A stretch of DNA of 64,000 nucleotides from a virus. The translations under genes were made by a program, and so were the position numbers. The notes below the pieces were generated by a model. It ran no database searches. It was given only the letters and a program-made list of their open reading frames with translations, and was not told where the DNA came from. Of the stretch, positions 1-64,000 are shown piece after piece. Location of the stretch: the IMG/VR virus record IMGVR_UViG_3300042881_006586; one strand, written 5' to 3'. Positions within the stretch are counted from its first letter, which is position 1. Each line of letters starts with the position of its first letter.

Positions 1-29
1 CATTTTTTAAGATATTTATATTAAAAATA

Positions 30-1034
30 ATGAAAATAAAAGTCAACGAAGATACTTTTAAAGCTTTAAGAAGAAAAAGGCTTGAAGAGGATTACGATTT
101 ATCTGTATTTCAGATGAAAGATACATTATGTCCTGATATCTTTGATGCTAACGAAAAAATGATTCCTGAAGTAAGAAAAAATCTTTTAAAAATAGCTGAA
201 GATTTTTATAAATATTTAGCGGTTGAGTGGGTGAAGTATGAAGACATAATCCTTACAGGTTCTTTGGCTAATTACAATTGGTCTAATTTATCTGATTTAG
301 ATTTACATGTAATTCTTCCATTTGAAGAAATAACAAAAAATAAAGAATTAGCTGATAATTATGCCTATGCTCAAAAGGAGCTTTGGAATGATAGACATGA
401 TATCAATATAAAAAATTTCCCTGTGGAATTATATGCACAAGATTCTGAAGGGACTTTGGTTGCAGGTGGAATTTATTCGGTTCTATATGATAAATGGATA
501 AAAAAACCTGAAAGAACTACTTTACGTTTTGATGAAGCATTGATTCAAAAGTTAATAAATTTCTTTCAAGATAAAATTGATGGTTTGTATAAAAAATATA
601 CAATGGGAAATTTGAATGGTTTATTGGATGAAATTGATGCCATCAAAAAAGCAATAGCTGATATGAGGCAAAAAGGATTGAATGAGAAAGGAGAATTTTC
701 TTCGGGAAATATTGCATTCAAAAGTTTGAGAAGAATGGGTCTTTTGGAAAAATTGGGAGATATGAAAGCGGATGCTTATGACAAAGAGATGTCTTACGGT
801 GAAAAAGAAAAAGTTCAACCTGTTCAATCAAATAAACCTGCATTTGAACCAATAAATGAACCTAAAGAAGATAAAAGGATTCAACAAGGTGCAGGAAGAT
901 ATTCTATTTTTGGAAGAAGATTTACTTCTTTAAGACAGGCAGAACGTAAACTTGGAATACCAAAATCTACGCTTCAATATAGAGTAAAATCAGATTCTCC
1001 TGAATTTTCTCAATATAAAGAGCTTCCAATATAA
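30..1034 (+). CDS. Pol-beta superfamily nucleotidyltransferase with C-terminal NUMOD1-like HTH
   Basis: GS..DxD motif (TGSLANYNWSNLSDLDLH), downstream VELY acidic residue; C-terminal FTSLRQAERKLGIPKSTL resembles a NUMOD1 helix-turn-helix. Confidence 0.75.
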   Translation: MKIKVNEDTFKALRRKRLEEDYDLSVFQMKDTLCPDIFDANEKMIPEVRKNLLKIAEDFYKYLAVEWVKYEDIILTGSLANYNWSNLSDLDLHVILPFEEITKNKELADNYAYAQKELWNDRHDINIKNFPVELYAQDSEGTLVAGGIYSVLYDKWIKKPERTTLRFDEALIQKLINFFQDKIDGLYKKYTMGNLNGLLDEIDAIKKAIADMRQKGLNEKGEFSSGNIAFKSLRRMGLLEKLGDMKADAYDKEMSYGEKEKVQPVQSNKPAFEPINEPKEDKRIQQGAGRYSIFGRRFTSLRQAERKLGIPKSTLQYRVKSDSPEFSQYKELPI

Positions 1035-1083
1035 TAAAAATTAAATATTTCAATAAATTAATATATTTATAATAAAAAATAGT

Positions 1084-1323
1084 ATGGCTATTAAAGAACC
1101 TTGGAATATATACGGAGGATATCCTATAAATTGTACATGTGAAAATATTAGTGCGGTTGCTGATAGTGGTTCATGGACTAATGTTAGTGGTAATTCAATA
1201 GATTATACATACATTGGCAACAATGTTGAAACTGCAGAATATAAAACTAACGGTGTTACGATTTTCACTCAAACATTTGCATATGATGGAAATAACAATG
1301 TGATAAGTATTACAACAACTTAA
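1084..1323 (+). CDS. small putative virion protein
   Basis: ORF behind TATTTATA motif; beta-rich C-terminus (YTY..TAEYK..TQTFAYDGNNNVISIT). Confidence 0.5.
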   Translation: MAIKEPWNIYGGYPINCTCENISAVADSGSWTNVSGNSIDYTYIGNNVETAEYKTNGVTIFTQTFAYDGNNNVISITTT

Positions 1324-1324
1324 A

Positions 1325-1753
1325 ATGAGTAGATGTACACAACCAACCGTAACTGATACTATAATTTGTGCTAAAGTGTGTTATCAACAATTTAATGATA
1401 ATCCTTTAGCAAAATTTTTGTTTAATGATTATGTTCTTGTGGATGATTCTACTTATTATGATGCCAATCTTATTTCTTTGAGAGAAATTCGTTGGAAGGT
1501 TTTTGTAGGCGATTATTTTTTTTATGATTTTGGGTGGAACAATGTTACAGATATTGTTTTGAGTTTAGGGAACGGTTCTACTTACGGTCAATTAGATTTA
1601 GGATTTCAAAATCAAGACATAATAACTTTTTTTGAATCTTTACCATCAACTCAAGTCCCTGTAGGAACAAAGTTTTGCATGCAATTGGATGTTAGAGATA
1701 ATTCAGGAGTTGAAAGTAACAATATATCAAATACTTATTGCTTTATAAAATAA
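1325..1753 (+). CDS. hypothetical Cys-containing putative virion protein
   Basis: 142-aa ORF starting 1 nt after the upstream stop; 5 Cys. Confidence 0.5.
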   Translation: MSRCTQPTVTDTIICAKVCYQQFNDNPLAKFLFNDYVLVDDSTYYDANLISLREIRWKVFVGDYFFYDFGWNNVTDIVLSLGNGSTYGQLDLGFQNQDIITFFESLPSTQVPVGTKFCMQLDVRDNSGVESNNISNTYCFIK

Positions 1754-1762
1754 TTTAAAAAT

Positions 1763-3361
1763 ATGATATTAAAAGGAAATGATGCTTTAGAAAAAGCTAA
1801 CAAAATGATGGAATCTCTTAATGTTTCACAGAAAGTGGATTCTTTTTCTAATGTAGAAAAAACTTTTTCTGCATATAATGGAAAACGTTATGGCATCGTA
1901 AAAGAAGGAACAAAATATATTATCAAAGAAGCAGTTGTTAAGAATGCTAAAAATCCGAATGATTTTGCATATATTGATGGAGTTCAAAACAAATCAAAAT
2001 ATTCAAAAAATACTTTGTTGGAAGCAGAAAGAACTTTGAATCTTTGGAATATTGAATTCAGTCGTGTTTATGGCACTTCTTTGATTAAAGAGCAAGAAGA
2101 AATGCCTGAAGATGAAGAGCCTACAAAAAAGACTGTATTAAAAGTTCCTGCTAAAAAAAGTGCTGCACCTGCAATGGATATGCCTCCTATGGATATGGCA
2201 GCTCCTGCGCCTGATGCAACTGCTCCTATGGATGCTCCTATGGATGCTCCTGCTGAAGAGATGCCAACAGATATGCCTCCGATGCCTGCAGGTGAAGAAG
2301 GTGCTGAACCAATGCCTGAAGAAGGTGATGAAGATGAAGAATCGGGTGTAGACCCTAAGAAATCTATTCAAAAACTCGCAGGTAAGTTGGCTTATGAATT
2401 AAGAGAATTTGAAGGTGAAGACGAAGATTATAGCGATATATATAAATTTGCAACTTCAATGGTTATATCTGCTGCAGATGCGGATAAAATTACTGAAAAG
2501 GATAAAAAGGCTATCAAGAATAAAGTCGAAAAAAGCTTGACAGTTGATGAGGAAGATACACTTCCTGAAGATGAAACTGAGGAAATGCCTGAAGAAAGTG
2601 AAGAAATGCCTGCAGATGAAGAAGGTGCTGAACCAATGCCTGAAGAAGGAATGGAAAAAACTTTGGCTGAAGCTTTGAAAAGAATCAAAAAAGCTAAAGC
2701 AGGATTATCTAAGTCGCAAAAAATACATTTTGATAAAAATGGTGATAACAAAATCACTCCAATAGATTTGAAAATGTTGCGTAAAGGCAAAAAGGAAGAA
2801 TCTGTAGAAATGCCTATGAATGAAGGTTTGAAAGGAAAACCTATCAGTGCTTGGATTAAAGATTTTATGGATTCAAAAAATCCTAAATTCAAAGGGAAAT
2901 CTAAAAAGAAAAGAAGAGAAATGGCTATCGCTGCATTTCTTGAACATGAAAGAAGTCAAGGGAAAGATAGTTCTGTTACCTATGTGAAAGGAAAAAAATC
3001 TAAAGGTAAAAAATCTTTGAAAGAAGGTAGCGATTATGGAATGCCTATGGAAGCAGATTATATGGCTGAAGATAATTTTAAATTTGATGAAGGGAAAAAG
3101 AAAGATAAACTTCTTTTGGATAAAGAATATATGTCTGAAGAAGATGTATATGAAGCTTATATGATGTCTGAAGAAGAATATATGATGTCTGAAGAAGAAT
3201 ATATGATGAATGAAGATGAATATATGATGTCTGAAGAAGAATATATGATGAATGAAGATGAATATATGATGAATGAAGATGAATATATGATGAATGAAGA
3301 TGAAGATTTGATGGAAGATGATTTTACTTTTGAAATGGATTATAGTCAAAAAAAAAAGTAG
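1763..3361 (+). CDS. acidic low-complexity putative head core/internal protein (possibly extended by -1 frameshift to 3525)
   Basis: E/P/M-rich, many hydrophobic-x-E sites, EF-hand-like DKNGDNKI; ends at an A10-G-TAG run. Confidence 0.6.
   Translation: MILKGNDALEKANKMMESLNVSQKVDSFSNVEKTFSAYNGKRYGIVKEGTKYIIKEAVVKNAKNPNDFAYIDGVQNKSKYSKNTLLEAERTLNLWNIEFSRVYGTSLIKEQEEMPEDEEPTKKTVLKVPAKKSAAPAMDMPPMDMAAPAPDATAPMDAPMDAPAEEMPTDMPPMPAGEEGAEPMPEEGDEDEESGVDPKKSIQKLAGKLAYELREFEGEDEDYSDIYKFATSMVISAADADKITEKDKKAIKNKVEKSLTVDEEDTLPEDETEEMPEESEEMPADEEGAEPMPEEGMEKTLAEALKRIKKAKAGLSKSQKIHFDKNGDNKITPIDLKMLRKGKKEESVEMPMNEGLKGKPISAWIKDFMDSKNPKFKGKSKKKRREMAIAAFLEHERSQGKDSSVTYVKGKKSKGKKSLKEGSDYGMPMEADYMAEDNFKFDEGKKKDKLLLDKEYMSEEDVYEAYMMSEEEYMMSEEEYMMNEDEYMMSEEEYMMNEDEYMMNEDEYMMNEDEDLMEDDFTFEMDYSQKKK
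3158..3304 (+). repeat. 7 x 21-nt coding tandem repeat (YMM[S/N]E[E/D]E)
   Basis: tatatgatg(tct/aat)gaa(gaa/gat)gaa units read directly. Confidence 0.9.
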
Positions 3362-3521
3362 TTCCTCCGAAATATGATGGAGTTTTCACTGAAAAAGTTC
3401 CTGTTCCTAAGAATAAAAAAAGTTTGACAAGAGCTCCTGATGGGACAATAATTGGGAGAGAGTATGGAGATGATGATTATTATTTGAAGGTCAGTCCTAA
3501 TAAGTTCAAAATGTTTAACAC

Positions 3522-3938
3522 ATGAAATTAGTTTTTGTAAATTTTGTAGGAAGCAATTTTAGAGGTGATAATTTATATGAATTTTTATTTTCTTCTGAAG
3601 ATTTAAGTAATGTTACAGGTGAAGATTGGGATTCTTATCCTGCAAATGGAAATCCAAGACCTCCTATTGATTTTGTAGAGCAGGCATATAAATTAGAAAC
3701 TGAAAATGAATTTGAATTAATACAGAATCATGTTTCATTTGATATGAGCGATTGTAAACAAGGAATCATTGCAATAGCATGGGAAGCTGAAAAAGACGAA
3801 TCTATTTTTGATAAAAGATTATTTTTTAAATTCGGTGAAACTTTAGATAGCGTGAAATCAAAATTATACGAAAAAGATTTATTTATAGAAAAAATATATG
3901 GAAAAGAAAAACAATCTACTGATAGAACAAGCGATTAA
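3522..3938 (+). CDS. phage hypothetical protein
   Basis: 138-aa ORF, typical composition, upstream of terminase. Confidence 0.6.
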   Translation: MKLVFVNFVGSNFRGDNLYEFLFSSEDLSNVTGEDWDSYPANGNPRPPIDFVEQAYKLETENEFELIQNHVSFDMSDCKQGIIAIAWEAEKDESIFDKRLFFKFGETLDSVKSKLYEKDLFIEKIYGKEKQSTDRTSD

Positions 3939-4245
3939 AAAAGCTTATTTGAAGGAGAATGAAGAAAAATCTTCAAAAGCTCCAAAAGAACCTCATATGG
4001 AATGTGATGAAATGGTTGATAAGATTTCAAAAGATTTAATGAAATTACAAGAAATTTTAAAGAAAATGAAAATCAAGAAAGATTCTCCACCAATGAAAGA
4101 TGTTCGAGAAATGTATAATGTTATTTCTAATTTTAAACCATCCAACGCAAATCTTAAAGAATATGTAGAAATGAATACTCAAGAAGCTGCTAATGCAATG
4201 GTAAAGGAATCTAAAAACAAAAAACGTTATTACAGAGTAGATTAA
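3898..4245 (+). CDS. hypothetical protein with LIE/LKE leader (putative head-internal protein)
   Basis: TATTTATA at 3880-3887 embedded in the upstream gene; leader LLIEQAIKKAYLKE. Confidence 0.55.
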   Translation: MEKKNNLLIEQAIKKAYLKENEEKSSKAPKEPHMECDEMVDKISKDLMKLQEILKKMKIKKDSPPMKDVREMYNVISNFKPSNANLKEYVEMNTQEAANAMVKESKNKKRYYRVD

Positions 4246-4266
4246 TAAAAATAAGATAATAATGAT

Positions 4267-4297
4267 AAGGAGATTTTGAAAATAAATCTCCTTTTTT
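4267..4297 (+). terminator. intrinsic terminator
   Basis: aaggagattt-tgaaaat-aaatctcctt followed by a T run. Confidence 0.75.
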
Positions 4298-4327
4298 GTT
4301 TTTAAGATATTTATAAGAAATATTGAT

Positions 4328-6106
4328 ATGAATCAACAGATGACAAAGGCAGATATTCAAAAGGAATATATGATTGGAATGTTGAATCCTGCGTTTCTTA
4401 TTGAAAAATATATGAAGACTGTGGATTTAACAAGAGGTGGTTTTGTGCCTTTTAAATTGTTTCCTCGTCAAAAAGAACTTGTAGGCTGTTACGATAAGTA
4501 CCGACATAACATTGTTACAAAACCTCGACAGACAGGTATTTCTACTACTACTCAAGCATTTTTAGCAGTTAAAGCTGCATATGCTGATACAAAGAAACCT
4601 GAAATTATAATGATTATTGCAAATAAATTTTCTTCAGCTAAAAAATTTATAGCAGGTATCAGACTTTTTTTATCTCAATTGCCAAGATGGGTTTGGGGTG
4701 CTAATTATGACGATTCAAAAGAAACAGAAGGTCATATAAAAGGTAAAGGTTCTACAGAAACTTTAGAGTTAATGAATGGAACTATTATAAAAGCAGTAGC
4801 TACATCTCCCGATGCTCTGAGGGGTTGGACTCCTACATACTTAGTTATAGATGAGGCTGCATATGTAGAAACTTTTGCAAAGGAGTTATATACTGCTTCA
4901 ATGGCAGCTCTTATTACAGGGGGTAAAATGATAATCATTTCGACTCCTAATGGTAAAGATGAATTATATTATAAAACATATATGAGTGCCAAATCAGGTG
5001 AAAATGGATTTAATATAGTTCAATTGAAATGGTACGAAGACCCAAGATATAATAAGAACTTGGAATGGCAAAAGGATGATGAAAATGGTAAAACGGAAAT
5101 TGTAAAAGAAACTGAATATACATTTGCTTCATTTGAAAAAATGGAGAAAGCAGGGTATAAAGCTTATGCTCCTTGGTATAAGGAAATGTGTGCAATGTTG
5201 AACAATGATAAGTTATCTATTGCACGAGAATTAGATGTTAAATTTGAAGGTTCTGCAGGTACTGTAGTTGAACAAGAATGGATTGAATATCATGAAAGGT
5301 TTAATGTTCAAGAACCTATTGAAAAACATGAGATGGAAGATAGACTATGGTTGTTTGAATATCCAATAGAAGGACATGAATATATGATGGGAGTGGATGT
5401 TAGTAGTGGTAATGCTGATGACTATTCTGCTATTGTTATTATTGATACTGTTACAGGAAATCAAGCTTTAGAATTCAAAGGTAAAGTAAGACCTGAACAT
5501 CTTGCAGAAATTGTTTTCAAATGGGGTAATATGTTTTCCGCATTGACAATTATAGATACTACAGGGGGGTACGGTGATAACTGTATTTTAAAATTACAAG
5601 AATTTGAATATAAGCATTTATATTATTCCAAGGGAACTGTTGAATTTATGAAGAAAAAACCTGTATTGACTTATAATGATAATAAATTAGTTGCAGGTTA
5701 TAAAATAAGTTCAAAAAGACCTCAAATTATAGGAAAATTGACAAATGTAATTGAATCTAATGAATTCAAAATAAGGTCTAAAAGATTTACTGCAGAATTA
5801 GAAACTTTCATTTGGGTAAATGGAAGACCTGACCATACATCAGGGTTTAATGATGACTTAATATTTGCTGCAGCACTTGCACTTTGGGTATTGGAAACAG
5901 ATTTCAAGAGTTTAGAAAAAGCAACTCAATCAAGAAAAAGTATTTTGAATGTACTTGGTAATGGCGGAGTAAGAGTTAAAAGAGAAATTGTAAATGGTAA
6001 TAAACCAATTATCACTCCTTCAGATGTAAAAAATAGAAAAGATGGTAATTTTATTTATAAATCTGAACAAGACCCTACAGGTGAACATAGTTGGCTTTTC
6101 AGATAA
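4328..6106 (+). CDS. terL: terminase large subunit (T4 gp17-like)
   Basis: FKLFPRQ adenine-binding motif, KPRQTGIST Walker A variant, LVIDEAA Walker B, ISTPNG motif C, GVDVS..DYS nuclease, DDL. Confidence 0.95.
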   Translation: MNQQMTKADIQKEYMIGMLNPAFLIEKYMKTVDLTRGGFVPFKLFPRQKELVGCYDKYRHNIVTKPRQTGISTTTQAFLAVKAAYADTKKPEIIMIIANKFSSAKKFIAGIRLFLSQLPRWVWGANYDDSKETEGHIKGKGSTETLELMNGTIIKAVATSPDALRGWTPTYLVIDEAAYVETFAKELYTASMAALITGGKMIIISTPNGKDELYYKTYMSAKSGENGFNIVQLKWYEDPRYNKNLEWQKDDENGKTEIVKETEYTFASFEKMEKAGYKAYAPWYKEMCAMLNNDKLSIARELDVKFEGSAGTVVEQEWIEYHERFNVQEPIEKHEMEDRLWLFEYPIEGHEYMMGVDVSSGNADDYSAIVIIDTVTGNQALEFKGKVRPEHLAEIVFKWGNMFSALTIIDTTGGYGDNCILKLQEFEYKHLYYSKGTVEFMKKKPVLTYNDNKLVAGYKISSKRPQIIGKLTNVIESNEFKIRSKRFTAELETFIWVNGRPDHTSGFNDDLIFAAALALWVLETDFKSLEKATQSRKSILNVLGNGGVRVKREIVNGNKPIITPSDVKNRKDGNFIYKSEQDPTGEHSWLFR

Positions 6107-6133
6107 AAATAATATATTAATATAAAACAAATA

Positions 6134-8653
6134 ATGGAAGGGAATCAGCCTATAATAACAAAATATAAAAAGTTAACCCAAAGCTTTTTGAAGGATAATC
6201 CTTATGTTGATGATAAAGCAACAGCACAGAATCCTAATAAAACTATTTATACTACTAAGGATAAAAAGGATTATGAAACAAAGAAGCTTGAAAAGCAACA
6301 GACTAAATTTTTAAGTGGGCAATGGCAGAAAGTTAAAACTCATATTCAAGAGAAATCTTTGTTATATGAAACTCAGAGATATCCTGCGTACTTAGATTAT
6401 GACTTAATGGAATATTATCCAATTATAGGTCAAGCTTTAGATATTTTGATGGAAGAATGTACAACTGTAAATGCAGAAGGTAAGATTTTAAATATTTATT
6501 CTGAAAGTAAAAGAGTTCAAGATGAACTTAAAGAGTTGTTTTACAATAGGTTAAATATTCATACCGTACTTCCAATGTGGATACGAAATCTGCCTGTCCG
6601 AAAAAACAGTATGATACCCTTGTTAGATGGTTCAACAATTTCTATCGAAGAACTTTCACAAAAAGTGAAGTCAGGCGAAGAGATATGGACATATTCTGTA
6701 CAAGAAGGTACAAATGACATTGTTCCAAGTAAAATTGTTTGGTGCGACTTAACAAGAAAGAATTCTAAAATTTATAGAGTTACTTTTGATGATGGTACGT
6801 ATACTGATACCACACCTGACCATCAATATATGATGAGGAATGGTTCGTATAAAGCTGCAGAAAATTTAAATGTTGGTGATAGCTTAATGCCTTTTTACAC
6901 TAAGGAAGGAAGTAATAAAAGTCGATTAGTAAATAAAGCTGAAAGAGTATATAATCCTAAAACTAATGATTATAAGTTGACACATAGAATTCTTTCAGAA
7001 AATCTCTTAAATAGTGGATTAATTAAATTGAGAAAAGGTAGTTTATCTATTTCAAACGGAAAATTAGTAAATCACAAAGTAGTTTCTGTTGTTGAATTAG
7101 ATGAATTAGATGATGTATATTGCATGGAAGTGCTTGGCCCTAACGGTGAGCATGATAGGCATAATTTCGCTATTTGTTCAAGAGATGAGCATGGAAATTA
7201 TAGTAGGAATGGGGTTTTCGTGGCAAATTGTAAGTATGGTGATAATTTTGTTTATTTGCAGATTGACGATGAAATGGGCATTGTAGGAACAAGACAATTG
7301 GCTAATATTGAAGTTGAAAGAGTTGAAGGGACTACAAATGCAAGAAATAAAGCTACATTAAAAAATCATGAGGATGAAGTAATTTTCCGTTGGAAATCAA
7401 CAGATATTGCTGAGTTCAAATATTGGCAGATTGCACATTTCAGGCTTCTTATAGATGATAGAAGACTTCCTTATGGAGTTTCTGTTTTAGAAAAGGCAAG
7501 AAGAATATGGAAAAACTTGCTTCTTGTGGAAGATGCTATGAGAACTATAAGACTTTTGAGAGCAATTGATAGAAGAGTTTATTATATAAATGTAGGTAAT
7601 ATTGACCCTAATGATGTTCAAGCTTATATTGAGGATATTGCAAGTAGATTTAAGCGTAAAAGACATATTGATGAATATACAGGTCAAGAGGATTTGAAAT
7701 ATAACGTAATGGGGTATGACCAAGATTATTTCATTCCTATAAGAGATGCAAATGAAGGTACAAAAATTGATACGTTGGCAGGTGCATCCAATATTGACCA
7801 AATTGCGGATATTGAATACGATTTGAATCAATTATTTGCTGCTCTTGGTATTCCTAAACCATTTTTGCAATATGATGCTGCTGCAGGTGAAGGAAAGAAT
7901 TTAGCTATGGCGGATGTTCGTTTCGCAAGAAAAATAAATCGTATTCAGCAAGCAGCTCTTCAAGAATTAAATAAAATAGCAATGGTTCATTTGACACTTT
8001 TAGGGTTAGATGATGAATTGCATAATTTTGAATTGTCTTTGAATAATCCTTCAGTTCAAGCTGAGGTGATGAGAACCGAGCAATTTGCAGCCAAAATAAA
8101 TTCTTTCAAAGATGCAGTTGCAGATGCAGGAAAAGGTATTTCTGCTTTATCTGTAACTATGGCTATGAAAAGAATATTAGGTATGACTGATGATGAAATT
8201 AAATTGAATCTTGAACAGCAATTTATGGAATCTGTAGCAGCTGAAGAAATGAAAACTGCTGCAACAAAGGTCAAATCTTCAACCCTTTTTGATGGCATAT
8301 TAAAATTATATGGAATAGAAGCTACAGGCGATGCCCCTGCTGCTCCAACAGGAGAAACTGTAAGCTCTGACATGGGCGGTGGTGGTGGTGGAGGCAACTT
8401 CACTCCAACAGGAGCTTTGGAGATGGGTGGTGGAGGAGCTGATATGGGCGGAGGAGCTGAAGCAACAGCACCTGAAGCAACAGCACCTGAAGCAACAGCA
8501 CCTGAAGCAACAGCACCTGAAGCACCCCCTGCGGAAGAAGCTACACCTGAACCTACAGCAGAATCTTTTATAAACAATAAGAAAGACAAATTAATCATGG
8601 AGAGTGATGATGAATTGGAAAGAATTTTAGAAATAATGAAAAAAATGAAATAA
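6134..8653 (+). CDS. portal protein (T4 gp20-like) containing an intein
   Basis: WIRNL/CKYGD extein, IAHFRL, LPYGVSVLEKARRIW, RRVYYINVGN, DYFIP; follows terminase. Confidence 0.92.
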   Translation: MEGNQPIITKYKKLTQSFLKDNPYVDDKATAQNPNKTIYTTKDKKDYETKKLEKQQTKFLSGQWQKVKTHIQEKSLLYETQRYPAYLDYDLMEYYPIIGQALDILMEECTTVNAEGKILNIYSESKRVQDELKELFYNRLNIHTVLPMWIRNLPVRKNSMIPLLDGSTISIEELSQKVKSGEEIWTYSVQEGTNDIVPSKIVWCDLTRKNSKIYRVTFDDGTYTDTTPDHQYMMRNGSYKAAENLNVGDSLMPFYTKEGSNKSRLVNKAERVYNPKTNDYKLTHRILSENLLNSGLIKLRKGSLSISNGKLVNHKVVSVVELDELDDVYCMEVLGPNGEHDRHNFAICSRDEHGNYSRNGVFVANCKYGDNFVYLQIDDEMGIVGTRQLANIEVERVEGTTNARNKATLKNHEDEVIFRWKSTDIAEFKYWQIAHFRLLIDDRRLPYGVSVLEKARRIWKNLLLVEDAMRTIRLLRAIDRRVYYINVGNIDPNDVQAYIEDIASRFKRKRHIDEYTGQEDLKYNVMGYDQDYFIPIRDANEGTKIDTLAGASNIDQIADIEYDLNQLFAALGIPKPFLQYDAAAGEGKNLAMADVRFARKINRIQQAALQELNKIAMVHLTLLGLDDELHNFELSLNNPSVQAEVMRTEQFAAKINSFKDAVADAGKGISALSVTMAMKRILGMTDDEIKLNLEQQFMESVAAEEMKTAATKVKSSTLFDGILKLYGIEATGDAPAAPTGETVSSDMGGGGGGGNFTPTGALEMGGGGADMGGGAEATAPEATAPEATAPEATAPEAPPAEEATPEPTAESFINNKKDKLIMESDDELERILEIMKKMK
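6593..7228 (+). mobile_element. atypical mini-intein (212 aa) in portal, Pro at position 1
   Basis: PVRKNSMIPLLDG block A, TPDH block B, VYC block F, GVFVAN/C end; removal restores WIRNLCKYGD. Confidence 0.85.
8459..8518 (+). repeat. 4 x 15-nt tandem repeat (EATAP) in the portal C-terminal tail
   Basis: gaagcaacagcacct x4. Confidence 0.95.
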
Positions 8654-8679
8654 AACAGATATTTATAATAAAAAATAAG

Positions 8680-9372
8680 ATGAAAAATTACGCACTCATA
8701 GTTCAAGGGTTTGAATCAATTTTGAAAGAGTCATATGAAAAAAATGACAAAAAAACCACTTCAACTATTCTTAATGAAATAAAATCCAATAAAGAATTGT
8801 ATACGCTTTATGCTATTGTAGATAATTTGAAAAGGGGTAAAGTTACAGAAGAAAATGTTGATAATTTCATAAATGAAAATATTGAATTTGCAAAGGAAAT
8901 AAATTATTCTAAAATAAAATTCCCTTTCAATAATCCTATTAAATCTGATGAAGAAATTTACAATAGTATTGGAAAGATTTTATTTGAAGAAAAAAATCCT
9001 TTCAATTTAATGGAATATAACGAAGCGTATGCTAATGTCCGTAATAATCTTTTAGAATCCAATATCAGTCTAAAAAATCTCAAAGAAACTGTTCAAAAAT
9101 TAAGTGAAAGTTTTGAGGTTTTAGAGGATGCTGATAAGATTCTTGTAGAAGGATTTGTATCTACTCCAAAAAATGAAAGAAGTATGTTATTTGAAACTGC
9201 AAAAAGCACTTGCATTACTTTGATTAATAAACATATTTCAAACTGTGAAGATGATAGTTCAAAGATAAAAATGTATGAAACGAAAGATGTTGTTTTTTCA
9301 ATGAATTATAATGAAAATAATTTTATCAATGATATGATAAGACTTCATGATTTCAACAAACAGTTAGTATAA
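8680..9372 (+). CDS. hypothetical head-module protein
   Basis: 230-aa helical ORF after the portal, with its own TATTTATA motif. Confidence 0.6.
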   Translation: MKNYALIVQGFESILKESYEKNDKKTTSTILNEIKSNKELYTLYAIVDNLKRGKVTEENVDNFINENIEFAKEINYSKIKFPFNNPIKSDEEIYNSIGKILFEEKNPFNLMEYNEAYANVRNNLLESNISLKNLKETVQKLSESFEVLEDADKILVEGFVSTPKNERSMLFETAKSTCITLINKHISNCEDDSSKIKMYETKDVVFSMNYNENNFINDMIRLHDFNKQLV

Positions 9373-9383
9373 ATATAAAAAAA

Positions 9384-10226
9384 ATGGTAGGTGTAATTAC
9401 AAGCAGTACAAGTGGATTTCATAAGAATATTTTATTTAATCTTTTGACTGAATTAGGTTATGTAGATATTGTGGATTTTCAAAAGAGAAATGGATTGACT
9501 GCTGATGGATTATTTGGGATGATGTCTTATAATAAACTTTATAGTATTCTTTTGAAAGTTGAAAATATTAATTTTGAAGGACATTATATTAAAACAGTAC
9601 ATCCTAAAAACCAAATTATTTGGCATCATAGTGCAGGGTGGGACAATGCAAGAGGAATGTTTCAGTGGTGGATGAATGATAAAGTTTTTCATGTTGCCAC
9701 TGCAATTGGAATTTCAGACGATGGTACAGTTTCAAAAGGATTTGATGAATCTTTTTGGGCAGCTTCTATTGGTTGTACATCTGATATTTTTATCAAGAAT
9801 GGAGTTCCTTTAAAATATGTAAATGGAAGAGTTGCAAACAATGTTGAATTAGACCAAGCTGCAGTTGCAGTTGAAGTTTGTAATTGGGGTTCTTTAACAT
9901 TCAAAGATGGCAAATATTATTCATGGGCAAATGCAGTTGTTCCTGCAGAAAAGGCTATTGAATTAAATTACAAATATGTCAAATTTTACGAAACCTATAC
10001 TGATGCTGAAATTAAAGCTTTGAAATATTGGACTTTATTAAATGCTTTAAGATTTCAAATACCTGTAGATTACAGTTATGATGATTTCTTCAAAGTGAGC
10101 AAAAAAGCTCTTTCAGGTCAGAAAGGAGTATTCACTCATAATTCATATCGTTCAGATAAAAGTGATGTAAGTCCTCAGCCTAAATTAATTAAAATGGCTG
10201 AATCAATGATTGAATATACAAAATAA
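9384..10226 (+). CDS. endolysin: peptidoglycan-binding domain + N-acetylmuramoyl-L-alanine amidase (Amidase_2-like)
   Basis: FQKRNGLTADG PG-binding motif; IWHHSAG, AVEVCNWG, FTHNSYRSDKSD zinc-amidase motifs. Confidence 0.85.
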   Translation: MVGVITSSTSGFHKNILFNLLTELGYVDIVDFQKRNGLTADGLFGMMSYNKLYSILLKVENINFEGHYIKTVHPKNQIIWHHSAGWDNARGMFQWWMNDKVFHVATAIGISDDGTVSKGFDESFWAASIGCTSDIFIKNGVPLKYVNGRVANNVELDQAAVAVEVCNWGSLTFKDGKYYSWANAVVPAEKAIELNYKYVKFYETYTDAEIKALKYWTLLNALRFQIPVDYSYDDFFKVSKKALSGQKGVFTHNSYRSDKSDVSPQPKLIKMAESMIEYTK

Positions 10227-10267
10227 TTTTGGATAATACAAATTTTATTATATATTAATAAAAAAAA

Positions 10268-10621
10268 ATGTTATTCAGAAATATTACCGAAATATCAGAA
10301 GATTGTTACAATTTAAAATTAGAAGCTTGGTTAACTCCAAAAGATAATTTAGAAAGAGATTATAAGTCAATTGTTAAACGGATTGAAAAAGATTTAAAAC
10401 AATTGACTTTTCAATTGAAATCGGGATTAAGTATTGATGAATACATTATAGATTTAGATTTGAGAGTATCAGGAATAAGTTATGGCAAAAAATCTTATAT
10501 GAAATGTTACATAACTTTAATGAAAAAAGAAAAAGATATTGATACTGAATCATATTTAAATTATTTAAATAACTATTTTGATTCAAATGAGATTTTTGAA
10601 ATGTCTCAGGATAAACGGTAA
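10268..10621 (+). CDS. hypothetical protein
   Basis: 117-aa ORF preceded by a TATATTA motif. Confidence 0.6.
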   Translation: MLFRNITEISEDCYNLKLEAWLTPKDNLERDYKSIVKRIEKDLKQLTFQLKSGLSIDEYIIDLDLRVSGISYGKKSYMKCYITLMKKEKDIDTESYLNYLNNYFDSNEIFEMSQDKR

Positions 10622-10630
10622 ATAAAGGAG

Positions 10631-10668
10631 CAATAAGTATTACAACTTGTAATATTTATTGTTTTTTT
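10631..10668 (+). terminator. probable intrinsic terminator
   Basis: caataagtattacaa / ttgtaatatttattg inverted repeat plus T run. Confidence 0.55.
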
Positions 10669-10700
10669 ATTTTATTAGATATTTATTATTAAAATAGTTA

Positions 10701-12557
10701 ATGAAACCACTTTCTAAAGGTAAGACAGGTTATGGTCTTTTAATTGAATATGATGCAGGCTTTATTAGCCCAAGTGATAATACTCATTTTCTTAGGGAAA
10801 TGAAAGAAGGTTCTGAAAAAGGAATTGTTCGCACTAAGTTATATGGAGTTATGCAAAAATACGGAGTTGAAAATAAAAACGGTCGTATTTATCCTGAAGC
10901 ATTGCTTAAAAGGGAAGCTGATAATTATATGAAATTAGTTGAAATGGGTGCATCAGCAGGTCATACTGACCATCCTGATTGCTATAGTGAAGGAGCTGAA
11001 ATTTTAACAACTGAAGGTTGGAAATTTTTTAAAGATTTAAAAGGAAATGAATCTGTTTATACGTTAAAATTAGATGGTTCGATTTCTGTTGAAAAAATTA
11101 ATAAAAAAATAGTTCAACCTTATAAAGGAAAAATGATTCGTCTAAAGGGGTTGAATATTGATTGTGAAGTTACACCTAATCATAAATTTCCTGTATACGA
11201 TAGAAAAAGAAATCAAAAATTTATCACTGCACAAGAAATTTTTGATGGAACAATAACTGATATGTCTAAACATTTTATACCTAAAAGGGCAAGAAATTTT
11301 GAATTAGGTAAAAATGGAGTCTTTACAATTTCTAAAATTAAAAATTTTCATTCGAGAGTTTCTAAAGTATTTTATAAAAAGCAATTTAAAGATTTAGTTT
11401 TAGACGAGGTTTTATTTGCTTCGTTTATGGGTATTTATTTAGCTGAAGGTTGTTGTTCAACATCAAAAAATTCGTATAAAATATCTATATATCAAAATAA
11501 ACTTGATAATGTAGAAAAAATAGATAATCTATTAAAATCTTTAAATTTTCACTATCATAAACGTGAAAGAAAAATTGGAGGTTTTGTTTTTGAAATTATT
11601 GATGCAAGATTATATAATTTTTTAAAACCTTTAGGTGTTGCAAAAAATAAATATATTCCTGAAGAAATAAAAAATATGTCTTTTGAAGCTTTAAATGCTT
11701 TATTTGAATGGTTTCATTTGGGTGATGGTAGAATAAGAAATGGTAAACAAAAATCTATTTTTTCAACTTCAAAAAGATTAATGGAAGATTTTCAAGAAGT
11801 CTTATTGAAAATTGGAAAATCAGGTAATATTACTATAGATAAAAGAACTGAAAAAGATAGATTAATTAATGAGAATGGTAATGTGCGTGTAATTAAAGCA
11901 TGTAATTCAAATGATATTTATAATTTAAATATATCTAACTGTAATGGCATTTTTCTAAACAAAGATTTTCTAAACGTTGAAGAATTCGATTATGAAGGTA
12001 ATGTTTATTGTGTAAATGTTCCAAATCATACTTTTTTTGCAAGACAAAATGGAAAAACTCATTGGTCAGGAAATAGTGCAATTATTTCAATTAAAGAGGT
12101 TTCAATGAGAGTAACAAATCTTTGGTGGGAAGGAAGAAACTTGATGGGTGAAATTTATTTGCCAATAACCAAAGGATATATCGAAACAGGTGTGATTTCT
12201 CATCCTGCGGATAAAGTTGCTCATGACATTATGCATGGTTTCCAATATGGAGTTTCAAGTCGTGGTGTAGGCAGTTTAGAATCAAAAGGAGGAAAGAATA
12301 TTGTTCAAGATGATTTTGAATTGATTTGTTGGGACTTTGTTACCACTCCAAGTACAAATGGTTCTTGGGTATTCTCAGATAAAAGTAAAGCAGAACCTTT
12401 TAAAGAAAGTTTAGATGTAAAAGGTTATGATGTTGAAGCAGATTTTAATAAACATAAAAAGAATGGAGATATGTGGGATTATATGTTAAAGGGTAGAAGT
12501 CCACAAAAAGTCGATAAAATAAACAATGTATTCAATAGTTTTCTTGATAAATTTTAG
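10701..12557 (+). CDS. prohead maturation protease (T4 gp21-like) containing an intein
   Basis: ENKNGRIYP, DHP catalytic His, GVSSRGVG catalytic Ser, WDFVTTPS. Confidence 0.92.
   Translation: MKPLSKGKTGYGLLIEYDAGFISPSDNTHFLREMKEGSEKGIVRTKLYGVMQKYGVENKNGRIYPEALLKREADNYMKLVEMGASAGHTDHPDCYSEGAEILTTEGWKFFKDLKGNESVYTLKLDGSISVEKINKKIVQPYKGKMIRLKGLNIDCEVTPNHKFPVYDRKRNQKFITAQEIFDGTITDMSKHFIPKRARNFELGKNGVFTISKIKNFHSRVSKVFYKKQFKDLVLDEVLFASFMGIYLAEGCCSTSKNSYKISIYQNKLDNVEKIDNLLKSLNFHYHKRERKIGGFVFEIIDARLYNFLKPLGVAKNKYIPEEIKNMSFEALNALFEWFHLGDGRIRNGKQKSIFSTSKRLMEDFQEVLLKIGKSGNITIDKRTEKDRLINENGNVRVIKACNSNDIYNLNISNCNGIFLNKDFLNVEEFDYEGNVYCVNVPNHTFFARQNGKTHWSGNSAIISIKEVSMRVTNLWWEGRNLMGEIYLPITKGYIETGVISHPADKVAHDIMHGFQYGVSSRGVGSLESKGGKNIVQDDFELICWDFVTTPSTNGSWVFSDKSKAEPFKESLDVKGYDVEADFNKHKKNGDMWDYMLKGRSPQKVDKINNVFNSFLDKF
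10980..12074 (+). mobile_element. intein (365 aa) with LAGLIDADG homing endonuclease
   Basis: CYSEGAEILTTEGW start, VTPNH block B, FMGIYLAEG and FHLGDG LAGLIDADG motifs, VYCVNVPNHTFF..WSGN/S end. Confidence 0.92.
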
Positions 12558-12586
12558 AAAATTAGGATTTTTTCAAAATAACAAAA

Positions 12587-12594
12587 TATTTATA
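12587..12594 (+). promoter_or_regulatory. putative late promoter TATTTATA (representative of ~16 copies)
   Basis: Same octamer 7-16 nt upstream of start codons of structural units on both strands (listed in findings). Confidence 0.7.
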
Positions 12595-12610
12595 AATAAA
12601 ACAAAAAGCA

Positions 12611-13987
12611 ATGTCAAAAAATTTATTAGAAGAATTGCTAATTCAAGCAAGCACGTTAAATGAGGTAACTGAAAAACGTGTTAATAATAATCAAAAAATA
12701 GTAATCGAAAATACTATGGCTTCTGCTGTTCGTAACTTTATTCAAGAAGCGGTAGGAGAAGAGGAAATTAATACTGCAGTTAATCCGCAAGAGCAAGGAA
12801 TGAGTCCTAAAGAAGCTGCTGAAGCTGCTAAATTGATGAAAGAAATGGAAAAACTTTATTCTGAAGAAGAAGTCGATGCTGAAACAGGTGAACCTTTAGC
12901 TTCTGATGAGGAAGACGAAGAGGAAGAAGAAGAGGAAGAAGACTATTCGGATGAAGATGAGGAAGAAGACTATTCGGATGAAGATGAGGAAGATGAAGAT
13001 TATTCTGAAGAAGATGAAGATATGTATGGTAGTGAATACACAGCGGATGAAGATGAAGAAGATGAAGATTATTCTGAAGAAGATGAAGATATGTATGGTA
13101 GTGAATACACAGCGGATGAAGATGAAGAAGAAGTCACGGATATGACTAATGCAGAAATCAATGATGTAATGGAGTTCATTGAGAATTCGGCTGAAGATGT
13201 GGTTATTCAGGTGGTAAAACACCCAACATACAATGTTAAGGTTTCAGGTGGCTCAAAAGGAATGTCAAAAGGCATGGGTTCATCTATGGAAGATGAAGAT
13301 GTAGAACTTGAAATTGACGAAACTGTACTTATGGAAATGATGAAAGGGTTGAAAGCTGAAATGAGAGGTAAAAATCCTATGAAACATGGAAGAGGCATGA
13401 AGCAAGAGGAAATTAAGGATATATATGAAGATGAAGATATTACTCTTGAAATCGAATTAGATGAAATGGAAGGTATGGAAGGTTTAGATGAGATGGAATT
13501 AGAACCGAGTCAAATGACAGACCCTAAAACAGGTAAAACATACGAATTAAAAGCTGTTGCCGAAAATCGTAGACTTAAAAACCGACTAAACCAATTGATT
13601 GCTGAGAACAAAAAATTGAAAATTAATGAAACAAAATCAATTGCAGCATTAAAATCAATGATTGAACAAACCAAACAAGTTGCTTTAGTAAACAGTAATC
13701 TTGCATATGTTTCAAGACTTTTCACTGAACATTCAACTACAAAACAAGAAAAAATTGCCATTTTGAAAGAATTTGATTCTGCTAAAACTTTAAAAGAATC
13801 TGAAATGACTTTCAAAATACTGACTGAATCTTTGGGTAAAAGAACTCAAAAGAAAACTTTAAATGTAAACATTAATGAAGCTGTAGATTTTAACAAACAG
13901 AAAGTTGTAAAAGAAGAAAAAGCTTATGTCAATGACCCTGAGCAAGCGCAGATTTTACGATTGATGAATTATAAATCTACCCTTTAA
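12611..13987 (+). CDS. prohead scaffold/core protein (T4 gp22-like position)
   Basis: Highly acidic, coiled-coil C-terminus, lies between protease and capsid gene. Confidence 0.8.
   Translation: MSKNLLEELLIQASTLNEVTEKRVNNNQKIVIENTMASAVRNFIQEAVGEEEINTAVNPQEQGMSPKEAAEAAKLMKEMEKLYSEEEVDAETGEPLASDEEDEEEEEEEEDYSDEDEEEDYSDEDEEDEDYSEEDEDMYGSEYTADEDEEDEDYSEEDEDMYGSEYTADEDEEEVTDMTNAEINDVMEFIENSAEDVVIQVVKHPTYNVKVSGGSKGMSKGMGSSMEDEDVELEIDETVLMEMMKGLKAEMRGKNPMKHGRGMKQEEIKDIYEDEDITLEIELDEMEGMEGLDEMELEPSQMTDPKTGKTYELKAVAENRRLKNRLNQLIAENKKLKINETKSIAALKSMIEQTKQVALVNSNLAYVSRLFTEHSTTKQEKIAILKEFDSAKTLKESEMTFKILTESLGKRTQKKTLNVNINEAVDFNKQKVVKEEKAYVNDPEQAQILRLMNYKSTL
12989..13129 (+). repeat. 2 x 69-nt tandem duplication in scaffold (EDEDYSEEDEDMYGSEYTADEDE)
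   Basis: tattctgaagaagatgaagatatgtatggtagtgaatacacagcggat at 13001 and 13070. Confidence 0.9.
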
Positions 13988-14023
13988 AAAAAACACGTAA
14001 ACAAAAAATTAAAATAATCAAAA

Positions 14024-15847
14024 ATGAGTATTATTTCTTCTAACAAACTTGGTAATATTACTACCAATAGAGAACGCTCACTTCGTCAAGAAATTACGGA
14101 GCGTTATGAAAACGTTGGTCGAGTTATCAACGAAAGAGGTCAAGTCCTTAAAGAAGGTGTGAATTGGCTTGGTGGACTTAAAGGTCACGTAAAAGACAAT
14201 ATCGCTTTGCTTTTCGAAAATCAAGCTAAGATTCTTAATGAGCAAACTGATTCATCTTCAAGCGGTTCTTTTGAAACAGTTGCGTTTCCTATGATTCGCA
14301 GAATTTTCTCTAAATTGCTTGCTAACGATATCGTATCTGTACAAGCGATGACACATCCTTCAGGAACATTGTTCTTCTACTATCCTCAGATTTCTGATAG
14401 AGTTGTAACTGTTGACCCTATTACAGGTTATGAAGTTCAAAGCCATACTTCACAAATTGCTAACCTTCCTGCATGTATCAGCGGTCACAACTGTTCTGAT
14501 ACCACTTTCACAGGTTGCAAATCATTGTATGACCGTTTCTATGATGATGGTACATATGATTTCTCTAAAGGTAAATTCACTGTTGTTACAGCTACAGGTG
14601 AAGCAGTTTCTTTGGATGTAAACGGTTGTTGGACAACTTACACTCCTGCAATTGCAACTGATGGTTCACTTCGTCACGTTAAATTTGGTGTTACAGGTTT
14701 TGATAATAGCAATCTTTCTTCTTCTAAAGGTCACACTGCTCGTTTGGGTGGTCGTGGTGGAAAAGGTCTTGAAATTGATAACCAAGAATTCCTTGCTTCT
14801 TTCACTGTTATTTGGGCAAATGTTGCTCCACTTCTTGACCCTAACGGAAATGTTATCTTCAACGAAGGTGATGTTATTCCTTTCCGTTCAGTGGCTCAAA
14901 AATATGGTCAAAGACTTGTACATTGGTCTGATTGGTGTGACCCTAATGGTACATTCTACATTGAATTGGATTTGACTCAACCTAATCCTGACTGTGTTGG
15001 TTGTCCTACATTTGATGGTTACATCGGTGCTGCATCAGGTACTACTTTTGCTGCAGAAGATATCGCTTTCGTTTGGAGACGTTATGATGACCTTGAATAC
15101 GAAACAGAAATGGGTGAAGTAACATTTACAATTGAGAAAATCAACGTAACTGTTAAACCTCGCAAACTTCGTGCTCGTTGGAGTCCTGAACTTGCTCAAG
15201 ACGTTAATGCTTATCATAACATTGATGCTGAAGCAGAACTTACTGCTCTTCTTTCTGAGCAAATCGCTATGGAAATCGACCGTGAAATTCTTCGTGAATT
15301 GAAGCGTGGTGCTGCTTGGACTCTTCGTTGGGACTTCTTGGGATGGAAATATCAAGGTTCTCAAAAATACACTGAGAAAGAGTGGAAACAAACTCTTATC
15401 ACTCGTATCAACCAACTTTCTGCTCAAATCCACAAATCTACTCTTCGTGGCGGTGCTAACTTTATCGTAGTTTCTACTGAGGTTTCTGCATTGTTCGATG
15501 ACCTTGAAAACTTCATGGTTTCTAACGGTAACGTGGATGATGACAAATACAACTTGGGTATGCGTAGAATCGGTACTTTGAGTGGTCGTTACACTGTATA
15601 TGTTGACCCATATGCAAAAGCAGGTGACATTTTGATTGGTCACAAAGGTAGCTCTATCCTTGACACAGGATACATCTATGCTCCTTATGTACCACTTCAA
15701 TTAACTCCAACTTTGACTGACCCTCATACTTTCACAAATGTAAAAGGTATCACTACTCGCTACGCTACTGCTTACATTAACAATCATTATTTTGCAAGAG
15801 TTGTTGTAGATAACATTCCTACATTCGACACTCGTGAATTGAGATAG
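14024..15847 (+). CDS. major capsid protein (T4 gp23-like) with Cys-rich insertion
   Basis: LFENQA, PMIRRIF, DIVSVQAM, RKLRARWSPELAQD, AEAELT..EIDREI, YAPYVPL, TRYA; highly expressed codon usage; strong terminator follows. Confidence 0.95.
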   Translation: MSIISSNKLGNITTNRERSLRQEITERYENVGRVINERGQVLKEGVNWLGGLKGHVKDNIALLFENQAKILNEQTDSSSSGSFETVAFPMIRRIFSKLLANDIVSVQAMTHPSGTLFFYYPQISDRVVTVDPITGYEVQSHTSQIANLPACISGHNCSDTTFTGCKSLYDRFYDDGTYDFSKGKFTVVTATGEAVSLDVNGCWTTYTPAIATDGSLRHVKFGVTGFDNSNLSSSKGHTARLGGRGGKGLEIDNQEFLASFTVIWANVAPLLDPNGNVIFNEGDVIPFRSVAQKYGQRLVHWSDWCDPNGTFYIELDLTQPNPDCVGCPTFDGYIGAASGTTFAAEDIAFVWRRYDDLEYETEMGEVTFTIEKINVTVKPRKLRARWSPELAQDVNAYHNIDAEAELTALLSEQIAMEIDREILRELKRGAAWTLRWDFLGWKYQGSQKYTEKEWKQTLITRINQLSAQIHKSTLRGGANFIVVSTEVSALFDDLENFMVSNGNVDDDKYNLGMRRIGTLSGRYTVYVDPYAKAGDILIGHKGSSILDTGYIYAPYVPLQLTPTLTDPHTFTNVKGITTRYATAYINNHYFARVVVDNIPTFDTRELR

Positions 15848-15868
15848 TCAAAATTTCATTTGAAATTT

Positions 15869-15905
15869 AAAAGACCTCTAAAGAAATTTAGGGGTCTTTT
15901 TTTTT
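15869..15905 (+). terminator. intrinsic terminator after the capsid gene
   Basis: aaaagacctctaaa-GAAA-tttaggggtctttt plus T run. Confidence 0.9.
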
Positions 15906-15955
15906 GTTTATTTATATTTATATATAAAAAAGTAGATATTTATATATAAAAATAA

Positions 15956-17395
15956 ATGGATTTTGAATCTTTCATAAAAGAAGCTATAAATGAAATCCAA
16001 TCAAAAGAAGATAAAATTCAAAAGAAAAAAATAGTAATTGAATTTGAAATTGATTGGAATAAAGACATAGGTAAAGTTAAACAAGAAATTACTTTAGCTA
16101 TGTCTAAAGATAGTATTGGTTTATTTAAACTCGGAAAAGATATTGAAAAATTTTCAGGCTTAACTTTAAAAGATGCAGAAAAATCTAAAGAAACTCCTGA
16201 TGATGCGTATGTCTATGGATTATGTAATGTTATGAATGGAGGTAAAGATATATTCTTTTGGACTAACGGTACTCGCCTTTCAGGAGCTGCTAAAAAATCA
16301 GGTGTATTAGAAGCGATTATAGAGCAAATTTCTCATGAATGTGTTCATTTGACTCGTTTAATATTATCAAAACATGTCTTTGAAAAAGATGAAGAGTGGT
16401 ATACTAAAGATTTAGTTATAAGTGACAAAAAAGGAAAAAATATTATTGATGAGGAAGCTTTTGCTACTGCTGAAGGAATAATAGCTGAAAAAATCCTTCC
16501 ATATTTTTTAGACATGGCAAAAGAGTATATACCTCAATTGAGAAAATTAAATTTAAATGAATCAAAAAATCTCACAGGGTTAAGAAGATGGTTCAAAGAA
16601 AAATGGGTAGATGTCTCAAGAAAAGTAGATGGTAAACATCCTGAATGTGGAAGAAGTGATGCTGATAAAGGTGCTTATCCTAAATGCAGACCTTCAAAAA
16701 AAGTAAACAGTAAAACTCCAAAGATAGCTTCATCATTTTCAAAAAAAGAAAAACAATCAATGGTAAGAAAAAAGAGGGCTGCAGAAAAAAAACCAAGACA
16801 AGGTAAAACTCCTCATTATACAACTTATAAAGAATCTGAAGAAATGAATATAAACGAAACAGAATTGTGTGCAAGAGGAAAGGATGCTGCAAAAGAGAAG
16901 TTTGATGTGTATCCAAGTATCTATGCTAATTCTTTTGCAGTTAAAGTCTGCAAAGGACAGGTAAAAGGTCTCGATGGAAAAAAATCTGTTGCATCAGGAT
17001 ACCAAAAGAAAAAAGGTAAACCAAAAAGAATTAAAGAATCCTTTGAAGATTTAAAACTTGATTTGATAAATGATAGAGTTCTAAATGAATCATATCAATG
17101 GGTTCTTCAGGAAGCAACATACAAAGGAAAAAAAGTTACCCTTAATAGACCGTTTAGACAGGCTGCTGCAGGTAAAAAGTTTGCAGTATATGTCAAAGCT
17201 CCTTCAGGGAATGTAAAGAGAATTAGATTTGGAGCTCAAGGTTATCGTGTTAGAAATGCGAACAAAGGTGCAGCAAGTAATTTTCAAAAGAGACATAAAT
17301 GCTCTGAAAAGAAAGATAGAACAAAGGCAGGATATTGGGCTTGCAGAGCACATTTATATTCAAGTTTAAAATTGGCATCCTCAAGAAAATGGTAA
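15956..17395 (+). CDS. multi-module putative head polyprotein (HExxH domain + three small basic Cys-containing modules)
   Basis: SHECVH motif; modules WFKEKWVD..CGRS..YPKCRP, LCARGK..YPSIYAN, KKFAVYVK..RHKC..AGYWAC separated by LNE/INE/LQE. Confidence 0.65.
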   Translation: MDFESFIKEAINEIQSKEDKIQKKKIVIEFEIDWNKDIGKVKQEITLAMSKDSIGLFKLGKDIEKFSGLTLKDAEKSKETPDDAYVYGLCNVMNGGKDIFFWTNGTRLSGAAKKSGVLEAIIEQISHECVHLTRLILSKHVFEKDEEWYTKDLVISDKKGKNIIDEEAFATAEGIIAEKILPYFLDMAKEYIPQLRKLNLNESKNLTGLRRWFKEKWVDVSRKVDGKHPECGRSDADKGAYPKCRPSKKVNSKTPKIASSFSKKEKQSMVRKKRAAEKKPRQGKTPHYTTYKESEEMNINETELCARGKDAAKEKFDVYPSIYANSFAVKVCKGQVKGLDGKKSVASGYQKKKGKPKRIKESFEDLKLDLINDRVLNESYQWVLQEATYKGKKVTLNRPFRQAAAGKKFAVYVKAPSGNVKRIRFGAQGYRVRNANKGAASNFQKRHKCSEKKDRTKAGYWACRAHLYSSLKLASSRKW

Positions 17396-17396
17396 T

Positions 17397-18266
17397 ATGG
17401 AAAAATTAGTTTATTCAGAATATATCCCTGTAGAAATACTTAAATTAGTCAAAAAAGATAAAGGAATCTTTGATGGATATTCCTATCAAAAATTTTTGAA
17501 TGAAACTTGTCCTGATATTCAAGAAAGTTTAAAGGAATTGCAATATATAAAAAAAGAATTTCCTTTGGATGAAGATTTTGTTAGAGAGTATGATGATATT
17601 GCTACAATATTTTCAGAATATTTTTCTTTTCAAGACGATGTTCGTGAATCTATTGAAAGTATTATAGATGATTCTCGTATAATAATTTCAATAATAAAAT
17701 GGTATTATAATAGAATAAGACCTTACCAATTGGCTAAAAAATATAATATTGAAATTGATAATCTTTTGCTTGATACAATGGTAAATCCAAGTTTTCCATC
17801 GGGACATTCTGCTCAATCTTATATCATAGCTTATTATTTTGGGGGAATTTATCCCGACCTTAAAAAAGATTTATTAGAGTTAGCTAATAAGATTTCAGTT
17901 TCAAGATTGGCAGCTAAAGCGCATTATCCAAGTGATATTGCTTTTGGAAGAGTTATAGGTCAAGATATGGCAAATTTTCTTATAGATAACAAAGTAGATT
18001 TAGATGCTGAAAAATTGCCATTTGACGAAGAAAAATACAAAGGATATGTTATCAGGTCTTTTTCGAAAGATATTGCCTCAGATGAGCTAAAATGGCACAC
18101 AGATGGGGAGCATAGAACAATAATTCCTTTGAATGAGAATGATTGGATGATACAATTGGATAATGAGCTTCCAAAACCTATCAAAGGAAAAATATTTATT
18201 CCTGAAGGAAAATATCATAGAGTTATCAAAGGAACTACAGATTTACATATTAAAGTAATAAAATAA
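17397..18266 (+). CDS. PAP2-family acid phosphatase fused to a C-terminal cupin-like domain
   Basis: KxxxxRxRP, PSFPSGHS, SRxxxxxHYxSD PAP2 motifs; WHTD..FIPEGKYHRVIKG cupin-like. Confidence 0.8.
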   Translation: MEKLVYSEYIPVEILKLVKKDKGIFDGYSYQKFLNETCPDIQESLKELQYIKKEFPLDEDFVREYDDIATIFSEYFSFQDDVRESIESIIDDSRIIISIIKWYYNRIRPYQLAKKYNIEIDNLLLDTMVNPSFPSGHSAQSYIIAYYFGGIYPDLKKDLLELANKISVSRLAAKAHYPSDIAFGRVIGQDMANFLIDNKVDLDAEKLPFDEEKYKGYVIRSFSKDIASDELKWHTDGEHRTIIPLNENDWMIQLDNELPKPIKGKIFIPEGKYHRVIKGTTDLHIKVIK

Positions 18267-18271
18267 ACAAT

Positions 18272-18625
18272 ATGAAACTTATACTTAACGAAAATACTAA
18301 AAAGACTCTTCTCAGTGAGAATTTGAAATATCATTTGAAAAATAGAATAACTATACACGAATCAGTTTTCAGAATCGGTTCAGATTCTTGGTGTGATTTG
18401 ATAAATGAAGTAAGAGAATTACATGAGGATGGATTGATTATGTTGAATGAAGAGGAGCAGGAAATCATTGATTCAGATGCAGGTGAATATGGTTTGTATG
18501 AAGGAGAAGATGTTCCTTTGGATGCACCGTTTCTTCTTGAAGTAAAAAATGATGGAACAAAATTGTATGGTGTGTTTGTTCTTGATGAACACGAAAATAC
18601 TAAAAAAGTAGTTTTTAAAGCATAA
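18272..18625 (+). CDS. hypothetical protein with MKLILNE leader
   Basis: 117-aa ORF closing the operon before a terminator. Confidence 0.6.
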   Translation: MKLILNENTKKTLLSENLKYHLKNRITIHESVFRIGSDSWCDLINEVRELHEDGLIMLNEEEQEIIDSDAGEYGLYEGEDVPLDAPFLLEVKNDGTKLYGVFVLDEHENTKKVVFKA

Positions 18626-18628
18626 TAA

Positions 18629-18658
18629 AAAAGCCTCTGAATTTCTTCAGAGGCTTTT
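18629..18658. terminator. bidirectional intrinsic terminator
   Basis: aaaagcctctgaa-tttc-ttcagaggctttt between convergent genes. Confidence 0.9.
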
Positions 18659-18669
18659 GTTTTTAGTTG

Positions 18670-21342
18670 TTAAGCTGTTATTGAAACTGTTTGGGTAACT
18701 GTTCCATCAAAATACTGTAAATAATAATTAGTATCACTACTTCTTATTACTGTACAATTATACTCTGCATAAACATGAGTGGCTGTTGAAAAGTTAGTTG
18801 CTGATATTGGATATAGAATTTGATTATATTTGAAATAATCAACTATAGTATTATTAAAAAAATTATTACCAATAACATTATCATAACAGTCCACACCTAT
18901 AGTATTATTTGCAAAGCTATTACCAATTTTATTTCCTCTTAGAACACTTCCACCATAACCAAAAGAATTTCCAATTGTATTATTTCCGAAATTATCGCCA
19001 ATTATATTATAAGCAAAATCTTCTCCAACATTATTATCAAGAAAATTATTTCCAATTACATTGTTTCTAAATTCTGTTTCACTTTCATTTGAAACAAAGT
19101 CATGTCCAATATGGTTTTTGAAAAAATTACCTTCTGCAAGATTATTTTTAAAATCATTTCCAATAATATTATCAGTAAAATCATAACTTCCAATGAAATC
19201 CGAATTACCAATTGTATTATTGTCAAAATAATCTAAAATTTGGTTGTCGGCAAATACATTATAGATTACATTATCATTATACGCATTACCGATATGATTT
19301 CCATAGAACTCATCCCAAATCCAATTGTTATTAAAACCATTGCCTATGAAGTTTTTATAGAAATCGTCACGAAGAGCGATATAATTATCATTAAAACCAT
19401 TATTAATTACATTATTTTGAAAATCGTCAGTACCTGTAACATTATTTTCAAAGTTTTCTCCAATTTTATTTCTCCAAGTTTCACCATTAAATACGTTATC
19501 CGTAAAATATTCTCCAACTACATTTGCATAAAAACCTCTTCTTAAAGAATTGTTTTGGAAAGTACCACTGATTTGGTTTCTGTTGAACCAATTGTAAGTA
19601 GAGTTATTGAAACATCTGTCACCTAATTTATTAGAATAAGAATTGAAACCAAATACATTGTTTGCAAGAAGGAAGTCACTATTACTTAAATTACCTTGAA
19701 TGTAAAAAGTAGAGTAGTCTCCAATCCAATTATTAGTGGAAGTTACCTCGTCATTTAACTGTAATTCTTCTTGAGAACGGAAAGTAGTCATTTCTCTGTA
19801 TACGTCATCAATAATGTTGTTATTTTTATATTCGTAACTTCTATATCTTACAGAAAAATCTGTATAAATAAAGTTAGCTCCATCATAGATGTCATCACCG
19901 CCATCATCAATAGTGTTTTCTCCCTCATCATTTATATCTGCAACATCATTGAATAGATAAATGTCAGGTACAAGTGCTGTTAAAGTTGAATAGTTAGTAT
20001 TAAGTATATTTAAAGTATTTGCAATATTTGCACCTTCAACTAAATTAAGGTAAGCATCAACTAAGGCTTCAAAATCTGCATCCTCAAGTTTATCACCTGT
20101 TCCTCTTGAAGTAAGTAGGTAATGTATTTCAGTTACGCCTGTTGTTGCCAAGTTACTTATTTCATGAAAGTCATCAGTAGTTGAAGAATCATAAGTTTGT
20201 GAAATACCTGTACCATCACCATTTACAATAAATATTTGATTGATAGAAGGGTCATCTGCATCATACACTCTTTTAATAAAAGCAGTATAATCATTTCCAT
20301 TTACATTTGTTGTGTACTGATTAATGTCTGCAGTTCCATCTCCATCTGCTCCAATATTACCATCGATTCGGAAGAAATCAATTTCGATGTCTTTAGCAGC
20401 CATTACGAAAAGTCCTGCGTAGAGGTTTGTAAAATATTCTGAAGTACCAATACTTCCGCAAAAATAATTTACACCACTTTTAACTTGCCCATCCATAATA
20501 AAATCTCCAATTAAAGCTTCTTCATCATAAACAACAGGAGGGTCAGTCATTTGAGTGTGAGTATAAGGAATCTGTGATAGTGAACCTTCAGTTTGCGAGG
20601 TTGCTTTATAATATTTTTCTCCGCTAAAACTCTTATTTTCAACAGAAGTTACTACCATATCAGTTGCTGAATTGATTGTTAAAACTTTGTACCAATATTT
20701 ATCAACATAAATAACATCTCCTTCAATCAACTCATTTATAAAGTCTGTATCAATTCCTACTACAGTAATTTCATAACCTCCTGTTGTAGGAGTTGATACT
20801 GTTGTACTTGTAGTACCTGTTAATGGACTATCAAAATTATGAAAATAAGTTTTATAACGTTTGAAAAGAATTGTTCTGTGGTCGTAATCTGTACGATTGT
20901 TCCACTCATCAATTCTTTCAGTAATTCTACCATAGGCATCACCACTTGTAGATTCAGTTGTATCAAAGAAAACATCATATTTGATTTTATCATTAGGATA
21001 TTTAGGTTGATATGCATCAGGAGCAAGAGTGTTTTCTGATGTAGCCATAACAATTATTGGCTCTATATCTGCTTCTTTATAAGTACCATTAGTACTATTT
21101 CCATTAGCATTATAATCAGGTTGGTCATAACAAGTTCTAAAATCTGTTATGATGTAATGTGAACCTGTAATTAAAGCTGAATTATCAATTAATTTTGTTA
21201 ATGTTTCATAAGTAACTTCAATTGCATTTGCAAATGCTTTTGCCGAATTCAAAGTGAACTTTTGAGATATACCGCCTGTTTGGGTATAAATCTCTTCAGC
21301 ACCATTTAAAGTTGGTCTTGTAGGAAAATTATTTGGTTTCAT
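18670..21342 (-). CDS. Asn-rich beta-helix tail fibre/spike paralog 1
   Basis: MKPNNFPxRPxL N-terminus, NxIG repeats, YLQYFDGT C-terminus. Confidence 0.65.
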   Translation of the reverse strand: MKPNNFPTRPTLNGAEEIYTQTGGISQKFTLNSAKAFANAIEVTYETLTKLIDNSALITGSHYIITDFRTCYDQPDYNANGNSTNGTYKEADIEPIIVMATSENTLAPDAYQPKYPNDKIKYDVFFDTTESTSGDAYGRITERIDEWNNRTDYDHRTILFKRYKTYFHNFDSPLTGTTSTTVSTPTTGGYEITVVGIDTDFINELIEGDVIYVDKYWYKVLTINSATDMVVTSVENKSFSGEKYYKATSQTEGSLSQIPYTHTQMTDPPVVYDEEALIGDFIMDGQVKSGVNYFCGSIGTSEYFTNLYAGLFVMAAKDIEIDFFRIDGNIGADGDGTADINQYTTNVNGNDYTAFIKRVYDADDPSINQIFIVNGDGTGISQTYDSSTTDDFHEISNLATTGVTEIHYLLTSRGTGDKLEDADFEALVDAYLNLVEGANIANTLNILNTNYSTLTALVPDIYLFNDVADINDEGENTIDDGGDDIYDGANFIYTDFSVRYRSYEYKNNNIIDDVYREMTTFRSQEELQLNDEVTSTNNWIGDYSTFYIQGNLSNSDFLLANNVFGFNSYSNKLGDRCFNNSTYNWFNRNQISGTFQNNSLRRGFYANVVGEYFTDNVFNGETWRNKIGENFENNVTGTDDFQNNVINNGFNDNYIALRDDFYKNFIGNGFNNNWIWDEFYGNHIGNAYNDNVIYNVFADNQILDYFDNNTIGNSDFIGSYDFTDNIIGNDFKNNLAEGNFFKNHIGHDFVSNESETEFRNNVIGNNFLDNNVGEDFAYNIIGDNFGNNTIGNSFGYGGSVLRGNKIGNSFANNTIGVDCYDNVIGNNFFNNTIVDYFKYNQILYPISATNFSTATHVYAEYNCTVIRSSDTNYYLQYFDGTVTQTVSITA

Positions 21343-21374
21343 AGTGTGTTTTTTTTATATAAATATATGTATAA

Positions 21375-21408
21375 AACAAAACCTCTGAATTTCTTCAGAG
21401 GTTTTGTT
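21375..21408 (-). terminator. intrinsic terminator, near copy of 18629-18658
   Basis: aacaaaacctctgaa-tttc-ttcagaggttttgtt (GAAA loop on the minus strand). Confidence 0.85.
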
Positions 21409-21415
21409 GTTATTT

Positions 21416-21661
21416 TTATTTAATCATTTTTAGATTGTGTTTTTCAAGAAAGTCTTTAGGCTCAGAAATTTCCATAGTAGTAAATTCTCTTTTCGCCATA
21501 AGTTTATCAGCTTTCTTTTGGTCTACAACCATTGTACAGAAGTAATGTGTTGCAGGTTTTTCACCTGATTGTGACAACTCAATTGTTAAAATTTTATTAT
21601 TATCTTCTTTTTGTCTTGCTTCTTCAATGCGTGAAGCATCACATAAAATACATATTCTCAT
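21416..21661 (-). CDS. small hypothetical protein (possible fibre-associated chaperone)
   Basis: 81-aa ORF immediately downstream of fibre paralog 2. Confidence 0.55.
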   Translation of the reverse strand: MRICILCDASRIEEARQKEDNNKILTIELSQSGEKPATHYFCTMVVDQKKADKLMAKREFTTMEISEPKDFLEKHNLKMIK

Positions 21662-21688
21662 TTTATTAGATTTTTATTTTTATAATTG

Positions 21689-23599
21689 TTAAGCATCTAC
21701 TGCAACATATTGATTTGTAGTTCCATCAAAATATTCTAAATAATCATTGTTATCATTACCTCTTAATAATGTACAGTTATAACTTCCATAAACATGTGTT
21801 GCACCTGAAAAGTTTATTGCATTCATTACAACAGTAACATTATTAAATTGAAAATCATCTACTATTATATTATTTATAAAATTATTAGTAATAACATTAT
21901 CATAGAAATCTTGACCTATGGTATTACCTTGGAAGTTATTTCCAATTTTATTACCTTTTCCACTTGCTCCGCCATAACCGAAATTATTTCCGATAGTATT
22001 ATTATTAAATATATTAGCAATTTGATTATAACCAAAGTTTTCTCCTATGTTATTAGAAAAAGTGTTATTTCCAATGACATTATAAGTAAAACTATCTTCA
22101 GTTCCATTTGAAACAAAGTCATTTCCTATTTGATTATGTGTAAATTGTCCTAATGTTGAATTACCTTTAAAATTATTTCCAATTACGTTATCTTCAAAAA
22201 TTCCTGCACCAATATCTTCAATATCACCAATAGTGTTATTATTAAAATCATTAGAAATTTTATTATCATAAAAATCTTGATAAATTTCATTGTTATTGAA
22301 ACCATTGCCAATAGTATTATCCTCAAAATTTCTAAAGATGGTATTATTTTCAAATGAATCACCGATTTGATTACGGTCAAAATCATATGTCGAACTACTA
22401 TCTATCCAATTGTTGGTAAAATCGTTGCCAATTCGGTTATTTCTAAAATCAAAATCAGTATTAATAATGGTATTATTCGCAAAGTCCTCACCAACATGGT
22501 TATATTGAAAGTCTGCTGTAATTAGATTATTAGTGAATCCATTTCCGATAACATTTCCATCAAAATCATTATTAGTAATATTGTTATAACAATAATTTCC
22601 TATTGTATTATTGTTACAATCGTCATTAAAAGTATTGTTATAAAAACCATTACCAATGTTATTGTTGTTGTACTCCCCATCTTTGAAAACATTATTTGCA
22701 AGAAGAAAATCACCTTCATTATCTTCAAGGTGTAAATTACTGTAATCTCCAATATAATTATTTATTACGCCATCACCAATTGCATCACCGAATGTGGTAT
22801 ATAAATTAAAATCTGTTGGGTCATCAACATTACTTCTATAGTAACTGTCATAACTTCCTGCGTTAGTAGTATAAAATTCACCGCTTCCACCAAAGGAATT
22901 AATAGATAATCCGCTTACTAACATAAGCGTATCTGATGAAATAGAATCAATTATAAAAAATACTTCATCTGAATTAGGATATGCAATAACATCTCCTATA
23001 GTAAGAGCTGTAAAAAACGTACCGAAACCATTAACAGTTCCATCATTTAATAATTCCATTGTACCTGTTTCAGGAGTTTCTCTACTGAAGTAATAAAATC
23101 TATATCTTTTGAATTCAATAGTTCTATGGTCATAATCTGTACGATTGTTCCACTCATCGATTCTTTCAGTTATTCTTCCAAATGCAACATCTCCTGATTC
23201 AGTTGTAGAATAGTTGATATCATATTTTATTCTATCATTAGGATATTTCAGTTGATATGCATCAATAGCAAATGTATTAAAACTTGTAGCCATTACTATT
23301 ATTGGTTCAATAGCTGCTTGAATATATGTAGAACCTGAAACAATAATGCTGTTTTTATTTTGGTCATAGTCGGGTCTATTGTAACATGTTCTAAAATTAT
23401 TTATAATGTAATGTGAGCCTGCTATTAAAGCTTGATTTGGAATTAAATCATCTTTTAATTCAGCATAAGTAACTTCAATTGCATTTGCATATTTTTTAGC
23501 TTCTTCTAAAGTAAACTTTTGAGATACGTTGGCTGTTTGCGTATAAAGTTCTTCAGTTCCATCCAAACTTGGTCTTAAAGGAAAATTATTTGGTTTCAT
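21689..23599 (-). CDS. Asn-rich beta-helix tail fibre/spike paralog 2
   Basis: Same N- and C-terminal motifs and NxIG repeats as paralog 1; shared ERIDEWNNRTDYDHRTI block. Confidence 0.65.
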   Translation of the reverse strand: MKPNNFPLRPSLDGTEELYTQTANVSQKFTLEEAKKYANAIEVTYAELKDDLIPNQALIAGSHYIINNFRTCYNRPDYDQNKNSIIVSGSTYIQAAIEPIIVMATSFNTFAIDAYQLKYPNDRIKYDINYSTTESGDVAFGRITERIDEWNNRTDYDHRTIEFKRYRFYYFSRETPETGTMELLNDGTVNGFGTFFTALTIGDVIAYPNSDEVFFIIDSISSDTLMLVSGLSINSFGGSGEFYTTNAGSYDSYYRSNVDDPTDFNLYTTFGDAIGDGVINNYIGDYSNLHLEDNEGDFLLANNVFKDGEYNNNNIGNGFYNNTFNDDCNNNTIGNYCYNNITNNDFDGNVIGNGFTNNLITADFQYNHVGEDFANNTIINTDFDFRNNRIGNDFTNNWIDSSSTYDFDRNQIGDSFENNTIFRNFEDNTIGNGFNNNEIYQDFYDNKISNDFNNNTIGDIEDIGAGIFEDNVIGNNFKGNSTLGQFTHNQIGNDFVSNGTEDSFTYNVIGNNTFSNNIGENFGYNQIANIFNNNTIGNNFGYGGASGKGNKIGNNFQGNTIGQDFYDNVITNNFINNIIVDDFQFNNVTVVMNAINFSGATHVYGSYNCTLLRGNDNNDYLEYFDGTTNQYVAVDA

Positions 23600-23604
23600 T
23601 TTTT

Positions 23605-23877
23605 TTAGTTTAAATAATTGTTTATTTGTGTTAGGATAAAATCTTTGATTTCAGTTTCGTTATCTGATTTGATAACAGTCATTGGAAGCTTATCATTTGA
23701 TTCAATATCATTTTCAGTATATTTGAACCAAACGGTCAATTTTCTTCCTGAAATAGTTGTCAAAGATTTGAATCTCAAATCCTTTCTTTCTATTTCTTTT
23801 TCAATATTGAAGACAGTTTTTGTTTGAGGATGTCCCATCCCATATATTTCTATTGATTTTTCTATTAAGGTTTTCAT
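23605..23877 (-). CDS. small hypothetical protein
   Basis: 90-aa ORF between fibre paralogs 3 and 2. Confidence 0.55.
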   Translation of the reverse strand: MKTLIEKSIEIYGMGHPQTKTVFNIEKEIERKDLRFKSLTTISGRKLTVWFKYTENDIESNDKLPMTVIKSDNETEIKDFILTQINNYLN

Positions 23878-23893
23878 TTTATTTGTTTAATTT

Positions 23894-25981
23894 TTAAGCT
23901 GTTGGAGAAACATAAGTTGCAGTTGTGCCTGAAAAATATTCTAAGTATAAATTTGTATCATTTGATTTAAATATTCTACAAGTGTAATCTGCATAAACAT
24001 GAGTTGCTGCTGAGAAATTTGTACTACCTATTGAATAATCTATTAGGTTTCTTTGGAATAAATTGCCAATTGTATTGTTGTTAAATGTACTGATATTACG
24101 AATATTGTTAGCAAAGAAATTATTGCCTATAGCATTTGAACTGAAACTATCACCAATAATGTTTGATTGAAAAAAAAGTCCTATTGTATTAGTAGCAAAA
24201 GTATTACCAATTGTGTTCAATAAAAAATTAATTCCAATTGTGTTATTTTGGAAACCATTACCAATTGCATTATCACTAAAAAGAGAACCAATTGTATTAC
24301 CTTGGGAGCTATTACCAATTGTATTATTATTACAATTGATATCAATAGTGTTATTTACAAAACTGTTACCAATTGTGTTATTATTAAAACCATTTTGAAT
24401 ATCATTGTTATCAAATTCATTAGCAATTGTGTTGTCTCTGAAATTATCTCCAATATTATTAGCTGAAAAATTATTAGCAATTGTGTTATTATTAAAATTA
24501 TCTCCTATTGTATTACTATTGAATTCATTACCAATATTATTGTCTTGAAAATCATCTGCAATATTATTCGAACCAAAATCTTTTTGAATGTTATTCTTAG
24601 TAAAATTAGCTCCTATTTCATTAGAGTTAAAATCTTTTGAAATATTATTATATAAAAATTGAGTTAAAATATTATTATCACTAAAACCATTTTCAATAGT
24701 ATTGTATGAAAAATCACTGCCAATAGTATTAAATGCAAATTCTGAACCTATATTATTACTATTAACATTGTTTCCAATAGTGTTAAAAAAGCAGACACCA
24801 CCTATAACATTATCGAAAAAATCCGTACCTATTGTACTATATGAAAAAAAACCATTTAATTGATTAAAATAAAAATCTCCTAAAAAGACTACATTATCAC
24901 TAAAACCTCTATTTCCAATCAATTCTGCTCCACCTGTATCATTCCATTTTATATTAAAAGCATCATATCCATCGTTGCCAAAGCATTTAAAGTCCTTATA
25001 GTTTCCTGTTGTACCTTGACCTAAATAATTATCTCCAATCCCCCAATAACCTGTTCCCAAAGAAGCAGTAATACCACTCAAATCAACTTCAAATCTTCTA
25101 TATTTTCTTCCACGAAAATCAAAGGGGGCATCGATATTTCTATAGGTGTCAATTCTTCTTGTTATCCAACCATAAGCATTTTCTATTTCATATATTGTCT
25201 CAACAGATAATGTATCTGCATCATAATTAAGAAAATCATTATAATCTAAATCTATAAGAACTACTTTAAATCCATCTTCTTCGATTCTTATTCTTGACAT
25301 TGCTTTTGGATATGCAAAATCAGGGTCATCGGATGTGTAAGGATATTGAGCTGTTGAAATATTAGGAGTTAAAGGTTCAAATGCACCATCTTGATAATAG
25401 GTTGAACCGCTGAATTCTGCATATACATAAAAATAATGCCCAAAAAGCGCAGGGTAGTTTGTAGGCATAGTAAAATAAACATCTGTTCCATCCCATTGAA
25501 GGTCAAATCCTGAAATTGCAGTTAAATCAGGAAGATTATTTCCATTATAAATTGTAAACGGTACACCTATTTTATCAGTATAAGGTTCATATTGAACAAT
25601 ATCCCCTTGAAAAGTTTCTGAATATCCTATTGGAGAAATTTCATAAGAAGAAATAGCTTGAAGAAGTAAAACTTCAGTTTCACCTTCATAAACTTCTCTT
25701 GGAATAAAATTAGGGTCATTTGGAGTTGGATTATTATAAGCAATGTCTGCTCCATTTAAAAAGTTGACCGACCTATAGTCAGTCAGCCTATACCATTGAC
25801 CTGCAACCAATTCACCATTTACAATTTTATCGTAAAGTTCAGAATAAATGATATCAGTAGGATTAAGTATAAATTCTTTAGCAGAATCTAAAATAAATTT
25901 TTGTGGAATATTATTTGTTTGTGTGTATAATTCTTCAGTACCATTCAAACTTGGTCTTATTGGGAAATTATTGGGTTTCAT
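23894..25981 (-). CDS. Asn-rich beta-helix tail fibre/spike paralog 3
   Basis: MKPNNFPIRPSL start, long run of ~11-aa F..NxIG repeats, YLEYFSGT end. Confidence 0.65.
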   Translation of the reverse strand: MKPNNFPIRPSLNGTEELYTQTNNIPQKFILDSAKEFILNPTDIIYSELYDKIVNGELVAGQWYRLTDYRSVNFLNGADIAYNNPTPNDPNFIPREVYEGETEVLLLQAISSYEISPIGYSETFQGDIVQYEPYTDKIGVPFTIYNGNNLPDLTAISGFDLQWDGTDVYFTMPTNYPALFGHYFYVYAEFSGSTYYQDGAFEPLTPNISTAQYPYTSDDPDFAYPKAMSRIRIEEDGFKVVLIDLDYNDFLNYDADTLSVETIYEIENAYGWITRRIDTYRNIDAPFDFRGRKYRRFEVDLSGITASLGTGYWGIGDNYLGQGTTGNYKDFKCFGNDGYDAFNIKWNDTGGAELIGNRGFSDNVVFLGDFYFNQLNGFFSYSTIGTDFFDNVIGGVCFFNTIGNNVNSNNIGSEFAFNTIGSDFSYNTIENGFSDNNILTQFLYNNISKDFNSNEIGANFTKNNIQKDFGSNNIADDFQDNNIGNEFNSNTIGDNFNNNTIANNFSANNIGDNFRDNTIANEFDNNDIQNGFNNNTIGNSFVNNTIDINCNNNTIGNSSQGNTIGSLFSDNAIGNGFQNNTIGINFLLNTIGNTFATNTIGLFFQSNIIGDSFSSNAIGNNFFANNIRNISTFNNNTIGNLFQRNLIDYSIGSTNFSAATHVYADYTCRIFKSNDTNLYLEYFSGTTATYVSPTA

Positions 25982-26051
25982 TTGATTTTTATTATAAATA
26001 TATAAATCCCCTTTAAAATTTTAACTAAGTAAAAGATATTTATAATAAAAA

Positions 26052-27491
26052 ATGTATTGGAGAACATACTTTGACAAGGACAATGTTATAATAAAGGATT
26101 CAACTGTTAATCTTGGGAAGAATCCAATTGTATCGCTTTATTACGGTGGTACTTATGGAAGTTCTACATATTCAAGATATATCTTTCATTTTCCAATTGA
26201 AAAATTGAAACAACTTTATGACGATTGCATGCTTGGTGATTTAACCAATGTCAAACATAAGCTCGTTTTGAAACCTACAAGATATTTCGGAAACGGTTTG
26301 GATATGACAACTGCATGTTTGGCAACTGCATATGATTTGTGTCTTTTCAGGACAAGACAAGATTGGGTTGAAGGATGTGGATATGATTTTGACTGCGCTG
26401 AAAGATGTGATGGTTATATCAGTCCAAATTGTAATACTTCTTTAGCAGAATCCAATTGGTTCTATGCAAAACCAAATGAACCTTGGCAAACTCAAGGGAT
26501 ATACGATGCATTTTCTGCAGAAACAATGATTATCACAGGAGATACTTATTTCTCAGGAGAACCTATATATCTTCAATGCAAAGCTCAAGCCTGTGATGAT
26601 TGTCTTTTTGAAATGGATATGACTTCTCTTGTAAATGATTTGATTTCGGGAGACACCCCCAATTATGGATTTGGATTGGCTTTCAATAGTAACTATGAAA
26701 TAAATCCCGAAGGAGTTACAAAATATCTTGGATTTTATAGCAGTGAAACTCCTAACTTTTTCAAACCCTATATTGAAACTGAATATATCAATCCAATTAT
26801 AGATGATAGGCAAAGTTTTTACACTGATAAGGAAAATACTTTATATCTATATGTAAATGTCAAAGGAGAACCTGCGAATTTGGATGAAAATCCAATTGTA
26901 ACGATATATAATGAGTTTGACGATGTTTATACTATCCTAACAGGAGAATGTGTCTCAAAAGGAATTTATGGAGTTTCTTTTGAAGTTGATTCTGCTCAAT
27001 CTGATATAAACAGTTGTGTCGTTTGGAGAGATGTGTGGTCAAATGTTAAAATCAATGGCAGATTGTTAAGGAATGCTGAACAAGAATTCCAATTGAAACC
27101 TAATGATGATTATTATCAAATAGGAATAAGTACAGGAAGTCCTAAAAAATATGGTTTCAAATTCAAAGGGATTCAAAGAAATGAAAATATAAGAGTTGGT
27201 GATGTAAGAAAGATAACTATTGATACTTATGAAGCATTTGAGCCTAATAAGAGAGTAGTTGTTGATAACATTTTTTATAGGCTATATGTAAAAGAAGGAG
27301 TTGAACAATTGGATATTATACCTTGGACTCCTGTAAATATTGGTTCTTGTGAAAATTTTATTTATCTTTATACCGAATGGATGCTTCCTCAGATTTATTA
27401 TTTAGATTTTAAATCTATATCTAATCAAGAGGAAAGAACTTATCCTGAAGAAATCAAATTTTATATATTAGACGATAATGTAAAATGTTAA
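26052..27491 (+). CDS. Cys-rich putative virion structural protein
   Basis: TATTTATA at 26037; beta-rich; 14 Cys; NYGFGLAF..FYSSET..FKPYIE. Confidence 0.6.
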   Translation: MYWRTYFDKDNVIIKDSTVNLGKNPIVSLYYGGTYGSSTYSRYIFHFPIEKLKQLYDDCMLGDLTNVKHKLVLKPTRYFGNGLDMTTACLATAYDLCLFRTRQDWVEGCGYDFDCAERCDGYISPNCNTSLAESNWFYAKPNEPWQTQGIYDAFSAETMIITGDTYFSGEPIYLQCKAQACDDCLFEMDMTSLVNDLISGDTPNYGFGLAFNSNYEINPEGVTKYLGFYSSETPNFFKPYIETEYINPIIDDRQSFYTDKENTLYLYVNVKGEPANLDENPIVTIYNEFDDVYTILTGECVSKGIYGVSFEVDSAQSDINSCVVWRDVWSNVKINGRLLRNAEQEFQLKPNDDYYQIGISTGSPKKYGFKFKGIQRNENIRVGDVRKITIDTYEAFEPNKRVVVDNIFYRLYVKEGVEQLDIIPWTPVNIGSCENFIYLYTEWMLPQIYYLDFKSISNQEERTYPEEIKFYILDDNVKC

Positions 27492-29053
27492 AAAAATATA
27501 TTTTTGAAAGATTGCAAGATGTTGAAGCTACAAAGTTAGCTGAAACTGTTTTTAATGAAATAGTTTTTCATAAGCAAAGGGAGATACAAGAAGAATTTAA
27601 AAATTGGGGTATAATAGGTTTTAATACTCCTGATGGGATTAAATTAGATTCATTTGAAGGTGTATTTTCATTGAAAGTTATCAATAAATTTGCATCTTCT
27701 TTTTATTCACCATCTAAAGATGATAAATTGATTGTTTTAACTGTTGTTGGTTATGATAAGTATAATGATATGGTTGATAATTTAATTAGAATCATAATTG
27801 ATAAAAAATCGACTTTTATTCATGAATTCATTCACATGTTAGATGATATAAGAAGTGATGGGAAAATTATTAAAGAACCTACTAATAAGGAAGGCGGTCA
27901 AAAAAGATATGAAAAACTGAATAGAGAAGTAAATGCAAGATTTCATCAGATTGCTTCTGCAGTAAAAGAAAAATATATAGACAAAGAAATAGCTTCTATA
28001 AAAAAAGATTATGTTTTAAATAGAAAAAAATTTGAAAATGAATTTGATTTTGAAGGGTTATCAGAAGAAGAAAAATTGAATCTTGTATTAGTTAATTCTT
28101 CAGAATATGTTTGTAATATAAATTATTTAGTAGATTTATTTAAAGAGGAAATATTTAATTTTTTCCATTATAAATTAAACCCTAATTTAGAAAAAAGACT
28201 TCTTTCAAGAGCATATACTTATTTTTCAGAGCTTATTAAAAGTTATGATATTGATTGTTCAAAAAAAATAAAAATAATTTACGAAAATAAAATAAACTCT
28301 TTATTGGAAACTTATAGGGCTATAACTGAAGATGATTTAAATGAAGTTATATATGTTCCAAATGAAGGAAGTGATGAAGAAGGGAATGAATATTGGATAA
28401 AACAAATGAAACTATCAATTGACCGTTTGAGGGCTCAAAATCCTTTAAATGGGGTAAAATATGATTTAGATAGTATTGATTTCCCTAATGAAATTATAAA
28501 TCTTTATGGAAAAGTTTTTGCAATAGTTTTATATTCTAATGAAAATATGGAAGATATTGTATATATGACTCGTTATGAATTGTATAGAGATGGGATTAAA
28601 CTTATTAATACAAGGTCTGTCCCAAATGTCAGAGGTCGAGGATTAGCTCTTAGAATATATAAAGCATTAAAACAAAAATTAAATACTCCAATTTATTCAG
28701 ACACTTCTCATTCCCCATTTACAAAATTTGGTGTTTGGAAAAAATTATATAAAGAATCTCCGAATAGTGTAAAAGCATATGATGTAAATAAAGACAAAAA
28801 ATTTGACATTGAAATGAGACCTAATAGAAAAGGTGAAGAGGATATGTTTTATATTGATAACAATGTTGATATTAAAGAATATAAAAAAACTGCAAAAACT
28901 CTTGGGATTAATTGGGATAAAGATTGGAATAAAGGCTCTCAAATAAATTGGGATAATGTTCCTGCAGATGTTAAAGATAAATTAATGGAATACTCCAAAT
29001 ATAAAGAAGTATATTCGAAAAAAGATAATGGAATTATATTAGTTTATCTATAA
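27485..29053 (+). CDS. two-domain protein: HExxH zincin-like domain + GNAT-like domain
   Basis: FIHEFIHMLD..EVNAR; later VRGRGLALRIY acetyl-CoA-binding-like motif; LLE/LNE sites between the domains. Confidence 0.55.
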   Translation: MLKKYIFERLQDVEATKLAETVFNEIVFHKQREIQEEFKNWGIIGFNTPDGIKLDSFEGVFSLKVINKFASSFYSPSKDDKLIVLTVVGYDKYNDMVDNLIRIIIDKKSTFIHEFIHMLDDIRSDGKIIKEPTNKEGGQKRYEKLNREVNARFHQIASAVKEKYIDKEIASIKKDYVLNRKKFENEFDFEGLSEEEKLNLVLVNSSEYVCNINYLVDLFKEEIFNFFHYKLNPNLEKRLLSRAYTYFSELIKSYDIDCSKKIKIIYENKINSLLETYRAITEDDLNEVIYVPNEGSDEEGNEYWIKQMKLSIDRLRAQNPLNGVKYDLDSIDFPNEIINLYGKVFAIVLYSNENMEDIVYMTRYELYRDGIKLINTRSVPNVRGRGLALRIYKALKQKLNTPIYSDTSHSPFTKFGVWKKLYKESPNSVKAYDVNKDKKFDIEMRPNRKGEEDMFYIDNNVDIKEYKKTAKTLGINWDKDWNKGSQINWDNVPADVKDKLMEYSKYKEVYSKKDNGIILVYL

Positions 29054-29161
29054 TTTAATTAATTTTAGTAAATTGGTGAAAAATAGTAAATCAAAAAGTA
29101 AAGAAGAGGTTGATAAAATATTTCAATTAGCAGACGATTATAATGCTGAACGTTATGTCTA

Positions 29162-30454
29162 TTAACCAATTCTTATATTTTTATCTACTAAATCTTCCAA
29201 ATTAAAATTACTAATATTTTGTACATTTGTATCAGGGTCAGTTGGTAATCCTGAATAAGGATGTACATGTGTTTCTATAAAAGTTTTAACCAATTTCAAA
29301 AAGTCAATAAGTTTATCCCCATGAACCATTGGATGACTATTGGTATTTATTTCCAATTGAGCATCTTCAGTAATCATTTTTTCAGGGTCTGTCAATTGAA
29401 AATTGTTAGAACCTTTATGTGACAAAAGATTTATTTTTTCAGCAACAATATTTACAACACTCCCTGCAAATTGGTCAAATTCATTTTGGTCTTTTACAAT
29501 TTCTTCCTTTTGAATGATTGTTTTAGAAAGAGGGAAATCTTTATCTAATTTTGAAAGTTCAGGGTCAACTGTAATAAGTTTCCATTTAGAATAAGTGTTT
29601 TGGTAATCTGAAATTTGTTCTTTAGCTGCAAGTAATAGTTGTTCCCTATTATCATAGGCTTGATTAAATTCCTCAACTAATGTATTGGTAGTAAAAGAAA
29701 ATATTTTTATTTCTAATTGTTTATCTTCTCTAACGAATACATTTATGATATGTGTAGGAGGTGTAATTTTTTCAATAAATACCCTTTTTTTCTTAACTTC
29801 TTTTGAAGCATTGTTTAATCCATGTCTTATTTGAATATAAGCAGGGTCTTTTTTATTGAAAATTGTATTATCATTTTTTTCATGTTTACCTGCTCTCAAA
29901 AGAACTTCACCATCTCTCAAGAGAACATCAGTATTCTTTCTTCCAACAAGTCCTATATCTGTTTTTGTAGCATATGCGCCTTTTGCTGCAGGTATTTCAG
30001 ATATAGCTTTACCTGCTTCTAAAGTACCATCAGATTCACGAGAAGATGCCGTTGTGTCATAAGGGTCATTTTCTATATTTTGTGGCTTGGAAATAGATGT
30101 TGTAAAATAATATCTTTTTTCCTTTTGAGCACTTTTTAAAGTATTATGGTATCTATCCATAATAACCATAACTCTTTCACCTAATTGAGGCACATAATGA
30201 AAATATGCAGGAGTTAAAGGGTAGCATTCAGGAAGATTATCTATAAAAGAATCTGATAAAGCAGTAGAAAAATTATTTTTCTTTTTACTACTAAGTGAAA
30301 ATTTTTCAAAATCTGCTGATTTCGAATCTACTTCAGGAATATATACTTTTATTGTTCTTGATTCATATTTATCGGTTATGCTGACTACCTTCCCCCAATA
30401 TGCAATTTTGGAGGTTAAGGGTACATCTGATAAATCATCGTATTTGTGCCTCAT
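29162..30454 (-). CDS. baseplate hub/spike protein (gp5/VgrG-like OB fold with HxH tip)
   Basis: GKVVSITD..IKVYIP..VPQLGERVMV OB-fold pattern; C-terminal HVHPY. Confidence 0.7.
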   Translation of the reverse strand: MRHKYDDLSDVPLTSKIAYWGKVVSITDKYESRTIKVYIPEVDSKSADFEKFSLSSKKKNNFSTALSDSFIDNLPECYPLTPAYFHYVPQLGERVMVIMDRYHNTLKSAQKEKRYYFTTSISKPQNIENDPYDTTASSRESDGTLEAGKAISEIPAAKGAYATKTDIGLVGRKNTDVLLRDGEVLLRAGKHEKNDNTIFNKKDPAYIQIRHGLNNASKEVKKKRVFIEKITPPTHIINVFVREDKQLEIKIFSFTTNTLVEEFNQAYDNREQLLLAAKEQISDYQNTYSKWKLITVDPELSKLDKDFPLSKTIIQKEEIVKDQNEFDQFAGSVVNIVAEKINLLSHKGSNNFQLTDPEKMITEDAQLEINTNSHPMVHGDKLIDFLKLVKTFIETHVHPYSGLPTDPDTNVQNISNFNLEDLVDKNIRIG

Positions 30455-30849
30455 GATATTACTGATGTTCCTATACCTAAACCTGTAGTAACTCCTTGTA
30501 CTACGACAGGGCCTAAAGGTGATGCACCTACTGCAGTGACAGGTATCCCTGCAGGGAGAACTACTGTGAATTTAGCGTTTTCTAATAAATGTTCAACTAT
30601 TACTTCCATTCTTATTCTTTCCATTTTCTCTGAAACATTTTCTGCTCCTGAAGGTAAATTACCTATTGGAGCACCTGCTTCTTGTTGACGAATAATAACT
30701 TCCTTTGCCATATCTCTTGCAGACATTCCTGTTCGTGTAAATCCTCCTGTCAAGACTAAAGGTGCAGGGATAGGTAAAGCAGGTGTTTTACCTGATTTAA
30801 TTACCCCCATTATTATTTCTATAATTTTATCGATTGAGATTTCTTCCAT
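30451..30849 (-). CDS. putative baseplate/structural protein
   Basis: G/P/V-rich C-terminus; ATGA overlap with the hub gene. Confidence 0.5.
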   Translation of the reverse strand: MEEISIDKIIEIIMGVIKSGKTPALPIPAPLVLTGGFTRTGMSARDMAKEVIIRQQEAGAPIGNLPSGAENVSEKMERIRMEVIVEHLLENAKFTVVLPAGIPVTAVGASPLGPVVVQGVTTGLGIGTSVIS

Positions 30850-30850
30850 G

Positions 30851-32254
30851 TTATATAAAATTTGCTACTAATCCAATAATTTCATTATTTACTCCAAGTA
30901 AAGACTTAATAATACTTATCTGATTTTTAATTTTTTCTTTATTTTTTTCTATTGTCTCTTGAGTAACTAATTTAGTTAAATGTTTGATGAGAATTTTCAT
31001 AAGAAATTTGATTACTATCGGTAACAAAACTTTTTTAACTAAATCTATAATTAGTTGTTTATTTTCTTTCAAAAATTCTCCAAATGTTTTGAATCCTATA
31101 GAATTATTTACTATTTTAAAATAGCTTACAATCATCATCATTACTTTAGGCGCAAAAAGTAAATTTGCAAGAGCTTTTACTATTCCTAATAGAAAATTGC
31201 CAAAGAAATTATTTTTTCCAAAATCCCTATTTTCTTCACTTATATTGTTTGTTGCTTGATTTGAGAGCGTATCAAATTTATTTGTAAGAATATCCTTTAT
31301 CTCAATTAAAGTAGATGTTGCATTTAATTGGTCATTTAAATCAATTAAGTCATTTATATCTATAGAGCTTGAAACAAAATCACATTCTTTTAGAATTTTT
31401 TCCCCTGTAACTCTTTCTTCAACTTTTTCATTGAATAAATCAATTTCATCCTTTGTGAAATCAAAATAACTGTTATCTATTTCAGTAATTTCTGTGAAGT
31501 CAATAATTTTATCTATTAATATATCAAGTTCTACTTCTGCAGAAACAGTATTCTTGTTAAATTTTAATAGATTGGAAACTGAACCATATGTCATATCAAA
31601 TACCTTATTTACAAAAGTTGGTAAATTAAATATAATAATTCCATCTAAAAAAGCATTGATAAAATCATTTACAGTTCTTCCGCTCCAAGAGGAATCTATC
31701 TTCACATTGAAGATATTTGTTTTCATTTTGCCATCTACAATTCCTTGTTGCTGATATGTAACAGTGATTAAGTTTTTCCAACTTCCAACGTTACCTTGTA
31801 ATACATCATAAAGGTAAGCATTTAAGTCTTGAGAGATTGAACCATAAATTAGTTTACCTCCTATAGAATTAGGGTCTACTTTAAGAATGCTACAAAAGTC
31901 AACTTGTTTTACAGCTACATTAAATCCTGTACCTGTACCATCAACTAAAAAATCAGGAATAATTGCATCAACACTGCATGAAAATTTATTTTTTAAAATA
32001 TTTTTTAATCCTAATTTAATATAACCTTCTGTTGCAACACTCTGATAAGTTAAAAATGTTACTAATTCTTTTTTAAATTCTTCTATTCCTATCAAAATAT
32101 CAATTAAATCCTTTATAAATTTAACTGTTTTATTTTTTTTAGCAATTAAAGATTCTAATTTTTTATTTTTTTTTAATTTAGGAAATCCACTATTGATACT
32201 TTTTAAAGCAGCAATTTGATTTAAAACATCAAACTTTTTTTCAAATGTACCCAT
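30851..32254 (-). CDS. hypothetical (putative structural) protein
   Basis: 467-aa ORF tightly coupled in a late operon. Confidence 0.55.
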   Translation of the reverse strand: MGTFEKKFDVLNQIAALKSINSGFPKLKKNKKLESLIAKKNKTVKFIKDLIDILIGIEEFKKELVTFLTYQSVATEGYIKLGLKNILKNKFSCSVDAIIPDFLVDGTGTGFNVAVKQVDFCSILKVDPNSIGGKLIYGSISQDLNAYLYDVLQGNVGSWKNLITVTYQQQGIVDGKMKTNIFNVKIDSSWSGRTVNDFINAFLDGIIIFNLPTFVNKVFDMTYGSVSNLLKFNKNTVSAEVELDILIDKIIDFTEITEIDNSYFDFTKDEIDLFNEKVEERVTGEKILKECDFVSSSIDINDLIDLNDQLNATSTLIEIKDILTNKFDTLSNQATNNISEENRDFGKNNFFGNFLLGIVKALANLLFAPKVMMMIVSYFKIVNNSIGFKTFGEFLKENKQLIIDLVKKVLLPIVIKFLMKILIKHLTKLVTQETIEKNKEKIKNQISIIKSLLGVNNEIIGLVANFI

Positions 32255-32640
32255 TATAGACTTAAATCGTAAGTATTATCTTGTTCCATGTCTTTTAAAA
32301 TATTCTCACGAAGTTTAGCAATATCCTCTTGAGAAAGAGTTGGCATTTCATGCACTTCTTGTTCTTCTTTATCGCTATTGATTTTGCTTGTTCCGATTAC
32401 TTTAGCATGGATTTGAATAAGTTTGATTTTTTTGTCAATAACATCATTGAGAACTTTTCGACTCTCATTGAAATATCTTGCCAATTCCAATTCATCTTGA
32501 AAGTCTTCAGGTTTTGATTTTGAAGCCCTTTCACTTATTTTTTCCAAGATAGCTTTCTTTTGTTCATCGCAATCACGATAAGCTTCACGCATTGCATCAA
32601 AAAGGCTGTCTACATCTAATTTTATATTTCTCTTTGCCAT
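32254..32640 (-). CDS. helical hypothetical protein (candidate terminase small subunit)
   Basis: 128-aa coiled-coil behind a TATTTATA motif; candidate by size and composition only. Confidence 0.35.
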   Translation of the reverse strand: MAKRNIKLDVDSLFDAMREAYRDCDEQKKAILEKISERASKSKPEDFQDELELARYFNESRKVLNDVIDKKIKLIQIHAKVIGTSKINSDKEEQEVHEMPTLSQEDIAKLRENILKDMEQDNTYDLSL

Positions 32641-32661
32641 ATATATTTTTTTATATAAATA

Positions 32662-33459
32662 TTATGAATTCTTTTTTTTATTCAAATTTAAAGAAATATT
32701 CTGAATAGGTGTATCTTCGTTGCGATGGTTTCTTTTTAAACGTTCTTCCTTTTTCTGATAGTATAAGATTCTAAATCTTTTCAAATTATCTCTAATATCT
32801 TTAGTACTTAAATCAGTCATATTTCTAAGACATTCTAAAATTTGATTTTTATTATATTTTCTACCACCATCTTCAAAGAAAGATTCCCAATTTTTCATAA
32901 CTTCAAGAATTGCCAATCCAACTCTTTCTTCATTTTTCTTCAGGAACTTTTCTTCCTTTGGAAGAGCTGTATTCATTGATATCAACTCTTCCAATATTTT
33001 AACAAATTCGTTGAAAAACTCTGAAGTAAAACTGTCTTCTTCATCTATCTGATATGAATATTTTTCATCTTCTTCAATGTTTACTAAAACCGCATCATAA
33101 TTTTCTCTTTTGGTAATTTCATCTTGTTCTTTGATTCTTTTACCTAAAAGTCTATGTTTTATTATTGTACCATAATAAGAATATGCTTTTGTTCCTTGTG
33201 AAGGGTCAAATTTATCTATTTTGGTATGTAAAAAACTAAGTGTATCATTTAGCAATTCCTCAAAAGTCATTTCCTTGCTATATAAATTATATCGGTTGAT
33301 GATACTCTCAACCATTTTATATAGCGGTTCTTTTAAGAATTCCTCATAAATCTTATTTTTTTCACTTTCATCAAATGAACTTAAATAAAGTAAAGTTGCT
33401 TCTTCTTGTTCTACATCAAAATATCTTTTATGTTTTCTTTTTCTACCTCTTTTGTTCAT
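32662..33459 (-). CDS. phage late-transcription sigma factor (T4 gp55-like)
   Basis: YF..EQEEA, LYKMVESIINRY, KFDPSQGTKAYSYYGTIIK sigma region-2 pattern; no region 4 apparent. Confidence 0.75.
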   Translation of the reverse strand: MNKRGRKRKHKRYFDVEQEEATLLYLSSFDESEKNKIYEEFLKEPLYKMVESIINRYNLYSKEMTFEELLNDTLSFLHTKIDKFDPSQGTKAYSYYGTIIKHRLLGKRIKEQDEITKRENYDAVLVNIEEDEKYSYQIDEEDSFTSEFFNEFVKILEELISMNTALPKEEKFLKKNEERVGLAILEVMKNWESFFEDGGRKYNKNQILECLRNMTDLSTKDIRDNLKRFRILYYQKKEERLKRNHRNEDTPIQNISLNLNKKKNS

Positions 33460-33465
33460 GGTAAT

Positions 33466-34233
33466 TTATGGGTAAGATATTTCACGGTCATAATCAAAGA
33501 AGTATTCTTTCCTTGACATGTTGTACCAAAATTTCTTCTCCATTTCATCCATGTTTTTTTGCATATCATGAATTGAACCCGAAATACCGTTGAAATGTTT
33601 ATATGTCATCTTAGGTATTACATATACCATTTTTCCGAAATTTAACAATCTCAATAGGAATTCAAAGTCTCCGAATTTAAGAATGGATGATTTCAATTTA
33701 CCGACAGCTTCAAATGCAGATTTTTTGATTGTAAAACAATTTACATTAAAGTTATAAAAAGCTTTTTCTTTTGTTTTAGCTAAATCAAAATAACCGAATT
33801 TTTCCATAGTTCCTGCAGACCATACTGTTTCATTTGAAAAGCCAATAGGCTTATCTTCAAAATCTACTTCATATACTAAAGGAATAAAACAATCTATATT
33901 GGTATAAGCACTGATATACTTATTAATATTTTGAACATGATTCGGGAAAATCACATCATCAAATTGAACTACTGATAAATATTCAGTTTCGATTTTAGAT
34001 GCAGCAAAATTCACTTGAGAGGCAAAATCAGTTTTTCCACTGTCATTAACTATTTGTTGATAGTCAAAATCTTTCAACAAAGACTCAAGTTCCTTATTAA
34101 ATTTAGGGGCTACAACAGCCACTTTAAAATTTTTATCGTTTTGGTTTTTGATGGATTCTAAACATCCAATAAAATATTCCTTATTAGCTTTAGTGATTTC
34201 AAAAACAGGTATAATTAAAGTTGTATTATTCAT
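33466..34233 (-). CDS. glycosyltransferase family 2
   Basis: LIIPVF, CLESIKNQ, VQFDD DxD-like motif, DFEFLLR. Confidence 0.85.
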   Translation of the reverse strand: MNNTTLIIPVFEITKANKEYFIGCLESIKNQNDKNFKVAVVAPKFNKELESLLKDFDYQQIVNDSGKTDFASQVNFAASKIETEYLSVVQFDDVIFPNHVQNINKYISAYTNIDCFIPLVYEVDFEDKPIGFSNETVWSAGTMEKFGYFDLAKTKEKAFYNFNVNCFTIKKSAFEAVGKLKSSILKFGDFEFLLRLLNFGKMVYVIPKMTYKHFNGISGSIHDMQKNMDEMEKKFWYNMSRKEYFFDYDREISYP

Positions 34234-35281
34234 TGATTGTTGATTTTATTTCTTCTAATTTTTGGATTCTATTTTTCAAAAGAGTTTCAAATGTTTCAAC
34301 TGTAGCTTTTACAAAATTTTCTTTTGAATATTTTGCTGCAGTTTGTGCCATAATGTCATAGGCTTTGTTATCCAAAGTATCTACAAACCACTCATCCATA
34401 TATTGAGCAATATAATCAACCATTGTTGTATAATTCGATACCCAAATACCATTATCTGTTTCAGCATTAATCCATTCAGGAATCATATCAGGAACTTTAC
34501 CGATAACAGGCACACCTGATTTCATACATTCAAGAGGGAATGTTCCAAAAGAAGAAATCTCATCTACCCAAATAGCCAAACAACATTCTCTCAAATTGCT
34601 TGCAAATTCACTTCTATCCATATTAGAGGTTACTACAAATGGAATCCAAGAATACTGAGGATAAGTCAAATAAAATTCTTTTTGAATCTTTTCTCCTCTT
34701 GATTTATCTCTTGTGAATAAGAAGATTTTAGGATTTTGTGGTTTATCACTTGGTTTGAAATCATCATGAATATAAGGATTGATTACACTTATATCCATAT
34801 TTCTCATGAACCTTTCAATACGTTCTTTTTGGACTTCTGAAGTGGTAATTACAGTATTGATACCAAATTGTGACCATCTGATACCTGCATTCAGATTATA
34901 GAAGATTAAATCCTGTACCTGAGAAATAACCACAACTTCCCAAGGGAGTTTAATATTGTTCTCACGCATATCAGCATAGAATGATTGAACCCATGCTTCA
35001 GGTAAGAATAAAAAGTCAGATGGTTTTACAAGGATTTTCTCAAAAGGAGTATGAGGTAATTTATCATAGTTATTACCCATCCACATTGGGGTCATATATT
35101 CCTTATCGTGGAGAATATAGGCATTGTAGCCCTTTTCTCTGAGAACTGCTACCATATCATAGATATAGGCAACAGCACCGCTTGTATTACCTTTAGTGTT
35201 GGGCACATAAAAATAATATGAACCTTGATTTTCTTTCAGTTGATTTATAAAATCTTCAAAAGTTAATTTTTGATTTTCCAT
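34226..35281 (-). CDS. GT-B fold glycosyltransferase (GT4-like)
   Basis: SGAVAYIY..LREKGYNA N-terminal motif; SSFGTFPLECMKSGVPVIG. Confidence 0.8.
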   Translation of the reverse strand: MENQKLTFEDFINQLKENQGSYYFYVPNTKGNTSGAVAYIYDMVAVLREKGYNAYILHDKEYMTPMWMGNNYDKLPHTPFEKILVKPSDFLFLPEAWVQSFYADMRENNIKLPWEVVVISQVQDLIFYNLNAGIRWSQFGINTVITTSEVQKERIERFMRNMDISVINPYIHDDFKPSDKPQNPKIFLFTRDKSRGEKIQKEFYLTYPQYSWIPFVVTSNMDRSEFASNLRECCLAIWVDEISSFGTFPLECMKSGVPVIGKVPDMIPEWINAETDNGIWVSNYTTMVDYIAQYMDEWFVDTLDNKAYDIMAQTAAKYSKENFVKATVETFETLLKNRIQKLEEIKSTINE

Positions 35282-35365
35282 TTATTTATTTAAATTTTGT
35301 GTTGATTTTTTTGGTTCTTTAGAAATTTTTGCTTTCTTAGGGGTATTTGCAGGTTCGTTTTTCAT
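35282..35365 (-). CDS. 27-aa basic micro-ORF (MKNEPANTPKKAKISKEPKKSTQNLNK)
   Basis: ATGA overlap with the upstream stop; its TAA abuts the next ATG, filling the gap exactly. Confidence 0.45.
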   Translation of the reverse strand: MKNEPANTPKKAKISKEPKKSTQNLNK

Positions 35366-36174
35366 CGCAAATTAGCTTTAAAGTGATTGTAAATTTCTTT
35401 TAAAGATTCAAAAGAAAATATTTTAGTTCCTTCGATATCTTTGTTTTGTTCAGTAATAACTTTCAAACAAACTTTATTATCAGGTTTTGTCTTTATAATA
35501 TATGGGTCTGCTGTAATAATTAAATCATAAAGCTCCCATATCTTAGAATAATCATAAAGAAATTTAATATTATTTCCTTTGAATTGATTTTGTGCAAGGA
35601 AAAGTAGTGTAGCTGATTTGCTATTTTCTCTTTCTTGGCTTACAATTGTGATTGTATTATTATTTCTTGATAGGAAGTTATATAGAAGGTCTAAATCCAA
35701 CATGACTTGAGGATAAGTCAATGGAGTTCTTGAGAAAATTTCAAATGATTGCTCATGGTATAGGAAATTTTCAAAATCTTCTTCATTTTGGAACATATGA
35801 AGCTTAGAAATATTCATAGGGTCATTTGATTCCTTTATATCAATTAAAGACCTTTCTACATTTAAATCAAGTTCTGTTGTAACAAAATTTTCTGAAGTAT
35901 TGAGACTATTTTCAGTTAAATCATAAACTTTAAGAGGAGTTAATTCTATTTCTGCTTTTTCTTCAAGAGAAACAAGTGTTTCTTCGTTTACAGCGTCAAT
36001 ATTGATAATTTCTTTTTTCCTTTTAGAAAGTTCCTCTTGGTCAGCCCCACTGAGTTCATCATAAAATTCTTTTGAAACTGTTTGATTGATTTCTCTTACA
36101 TACATTTCGTATGCATCTTCCACTGTATTATAATGGCTTCTAACAACTTCATTTAGAGTAATACCTATTCTCAT
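35362..36174 (-). CDS. 5'(3')-deoxyribonucleotidase-like HAD-fold protein, degenerate active site
   Basis: MRIGITLNEVVR (DxD replaced), ITIVS, TLLFL, YDLIITADP. Confidence 0.55.
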   Translation of the reverse strand: MRIGITLNEVVRSHYNTVEDAYEMYVREINQTVSKEFYDELSGADQEELSKRKKEIINIDAVNEETLVSLEEKAEIELTPLKVYDLTENSLNTSENFVTTELDLNVERSLIDIKESNDPMNISKLHMFQNEEDFENFLYHEQSFEIFSRTPLTYPQVMLDLDLLYNFLSRNNNTITIVSQERENSKSATLLFLAQNQFKGNNIKFLYDYSKIWELYDLIITADPYIIKTKPDNKVCLKVITEQNKDIEGTKIFSFESLKEIYNHFKANLR

Positions 36175-36216
36175 TATTAGTTTTATTAATAATATAGTTG
36201 AGAATGATAAAAAATA

Positions 36217-36251
36217 AAAAAGCGAAAAATACTGTGTTTTGTATTTTTCGC
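36217..36251 (-). terminator. intrinsic terminator
   Basis: gcgaaaaatac / gtatttttcgc stem with a T run on the minus strand. Confidence 0.75.
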
Positions 36252-36285
36252 AATGTATTAAGTTATTATTAGGATATTTAAAAAA

Positions 36286-36834
36286 TTATTTTTCATGAAG
36301 CCAACATACTTCACTAAAGGAAAGATTTTTACCTTTAAAAAATTCATCTACAGCTTTTTCTACGCCAACATGCCCATTTCCGTAATCGTGTCCTGCAATA
36401 ATCCCCCCCTTTTTTAATTTTGGATACCAAGATTTTATATCTGAAATTACATTATTATAATCATGTGCAGCATCTATAAAAATAAAATCTAAAGTTTCAT
36501 TTTTATATAATTTACATGCTTCTATTGACTTCATTCTAATAGGATTAATAATATTTTTTACAGGTTCTATATTATTTAAAAATGTTTCCCATAATTGATA
36601 AGGTCTTTTGGGATGAGATTCTTCTTTTTTTACTTCCAACCAATCATCAACACAATCAAATTTTATATTTTTCTCAGAATTTATGATTTCTACTGCCATA
36701 AACGCAGCACTTCTTCCTTTCCAAGTACCTACTTCTACAAAATGACTTCCTGATGGGAATTTTTCAACCATATTTTTATATAAATTGGGATATGTAAACC
36801 AATTTTCTCCTAAATTTTGATAAAAGTGTTTCAT
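36286..36834 (-). CDS. class I SAM methyltransferase (Methyltransf_24-like)
   Basis: VEVGTWKGRS, DFIFIDAAHDY, KKGGIIAGHDY. Confidence 0.9.
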   Translation of the reverse strand: MKHFYQNLGENWFTYPNLYKNMVEKFPSGSHFVEVGTWKGRSAAFMAVEIINSEKNIKFDCVDDWLEVKKEESHPKRPYQLWETFLNNIEPVKNIINPIRMKSIEACKLYKNETLDFIFIDAAHDYNNVISDIKSWYPKLKKGGIIAGHDYGNGHVGVEKAVDEFFKGKNLSFSEVCWLHEK

Positions 36835-36855
36835 TAATATTTTTTTTATTTAAGT

Positions 36856-37482
36856 TTATTTATGTTTTATGTGATATGTCGGTGTTGAATTAAATTTGCC
36901 TACTATTTTATATGGTATTTTTGCTAATATGTTTTTTATTTCAAAATCGTTTGCTTCTATAACTATATCACATTTTGTTTTTAGAATCGTTGGAATAAAA
37001 CTATTAAAAACAGTATTAGACATTTTTTCGCAATCTATTTTTAATAATTTTAAATCATGAGTATCTAAATTTTCAGGAGTAATAGATTCAATTCCTTCAT
37101 TAGATTCAATCATATCACACATCCCCATATTTTCAGGAATTATATCATATTTATATTTTTTTAATTTATCACTTAATACTTTATTAAGAGGTGTTACATT
37201 TTTTAAATTATTTTCATTTATGTTTTCAATTAATAATTTAAAATTTTCAGATACAGGTTCAATTGCTATAACTCTATCTGCACAAAACATCGAAAAAAAA
37301 CATGTATGGTTTCCTACATTTGCTCCAACATCAATGAATAATCCTCCTTTAATATTATCTTTTATATGGTTTAACAACCTCTGTTCATAAAAAACTTTAT
37401 CTTTATTGATACATTTACCTATATGGTCATTATGATGATTAATTATTACAGATTTATTATTATAACTAAAAATTGTTTTCAT
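36856..37482 (-). CDS. FkbM-family methyltransferase
   Basis: FIDVGANVGNH, AIEP, LLKIDCE. Confidence 0.9.
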   Translation of the reverse strand: MKTIFSYNNKSVIINHHNDHIGKCINKDKVFYEQRLLNHIKDNIKGGLFIDVGANVGNHTCFFSMFCADRVIAIEPVSENFKLLIENINENNLKNVTPLNKVLSDKLKKYKYDIIPENMGMCDMIESNEGIESITPENLDTHDLKLLKIDCEKMSNTVFNSFIPTILKTKCDIVIEANDFEIKNILAKIPYKIVGKFNSTPTYHIKHK

Positions 37483-37493
37483 TATTATTTTTT

Positions 37494-38180
37494 TTAATAT
37501 GTTTTATCTAAATTCCATTTTTGTTTTTCTACTAAGTATTTTAAAAAGTCTGACTTTTTATTTATCAATCCTCTAAATTGGTCTTTTCCATCATCTACAA
37601 GTGTTAATGGAACATCTATAGATTGTAATTTCCAATGTAGCTTATGTTGAGCATAAAAAGATATCCATAAATCTTCAATAAATAAATATTCTTCAGGAAA
37701 ATTAAATAAATCATCGAATTTAAATATTTCTGAATCGAGAACCATTCCACATGTACCGCAATAATTAATATTAGTATTGTTTGGCATTATTTTTCTTCTA
37801 TTCCAATAATCAGTTTTACTTACTATTTTATAACAGTGTCTTGATTTAATAGTGTGAGGTTCATAATTTTTTACCATAATTTCCACAAAATTTTCTTGAG
37901 GGAATTGGTCATCATCAAAAAATATTACAGTTTTATATTCATTTTGATATTTTTTTGCTGCATAAAATCTTCCGATACCACCAATATTTTTTTCAGATTT
38001 AATTACATCAATATCTAATTTATATTTAGATATAATATTCTCAACTTCTTTTTTTTGTTCACTGTTATCCCATATTACTAATTTAAAATTTTTATAAGTT
38101 TGATTTGATAAACATGTTAATATTTTGTCTAAATTATTAACTCTTTTCCAAATACACATTATTATTACTACCTTTTCCAT
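37494..38180 (-). CDS. glycosyltransferase family 2-like
   Basis: CIWKR, IWDNS, IFFDDD, EDLWIS. Confidence 0.8.
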   Translation of the reverse strand: MEKVVIIMCIWKRVNNLDKILTCLSNQTYKNFKLVIWDNSEQKKEVENIISKYKLDIDVIKSEKNIGGIGRFYAAKKYQNEYKTVIFFDDDQFPQENFVEIMVKNYEPHTIKSRHCYKIVSKTDYWNRRKIMPNNTNINYCGTCGMVLDSEIFKFDDLFNFPEEYLFIEDLWISFYAQHKLHWKLQSIDVPLTLVDDGKDQFRGLINKKSDFLKYLVEKQKWNLDKTY

Positions 38181-39778
38181 TATTTTTTTAAATTTATAGT
38201 TTTTAAATGTTGTTTTTTTCTTAATTCAGTGTTCATTATTGAATCTTTATATCCTAAATGATTTACGTATGATTCTAATGGTGTATGAGTTTTAAAATTA
38301 TATTTATTTAACCTTCTACTTACTTGTTCCCATACGCCACTTCCTAAAAATTCATTTTTATGCCATCTACTTTTAGGAATTTCTTTCATATAATATCCTA
38401 TTTTATCAAAAACTATTTTAGGGTAGGCAGTTCCTCCATCAACCCAATCTTTCAACCCCCATCTTGGTTGAGATTCCATTTTTTCATTTAAATAATTTTG
38501 ATTTACTGCTAATTTAAAAATAGTTTCATCTGAATGTTGTTTTAAATTACCCATTAATGAATTTAAAAAATCATCTATGGGGTCATGGTCATCATCTAAT
38601 TGTAATAGATATTGATAATTATATCTTTTAACTTCTTGTAATAATTTATTAATACTTTCCCAATATTTTTTTTTGCCATTATTTTGAGGATTATGCAAAA
38701 TTTTTATATTTTCAAATTCTGAAAATAGTAATTTAAAATTTTCAATATCATTTCCATCGTTCAAAAGAATTATTTTAAAAGTATATTCTGTATCTTGTGA
38801 ATATATTTTTTGTATGATTGTTTTAATCATTTCATTTCTTTTATATGTTGAAAATGTTATAATAAAGTCATGGTATTCTTTTTTATTATTTATATCATTA
38901 TTAGATTGGTCATTTGAAACATTAAACTTCTTTTTAAAAATATCAATTGCACTACCGTGTTCATTATTATTATATACTTTATTACCCATAAGATTACTTT
39001 GAACTGTACTAATATCTTTTTTCATTCCCAATCCTGCACCACCTAAGCTTATCAAAACTTCTCTTATAACTCTTTTCTCCCCTGTTTTAGCATAGGCTTT
39101 TTGAATGAATCTAAAATCTCCACATTTCCACCCATCCCAACGAATTGTTTTAGCAATACCTGAATGAACCATAAAACATGGCGCACCAATTCTTGCTAAT
39201 CTTGGAGGAGTTCCTAATTCTTGAATTGAAGGTAATACTTGACCGTTAGGATATTTCATTTGCCAAAGAATCAAATCGGTTGTATTTTTGATAGCATTAA
39301 CCATCTTTTGAACAGTATTGTTATCTGCAAGATAATCATCATCATCTAAAAATAGAACCCATCCTTCTTTGACCTCATTTATTAAATGATTTAAATATAA
39401 ATTATAAATGAAACGATTTCCTGTCTTAGGGTCAGGAATATCATTTTCTTTGGAAATTGCTTCTTTGTCCATAAAGAAGTAATCAACATTGTGGCTTTTT
39501 ACATATCCTTCATCATTTAAATTATCAATAGAAACAATATGTCTTATATTTTTATAAGTTTGATTTTCTATAGACTCTCTACATCTTTTGAAGCCATTAG
39601 GTCTATTTGAAGTTCTTGTAAGAATGTTAATAAGTGGAGTTGGGGACTCAATTCTTTCAGTAACTACAACAGTTTTCTGAATAGTAATTTTAGGACTTCC
39701 TTTTTTGATAATTTCAGTAGTTGTCACTTGAGTTCCTTTATTACCTATTCTTGTGGCAAGTTTTTTTATATGCCTCAT
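38180..39778 (-). CDS. tandem double GT2-like glycosyltransferase
   Basis: Domain 1 ILTRTSNRP..LFLDDDD; domain 2 FSTYKR..LNDG..LQLDDD. Confidence 0.8.
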   Translation of the reverse strand: MRHIKKLATRIGNKGTQVTTTEIIKKGSPKITIQKTVVVTERIESPTPLINILTRTSNRPNGFKRCRESIENQTYKNIRHIVSIDNLNDEGYVKSHNVDYFFMDKEAISKENDIPDPKTGNRFIYNLYLNHLINEVKEGWVLFLDDDDYLADNNTVQKMVNAIKNTTDLILWQMKYPNGQVLPSIQELGTPPRLARIGAPCFMVHSGIAKTIRWDGWKCGDFRFIQKAYAKTGEKRVIREVLISLGGAGLGMKKDISTVQSNLMGNKVYNNNEHGSAIDIFKKKFNVSNDQSNNDINNKKEYHDFIITFSTYKRNEMIKTIIQKIYSQDTEYTFKIILLNDGNDIENFKLLFSEFENIKILHNPQNNGKKKYWESINKLLQEVKRYNYQYLLQLDDDHDPIDDFLNSLMGNLKQHSDETIFKLAVNQNYLNEKMESQPRWGLKDWVDGGTAYPKIVFDKIGYYMKEIPKSRWHKNEFLGSGVWEQVSRRLNKYNFKTHTPLESYVNHLGYKDSIMNTELRKKQHLKTINLKK

Positions 39779-39780
39779 AT

Positions 39781-41274
39781 TTAAACAAAAGTTATATAAT
39801 TTTTCAGTTTAGCGTAATTCTTGGTGAATTTAGGTAAAACATGTTCCACCATATCTTTTTTCTCATTTTCAACCTTATCAGGATTTTTCACCCTTGTAAT
39901 CGATTCATAATGATAACATACTGCTTCACCTAAATAAATATTTTTATAATTTCGAATAATGCAATCAAGATTCAATAGCACATCTTCAAAACATTCTTTT
40001 GTACCTTCATTAAATCCACCAATACCATCAAATAAAACTTTTTTAATCATCAAAAATGCACCTGTAGAACCCAACACATCAGACTTTTTGTTAAATGCTA
40101 CATTATAATAGGTTCTTATCCCTTTATGAGATAATCCAATTTGATTTTCTTTATTTTGATAAATTAAAATTCCTCCATGCTGAATTCTATTATTTCCATA
40201 ATACAATCTGCAGCCAATAGTGCCAATACCTTTTTTATTATTCAAATATTCTTCAACCATCAATGAAATTGCATCATTTACCATTTCAATATCGTCATTA
40301 CAGAATAGTAAAAGTTCAGTCTTCTTATCTATATGGTTTTTGACTACATCATTGTTTATTTTGGCAAAATTATAATAATCATATTTTATCAAAACAAACC
40401 TCTCATCAGAACCAATATAATCTTCAATTGAAGAAATTGTTGTTTCATTTGAACCTGTGTCTGCAATATAGATTTTATAGTTAGTATAAGCTGTTTTTTT
40501 CAAACTATCTAAGCATTTGCTAAGGTATTCAAAATTGTCTTTAGAAGGGATTATTATTGCTAAAGAAGGGGATTGTTTTATCTTGATTTCACGATAATTT
40601 ACAAATGGAGTTGGAATTACTGATGCAGGCAAAAATTCTTTATAATTTTCTGCAAAAACAAGTCTATTCTGATTCCATTCTTCACTTATCATTCCTACAG
40701 AATCATGTTTGATTTTTACATCTGTTATAACTCCAATTTTCACCCCTTGAAGATGATTTCTCAAACAGAAAGGAATATCATAAAAATGAAATCCTTTGAA
40801 AGTTTCATCAAAGTCTGCCTTTATTCTTTCCTTATGGATTCCTATGAATAATCCATCTACACAAACAGTTTGACAAATTTCATTTGGAACAAGCTGACTA
40901 TATTTTGATTCATACCATTTGCCTTCTTTTGACTTGTGTTGAACGATTCCTACCATCATGGTATTATTTCTCCACCACATTCCTGTATTGTCTAAATCTG
41001 TAGTCCCTGCAAAGCCTAAGATACCATAATCTGATTTTTGGAAATAATCATAGATTCTTTTATCCCAACCTTTTTCAAGATGAACATCGTCATGAACGCA
41101 AACTAATATTTCGTATTTAGATTCTTTTAAAGCAATATTATATGCTTCCGCAAGAGAATGAGTTTTTTTATTGACAAAATGAATTATTTCAACATCATTT
41201 AAAACACAAGTTTGCTTTAGATAATCTGAGTGTTCTTTTGAATCTTTTTTAGTGGAATAGAATATTGAAATCAT
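39781..41274 (-). CDS. two-domain glycosyltransferase (Glyco_tranf_2_5-like + GT2)
   Basis: CVHDDV..VDGLFI..FHFYD; IIIPSKD..LFCNDDI..GAFLMI..EDV. Confidence 0.85.
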   Translation of the reverse strand: MISIFYSTKKDSKEHSDYLKQTCVLNDVEIIHFVNKKTHSLAEAYNIALKESKYEILVCVHDDVHLEKGWDKRIYDYFQKSDYGILGFAGTTDLDNTGMWWRNNTMMVGIVQHKSKEGKWYESKYSQLVPNEICQTVCVDGLFIGIHKERIKADFDETFKGFHFYDIPFCLRNHLQGVKIGVITDVKIKHDSVGMISEEWNQNRLVFAENYKEFLPASVIPTPFVNYREIKIKQSPSLAIIIPSKDNFEYLSKCLDSLKKTAYTNYKIYIADTGSNETTISSIEDYIGSDERFVLIKYDYYNFAKINNDVVKNHIDKKTELLLFCNDDIEMVNDAISLMVEEYLNNKKGIGTIGCRLYYGNNRIQHGGILIYQNKENQIGLSHKGIRTYYNVAFNKKSDVLGSTGAFLMIKKVLFDGIGGFNEGTKECFEDVLLNLDCIIRNYKNIYLGEAVCYHYESITRVKNPDKVENEKKDMVEHVLPKFTKNYAKLKNYITFV

Positions 41275-41311
41275 CTTTTTTTGTTAATATAAGGATTTTA
41301 TTGAAATAATA

Positions 41312-41336
41312 AAACCGTGATTGTGTGTCACGGTTT
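41312..41336 (-). terminator. probable terminator overlapping the stop codon
   Basis: aaaccgtga-ttgtgtg-tcacggttt. Confidence 0.6.
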
Positions 41337-41840
41337 CAATTTTGATTTTATAATTTTGACATACTTTAGCAAAATATCATGACATATTCTATCTTCATTT
41401 TTCAAGTCATACTCTTTTTCATAATATTGGACAAGGGGGCTGACATCAAGTCTTAATAACCACCAATCGATAACTGTACGACCTACTGAATGATGTAAAT
41501 CAATTGCTATTGAAAAATCATCTATTTGTAAAACATTCTCAAGATTTTTTAATTTCTCAGGAGTTAGAGTTACAAGATAATCTAAAGCTTCATTAAGACT
41601 GTTTGGTATTAAATTTAAATAATAATCTAAATATTTTTTCAAAATCCCACAATTTTCATACATTTCCAACTTTTCATAAAAAGATATTGATTCTTTCAAA
41701 ATAAAATAATATTCTTCAAATGATTCTGTGATGAACATATATGATTTATGTTCCTTTGCTGCATTTAAGATATAATCGAAAAATTGTACTTCTTTCTTAT
41801 CTAAATTTAAACTGTTAAAAACATCCCCACTGATTTCCAT
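41328..41840 (-). CDS. hypothetical protein with UVR-like motif
   Basis: ESISFYEKLEMYENCGILKK resembles the UvrB/C coiled motif. Confidence 0.5.
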   Translation of the reverse strand: MEISGDVFNSLNLDKKEVQFFDYILNAAKEHKSYMFITESFEEYYFILKESISFYEKLEMYENCGILKKYLDYYLNLIPNSLNEALDYLVTLTPEKLKNLENVLQIDDFSIAIDLHHSVGRTVIDWWLLRLDVSPLVQYYEKEYDLKNEDRICHDILLKYVKIIKSKLKP

Positions 41841-42890
41841 CTATTTATTCACTCTATTGTACGTGTCATTTGTCTTTTGTATTAATTCAGTTTCCCCTGA
41901 AACAAATGCTTCCAAATCAAAATCTCCTGTATAACTCATAGCAGTTTGTAATCTATGGTCAATATTTTTCATTAATTCTGATAAGGCAAATTCTACCTTT
42001 TGATATTTGTACATTCCTTCGCTTGGTCTTAAATTGATTTTATTCCAAGCTTTTTGAACTTCTACTGTACTCATACCTCTATAAGCTCTTTTTACTTCAA
42101 TTCCTAAGAATTTAAACACAGGAATAAGTCCATTTGCAATAGGAAAATATTTAAATACATATGGTTGTCCACAAGCTTCATTTGTTTTGTTGAAAATACT
42201 CCCCATCATAACAAAATCAGCTCCGCATGCTAATGCAATGTTAATATCTGCTGTATTAGAAATACCCCCATCTGCAATAATTTTACAAGGATTTTCATAA
42301 CGATTTGCAATTTTTCTACATTCCATTATTAGTGATGCCATTGGATAATGAACACCTGTGTGAGTTGTGGTGGTGCATACAAAACCTCCCCCTACGCCTA
42401 AACGTATATAATCTACACCAATTTCTGTAAATTCATGAAAAGCTTTTGGATTTGCTATATTGCCAACCATCAATGTCAATTGGTCTCCCCAAATACTTTT
42501 AGCAATCTTACAAGCTTCCCATAAGTCATACATATGTCCATTAGCAATATCTATCAAAATATTCCAATGAGTTATAGTGCTATTTTGCTTACAATAGACA
42601 CTGACAAACTCTTCTAAAGAAACACTTTCAAATAGCTTTTGATTTTCAAGAACTTTATACCCTGAAGCTTTGATTCCTCTTGGGAGGCAAACATTCAATC
42701 CTTCATCTAAAAACAATTGAGTGTTATTTGCATCAAGAACTGTGTCCATAGGAGCTACAAAATAAGGTTTCTGACCATTTTTGTAATATGGTAGACATTC
42801 TTTACGGCTTCTAACTTTTGATAAAGGAGCAGGAACGATGCTCAAATCTCCTAAGTTCAATTTTATTTTTGAGTTATTCAAATTTTCCAT
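41841..42890 (-). CDS. guaC: GMP reductase / IMP dehydrogenase family protein
   Basis: APMDTV, IDIANGH, GVGGGFVCTT catalytic Cys, IIADGGI, VMMGS, YRGMS, SEG; no CBS domains. Confidence 0.8.
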   Translation of the reverse strand: MENLNNSKIKLNLGDLSIVPAPLSKVRSRKECLPYYKNGQKPYFVAPMDTVLDANNTQLFLDEGLNVCLPRGIKASGYKVLENQKLFESVSLEEFVSVYCKQNSTITHWNILIDIANGHMYDLWEACKIAKSIWGDQLTLMVGNIANPKAFHEFTEIGVDYIRLGVGGGFVCTTTTHTGVHYPMASLIMECRKIANRYENPCKIIADGGISNTADINIALACGADFVMMGSIFNKTNEACGQPYVFKYFPIANGLIPVFKFLGIEVKRAYRGMSTVEVQKAWNKINLRPSEGMYKYQKVEFALSELMKNIDHRLQTAMSYTGDFDLEAFVSGETELIQKTNDTYNRVNK

Positions 42891-43461
42891 CTAATATTCT
42901 ATCGAAATTTATTGTTGAAGAATAAGTATTTGATAATTCTTTTCTAAGCTTTTTATTATATTCTGAGAATAAAATTACCTTTTTTACTTCAGGGAAATTA
43001 TAATATATGCTTTGAGGTAAATCATATGTATTAAAAATTAATTTGGCGGTATTAGACATTAAAGTATAAACTGCACTGTAAAGGCTATTAGAGAAATCAT
43101 CTGAATCAACAATGATTACATCGTAAAATTCATCAATAGCTTCTAAATCGATTTCATTGTAACAAAAAACCCCTGTAACAGAACCTTTTTCTCTTTTGGA
43201 AAAAACAATATCCTTATCTCTGCCAATACCATCAAAATGATAATATTTATGAGCTTTCAAAATATCTGAAATGATTTTTTCTTGAGCTTCTTTATTTTCA
43301 GTTAATATCAAAATGGAATAACTGTCATTTAGAAACATTTTTTCGGCAGCCCATTCTGCGATAAAGCTTGAAAAGCCAACACCTTTAGGACTTCCTGCTA
43401 TCAGGAAATCACTTTCTTGTATGGGTTTCCACAGTTGGTTTATTTGTATTCTTTCTATCAT
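42874..43461 (-). CDS. degenerate terminase-like P-loop ATPase domain
   Basis: AGSPKGVGFSS Walker-A-like (no Lys), YDVIIVDSDD Walker-B-like; TATTTATA upstream. Confidence 0.4.
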   Translation of the reverse strand: MIERIQINQLWKPIQESDFLIAGSPKGVGFSSFIAEWAAEKMFLNDSYSILILTENKEAQEKIISDILKAHKYYHFDGIGRDKDIVFSKREKGSVTGVFCYNEIDLEAIDEFYDVIIVDSDDFSNSLYSAVYTLMSNTAKLIFNTYDLPQSIYYNFPEVKKVILFSEYNKKLRKELSNTYSSTINFDRILDGKFE

Positions 43462-43560
43462 ATTTTTTAGAATCTATATAAATACAGCAGATAACTAACC
43501 ATATTGTTATTATTATCCAATTATATTTTGTTTGAAATTTATATTCTTCCATGAGGAGTA

Positions 43561-44127
43561 TTATTTTGTACCTGTAGAACCAAATCCACCTGTACGGTCT
43601 TTAGAATCAAATTCTTCAGGGGAATCAACTTGTTCCCAAATCAGTTTTTCAACTTTCATAAGAACCATTTGAGCGATTCTTTCTTTAGGTTCAATAACTT
43701 GTTCTTTACCTGAAAGATTGATAACTGCAATTTTGATTTCATCTGTATAATCATCATCAATAGTACCGATACAATTAATCAAGGTAATTCCTTTTTTAAA
43801 TGCAGTACCACTTCTTGCTCTGATTTGAAATTCATAATCATCAGGAATATCAACATAAATTCCTGTAGGAATCAATGCAATTTCCATAGGGTTCAATGTC
43901 ATAGGAACATCTATTAAAGCACATAAATCTAATCCTGAAGAACCTTTTGTTTTATATTCAGGCATAACTCCACTTCTTGAATAAATCTTCACAGTTTTTT
44001 TACCATAATCTAAAGTTGAATTAGAAAAATAAGAAGTCATATAACTTTCATATGATTTTTTTGCATTTCTAATTTCTTCATTTGCTGCATTGAGCATTTC
44101 CTCAAGATTCTTTTCGTTCTGATTCAT
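43561..44127 (-). CDS. dut: dUTPase (trimeric)
   Basis: SSGLDL, IPTG, ARSG, GTIDDDY, RIAQ, RTGGFGSTG motifs 1-5. Confidence 0.95.
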   Translation of the reverse strand: MNQNEKNLEEMLNAANEEIRNAKKSYESYMTSYFSNSTLDYGKKTVKIYSRSGVMPEYKTKGSSGLDLCALIDVPMTLNPMEIALIPTGIYVDIPDDYEFQIRARSGTAFKKGITLINCIGTIDDDYTDEIKIAVINLSGKEQVIEPKERIAQMVLMKVEKLIWEQVDSPEEFDSKDRTGGFGSTGTK

Positions 44128-44389
44128 TTGAAATTTGATTTTTAATAAGATTAAATTTTTCTTGAAATTCTTCGATATCTCCCAATATAGATAGATAAGT
44201 TTGCTCTGAAATAATATTAGGATTCAAACAAACAACTTCATGTCGCTCAAAGTTAGGAAATAAAATTGAAATATATTCATCTTTTGGAATAAAATCTAAA
44301 TTTTCTGAAAAAGATTTTATCATCGTTTCCATTTCTGAAGGTGGAACGTTACTGACATTAATATAAAAAATGAGAATTGGTCTTATCAT
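44102..44389 (-). CDS. hypothetical protein
   Basis: 95-aa ORF coupled in the operon. Confidence 0.55.
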   Translation of the reverse strand: MIRPILIFYINVSNVPPSEMETMIKSFSENLDFIPKDEYISILFPNFERHEVVCLNPNIISEQTYLSILGDIEEFQEKFNLIKNQISNESERKES

Positions 44390-45549
44390 TAGAATAAAGA
44401 TTTATATGCCTGTGCTCTTTTTTTGCTTACGTTATTGATATCATACTTATCTTTTACTGTTTCATAAAGAGCTTCTCCCATATCAATTCTCATCTGCGGA
44501 TTTCTTAGCAATTTTTTTGCAAAATCATAAAAATCCTTATGAGATTTCTTTTCTTCCACTAAGAAGCAATTTTTCCCATGAATCCCATCAATTTCATATG
44601 GAGATATTTTGCTTGCAATTAAAGGCTTTTTGTGAAATCCTGCTTCAATAAGTTTCAATTGAGATTTCATTGTATTGAAATGAATATCTTTCAATGGCGC
44701 AAGTGCTATATCTATATAATTGTAAGAATCTGCATAGCTTTGAATAGGTTTAGTCCATATTCTTCTATAGAATTGATTTTCAATATTAGGATATTCTTCT
44801 TGTCTTGGATTTAATAGATAATGGGTGTAATCATTGTCATGCAACATGTATCTATTTGTAAAAATTAGTTCACATTCCATCCAAACTTTAGGTTTTTTGG
44901 ATTCAGTAATTTCACCTGTATCAGAATTTCTAATCAAATTATTGAATCCTGCCATAACCATTTGAACTTCATTTTTGTTATTCCCATATAACTTATTAAC
45001 CATACCGCTCAAAAGTTTCAAATCTTCCAAATGGCTTGAGCCACCAATCCATCCAATTCTTGTTCTTTCAGATTCAATTGGCTTAGGAATAAATTGTTCT
45101 TCTTCGGGATTGATTGCATTAGAAATAATTGTAACATTCTTATTGTATTTTACAATTTCTTTTGCAAGAGTTAAAGTTGTAGTAGTTATAAGGTCTGCAA
45201 TTTTTAACCTTGAAGTCAAAGTTTTCCATTGGTCTTCTAACTTTTTGTATAAAGCATGACTTGGAGGAAGTCTCCAATAATCATCTAAATCTAAAATGAT
45301 TTTCATCCCATCCTTTTTCAAGTTCTCAAGTAATGAAAAAACTGAATCATTCATAACCAAAGTGCCTTGACCTACAATGGCATCATAATTTGAAGCAAAA
45401 TCTTTTTCATGTAGAGGCGGATTTTGCATGATATCAATTAAAAAATCTTCTTTATGGTTAGATTGTAAAGCAGTGTGTGGGTCTGTAAATCTATATTTTC
45501 CTACACCTGCATTATTAACTTCTAATACCAATATTCTTATCTTCTTCAT
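44389..45549 (-). CDS. GT-B fold glycosyltransferase
   Basis: GVGKYRF..P, ILDLDD, RIGWIGGSSH, DIALAPL..FN..KSQLKLIEAG. Confidence 0.85.
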   Translation of the reverse strand: MKKIRILVLEVNNAGVGKYRFTDPHTALQSNHKEDFLIDIMQNPPLHEKDFASNYDAIVGQGTLVMNDSVFSLLENLKKDGMKIILDLDDYWRLPPSHALYKKLEDQWKTLTSRLKIADLITTTTLTLAKEIVKYNKNVTIISNAINPEEEQFIPKPIESERTRIGWIGGSSHLEDLKLLSGMVNKLYGNNKNEVQMVMAGFNNLIRNSDTGEITESKKPKVWMECELIFTNRYMLHDNDYTHYLLNPRQEEYPNIENQFYRRIWTKPIQSYADSYNYIDIALAPLKDIHFNTMKSQLKLIEAGFHKKPLIASKISPYEIDGIHGKNCFLVEEKKSHKDFYDFAKKLLRNPQMRIDMGEALYETVKDKYDINNVSKKRAQAYKSLF

Positions 45550-45611
45550 CTTTTTTATTTTAATATAGTCTTCAAATTTAGAAAATAAATCTATATACCT
45601 ATATTAAGATT

Positions 45612-46190
45612 ATGAATGAGAGTATTATTTTAAAATGTAGATTTGAGGTCGCAAATTGCGACCATAAATTTTATTTAGAGAAGCTTAGAAAATACTCAAA
45701 TGAAACAAAAATTATTTCTATTGAAGAGAAATATTATCATAAAGAAATAGAAGAGTATTCTTTTGAATTTGATGGATATATAACAAAAACTATAAAAATA
45801 TTTAAAGCGAAACTGAAATTCGGAAAAACCGAATTTTTGGCATTGATAGAAAACGAAGTTATCAAAATAAAAAATGCTGATGAACTTATAAAGTTAACAT
45901 CAGCAAATGATATAGAAAATTTAGGTTTCGTTTACATTATTAAATCCAAGTTAGGATATAAAATAGGTTATTCAAAAGAAATTCACAAAAGAAACAAAAT
46001 TTTTAATGTGAAACTGCCATTTCAATGGGAGTTTGCAAAAATATTTTGTTTGAAGGATTATAAGCTTTTTGAGAAATTTCTTCATGGTGCTTACAGTTTA
46101 AAAAAAATAAATGGCGAATGGTTTGATTTAAATGAAAATGATTTAGTTACTATTGAAAGATTTTATGAAAAAATCAAACTCCCCAAGTAA
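45612..46190 (+). CDS. GIY-YIG / T5orf172-family nuclease-domain protein
   Basis: GFVYII..YKIGYS..R..E..LH..GEWF; opposite strand to its neighbours. Confidence 0.8.
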   Translation: MNESIILKCRFEVANCDHKFYLEKLRKYSNETKIISIEEKYYHKEIEEYSFEFDGYITKTIKIFKAKLKFGKTEFLALIENEVIKIKNADELIKLTSANDIENLGFVYIIKSKLGYKIGYSKEIHKRNKIFNVKLPFQWEFAKIFCLKDYKLFEKFLHGAYSLKKINGEWFDLNENDLVTIERFYEKIKLPK

Positions 46191-46443
46191 ATCCATCAAC
46201 AGTAGCCCAACATATATCATCATTTGTAATAAATGAATCTAAACAATCAATACTACAGCAGACACCTAAGAATTTATTTTCTGAAGCAAAATCCATAACT
46301 AATTTAACTTTTTTAGGGTCAACTTGTTTTCCTGAATCTATATTAATGAAAACAGAATTAGTATATGGTTTCCCATTTTTAGGGGAAATTTTGTAAAAGT
46401 ATTCTAATACTGTTCCATTGTTATATGTTCGGCTTTGTATCAT
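46174..46443 (-). CDS. hypothetical protein
   Basis: 89-aa ORF coupled to the upstream gene. Confidence 0.5.
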   Translation of the reverse strand: MIQSRTYNNGTVLEYFYKISPKNGKPYTNSVFINIDSGKQVDPKKVKLVMDFASENKFLGVCCSIDCLDSFITNDDICWATVDGFTWGV

Positions 46444-46736
46444 TATCTTTTGACAGGTGACATTTTTCCTCTGAAGTGATGACCTCCAATAACAATATCC
46501 ACAGTATCAGCACTTCCTTCTGTAATAATAGTCTTTTGAGATAGATTTTCAACTATTTCAGTAAGATATGCAATCTGTTGTTTTAACTCTTCAATTTCTG
46601 AATTAACTGCATTATTCTTTGGGCGATATTCACTTTCATTTATAAGTGAATCCTCATTCATTGATATTTTGCCTGCAATATTATTTAGAAATCTATCAAG
46701 TTTCGGGTCAGGTCTTTCGATATTATTGTTGTTCAT
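46443..46736 (-). CDS. hypothetical protein
   Basis: Start revised to MNNNNIERP (46736) to minimise overlap. Confidence 0.55.
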   Translation of the reverse strand: MNNNNIERPDPKLDRFLNNIAGKISMNEDSLINESEYRPKNNAVNSEIEELKQQIAYLTEIVENLSQKTIITEGSADTVDIVIGGHHFRGKMSPVKR

Positions 46737-47115
46737 CGTTTTCGGTTTTATTATAATTTGAAGCATTCATTGCAATAGAAATTGCTTTTTCTATTTGATA
46801 TGAAACATTTTCTACAATAGTATCGATTGCTTCACTTATAACAGAATTCACTTCAGAATTTATTAAGTTTCTTAAATAGTCTTCATTTATCAATCCGTTT
46901 TTCTTGTTTGAATGAGTAGGAATACTATTTGTTTTTGCACGTCTTTCAGTTTCTTCAAAGATTTTAAAAATTTTATTGGAATCTATTTTTTGAAATAGTT
47001 GCTCATGATTAACAAGCTCTATTGTTTCTTCATTTTTTTCCAATTCAGTTATAGCTCCTAAGAAATCTGTATCATATTCAGTTTCAAATTCAGGATTTTC
47101 TTTTAGATTGTTCAT
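46723..47115 (-). CDS. hypothetical acidic protein
   Basis: 130-aa ORF behind a TATATTA motif. Confidence 0.55.
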   Translation of the reverse strand: MNNLKENPEFETEYDTDFLGAITELEKNEETIELVNHEQLFQKIDSNKIFKIFEETERRAKTNSIPTHSNKKNGLINEDYLRNLINSEVNSVISEAIDTIVENVSYQIEKAISIAMNASNYNKTENDEQQ

Positions 47116-47157
47116 AGTTATATAATTTACAACTAATATAGATTATAAAAAATAAAA

Positions 47158-47529
47158 CTAAAATTTGGCACTATTATAAATTTGTGCCATAGATTTGTCC
47201 CCTGACTTGTTATATTTATCTCTTGGTTTATCAAATTTCTTATCCCAAAAGAATAAAGTTTTAACCACTTTCAAATCTTTTATTTTATCTTTACGGAAAG
47301 TTTTCCATTGATTGTTGCCTCTTTTTGAAGGGCCCTTCAATTGAAAAACTCTTATCAATTCATTCCCTAAATGATTCTTTCCAAATACATACATCTCTCC
47401 TTCTCTCCAATCATTTTCATTATCGTATTTAAACTTCACAAGAAGTTTCTTTTCAATAGGGTTTATGATTTGAGAATTAGCAATAGCCTCATTGAGAACT
47501 AAGTTATATGTTTCAAAAAGACTCTTCAT
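47158..47529 (-). CDS. stand-alone WYL-like domain protein with MKSLFETYNLVLNE leader
   Basis: VKFKY..WREGEMYVFG..LIRVFQ..WKTFRKDKI WYL pattern; start revised to 47529, 1 nt after the upstream stop. Confidence 0.7.
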   Translation of the reverse strand: MKSLFETYNLVLNEAIANSQIINPIEKKLLVKFKYDNENDWREGEMYVFGKNHLGNELIRVFQLKGPSKRGNNQWKTFRKDKIKDLKVVKTLFFWDKKFDKPRDKYNKSGDKSMAQIYNSAKF

Positions 47530-47530
47530 A

Positions 47531-47893
47531 TTACATATTAAAAGAAAAAGGTATTGAAGGAAAACAATCGTAAGGATTTTCTCTTCTATAAATATTCTTT
47601 TGAAGCAATCTGTTTCTTCCTGAGCCATCAACATCAGGTCTTCCATTGATGTCATAATATCCGCCACCGTTCAATGTATCCAAGTAACCTGAAGTTCCTT
47701 TACCTTTGATGTTCAAACGGTCATCAGAACCTCCTTGTGCTTGAAGAGCATTAGGGTGAGTTTCATTATAAATTCTACCTGTTTGATTTTGATAGACATT
47801 TCTTATAAGAAGCTCTTGTCTTGCTTGATTGGCGATGTCCTCTAAACGAGTACAACTTCTGCCAAGTCTGTTATTATTGTCGTTAATTGCCAT
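47531..47893 (-). CDS. Gly-rich hypothetical (putative virion) protein
   Basis: HPNAL..KGKGT..GGGYYDING..GSGR; late operon. Confidence 0.55.
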   Translation of the reverse strand: MAINDNNNRLGRSCTRLEDIANQARQELLIRNVYQNQTGRIYNETHPNALQAQGGSDDRLNIKGKGTSGYLDTLNGGGYYDINGRPDVDGSGRNRLLQKNIYRRENPYDCFPSIPFSFNM

Positions 47894-47916
47894 AGTTATA
47901 TTTTCTTTTAAATATC

Positions 47917-48402
47917 TTAAATTTTATTTTTTTGAATAAATCTGAATTGTTCTTCAGTAACTATTATTTTTTTTATTTTCTTATTTTCACTGTGAACAGA
48001 TAATTTTGCAGGTTTTGTTGTTACAGTTGAATTTACTGTTGAATCTTTATAATGTGTTTTTTTATAAGCGTTTTCAATGCCTGCTTTATCCTTTAAATCT
48101 TTTTTTAATTCAGAAGTAGTTCTTGCAGTTTTTAAAGTTTCGTTAATCCAAGTTTCTAAGACATTTCCACCGTTCAATTCATAAAGAACTGTATTTTCTC
48201 TATTTGTTTCTAAAATATGTTTTATATTTTTTAAATTTTCATAAGTCAATCTTCCTGTCTCAACAAGATTTTTTAACCTTGTGTAACCTTCTAAACTTTT
48301 ATCCCCATTATTATTTTCATATGAACTAAATTTTTTCTTTAATTCATCTAAAACATTTTTTGGAAGATTGTAATAATTCCCTTGGAGTTCTTGATTTGCC
48401 AT
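47917..48402 (-). CDS. hypothetical protein with C-terminal KKIIVTEEQF motif
   Basis: Coupled ORF in a late operon. Confidence 0.6.
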   Translation of the reverse strand: MANQELQGNYYNLPKNVLDELKKKFSSYENNNGDKSLEGYTRLKNLVETGRLTYENLKNIKHILETNRENTVLYELNGGNVLETWINETLKTARTTSELKKDLKDKAGIENAYKKTHYKDSTVNSTVTTKPAKLSVHSENKKIKKIIVTEEQFRFIQKNKI

Positions 48403-48956
48403 TATATTGAATTTTTTAATTCTTTTCTTTTTTTAGGACTTAAATTCTTAGTATTTAGCTTTTCAATAACGTTTTTAACTATTATTGAAACAATATCTTC
48501 ATAATTTTCATCATTTGAAAAATCATCAACATTGTCTATTAAATTTTTAACATTATCTTGCACATCATCCATATCATAACTTTTGCTAAGTTCATCAATA
48601 TCAGGAATAGAAGTTGTATCTTTGCTGATAAGTTCTTCTTCTTTAGAATTTTTAAATCTATCTAAAATAGTATCTTCTCTTAAATCATCTTCAATTATAT
48701 AGGATTCAGAAACGCTTCCTGAAGAATAACCATAACCTCTGAAATAGTAGTAGAATTTACCATCTTGATTGGCAGACCATCTTTGTTTATCAGTGTCCCA
48801 ATTCGTTCCATCTATTTTATCATCGTAGGTAGTGGTTTTGATTCGAGAAGAGCCTGGGTATTCGACCATACCCCCACTAATAATTCCACCATCAGAATTG
48901 ATGATTTCATTCATCATTTCTTCAGTTATTTTCAATCTTTTCATTTTTTTACGCAT
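48402..48956 (-). CDS. hypothetical protein with LKITEEMMNE leader
   Basis: TATTTATA on the minus strand at 48973-48980. Confidence 0.6.
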   Translation of the reverse strand: MRKKMKRLKITEEMMNEIINSDGGIISGGMVEYPGSSRIKTTTYDDKIDGTNWDTDKQRWSANQDGKFYYYFRGYGYSSGSVSESYIIEDDLREDTILDRFKNSKEEELISKDTTSIPDIDELSKSYDMDDVQDNVKNLIDNVDDFSNDENYEDIVSIIVKNVIEKLNTKNLSPKKRKELKNSI

Positions 48957-48988
48957 AACATAAATATTTATCTATAAATATATACATA

Positions 48989-50779
48989 GTGAGTAATATT
49001 AAAAAAAATACAAACAAAATATTTGATATAAAATTAAACAATTGCAACTATTGGGATTTTTACCTCTCAATGGATGCATCAAGTGATTGTTTTGTTTGTG
49101 ATAATTTAATTACAGGAGATGTAGTAGCTACTTTTGATTTTGATAATATTTCAGGGTTGTGTAGTACTGTAACATGGGAAAATGCAACTTCTTTCAATAA
49201 AGACCTTTGTGATATTGGATTAACAGGTTATGATAATCGTTTTGTAGATTGGTACACAGGGGAAACTTTTAATCCTTCAGGTGATACAACTTTCTGTGTA
49301 AAAAGAGTTTCAGGAGATACATACTGTTATGAAATGAATCATATGCCTGCTTATGGAGTAGAACCTGAACATATTCAATTCTGTGGTGGTTTTTTCCAAG
49401 GATTTTACAGGCTTCATGGGTATGATTATGATGTTCTTCCGAATATGTATTATAAAGGTTGGACAAAAGAATTTTGGCTCAAAAGAACCGATTGCCCTTC
49501 AGGAGAAACTGTAACTATTACAGGTGAAACAATTACTTATGAAGAAACCGAATTAAATGTTATTGAAACCATTGAAATTTGGCAAACAGATGTCATATCA
49601 GGAGGTACTTGTACAGATAAATTTCAATTGAATGAAGTTTATCCTGATAACAAAGGGATATTTTATTTTTGGGGATTGAGAGCTGAAAATAAGTTTTGTG
49701 CCTTTTCACCTTTTTCAGAATTGACAACTTGTGAAGGATTAAGTCTTGCTCCAAAGATAACAGAAATTCCTTTTGAACCTGATGTCAATCCGTTTTTATA
49801 TTATACAAGAAGAACTGCTTATTGTACAGATGAGCCTAATTCAACTGCAGAATTGATTGATTGCTGTGATGGTATTATTAATAATGCTTTAGCTTTCAGA
49901 GTTACAGATGATGGAGAAATTGGATTGAGATTGATGACAACTACAGGTGAATGTATGTTAGTTGGGGATTCAATAATGTTCTCAGGAAGTCCTGTTGTTG
50001 AAGAATTTTATTCTAAAAAGAATCTTGTTAAAAAAGACAAATGGTATCATGTTACATATAGATTTGAGCCATATGAAAGACATCACTGTATAGGTTATAG
50101 AGTTAGTGCAGGTATCCTTTCAGTTTTTGTAGATGGATTTTTGAAATTGAAAATCGATGGATTTCCTGAATTTATTCCTTATGAATTAAATGAAATTCCT
50201 GAGAAGCAATTGGGAGTTCCATTTAATATAAGTCTTGGAGGTGGAACACAGGGTCTTTTGGAAAGTTATACTTTTTCAGGTCTTACTGAATCTTTTGATT
50301 TAACAGGATATACTTTATGTAATTATATTTCAAAGGTAATTGCACCATGTACTTTTAATGGGATTGTAATAAACGGTGAAAGGATTGTAAGCCCAAAATT
50401 CACAGTTCATGAGGCTGATTTAATAAAAGCTTGGTTAGAAATGCATGTCAAAAGTATGGGTGAAATTGAAATAGAACCTTATTATATGGGTGATAGGGAT
50501 TCTATAAAAATAACATTCAATGCAGTTATCGATAAATTAGACTATATATTATTAGAAAAAGGAGTTTCTTGTATAGTTCAAACTAATTGTATAGATGTGC
50601 CTCCTTTTAATGGTAGATGTGGCTATTTGGAAGATAACTTTGCAGGGACATTTATTGGAGGAATTGGTGAGTTTAGACTGCATGATAGACCTCTTTGTTT
50701 GCAAGAAATTAGATGTAACTTTGAATTAGAAAAAGCAAAATATAATCGTAATAGAGACAGAATAGAATGCGAAATATGA
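48989..50779 (+). CDS. Cys-rich LamG/concanavalin-like virion protein
   Basis: WYHVTY..LSVFVDG..FIGGIGEFRLHDRPL LamG-like motifs; 25 Cys; GTG start. Confidence 0.65.
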   Translation: MSNIKKNTNKIFDIKLNNCNYWDFYLSMDASSDCFVCDNLITGDVVATFDFDNISGLCSTVTWENATSFNKDLCDIGLTGYDNRFVDWYTGETFNPSGDTTFCVKRVSGDTYCYEMNHMPAYGVEPEHIQFCGGFFQGFYRLHGYDYDVLPNMYYKGWTKEFWLKRTDCPSGETVTITGETITYEETELNVIETIEIWQTDVISGGTCTDKFQLNEVYPDNKGIFYFWGLRAENKFCAFSPFSELTTCEGLSLAPKITEIPFEPDVNPFLYYTRRTAYCTDEPNSTAELIDCCDGIINNALAFRVTDDGEIGLRLMTTTGECMLVGDSIMFSGSPVVEEFYSKKNLVKKDKWYHVTYRFEPYERHHCIGYRVSAGILSVFVDGFLKLKIDGFPEFIPYELNEIPEKQLGVPFNISLGGGTQGLLESYTFSGLTESFDLTGYTLCNYISKVIAPCTFNGIVINGERIVSPKFTVHEADLIKAWLEMHVKSMGEIEIEPYYMGDRDSIKITFNAVIDKLDYILLEKGVSCIVQTNCIDVPPFNGRCGYLEDNFAGTFIGGIGEFRLHDRPLCLQEIRCNFELEKAKYNRNRDRIECEI

Positions 50780-50783
50780 AAAT
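50737..50783 (+). repeat. 47-bp direct repeat copy 1 (3' end of 48989 gene + next start)
   Basis: 45/47 identical to 51442-51488. Confidence 0.95.
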
Positions 50784-51438
50784 ATTAATAACTGAAGAAC
50801 AATATAAACTTCTAAGGGAAGTTGATAAAGATGGAATTGGGACTATTGATGATATTAATAAGAAGTTTAATTATAAAATAGGTAAGATGATTGGTTACGG
50901 TAAATATAGTTTTGTTTTTGAATACGAGGATGATAAGGTTGTTAAGATAAAGAATAATAATAATAATAATTATAATGATTATGGTTTTTTTAAAACATAT
51001 GATATAGGGGAATTTACTTTTAATGAAGATGTATTAACAGTAAATGAAAAACATTTAGCAGTTTATAACGATAAGTTATATTATGTTATAATGGAAAAAT
51101 TAAATATAGATAAAGATTTAATTAATAGCTTAGATACTGTTGAATTTGTTATTGAAAGCTTTATGGAGCATGCTAAAATAAAAAATACTACAACTAAACT
51201 GAATTGGCTGTATCAAAATTTTGAAAATGATGATATTTTAATGAAGCTTATTGATTTTTCTAAAGAAAAAATATTTAAATACCAAAGAGAAATGGATGAA
51301 TTTATTTCAATTATGACAGACCTTTATCAATTATTTTTAAAAATGAAGCAAAAAGGTTTAAATTGGAGGGATATGCATAGTGGAAATTTTGCATACAATT
51401 CGAATATGGAATTAACACCATTTGATATGGAATTTTAA
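50776..51438 (+). CDS. protein-kinase-like enzyme with MKILITEEQY leader
   Basis: IGYGKYSFVF Gly loop, VVKI, WRDMHSGNF catalytic loop, terminal FD; start revised to 50776 (ATGA overlap). Confidence 0.75.
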   Translation: MKILITEEQYKLLREVDKDGIGTIDDINKKFNYKIGKMIGYGKYSFVFEYEDDKVVKIKNNNNNNYNDYGFFKTYDIGEFTFNEDVLTVNEKHLAVYNDKLYYVIMEKLNIDKDLINSLDTVEFVIESFMEHAKIKNTTTKLNWLYQNFENDDILMKLIDFSKEKIFKYQREMDEFISIMTDLYQLFLKMKQKGLNWRDMHSGNFAYNSNMELTPFDMEF

Positions 51439-51441
51439 AGA

Positions 51442-51488
51442 AAAATATAATCATAATAGAGACAGAATAGAATGCGAATTATGAAAAT
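51442..51488 (+). repeat. 47-bp direct repeat copy 2
   Basis: aaaatataatcataatagagacagaatagaatgcgaattatgaaaat. Confidence 0.95.
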
Positions 51489-53589
51489 GAAATCCTTAAT
51501 AGAAATTTATAACTTAGTTTTAGAATCAAAAAAAACTGAAGAACAGTCTTTAAACATATTGAATAAAGTCAATGTTCCTGATGCAAATAAAATTCTTGAA
51601 GATTTAAAATCAATCGACAAGTCTGATAATCAAAAGAATTTGCCTTTTATGGCAACTATTGTCACATGGAATCTTAATGATTCAAATATTATTAATAATA
51701 TGAATTCTATCTTTGAAAAGTATAATGAATTGTTAAAAAACAATAACATAAAACCTATGCTATTAACCCAAAATAAAATTACTATAGGTAATGATACTTT
51801 CAATAATTTTCTTAAATTGGCTGAACATATTGATGGAATACATACTGATTTTAGTTATATACAGAAAAGAAAAAAAGAGTCATTTATAGTATATGAAAAT
51901 GAAGATACTCCTTTGTTTAGTTCAAATGGAATAGATGTTTACGATGGAACTGAAGTTGGAAAATGTATAAAATACACTCAAGGGAGATTAACAGGTAAAA
52001 AATATAGTTTCTGTATTGGTCAACCAATGAATACAATATATCAATCATATAGAGATAAAAAAGTATCTACATTTTATTTTATTGTAGATAGAAATAGATT
52101 TAAAACAAATTCGGATGGTTCAGTAAATCTTGATGACCCATTACATATTGTTGTATTTGATATGACTAAGAATGGAATTCAATTGACAGATGCAGATAAT
52201 AAAACAGGAAATATTGCGAAATATGGAACAAATGTTCAAAGATATGTTTCCTATCTGAAATCAAAAGGAATCCCTGTAGATAAGCTTGTAAATAAACCTA
52301 AAACTCCTGAAGAGGAAAAAGAGGATAAACTTCTTGGTAAATCAAATAAATCATTAGAATGGTTTATAAAACTTCCATATGAGATGAAATCAAAATATAT
52401 AGGAAGAGGAAATGAGCTTACAGATAAACAATTTGATATCATATTTAAAGATAAATATTTATTAAATCAATATGTAAATATTGGTTCAGCTTTGCCTGAA
52501 TATCAGTTTAAAAAGTTATTTTATAATTTGCCTGCATTAAAATCTTATATAAGAACAAGGCAAATTGCTGTTAAAAATGGTAGTTCATATGAATTTTATG
52601 AACAAAATTTAACAGACGAGCAATTTGATATCATAATTAAAAATGATGATATATTAAAACAATATATAAATACAGGTTCAGCCATACCTGAATATCAATT
52701 TAAAAAGTTGTTTTATAATTTGCCTGCATATAAAACTTATATGAAAGCAAGAGCAATTGCCAATCAGAAATATTGGGATTATAATGATTATGAAATAAAT
52801 TTAACATCTGAACAATTTGATATTTTATTAAAAGATGAAGATGCATTAACATATTATTTTAATACAGGTGCTGCATTATCAGAAGATAATTTTAAAATAA
52901 TATCAGGGATACCATCATTATATAATACATATATGATAGCAAGAGGAAATATGATTAAAATTCCTTATACAGTTAATTATGATAATCATACTGATAATTA
53001 TACAAATAATGCTGCAATTAGTTATTATAAATCATATGAACTACCATTTGAATATATTGATAAATTAAAAAATATGGTTGAAAGAGGATTAGATTCTGCA
53101 CATAAGTATGCATCTAAATTAAAATTAGACGAAGAACAATTTATAGAAAAATATTATAAAAATATAACAAAGGCAAGAAAATATTATATAGGTTGGGTAG
53201 GAGAATTAGCGGATTTGTATAATGAAAGTTCAATTTTTTTAGAAGATAAAAATATTTCAGAAATAACAGATGATTTACTTAAATTAAAAAAAGCTGAATA
53301 CTTAAATTTAAGAAATAATAATATATCTTTTATACCTAAAGGGTTTTCTAATTTAAAATTAGAAGTTCTAAGTTTAGATGATAACAATTTATCTGAAATT
53401 TCTGAAGAAATATGTAATATGAAAACATTAATAGAGTTAACTTTAAGAAATAATAATATTTCAAAAATACCTGATTCTATAAAAAATCTAAGAAGATTAG
53501 AAGATTTAGACCTTAGAGGTAATCCTTTACCAAATGAGGAAATACAAAAAGTAAAGAGATTATTAAGAAAAACTGATATAAGAATATAA
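51487..53589 (+). CDS. LRR-containing protein, paralog A (MKSLIEIYNLVLE leader)
   Basis: C-terminal LxxLxLxxNxL/I repeats; three 64-aa internal repeats; N-terminus identical to the 53988 gene. Confidence 0.75.
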   Translation: MKSLIEIYNLVLESKKTEEQSLNILNKVNVPDANKILEDLKSIDKSDNQKNLPFMATIVTWNLNDSNIINNMNSIFEKYNELLKNNNIKPMLLTQNKITIGNDTFNNFLKLAEHIDGIHTDFSYIQKRKKESFIVYENEDTPLFSSNGIDVYDGTEVGKCIKYTQGRLTGKKYSFCIGQPMNTIYQSYRDKKVSTFYFIVDRNRFKTNSDGSVNLDDPLHIVVFDMTKNGIQLTDADNKTGNIAKYGTNVQRYVSYLKSKGIPVDKLVNKPKTPEEEKEDKLLGKSNKSLEWFIKLPYEMKSKYIGRGNELTDKQFDIIFKDKYLLNQYVNIGSALPEYQFKKLFYNLPALKSYIRTRQIAVKNGSSYEFYEQNLTDEQFDIIIKNDDILKQYINTGSAIPEYQFKKLFYNLPAYKTYMKARAIANQKYWDYNDYEINLTSEQFDILLKDEDALTYYFNTGAALSEDNFKIISGIPSLYNTYMIARGNMIKIPYTVNYDNHTDNYTNNAAISYYKSYELPFEYIDKLKNMVERGLDSAHKYASKLKLDEEQFIEKYYKNITKARKYYIGWVGELADLYNESSIFLEDKNISEITDDLLKLKKAEYLNLRNNNISFIPKGFSNLKLEVLSLDDNNLSEISEEICNMKTLIELTLRNNNISKIPDSIKNLRRLEDLDLRGNPLPNEEIQKVKRLLRKTDIRI

Positions 53590-53622
53590 AAATTAAAGGC
53601 ATTAATTAAAACCTATAAAATA

Positions 53623-53985
53623 ATGGAATTTTTTATTAAACAAAAAGCCACTCTTCCTTATTTGGAATTAGAATTAGTTGAAGATGGGTATAGCGACAAA
53701 AGTAATTTCTTTGATAAACTTCAAAATGCACTTGTAACATTTTCTATGGAAAGTGTTGAAGGCTGCGTTAAGAATATTGTCTGCAGACCTATGGAAGTTA
53801 TCGAAGATGATTGCGGTAAATACTGTGCTAATTGTCAAAAGAAATTCAAAATTATTTACAAATGGAGAGAAAGAGATACTTTGAATAAAGGTAGGTTCTT
53901 AGCAAATATTGAAATTGATTTCCTTGATGGATGTGGTAAATTAATTGTACCAATACGAGAAAAATTATATGTAAGTATTATATAA
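53623..53985 (+). CDS. Cys-rich BppU-like Ig-fold putative baseplate protein
   Basis: FFIKQKATLPYL..VTFSM..IYKW..DT..GRFLANIEI..LIVP pattern; 6 Cys. Confidence 0.55.
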   Translation: MEFFIKQKATLPYLELELVEDGYSDKSNFFDKLQNALVTFSMESVEGCVKNIVCRPMEVIEDDCGKYCANCQKKFKIIYKWRERDTLNKGRFLANIEIDFLDGCGKLIVPIREKLYVSII

Positions 53986-53988
53986 AAA
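53896..53988 (+). repeat. ~93-bp direct repeat copy 1 (3' end of 53623 gene)
   Basis: Matches 55620-55712 with 3 mismatches. Confidence 0.95.
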
Positions 53989-55583
53989 TGAAATCCTTAA
54001 TAGAAATTTATAACTTAGTTTTAGAATCAAAAAAAACTGAAGAACAAGCACAAGATATACTGCTAAAATCTAAATTTTCTGAAGAAGAAATTTTTAAAAT
54101 AATAAATGAATTAAAAAAAATTGATACTTCAGAAAATCAAAAATACCTCCCAATGATGGCAACAGTTTTTTCTTGGGGAGAAAAAAATTATGAAACAATT
54201 AAAGATATTTTTGATGATTATGATGAATTATTTTTAAATAATAATATTGGTAAAATGTTTTCATCTAATATGAGAATTAAAATCTTAGAAAAAGATGGTA
54301 AAGAAAAGGAATTTAACGATTTTCTAAAATTTACTGAATATATTCACGGAATTAGAGATAATGCTTATAAAAAGAAATATGGTTATTCTTATGAAGAATA
54401 TAAATCTGAAGATACCCCTATATTAAGTTCAAATGGAATAGATATTTATGAAGCTAATAGTGTAGGGAAATGTATAAAATACACTCAAGGAAAATTAACA
54501 GGTAAATATTATAGTTTTTGTATTGGTCAACCAATGAATACAATGTATCAATCATATAGAGATAAAAAAGTATCTACATTTTATTTTATTGTTGATAGAA
54601 ATAGATTCAAAACAAATTCAAATGGGTCTGTAAATCTTGATGACCCATTACATATTGTTGTATTGGATGTTACATCATACGGTATTGAATTAACAGATGC
54701 AAATAATACAACAGGAAAAGTGGCTGAATATGGTACAAATGTTGATGGATATGTTTCATATTTAAAATCAAAAGGAATCCCTGTAGATAGACTTGTAAAT
54801 AAACCAAAAACTCCTGAAGAAAAAGAAGAAGAAGAACTTCTTGGTAATACAAATGATTCTTTAGAGTGGTTTATGCAATTACCTTATGAAATGAAATCAA
54901 AATATATAGGAAGGGGGCATAAGCTTACAGATGAACAATTTGATATTATTTTATCTGATAAAAAATTATTAAATCAATATTTAAATATAGGTAATACTTT
55001 ATCTGATAGTCAATTTAAAATAATAGAAAATATTCCTTCTGCATTGAATAGTTATATAAAAAGTAGAAAAATTGCTATTTCAAATGGAGAAAAAGTTTCT
55101 TTAGTTGAATTGGATTATTTGCCTTTAGAAACTATAGATGATATTAAATTAATTGATTCTAATCATCCTTTTAGTGATTTTGGAAATAAAAAATTAAAAG
55201 AAATACCTGATTCTATTAGAAATTTAAGGAATTTAATAACTTTAAAATTTATATCTAATGGTATTGAAGAAATACCTGATTGGATAGATGAGTTAAAATA
55301 TTTATCATATATATATTTATCTAATAATAAAATACAGAACTTACCTGAATCAATTACTAATTTAAAATATTTAACAGAATTAGATTTGTCAAATAATAAT
55401 ATTAGAGAATTACCTAATTCGTTCAAAAAATTAACCTCTTTAAAAAAATTAATCCTTTTTGGAAATGAAATCCCTGAAGAAAAAATTATAATTTTAAAAG
55501 AATTATTACCAACGTGCGAAATAGTATATGAACAAAAAGATTTTAATCAATGGAAAAGAAAACAAAGAAGGAGGACAATTTAA
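53988..55583 (+). CDS. LRR-containing protein, paralog B
   Basis: Shared core YSFCIGQPMNT..STFYFIVDRNRF; C-terminal LRRs (LTELDLSNNNIRELP). Confidence 0.75.
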   Translation: MKSLIEIYNLVLESKKTEEQAQDILLKSKFSEEEIFKIINELKKIDTSENQKYLPMMATVFSWGEKNYETIKDIFDDYDELFLNNNIGKMFSSNMRIKILEKDGKEKEFNDFLKFTEYIHGIRDNAYKKKYGYSYEEYKSEDTPILSSNGIDIYEANSVGKCIKYTQGKLTGKYYSFCIGQPMNTMYQSYRDKKVSTFYFIVDRNRFKTNSNGSVNLDDPLHIVVLDVTSYGIELTDANNTTGKVAEYGTNVDGYVSYLKSKGIPVDRLVNKPKTPEEKEEEELLGNTNDSLEWFMQLPYEMKSKYIGRGHKLTDEQFDIILSDKKLLNQYLNIGNTLSDSQFKIIENIPSALNSYIKSRKIAISNGEKVSLVELDYLPLETIDDIKLIDSNHPFSDFGNKKLKEIPDSIRNLRNLITLKFISNGIEEIPDWIDELKYLSYIYLSNNKIQNLPESITNLKYLTELDLSNNNIRELPNSFKKLTSLKKLILFGNEIPEEKIIILKELLPTCEIVYEQKDFNQWKRKQRRRTI

Positions 55584-55600
55584 CGAGTTACCTTTTTCAT

Positions 55601-55712
55601 TTTAAACAAAAATATAAGATTCTTAGCGAATATTGAAATTGATTTCCTTGATGGGTGTGGTAAATTAATTATACCAATACGAGAAAAATTATATGTAAGT
55701 ATTATATAAAAA
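55601..55712 (+). pseudogene. composite scar: 18-bp copy of the polB 3' end joined to a ~93-bp copy of the 53623-gene 3' end
   Basis: tttaaacaaaaatataag at 55601-55618 equals 56113-56130; 55620-55712 matches 53896-53988. Confidence 0.85.
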
Positions 55713-55739
55713 AAACCGCTCAATTGAGCGGTTTTTTTT
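55708..55739. terminator. bidirectional intrinsic terminator
   Basis: aaaaaaaaccgctc-aatt-gagcggtttttttt between convergent units. Confidence 0.9.
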
Positions 55740-55741
55740 GT

Positions 55742-56065
55742 TTAGTGAAATTTGATAAATTCTTCATCATCACCATAAATTTGTACACCTTTGCGCAAAT
55801 ATTCATCATTTTTTAAATCATATATAGATACAATTTCAGGTCTTTTAGATTCCATTTTTCCTTCAAACATATCATTAAGTATATCTTCTGCTTCAAAAAA
55901 AACATCACGAGAATCTGTAAATTTTTCATATATAAAAAAAGTATCATTCAATATAGATTCTTCATTACGATAAGAATATTCTACCTCATAATAAGGAGTT
56001 TTATTAGTTTCCTCTTTAATAATTCTTTTTACAAGCTGTCTGAGTTCATTTAATGTTATTTTCAT
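55742..56065 (-). CDS. hypothetical protein with MKITLNELRQLVKRIIKEE leader
   Basis: Own TATTTATT motif at 56082-56089. Confidence 0.65.
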   Translation of the reverse strand: MKITLNELRQLVKRIIKEETNKTPYYEVEYSYRNEESILNDTFFIYEKFTDSRDVFFEAEDILNDMFEGKMESKRPEIVSIYDLKNDEYLRKGVQIYGDDEEFIKFH

Positions 56066-56113
56066 AGTATTATTTTTTAATAATAAATATTATTCAAAAT
56101 AAAAAAAAACCAT

Positions 56114-59100
56114 TTAAACAAAAATATAAGGTGGATTTTCATTGTCAATATAAAATTGTTCTCCAATGAATCTTATCAATTCTACTCCTGTATATATTTT
56201 TTCATTAGGATTCAAAATTGATTCATTTGAGAATTCTCTTACTTCTAAAGAATTACTATCAAATGTATACATTCTATCAACAAACACATCTTTATAATCA
56301 AAAGGTGAATTTGGTGAAAGGTTAGCCATATCCCAAAATTCATATTCTTCATCCGTGATAATCATCAGTTCATTCATATCTTGTTGTTTATCTTCTTTAC
56401 CATCAAGAGGATACCCATGAACCAATTGGATTTCATCATCAGTAAACCAAGCTCTTTCATTTGCTTCTCTTTTGTACATTTTGTTAGGAGAAGGTATTTT
56501 GCTTCTGATATCAGGATGGAATACAATCCATATCTGTTCCAAAGCCTTGTTTAGCTTATTGATATACTTCATTGCATTATACTTCATTTTTGCATCCAAT
56601 TTATCATTTGGTACATAAGAGCAATAAAGAACATCTTTTTCGGTAATTACTTCTATGATGGTGATTTCACCATCTTTTTTGGTTTTCTTTTTCTTTATTT
56701 TGAATTTGATAGCATCAACATCTAATATTGATTCTAAATTGGTTTGTTTTGATACCTTTGCCTTTTTGGTTAATCCGTTTATATCTGAAAATTTTTGAAA
56801 AGTTGAATTGAAAAAGAATGTATCTTCATTGTAACATTTTTCGATTACATTCTTTAAATTTTCTTTTCCATCACTCAAATATTTTTCAAGTTTTTTCTGA
56901 GCAATTTCCGCAGCTTTTTCTCCTACAATAAAATAACCGATAGTATCTTTAACAGTGGCTCTGTCAGCTTCTTCTGCAGCATCATTATCATTGATGTAAT
57001 AAATCCAATCCCCAATTTCTACTTGCAAATTATTTTTGACTGCAAGCTCCATATGAGCTTGTTTATTGTATCTTCCTTCAAAAACACCTTTTTTATAATC
57101 ATCTAATGCCTTTTTGACTTTCATTTTACTTGCAATCTTTCTTGCAATCAAATCTCCATTATAGATTTTTTTGATATAAGTGTAATAGGCATCCAAGAAT
57201 TTTGTAGGATTGTTCAAAAGCAAATCTAAAAGGTTGGCATCATAAAAATCTACGATATATTCACTTTGCTTTTTATTGACAAGTCCGCCTCCAACATGGG
57301 AAATTTTATACTTTCCTTTGGATTCTTTTACATAAGTGAAATTACCTTTAGAAAAATTGACACAGGAGACAGCAAATTCATCAATTGCAACACCTGTATA
57401 GCCAATCATAAATTTATCGTTGTATTCCGCCACGAAAGCCTCTATACCACTATAAGCTTTATCTTTTTCTGTTAACCAAGACTTGCCTGTGCCAACATAA
57501 GAATAATTTTCGATTCCTTTAGGAATAACAAAGTTTGCTCCATCTGTATGGAAATATACAATTTTAAACCCATCCTTACCGAAATATTTAATCATATGGC
57601 GCATATTCTGTCTACTTGCACATGTAATATGCCAAGCACTTTGAATATGGCAGAATGGAGAAACATCAGGAGCACCTAACATTCCATAGAAACTATTAAT
57701 AAGAATTTTCAATGGAAGCTGTTTTTTATCATAGAACTGCTCCATTTCGCTATTCTTTTCTTTCTTAGCTTTATTCTTCATGTCTTTATAATGAAGTCTA
57801 CTTCTAAGAGCATATTCAAGAACCGATTTGTACACATTTGTAATATCTATATCAGGATTTTTACAATGTGCCAAAAATGTTGCAGGATATTGAGAAGAAA
57901 AGTCGATTTTTACAATATCCTCATGATAACCTGAATCAACCATCCCAAGAAGCCCTCCTGTATATTTCTTAGGTTTTTCATAGTCAGGAATAGCTGCACA
58001 ATTCAAATATGACCAAGCTGATAATATCAATTTCCATACAGTCGCATTTCCTGTAGTTGAAACTTTCTCATAAGAAGTCGGCAACCATTTCGCAAGAGAA
58101 AATGTCGCTTGAGAATAAAGGCTATCGAGCAGATATGGTTCATCTAAGTCATCAGAAAGATATCGTTGAACAATATAAGAACCACTTACAGTTTGATGCT
58201 TGTCAAAATCAATATGCTTATAAAAACTTTTTACATCTTTTAAGTTTTCAATCAATTCTTTACAATTGGAAACAAAATATTTCCAAAGAACCGTATTTTT
58301 TAATTCTGAACCAAAATTTTCAATAGGAACAACCAATTCATCATAATCTACAATCTTTTCATAGATTTTTTCGAATTCTGTATCTAATAAATCCCCATCA
58401 GAAATCAATTTGCCATTTTCATGGATTTGAATTGTAAATACATTGAAGCATTTATCTAAGAGAGGAATATCATTATATTCATTTGAACATCTAAGATATA
58501 TTTTTTTGATATTTCCGTAAAAATGTCCTTTTTCACCCTCATGTATTTTTTCAGAAGAAAAAAGAGATTCTTTTGAGATTTCTTTGCTTGATACAAAGTA
58601 AGAACCATCCTCATCATTGAAATAATAAGGTCTTTTATCTGAAGAAATTTTTCCAATTAAATCCCCTTGAACATAAACACGATTCTTCTTAGCAAGATTG
58701 GCATGTTTGATGTTATCTTTCAATTTGGCGTTAGGCAAAGACTTATCTTGTTCTGCAGCTCTTTTTACTGCAAACATAACATCACAGAAGTTTTTACCAA
58801 ACATTTTAGTTTGAGTATATCTTTCTGTTGTACCACCAATTTTTACTACTGAATTTTCTATTTTATAGTAAGTAAAATAGTTATATACCTTTCCATAAGT
58901 TTGATAAGCTTCTGCTACAGTATTTCTTATGTATTGTAATGCAGTTTTTTTACCTGCTTCACCATTTCTTCCATTTTCTTCTGCAACACATCCTAAAAGC
59001 TCCAATCGCTTTTCCATAAAAGGAAAATCGAAATCTTCACCATTATAAGTTAGAATTAAATCAGGGTCAAGTTCTGCGATTATTTTATATGATTCTGTGA

Positions 59101-60448
59101 GAATTGCAATTTCTTCCTTGTCATTATCTGCACTCAATAATTTCAAATATCCATCGGTAGTCTTGATACCTATTTCGAAAATTCTACCAAGTTCAGGTCT
59201 TAGTGCAGCTATTTCAATTTCCTCATTACCTTTTTGAGCCTTTGTTTCAATATCTAATATTAGAACATTTAAATCCTCATAGTTTTCAATCCCTTTGAAA
59301 AGCCTTCTGCCTGTTTGAATCATATATTGCTCAAGAGGCTGCAAAGAATAGATTTGGGATTCGATATTGTAAGTAAAGGAACAACCTAAACTTTGGATAT
59401 AATATTTTAAATCGTTCTTATCTAAGTTGTCATCAAAAGTATAACAATCGATAACAAGTTTATTTAATTTATCTTCATCCAATTTTATTTTGAAAGCTTG
59501 CTTGATTGTAGGCAAATTTTCAATTAGTGCATTATAAACACTACTAAAGTCTTTATCAATTAAATCATTAATAAAGGTCTTATTTATTTTGAACGCTATG
59601 GATGGGTATATCTTTTTGTAAAGATTGATAATTGTATCAAAATTTACTGAATCTTTTGTAAATGGGTTAAAATAATCTCTAAACCTATAAAGACTTATAT
59701 AGAAATAAATTAAACTGTTTAAATCTTCAGAAATATAGTTTACAAACTCTTTTAGCTTGAAATCATCCAAATAAATGTTTCCTCTTGAAGAAAGACCTGC
59801 TTCTTTGAAGAAGTCAACTAAATTCACATAAGAACCAACGATTTTTCTTTGGAAGTAAGGATTATCACTGATGACAGGATTTTCTCTTTGGGATTTGATG
59901 GTAATTTTATACTTAAATCCCTCTTCAATACGTTTTACAATTGAATCATCAAAAGAAGTTATCTGTTCTTCGATTTGAATTCCGTATAATTTTTGCTTTT
60001 TGGTTACAATCGCAGACCATTCTTCAAAACTTTCAATTTTATATCTAATAACATATTTGTCATCAGTTTTTTCAATTATTCTTACTTCGTTGCCATCGAT
60101 ATCTTTTACTTTTCCATTTGGCAAAAGTACTTGATTTTTAGACACCTTTCTCGAATCTAAAGTAACTATATTGTATCTAAAAAAAGATGAAGTTTTGAAT
60201 TGCTTACTCCATACAAAGGGGACTAATCCATTCTTATGAGTTACTCTTGGAGTACCATTTTGAAAGGCTTTACAAAAGATAATATCGACATCGTTATTAT
60301 TTCTTGATGTTTCTATTGAACGTATGCCCAACATCTCATCACCAAAAATTTCTTTTTCATAACTACCATTCAAAAAATCAACAATTACTTGTTCATTGAT
60401 TGTAGGTTGAGTTCTTTTACTTTTTGGTTTGAAAATATTGAATTGCAT
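56114..60448 (-). CDS. polB: family B DNA polymerase with large insertions
   Basis: ExoI LDIET, ExoII YNGEDFDFP, ExoIII YLSDD, motif A DFSSQYP, motif B KQLPLKILINSFYG, motif C YFHTDG. Confidence 0.92.
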   Translation of the reverse strand: MQFNIFKPKSKRTQPTINEQVIVDFLNGSYEKEIFGDEMLGIRSIETSRNNNDVDIIFCKAFQNGTPRVTHKNGLVPFVWSKQFKTSSFFRYNIVTLDSRKVSKNQVLLPNGKVKDIDGNEVRIIEKTDDKYVIRYKIESFEEWSAIVTKKQKLYGIQIEEQITSFDDSIVKRIEEGFKYKITIKSQRENPVISDNPYFQRKIVGSYVNLVDFFKEAGLSSRGNIYLDDFKLKEFVNYISEDLNSLIYFYISLYRFRDYFNPFTKDSVNFDTIINLYKKIYPSIAFKINKTFINDLIDKDFSSVYNALIENLPTIKQAFKIKLDEDKLNKLVIDCYTFDDNLDKNDLKYYIQSLGCSFTYNIESQIYSLQPLEQYMIQTGRRLFKGIENYEDLNVLILDIETKAQKGNEEIEIAALRPELGRIFEIGIKTTDGYLKLLSADNDKEEIAILTESYKIIAELDPDLILTYNGEDFDFPFMEKRLELLGCVAEENGRNGEAGKKTALQYIRNTVAEAYQTYGKVYNYFTYYKIENSVVKIGGTTERYTQTKMFGKNFCDVMFAVKRAAEQDKSLPNAKLKDNIKHANLAKKNRVYVQGDLIGKISSDKRPYYFNDEDGSYFVSSKEISKESLFSSEKIHEGEKGHFYGNIKKIYLRCSNEYNDIPLLDKCFNVFTIQIHENGKLISDGDLLDTEFEKIYEKIVDYDELVVPIENFGSELKNTVLWKYFVSNCKELIENLKDVKSFYKHIDFDKHQTVSGSYIVQRYLSDDLDEPYLLDSLYSQATFSLAKWLPTSYEKVSTTGNATVWKLILSAWSYLNCAAIPDYEKPKKYTGGLLGMVDSGYHEDIVKIDFSSQYPATFLAHCKNPDIDITNVYKSVLEYALRSRLHYKDMKNKAKKEKNSEMEQFYDKKQLPLKILINSFYGMLGAPDVSPFCHIQSAWHITCASRQNMRHMIKYFGKDGFKIVYFHTDGANFVIPKGIENYSYVGTGKSWLTEKDKAYSGIEAFVAEYNDKFMIGYTGVAIDEFAVSCVNFSKGNFTYVKESKGKYKISHVGGGLVNKKQSEYIVDFYDANLLDLLLNNPTKFLDAYYTYIKKIYNGDLIARKIASKMKVKKALDDYKKGVFEGRYNKQAHMELAVKNNLQVEIGDWIYYINDNDAAEEADRATVKDTIGYFIVGEKAAEIAQKKLEKYLSDGKENLKNVIEKCYNEDTFFFNSTFQKFSDINGLTKKAKVSKQTNLESILDVDAIKFKIKKKKTKKDGEITIIEVITEKDVLYCSYVPNDKLDAKMKYNAMKYINKLNKALEQIWIVFHPDIRSKIPSPNKMYKREANERAWFTDDEIQLVHGYPLDGKEDKQQDMNELMIITDEEYEFWDMANLSPNSPFDYKDVFVDRMYTFDSNSLEVREFSNESILNPNEKIYTGVELIRFIGEQFYIDNENPPYIFV

Positions 60449-60482
60449 AAGTTGGGAATGATATTAAGTTGATTAATCTTCA

Positions 60483-60513
60483 CAAAGATATAAAAAAAAC
60501 ACCAAATCTCAAA
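60483..60513 (-). promoter_or_regulatory. Bacteroidota sigma-A type promoter for polB
   Basis: Minus strand TTTG (60513-60510), 19 nt, TATCTTTG (60490-60483): matches the -33/-7 consensus TTTG-N19-21-TAnnTTTG. Confidence 0.7.
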
Positions 60514-60534
60514 GAAACTTGGTGTTTTTTTTTT
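60492..60534 (-). terminator. intrinsic terminator after the neck gene
   Basis: aaaaaaaacaccaa..ttggtgtttttttt inverted repeat. Confidence 0.75.
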
Positions 60535-61745
60535 CATATGACCCAAAATCCGTTTGGATTTTTACTTAGGATTTTATTTAAGTCTTCGGCTTCTTTTGCT
60601 CGTTTCTCCATTATTTTCTCTCTTGTCATTTCATCGAGCCATGCTTTGAGGGTTTCTGTTAATTTTAATTTTTCTTCTTTTCCTTCTGCAAGCAATGAAT
60701 CATAATCCAATTCTCCATCTGCTTCAGGAAATGGTAATTTTCCTTTGAATTTACCTCTTGCTCTTCCTAAAGCTTCTTTTGCAAGAGCAGTCAAAAATTT
60801 TCTCACCCATACTTTGCTTGGGCTATTTAAATCACAAAAATCTGTCATAGTCATTGGAACATCAGATGGATACTTGATAATATCTGCACATTCCTCAAGA
60901 CATTTATTTTTTTCTTCGGCATTCATTTCAGTTGTATCATAATAGTGATACCAAACTTTCATACCGTATAATTCTTTTCTGATACCGATTAAATCCTTCT
61001 TCTCAGGAGTTGAATACAAATGAATCAAGTGTGTTCCATTTGCACCTGCGGTTATCTTATAAGTCAAATCTGACCTCAATATTCTATTTTTCAATCCGAA
61101 ATCCGCAGCTCTTGCAACAATATCATAGGCAGGTGCGATATAGTATGCGCCATTTAAAATATTATAACCTGAACCACCCCATCCAACTGCACCTGTAACA
61201 CCTACTCCATTTAAAATTGTACCGTATCCTAAAGAAGCAAAAGTTGCATGAGTAATATCTGATGGAGTCAACCACATAACTTGATTGATTTCTCTTCCTG
61301 CAGGCACTTCATAAACCATTTTACCTTCTTCAAGATAAAAATAATCTTTTTTGAGTTCAAAATTACCTCTTGATTGTAATCCTACCTGTTTTGAATAGGC
61401 TTGAGCAAATTGCAATTCATAGTCGAAAGAACGTTGAGTTAAAGCAAAACACATATCGTTTTGTGTTAAAGACTTACCATTCAAAGAACTCCATTGATTT
61501 TGTATCAACCACATTTGAACATCCGAAATATATTCTTCAACTGCAAATTTTAATAATGAACACCATGCTTGAGATGTTAATTCAATTTTTACAATACCAC
61601 CGCTAAGAAGATTTTTGATATCTTCAACCAAACATTGTTTTTCTGCATTTGAAAGACAATCTTGTACGTTATAGTTCTGATGAAATTCTGATGGAGTTTT
61701 TTTATGATTTGCTCCTACAAAAGAATCAAGATTTTTGTAATCCAT
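60534..61745 (-). CDS. neck / head-tail adaptor protein (T4 gp13-like)
   Basis: LSGGIVKIELT..AVEEY; WVRKFLTALAKEALGRARGKF..LDYDSLLAEGKEE. Confidence 0.8.
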   Translation of the reverse strand: MDYKNLDSFVGANHKKTPSEFHQNYNVQDCLSNAEKQCLVEDIKNLLSGGIVKIELTSQAWCSLLKFAVEEYISDVQMWLIQNQWSSLNGKSLTQNDMCFALTQRSFDYELQFAQAYSKQVGLQSRGNFELKKDYFYLEEGKMVYEVPAGREINQVMWLTPSDITHATFASLGYGTILNGVGVTGAVGWGGSGYNILNGAYYIAPAYDIVARAADFGLKNRILRSDLTYKITAGANGTHLIHLYSTPEKKDLIGIRKELYGMKVWYHYYDTTEMNAEEKNKCLEECADIIKYPSDVPMTMTDFCDLNSPSKVWVRKFLTALAKEALGRARGKFKGKLPFPEADGELDYDSLLAEGKEEKLKLTETLKAWLDEMTREKIMEKRAKEAEDLNKILSKNPNGFWVI

Positions 61746-61759
61746 ATTTATTTTTTATT

Positions 61760-63097
61760 CTAACTTATGTTGTTTAATAATATTAGGTTGGAAAAAGCCA
61801 TATACTCATCTGTAGGACTTACTTTTATATTTTTTGCTGTTATATTAATATTTTTACCTTTTAATTTAGGCTCTAATAAATCATTGATAAATATTGCACT
61901 ATATATACTATTTATATCATAACGATTGTTTTGTATTATTTCTGACTTACATTTTTCAATGAACTCTTCACCTAAAAAACTTATTATATTTTCTATATTT
62001 TTTTCTTGCACTTGATTATTTTCTGAATTGAATCGTATATCAAGAATTTGTATTTTATTTTTTTCTTCAGATACAAACTCTTCTATGTATTTCAAAGCTT
62101 CTTCATATTGACGTTTAAATAATTCGTGTATTTTAGCTATTTCTTTTTGTTTTTCTTCTTCAGAGAAATTTTGATAAGAAAGATTTTTTAATAAGTCGTT
62201 ATCCAACCATTTTGCAGTTTCACCGTTTTCCCATTTAAAAACTATTTCTTTTGAGTCATTAAATTTTTTGTAATCATCTTTAAGTTGAGTTTTCTCATAG
62301 TCTACATATCTGTCAGGGCGATAAAAAGTAACGGTGGGTGCAATGCCTAAACTTCCATATATTTTCCATCCATCTTTATGTTTTAAAGTTACATATATAA
62401 CTCCTTCTTTTGTGGTAGTAGACTTATATCCATAACTTCTTATTTCTGTAGGTTTAGCTGAAATGTTTAAAACCTCAAAATCACCATTATATTTACTATC
62501 ACCACCTAAATCTACTTTGTTAGATTCTTTTTCAAATTTATTCCTTTCATTATATATTTTTTCGGCTAAAGATATTTGTGCTGCACTTAATGTCCCTTTA
62601 GAATATAATTGGTCTCTTAAACTTTTTGCTATTTTATGATTTGCACTCAACCATAAATCTAAATTAGGATTTACCGTAAGGATGTCTTGTATTTTTTTTA
62701 ATCTATCTGTGGTAATCCTATTCCTTAAACCCATTTTTTTTGCATCTTTAGCATCAAACGCAAATTTTAATATACTTTTAGCACAATCAAATCCTACAAA
62801 AATATACTCATCATTATTTTTATTTTTAAACAAGGTTCTATTTGTAATAGATTTATTACAAATTGCACATTTTTCTTTATCATTTTTCAATATTGCAACA
62901 CGTACATCATAATCATATCCATCATCGACAGGCTCTAAATATTTTTCACCATTACTATCAAAATCTATTAATACTGCAGCTCCTACATAATCATAATCTT
63001 CAGGATATATATTCGTTCCAACAAACTTATTTATGTTTAAATCTTCTTTTAACAATTTTATTTTATTGTATTGAGCTTCTGTAATTAGTATTTTCAT
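61760..63097 (-). CDS. hypothetical protein with MKILITEAQY leader and CxxC..GxDC zinc motif
   Basis: CAICNKSI..VGFDCA; TATTTATA at 63112-63119. Confidence 0.6.
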   Translation of the reverse strand: MKILITEAQYNKIKLLKEDLNINKFVGTNIYPEDYDYVGAAVLIDFDSNGEKYLEPVDDGYDYDVRVAILKNDKEKCAICNKSITNRTLFKNKNNDEYIFVGFDCAKSILKFAFDAKDAKKMGLRNRITTDRLKKIQDILTVNPNLDLWLSANHKIAKSLRDQLYSKGTLSAAQISLAEKIYNERNKFEKESNKVDLGGDSKYNGDFEVLNISAKPTEIRSYGYKSTTTKEGVIYVTLKHKDGWKIYGSLGIAPTVTFYRPDRYVDYEKTQLKDDYKKFNDSKEIVFKWENGETAKWLDNDLLKNLSYQNFSEEEKQKEIAKIHELFKRQYEEALKYIEEFVSEEKNKIQILDIRFNSENNQVQEKNIENIISFLGEEFIEKCKSEIIQNNRYDINSIYSAIFINDLLEPKLKGKNINITAKNIKVSPTDEYMAFSNLILLNNIS

Positions 63098-63149
63098 TTT
63101 TTATTTTTTATTATAAATATAGAAAAAATATCTATTATTAGAATATTTT

Positions 63150-63536
63150 TTAATTATCTGAAATCATTTCTCCACTGCCATCTTCTTCAATTTCTTCAGA
63201 ATCCTCCAAAGGTGGCATCATTCTCAAAAATACAAAAGGAAATGCATATATTTTATCAGCAACTTCACTTTTAATAATGAACCATTGCAATTTCTTATGG
63301 CTTTCAACCACTAAATCTCCTAAAATTTCAAAATAAGCATCGTTGGCAGGAAATATTTCTTTTGGAATTGAATAATAATCGTTAAACATAAATAATATAT
63401 AACCTGTCATTCCACTATGAATTTCAATCACTCTTCTCCCTATAACATAATTATGATAATATTCCAAATCTTGAATATACTCAACAACTTCTTTTGGAAG
63501 ATTGTATTTTTTATTATTGATTTCTATTTCTATCAT
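63150..63536 (-). CDS. hypothetical protein
   Basis: 128-aa ORF overlapping the helicase stop (ATGA). Confidence 0.55.
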   Translation of the reverse strand: MIEIEINNKKYNLPKEVVEYIQDLEYYHNYVIGRRVIEIHSGMTGYILFMFNDYYSIPKEIFPANDAYFEILGDLVVESHKKLQWFIIKSEVADKIYAFPFVFLRMMPPLEDSEEIEEDGSGEMISDN

Positions 63537-64000
63537 GAGTTTAAATTTTGTTCTCCGTAAAATATATTTCTATTTTGTTGTTTACTATTGGACACTCTAT
63601 AAACATCTTCTTCAATTGAACCATCAAATAGACAATAGAACACTTCCACATCATTTTTCCTACCTATCCTCCAAGCTCTACCTTCAGCTTGCTCATGTTC
63701 ATCAGAACTCCAAGATGGGCTATTGAAATAAATAACATCTGCTTTGGTTATATTTAAACCTGTTCCTATTGACTTTATGTTCCCAATCAATACTTTTTTA
63801 TCAGGATTTTCCATAAATTCTTTTATCATTGCTTCCCTTCGCTTTCCATCCATTCCTGAATCAACACATACTGCATACTTACTCAATTTTTTCTTTAATC
63901 TTTCATATTCTTCAACAAAATTGGTAAATATTATACAAGTTTTATCGTCTTCTATAGTTGATAACACTGATAATACGGTATGTTCTACTTTTTGAATTGC
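63533..64000 (-). CDS. SNF2/SF2 helicase, C-terminal part (gene continues beyond the window)
   Basis: IIFTNF, GTGLNIT, QAEGRAWRIG motifs IV-VI; frame open to the window edge. Confidence 0.88.
   Translation of the reverse strand, partial: AIQKVEHTVLSVLSTIEDDKTCIIFTNFVEEYERLKKKLSKYAVCVDSGMDGKRREAMIKEFMENPDKKVLIGNIKSIGTGLNITKADVIYFNSPSWSSDEHEQAEGRAWRIGRKNDVEVFYCLFDGSIEEDVYRVSNSKQQNRNIFYGEQNLNS

Follow-up and report, generated by a model that had tools for sequence, protein, structure and literature searches.

The window analyzed here is a 64,000-nt stretch of DNA (IMG/VR record IMGVR_UViG_3300042881_006586) from a giant, T4-like, uncultured phage, to which no cultured phage is close, the best polB matches among these being about 25% identical. 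It contains a slot bounded on the left by the conserved core gene A and on the right by polB, and across the relatives this slot is variable, being empty or occupied by LRR-B or other cargo genes (Table 1). Gene A has homologues (n = 51) and no match in Pfam or PHROG; its features match an Atlas cluster (12% PF10651) at 0.94, which offers a lead that the product is possibly a BppU_N-like virion protein. LRR-B combines a leader of 62 nt, identical to the first 62 nt of LRR-A, with a domain of unknown function and C-terminal leucine-rich repeats. It is 97–100% identical at the nucleotide level to the copy in a sister species, except for one 200-nt patch at 88–92%. The second cargo gene, X, belongs to one family with X2 of the sister species, having the upstream region and the first 19 codons in common, with about 32% amino acid identity overall. 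The X-polB intergenic region is 99% identical to that of the sister-species scarred allele and is partly kept in the unscarred L058 and L059. The hairpin between the two cargo genes, preceded by an A-run and followed by a T-run, is likely a bidirectional terminator between convergent units. In the upstream P-A slot, the cargo gene K shows kinase-like motifs by eye (HxxN ... D-x-E-F) and no match in Pfam, while close relatives of LRR-A are placed behind A in L016 and L058–L062. Judging solely from their I/L-x-E leaders, the cargo proteins are probably head-packaged, injected accessory proteins.

Table 1. Genes, repeats and other features in and around the A-polB slot (window coordinates)
Feature	Position	Strand	Basis or measure
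Core gene P	48989-50779	+	self-alignment
P 3' end, intact copy of the second repeat	50732-50783	+	self-alignment
K, cargo gene of the P-A slot	50767-51438	+	ORF
P', orphan copy of P 3' end (49/52), joined to the K stop; second scar	51437-51488	+	self-alignment
LRR-A, cargo gene, 700-705 aa	51484-53589	+	self-alignment, Pfam
Gene A, conserved core gene, 120 aa, left boundary	53623-53985	+	ORF
3' 96 nt of A, intact repeat copy	53893-53988	+	window self-BLAST
LRR-B, cargo gene, 531 aa	53988-55583	+	Pfam LRR_8/LRR_14
17-nt spacer, resembling right arm of A-polB terminator (compared with L033), weak fold	55584-55600		sequence comparison
B', exact orphan copy of polB 3' end	55601-55618	-	window self-BLAST
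Illegitimate junction B'|A', 2-nt AG overlap	55617-55618		same in this phage and sister species
A', 3' end of another A allele (codon 91 through stop), orphan, lacking a start codon	55617-55712	+	window self-BLAST, allele comparison
Perfect 16-pair hairpin	55706-55741		-20.4 kcal/mol, z -6.9
X, cargo gene, 107 aa	55742-56065	-	sequence comparison with X2
X-polB intergenic region, with motif ATATTTAT at 56083-56090	56066-56112	-	comparison with relatives
polB 3' end, intact copy of the 18-mer	56113-56130	-	window self-BLAST
polB, right boundary	56114-60448	-	Pfam DNA_pol_B

Between the two cargo genes lie orphan copies of both core-gene ends. The original prediction placed a recurrence of the last ~93 bp of A at 55620–55712; self-BLAST of the window bears out the recurrence and extends it to 96 nt from 55617, with 92/96 positions identical (E 3e-38). 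The differences are, as predicted, three synonymous changes, at 53895 (AGG/AGA), 53904 (GCA/GCG) and 53931 (GGA/GGG), and one V-to-I change at 53947. The further suggestion that A' looks like a once-functional allele agrees with the synonymous states, all three of which are present in intact A alleles (the haplotype at codons 91/94/103 occurs whole in L021 and L042), but probably does not extend to the isoleucine, which is found in 0/18 distinct intact alleles. Because this column is also invariant in 21 A proteins, the V-to-I change probably arose after A' lost its function. Directly before A', and overlapping it by the two nucleotides AG, the predicted 18-bp copy of the polB end proved exact, comprising the last four polB codons, two bases of a Pro codon, the stop and a single base past it. 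Such a match has a chance probability of ~1e-9 per site under a Markov model, or an expectation of ~1e-5 within 5 kb on both strands. The B'|A' join thus links non-allelic positions with little homology and a 2-nt overlap, as a scar of illegitimate recombination requires. Self-alignment of the window reveals no att-like repeated motif at the junction, which is unique.

L017, L024, L025 and L026, four further assemblies that represent this phage in different samples, have the same junction. It also recurs identically in four samples of the sister species (L039, L050–L052), at ~73–80% nucleotide identity, where X2 and a different A' allele stand behind it. As the sister species has the same junction with different cargo and a different A' allele, we read the junction as one inherited event that was later spread by homologous recombination.

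The relatives also preserve likely antecedents of the scarred allele. Empty slots occur in the same lineage, for example in L043, where both flanks are 98% identical to the window. The predicted donor layout, with an LRR gene adjoining polB, is found as A-LRR-B-spacer-polB in L001, L027–L032, L034, L041 and L057; the 17-nt spacer is identical in all LRR-B-carrying relatives, and in L041 and L057 it is followed by the exact 18-mer, which there continues into polB. We rejected the possibility that these last two are deletion products of the scarred allele, as their polB continuation differs from both scarred alleles. The other expected layout, A-X-polB without a scar, was not found among the relatives, all contigs that have X or X2 and for which DNA is available being scarred, and X as the resident gene is hence unproven. 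L058 and L059, the former an unscarred genome retaining part of the X-type intergenic region, and the distant L035 give indirect signs of that layout. The intact A allele of L058 also differs from A' of L039 at 1/78 nt. Pattern scans of IMG/VR DNA for the A end, the B'|A' junction and the X leader returned no matches, and a scan with the polB C-terminus confirmed no locus.

Taking the layouts and alleles together, we favor, as reasonably probable, an origin in which co-infecting relatives recombined, either by unequal crossing-over or by homology-facilitated illegitimate recombination, with neither a circle nor an integrase involved. The layouts and allele patches show that related phages exchange A-polB slot cargo through homologous recombination, which takes place in the gene ends on either side. 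On one occasion, a genome or fragment of the A-LRR-B-polB type would have become fused, in misalignment, with an A-terminator-X-polB counterpart; here the junction is directly visible and the parents partly so. In the first parent the break would lie within the polB end, 18 nt in, and in the second at A codon 91, with 2 nt in common, and an ordinary homologous crossover elsewhere may have completed the exchange. In the product, A and polB remain intact and both cargo genes are present, separated by a strong terminator. The block, which the two species share, then moved between them, and its right-hand portion (A' allele, terminator, and X or X2) was swapped once more; A' and the X leader are the likely points of crossover. 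Against this account stand the 2 nt shared at the join, fewer than the 6–10 usual in T4, and the absence of an unscarred A-X-polB second parent from the relatives examined. No RecA-family match was found in the partial relatives.

The original prediction instead invoked a circle: a piece of an LRR-B donor, from A codon 91 to 18 nt inside polB, would have closed on itself and then, through one crossover within the 96-nt end of A, been taken up by a resident of the A-X-polB type. This yields exactly the observed layout, and T4-type phages do have mini-circles, which seem to be packaged (PMC2839356). Moreover, the junction partners, an AGA-GCG allele of A and a window-type polB end, occur in one haplotype (L044, L046, L047), and one junction with two downstream cargo genes could reflect two integrations of one circle. 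However, the circle is a postulate that is not needed, since one misaligned crossover of two related linear genomes, or the arrival of an X-bearing newcomer, gives the same product. The required A-X-polB resident is the layout missing from the relatives, and the known PeSL circles arise between pre-existing repeats rather than via a 2-nt join. In L039, A is of the sister-species type and A' of the window-species type, and the two-integration reading thus needs a further transfer. Allele linkage also bears on the matter: GGA at codon 103 goes with LRR-B in the window, L039, L041, L056 and L057 (L001 has LRR-B with GGG), and neither A' copy has it. As the LRR-B-linked allele lies in A and not in A', any crossover, including that of the circle, must be confined to the first 38 of the 96 nt. 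This linkage would mildly favor a linear misaligned crossover, by a factor of some two to three; as an argument against the circle it is weak because later recombination blurs allele linkage. We therefore regard the circle as unsupported and unlikely.

We consider it improbable that X was the newcomer, with A'-terminator-X arriving on a circle or fragment in an A-LRR-B-polB genome via the 18–21-nt polB end and so duplicating that end. The commonness of A-LRR-B-polB and the absence of A-X-polB speak for this reading, as do the exact identity of B' and B, which extends over 18 nt in the window and 21 nt in the sister species (L039), and the fact that window-type sequence in L039 ends ~25 nt into polB. 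Yet a single crossover would have scant homology to work with in 18–21 nt, L039 and L041 differ in the polB-end patch, and with a long polB anchor the reading reverts to the misaligned recombination that we favor.

A broader version of the circle model holds that slot-spanning circles, with cargo and both core-gene ends, form repeatedly, pass between co-infecting species and stack cargo without an integrase, the orphan ends serving as anchors that split the slot into independently exchangeable sub-slots. As a whole this is rather doubtful. Only its anchor half has some support, because the A' alleles of different carriers differ almost only at synonymous sites matching intact alleles. The predicted stacking of cargo at a fixed slot holds insofar as the slot is variable and two cargo genes are stacked in it, but the junction, common to both species by descent, records one event and not a routine mechanism.

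One-sided homologous plus illegitimate joins have been described, and homology-facilitated illegitimate recombination is proposed to build the orphan-module arrays of Vibrio T6SS and Rhs/CDI loci (PMC3240628; PMC5361080). There, as in the favored misaligned recombination, a homologous anchor and an illegitimate join add cargo, keep the old and leave an orphan gene fragment, in a rare event after which the array spreads by ordinary homologous recombination. In contrast to those arrays, the present locus is a phage slot between convergent core genes with both flanking ends duplicated at the join, and its cargo is not an effector-immunity pair. In T4, joins form at 6–10-bp microhomologies, as in the segmental amplification of dmd-tifA (PMC9391042), which resembles the present case in its head-to-tail junction of segment ends, the absence of any need for an integrase and the uniqueness of each junction. 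Whereas T4 retains 6–10 bp and repeats the same genes, here AG alone is shared, a nearby 9/10 match is not retained intact, and the two sub-slots hold unrelated genes and different alleles. The T4 precedent lends some substance to a tandem duplication of the slot within one genome, from the A end to the polB end, by microhomology, followed by replacement of one cargo copy through homologous recombination. The junction is spanned by the 9/10 match of A with polB, and a join there with a 4-nt loss would give the observed sequence. Nevertheless, no double allele with the same cargo is present at the slot among ~60 loci, and more steps are required, making this quite improbable.

The PeSLs of the T4-type phages RB49 and phi1 are repeated promoter-terminator elements, whose circles were shown by inverse PCR (PMC2839356; PMC4122927). 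As in those cassettes, general recombination at short shared boundaries exchanges accessory ORFs that lie between conserved genes; unlike them, the boundaries here are core-gene ends and coding leaders. Self-alignment found no repeated promoter plus stem-loop at the slot, only gene-end and leader repeats, and the terminators differ between alleles. The favored mechanism is ordinary misaligned recombination, itself known and here unusually well recorded. What is new is that a sister species has the identical junction followed by another cargo gene and another A' allele. The locus provides a clean natural record of a lytic giant phage gaining an accessory gene while keeping the old one: represented in public assemblies, sometimes in one sample, are a slot without cargo, the parent with LRR alone, the product with both cargo genes and, in the second species, a reshuffled descendant. 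It also suggests that once a rare event has left an orphan gene end behind, crossovers can later occur there.

The proposed search for other duplicated gene ends uncovered a second scar, P', 2.2 kb upstream of A, which is also present in L017, L018 and L053–L055. Across the 60 genes of the window, nearby gene-end copies of at least 18 nt are limited to P, A and polB, the starts of paralogues aside. We rejected two candidate features at this scar. The last codons of K (M-E-F), with a 10-nt match to the first A codons, are not a downstream-gene remnant, because K homologues at 45–52% identity end likewise; the K end is native and the match coincidental. A motif seemingly common to both junctions (16/18 nt between B' and the K/P' join) is explained by AT-rich P and polB coding sequence. 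In integrons, cargo genes likewise accumulate in tandem at a fixed place as cassette arrays, but here an integrase is not indicated, there is no attC-like repeat and the junction is unique. Two scars within 5 kb might evoke a dedicated site-specific cassette system, and the presence of scarred and unscarred strains in common samples (L052 and L057) a two-strain assembly chimera. We regard either as highly improbable. No recombination-site motif recurs robustly across the two scars, and cargo borders vary among the relatives. In a 184.5-kb relative (68% complete) no tyrosine or serine recombinase was found, and, as originally predicted, nothing points to an integrase. The recurrence in other samples argues against a chimera, the junction being identical in nine assemblies of two species, and its 2-nt overlap is far below the k-mer length of assemblers.

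Both duplicated gene ends reported in the original prediction are real: as window self-alignment confirms, the two cargo genes between the core gene A and the convergent polB, LRR-B and X, are separated by an orphan exact 18-bp copy of the polB 3′ end (B′; chance expectation of the 18-mer about 1e-9 per site) and an orphan copy of the last 96 nt of A with four differences (A′), the two pieces overlapping by AG (Table). After A′ and its hairpin come X, on the minus strand, and then polB. Three of the four differences from A are synonymous, with all three A′ states seen in intact alleles; the fourth, a V-to-I change, affects a residue that does not vary among 21 A proteins, and I is found in 0 of 18 intact alleles; most likely, therefore, the mutation followed the loss of A′ function. 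In a stretch that spans the junction position, A and polB agree at 9 of 10 bases; relative to a crossover there, the actual join is 4 nt short, and the match may be due to chance. The possibility of an assembly chimera is countered by finding the junction again in four further assemblies of the phage, nearly or fully identical to the window and taken from other samples (L017, L024, L025 and L026), with L017 carrying everything from the core gene P through X on one contig. We give an artefact, or a dedicated system, next to no chance of explaining the scar; no tyrosine or serine recombinase was found in a 68%-complete relative, which is suggestive only.

Coordinates of the features discussed (window positions unless a relative's locus is named)
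Feature	Position	Detail
Gene A	53623..53985 (+)	core gene
A 3′ end; copy A′	53893-53988; 55617-55712	96 nt
polB 3′ end; copy B′	56113-56130; 55601-55618	18 bp, exact
Hairpin 3′ of A′	55706-55741	perfect; -20.4 kcal/mol, z -6.9
A/polB match	53886-53897; 56127-56138	9 of 10
Family B polymerase	56114-60448
P end; copy	50732-50783; 51437-51488	49/52
LRR-A start; LRR-B start	51484-51545; 53985-54046	62 nt, identical
Terminator-like remnant	53590-53622	after LRR-A
LRR-B patch	54401-54600	200 nt
Asn-rich paralogues	18670-25981	3 genes
Repeated terminator hairpin	18634; 21382
P and tandem LRR genes	L002 3151-7043
P in two pieces	L044 2-1498	58 + 384 aa
Similar elements	L058 1147-1286, 1734-1896, 3764-3971	140-165 nt

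The junction also occurs in a sister species: L039, L050, L051 and L052 carry sister-species polB yet have an identical spacer, B′ and A′ start, and gene A of L039 is likewise of sister-species type. The junction is followed there by another A′ allele and by X2 (157 aa), an X-family gene that has its upstream sequence and initial 19 codons in common with X and is about one third identical to it over the rest. The A′ of L039 differs from the intact allele of L058 at 1 of 78 nt, and from the window A′ by synonymous changes except for the private I and the final codons; there X2 extends into A′ and removes its stop and terminator. A drifting pseudogene is not expected to change almost only at synonymous sites matching living alleles. 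Since the A′ changes are of this kind, either at least one A′ copy recombined with a functional A once the junction existed, or each copy derives from a different parent; the junction itself is a single one, inherited across both species. In sample 3300034013 scarred and unscarred alleles occur together (L052 and L057), and contigs L040 and L056 stop exactly at the last B′ base, as expected at a branch between such alleles.

Across relatives, the slot is empty but for a terminator in L003-L013, L015, L019, L021, L033, L036, L038 and L042-L047; L043, whose flanks are both 98% identical to the window, has LRR-A before A and nothing after it. Others hold LRR-B alone (L001, L027-L032, L034, L041 and L057), thus bearing out the expectation of relatives with an LRR gene beside polB, or different cargo (L002, L016, L035 and L058-L062). 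The LRR-B-only loci belong to the sister species, with P and polB 73-80% identical to the window; as their LRR-B, together with the 17-nt spacer, is 97-100% identical to that of the window, one patch excepted, the cassette passed between the species recently and took short stretches of the adjoining gene ends with it. Of the 18 B′ positions, L001-type genomes match 15; L041 and L057 match all 18 and continue polB-ward into sequence absent from both scarred alleles, which marks them as true parental layouts. While this supplies the predicted A-LRR-polB parent, its A-X-polB counterpart without the scar was not found, as all X and X2 contigs for which there is DNA carry the scar; X itself has a single family of close homologues. 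Indirect signs of such a parent are seen in L058 and L059, with partial X-type intergenic sequence before polB and no scar, and in the distant L035, with an X2-like gene in the A-polB gap and no scar. The more distant L002 has an inverted P, behind which three LRR genes lie in tandem with a mutual identity of about 84%; in L044, gene P is called as two pieces, perhaps because of a frameshift or an assembly error.

From structure alone, a circle and a linear event are indistinguishable; four routes (a circle via A, an X piece via the polB end, duplication plus swap, and an out-of-register crossover) lead to the one product A-LRR-B′/A′-X-B. What they all share, an illegitimate join made once and then spread by homologous recombination, is nearly certain. 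The join was probably made by a linear event, wherein two genomes crossing over once, out of register, would generate this order, with no crossover required within the 96-nt A end. The original prediction, that an A-LRR-B circle from a donor phage entered an A-X-polB resident by a single crossover in A, seems unlikely to us, even though L044 has both junction partners in one haplotype. Codon 103, a weak test of the two models, is GGA in the window A and the LRR-B-linked A of L039, L041, L056 and L057 and GGG in both A′ copies, so the crossover of a circle would be confined to the first 38 of the 96 nt; in favour of the linear event, intact L021/L042 combine the A′ versions of codons 91, 94 and 103. 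However, the L044 haplotype counts against this argument, as does L001, which breaks the GGA/LRR-B linkage. The circle is thus far unproven, and it is unnecessary. Entry of X as the newcomer through the short polB repeat would give the same product with a slim chance of being the true course, and tandem duplication with a later cargo swap with a slimmer one.

The scar is real and well supported, and its mechanism is ordinary. It works like the head-to-tail junctions that T4 forms at unique 6-10-bp microhomologies (PMC9391042), the PeSL mini-circles, which exist in T4-type phages and form between repeated promoter-terminator elements (PMC2839356, PMC4122927), and, most closely, homology-facilitated illegitimate recombination. 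In the latter, linear DNA integrates with homology at one end and an illegitimate join at the other (PMC3240628); arrays of orphan genes have been proposed to arise in this way and to be passed on afterwards by ordinary recombination (PMC5361080). Unlike PeSL, the slot is without repeated promoter-terminator elements, and the scar is a member of neither the PeSL nor the integron kind. Its added value lies in the near-complete natural series and the one junction inherited across species.

In the P-A slot, a second scar, also found in L017, L018 and L053-L055, consists of a copy of the P end directly 3′ of the stop of cargo gene K, ahead of LRR-A. No downstream-gene remnant was found there; a 10-nt match to the A start was rejected as one, being native to the K family. 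Among 60 window genes, only P, A and polB have nearby copies of their ends. The identical starts of LRR-A and LRR-B end at a motif, coding for T-E-E-Q, that K and other P-slot leaders have as well; as the database protein P0097 has an LRR leader fused to a K body at this motif, crossovers probably take place in cargo leaders too. After LRR-A, an apparent left part of the A-polB terminator is fused to the P-A spacer, which suggests a transfer of LRR-A out of the A slot and into the P slot; LRR-A-related genes lie behind A in L016 and L058-L062. The LRR-B patch is 88-92% identical among copies that are otherwise 97-100% identical, and some carry LRR-A-like residues in it, suggesting exchange between paralogues. 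In L058, where gene order around P and polB also differs, three similar elements, each made up of upstream sequence and a common gene leader, precede small minus-strand genes and look like PeSL-type cassette boundaries.

The source is an AT-rich, T4-like giant phage (contig of 163,922 bp; sister species up to 272-276 kb), in which polB adjoins a neck/adaptor gene (PF26809 in relatives). Strong site avoidance is seen on the + strand of window 1-64000 for CCGG (0 observed, 17 expected), CTAG (0, 90), CCAG (0, 96), CTGG (1, 117), GATC (0, 194) and GGCC (3, 21). Gene A may be BppU_N-like, and LRR-B combines C-terminal LRRs with an N-terminal domain that also occurs in phage proteins of uncharacterised function and weakly matches PcfJ, both likenesses being leads only. 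The leaders of LRR-A, LRR-B, K and X are of the I/L-x-E type seen on T4 internal head proteins, which suggests that the cargo proteins are packaged in the head. Elsewhere in the window, three paralogous genes have 27-nt Asn-rich repeats and common starts, and a terminator hairpin is found twice.
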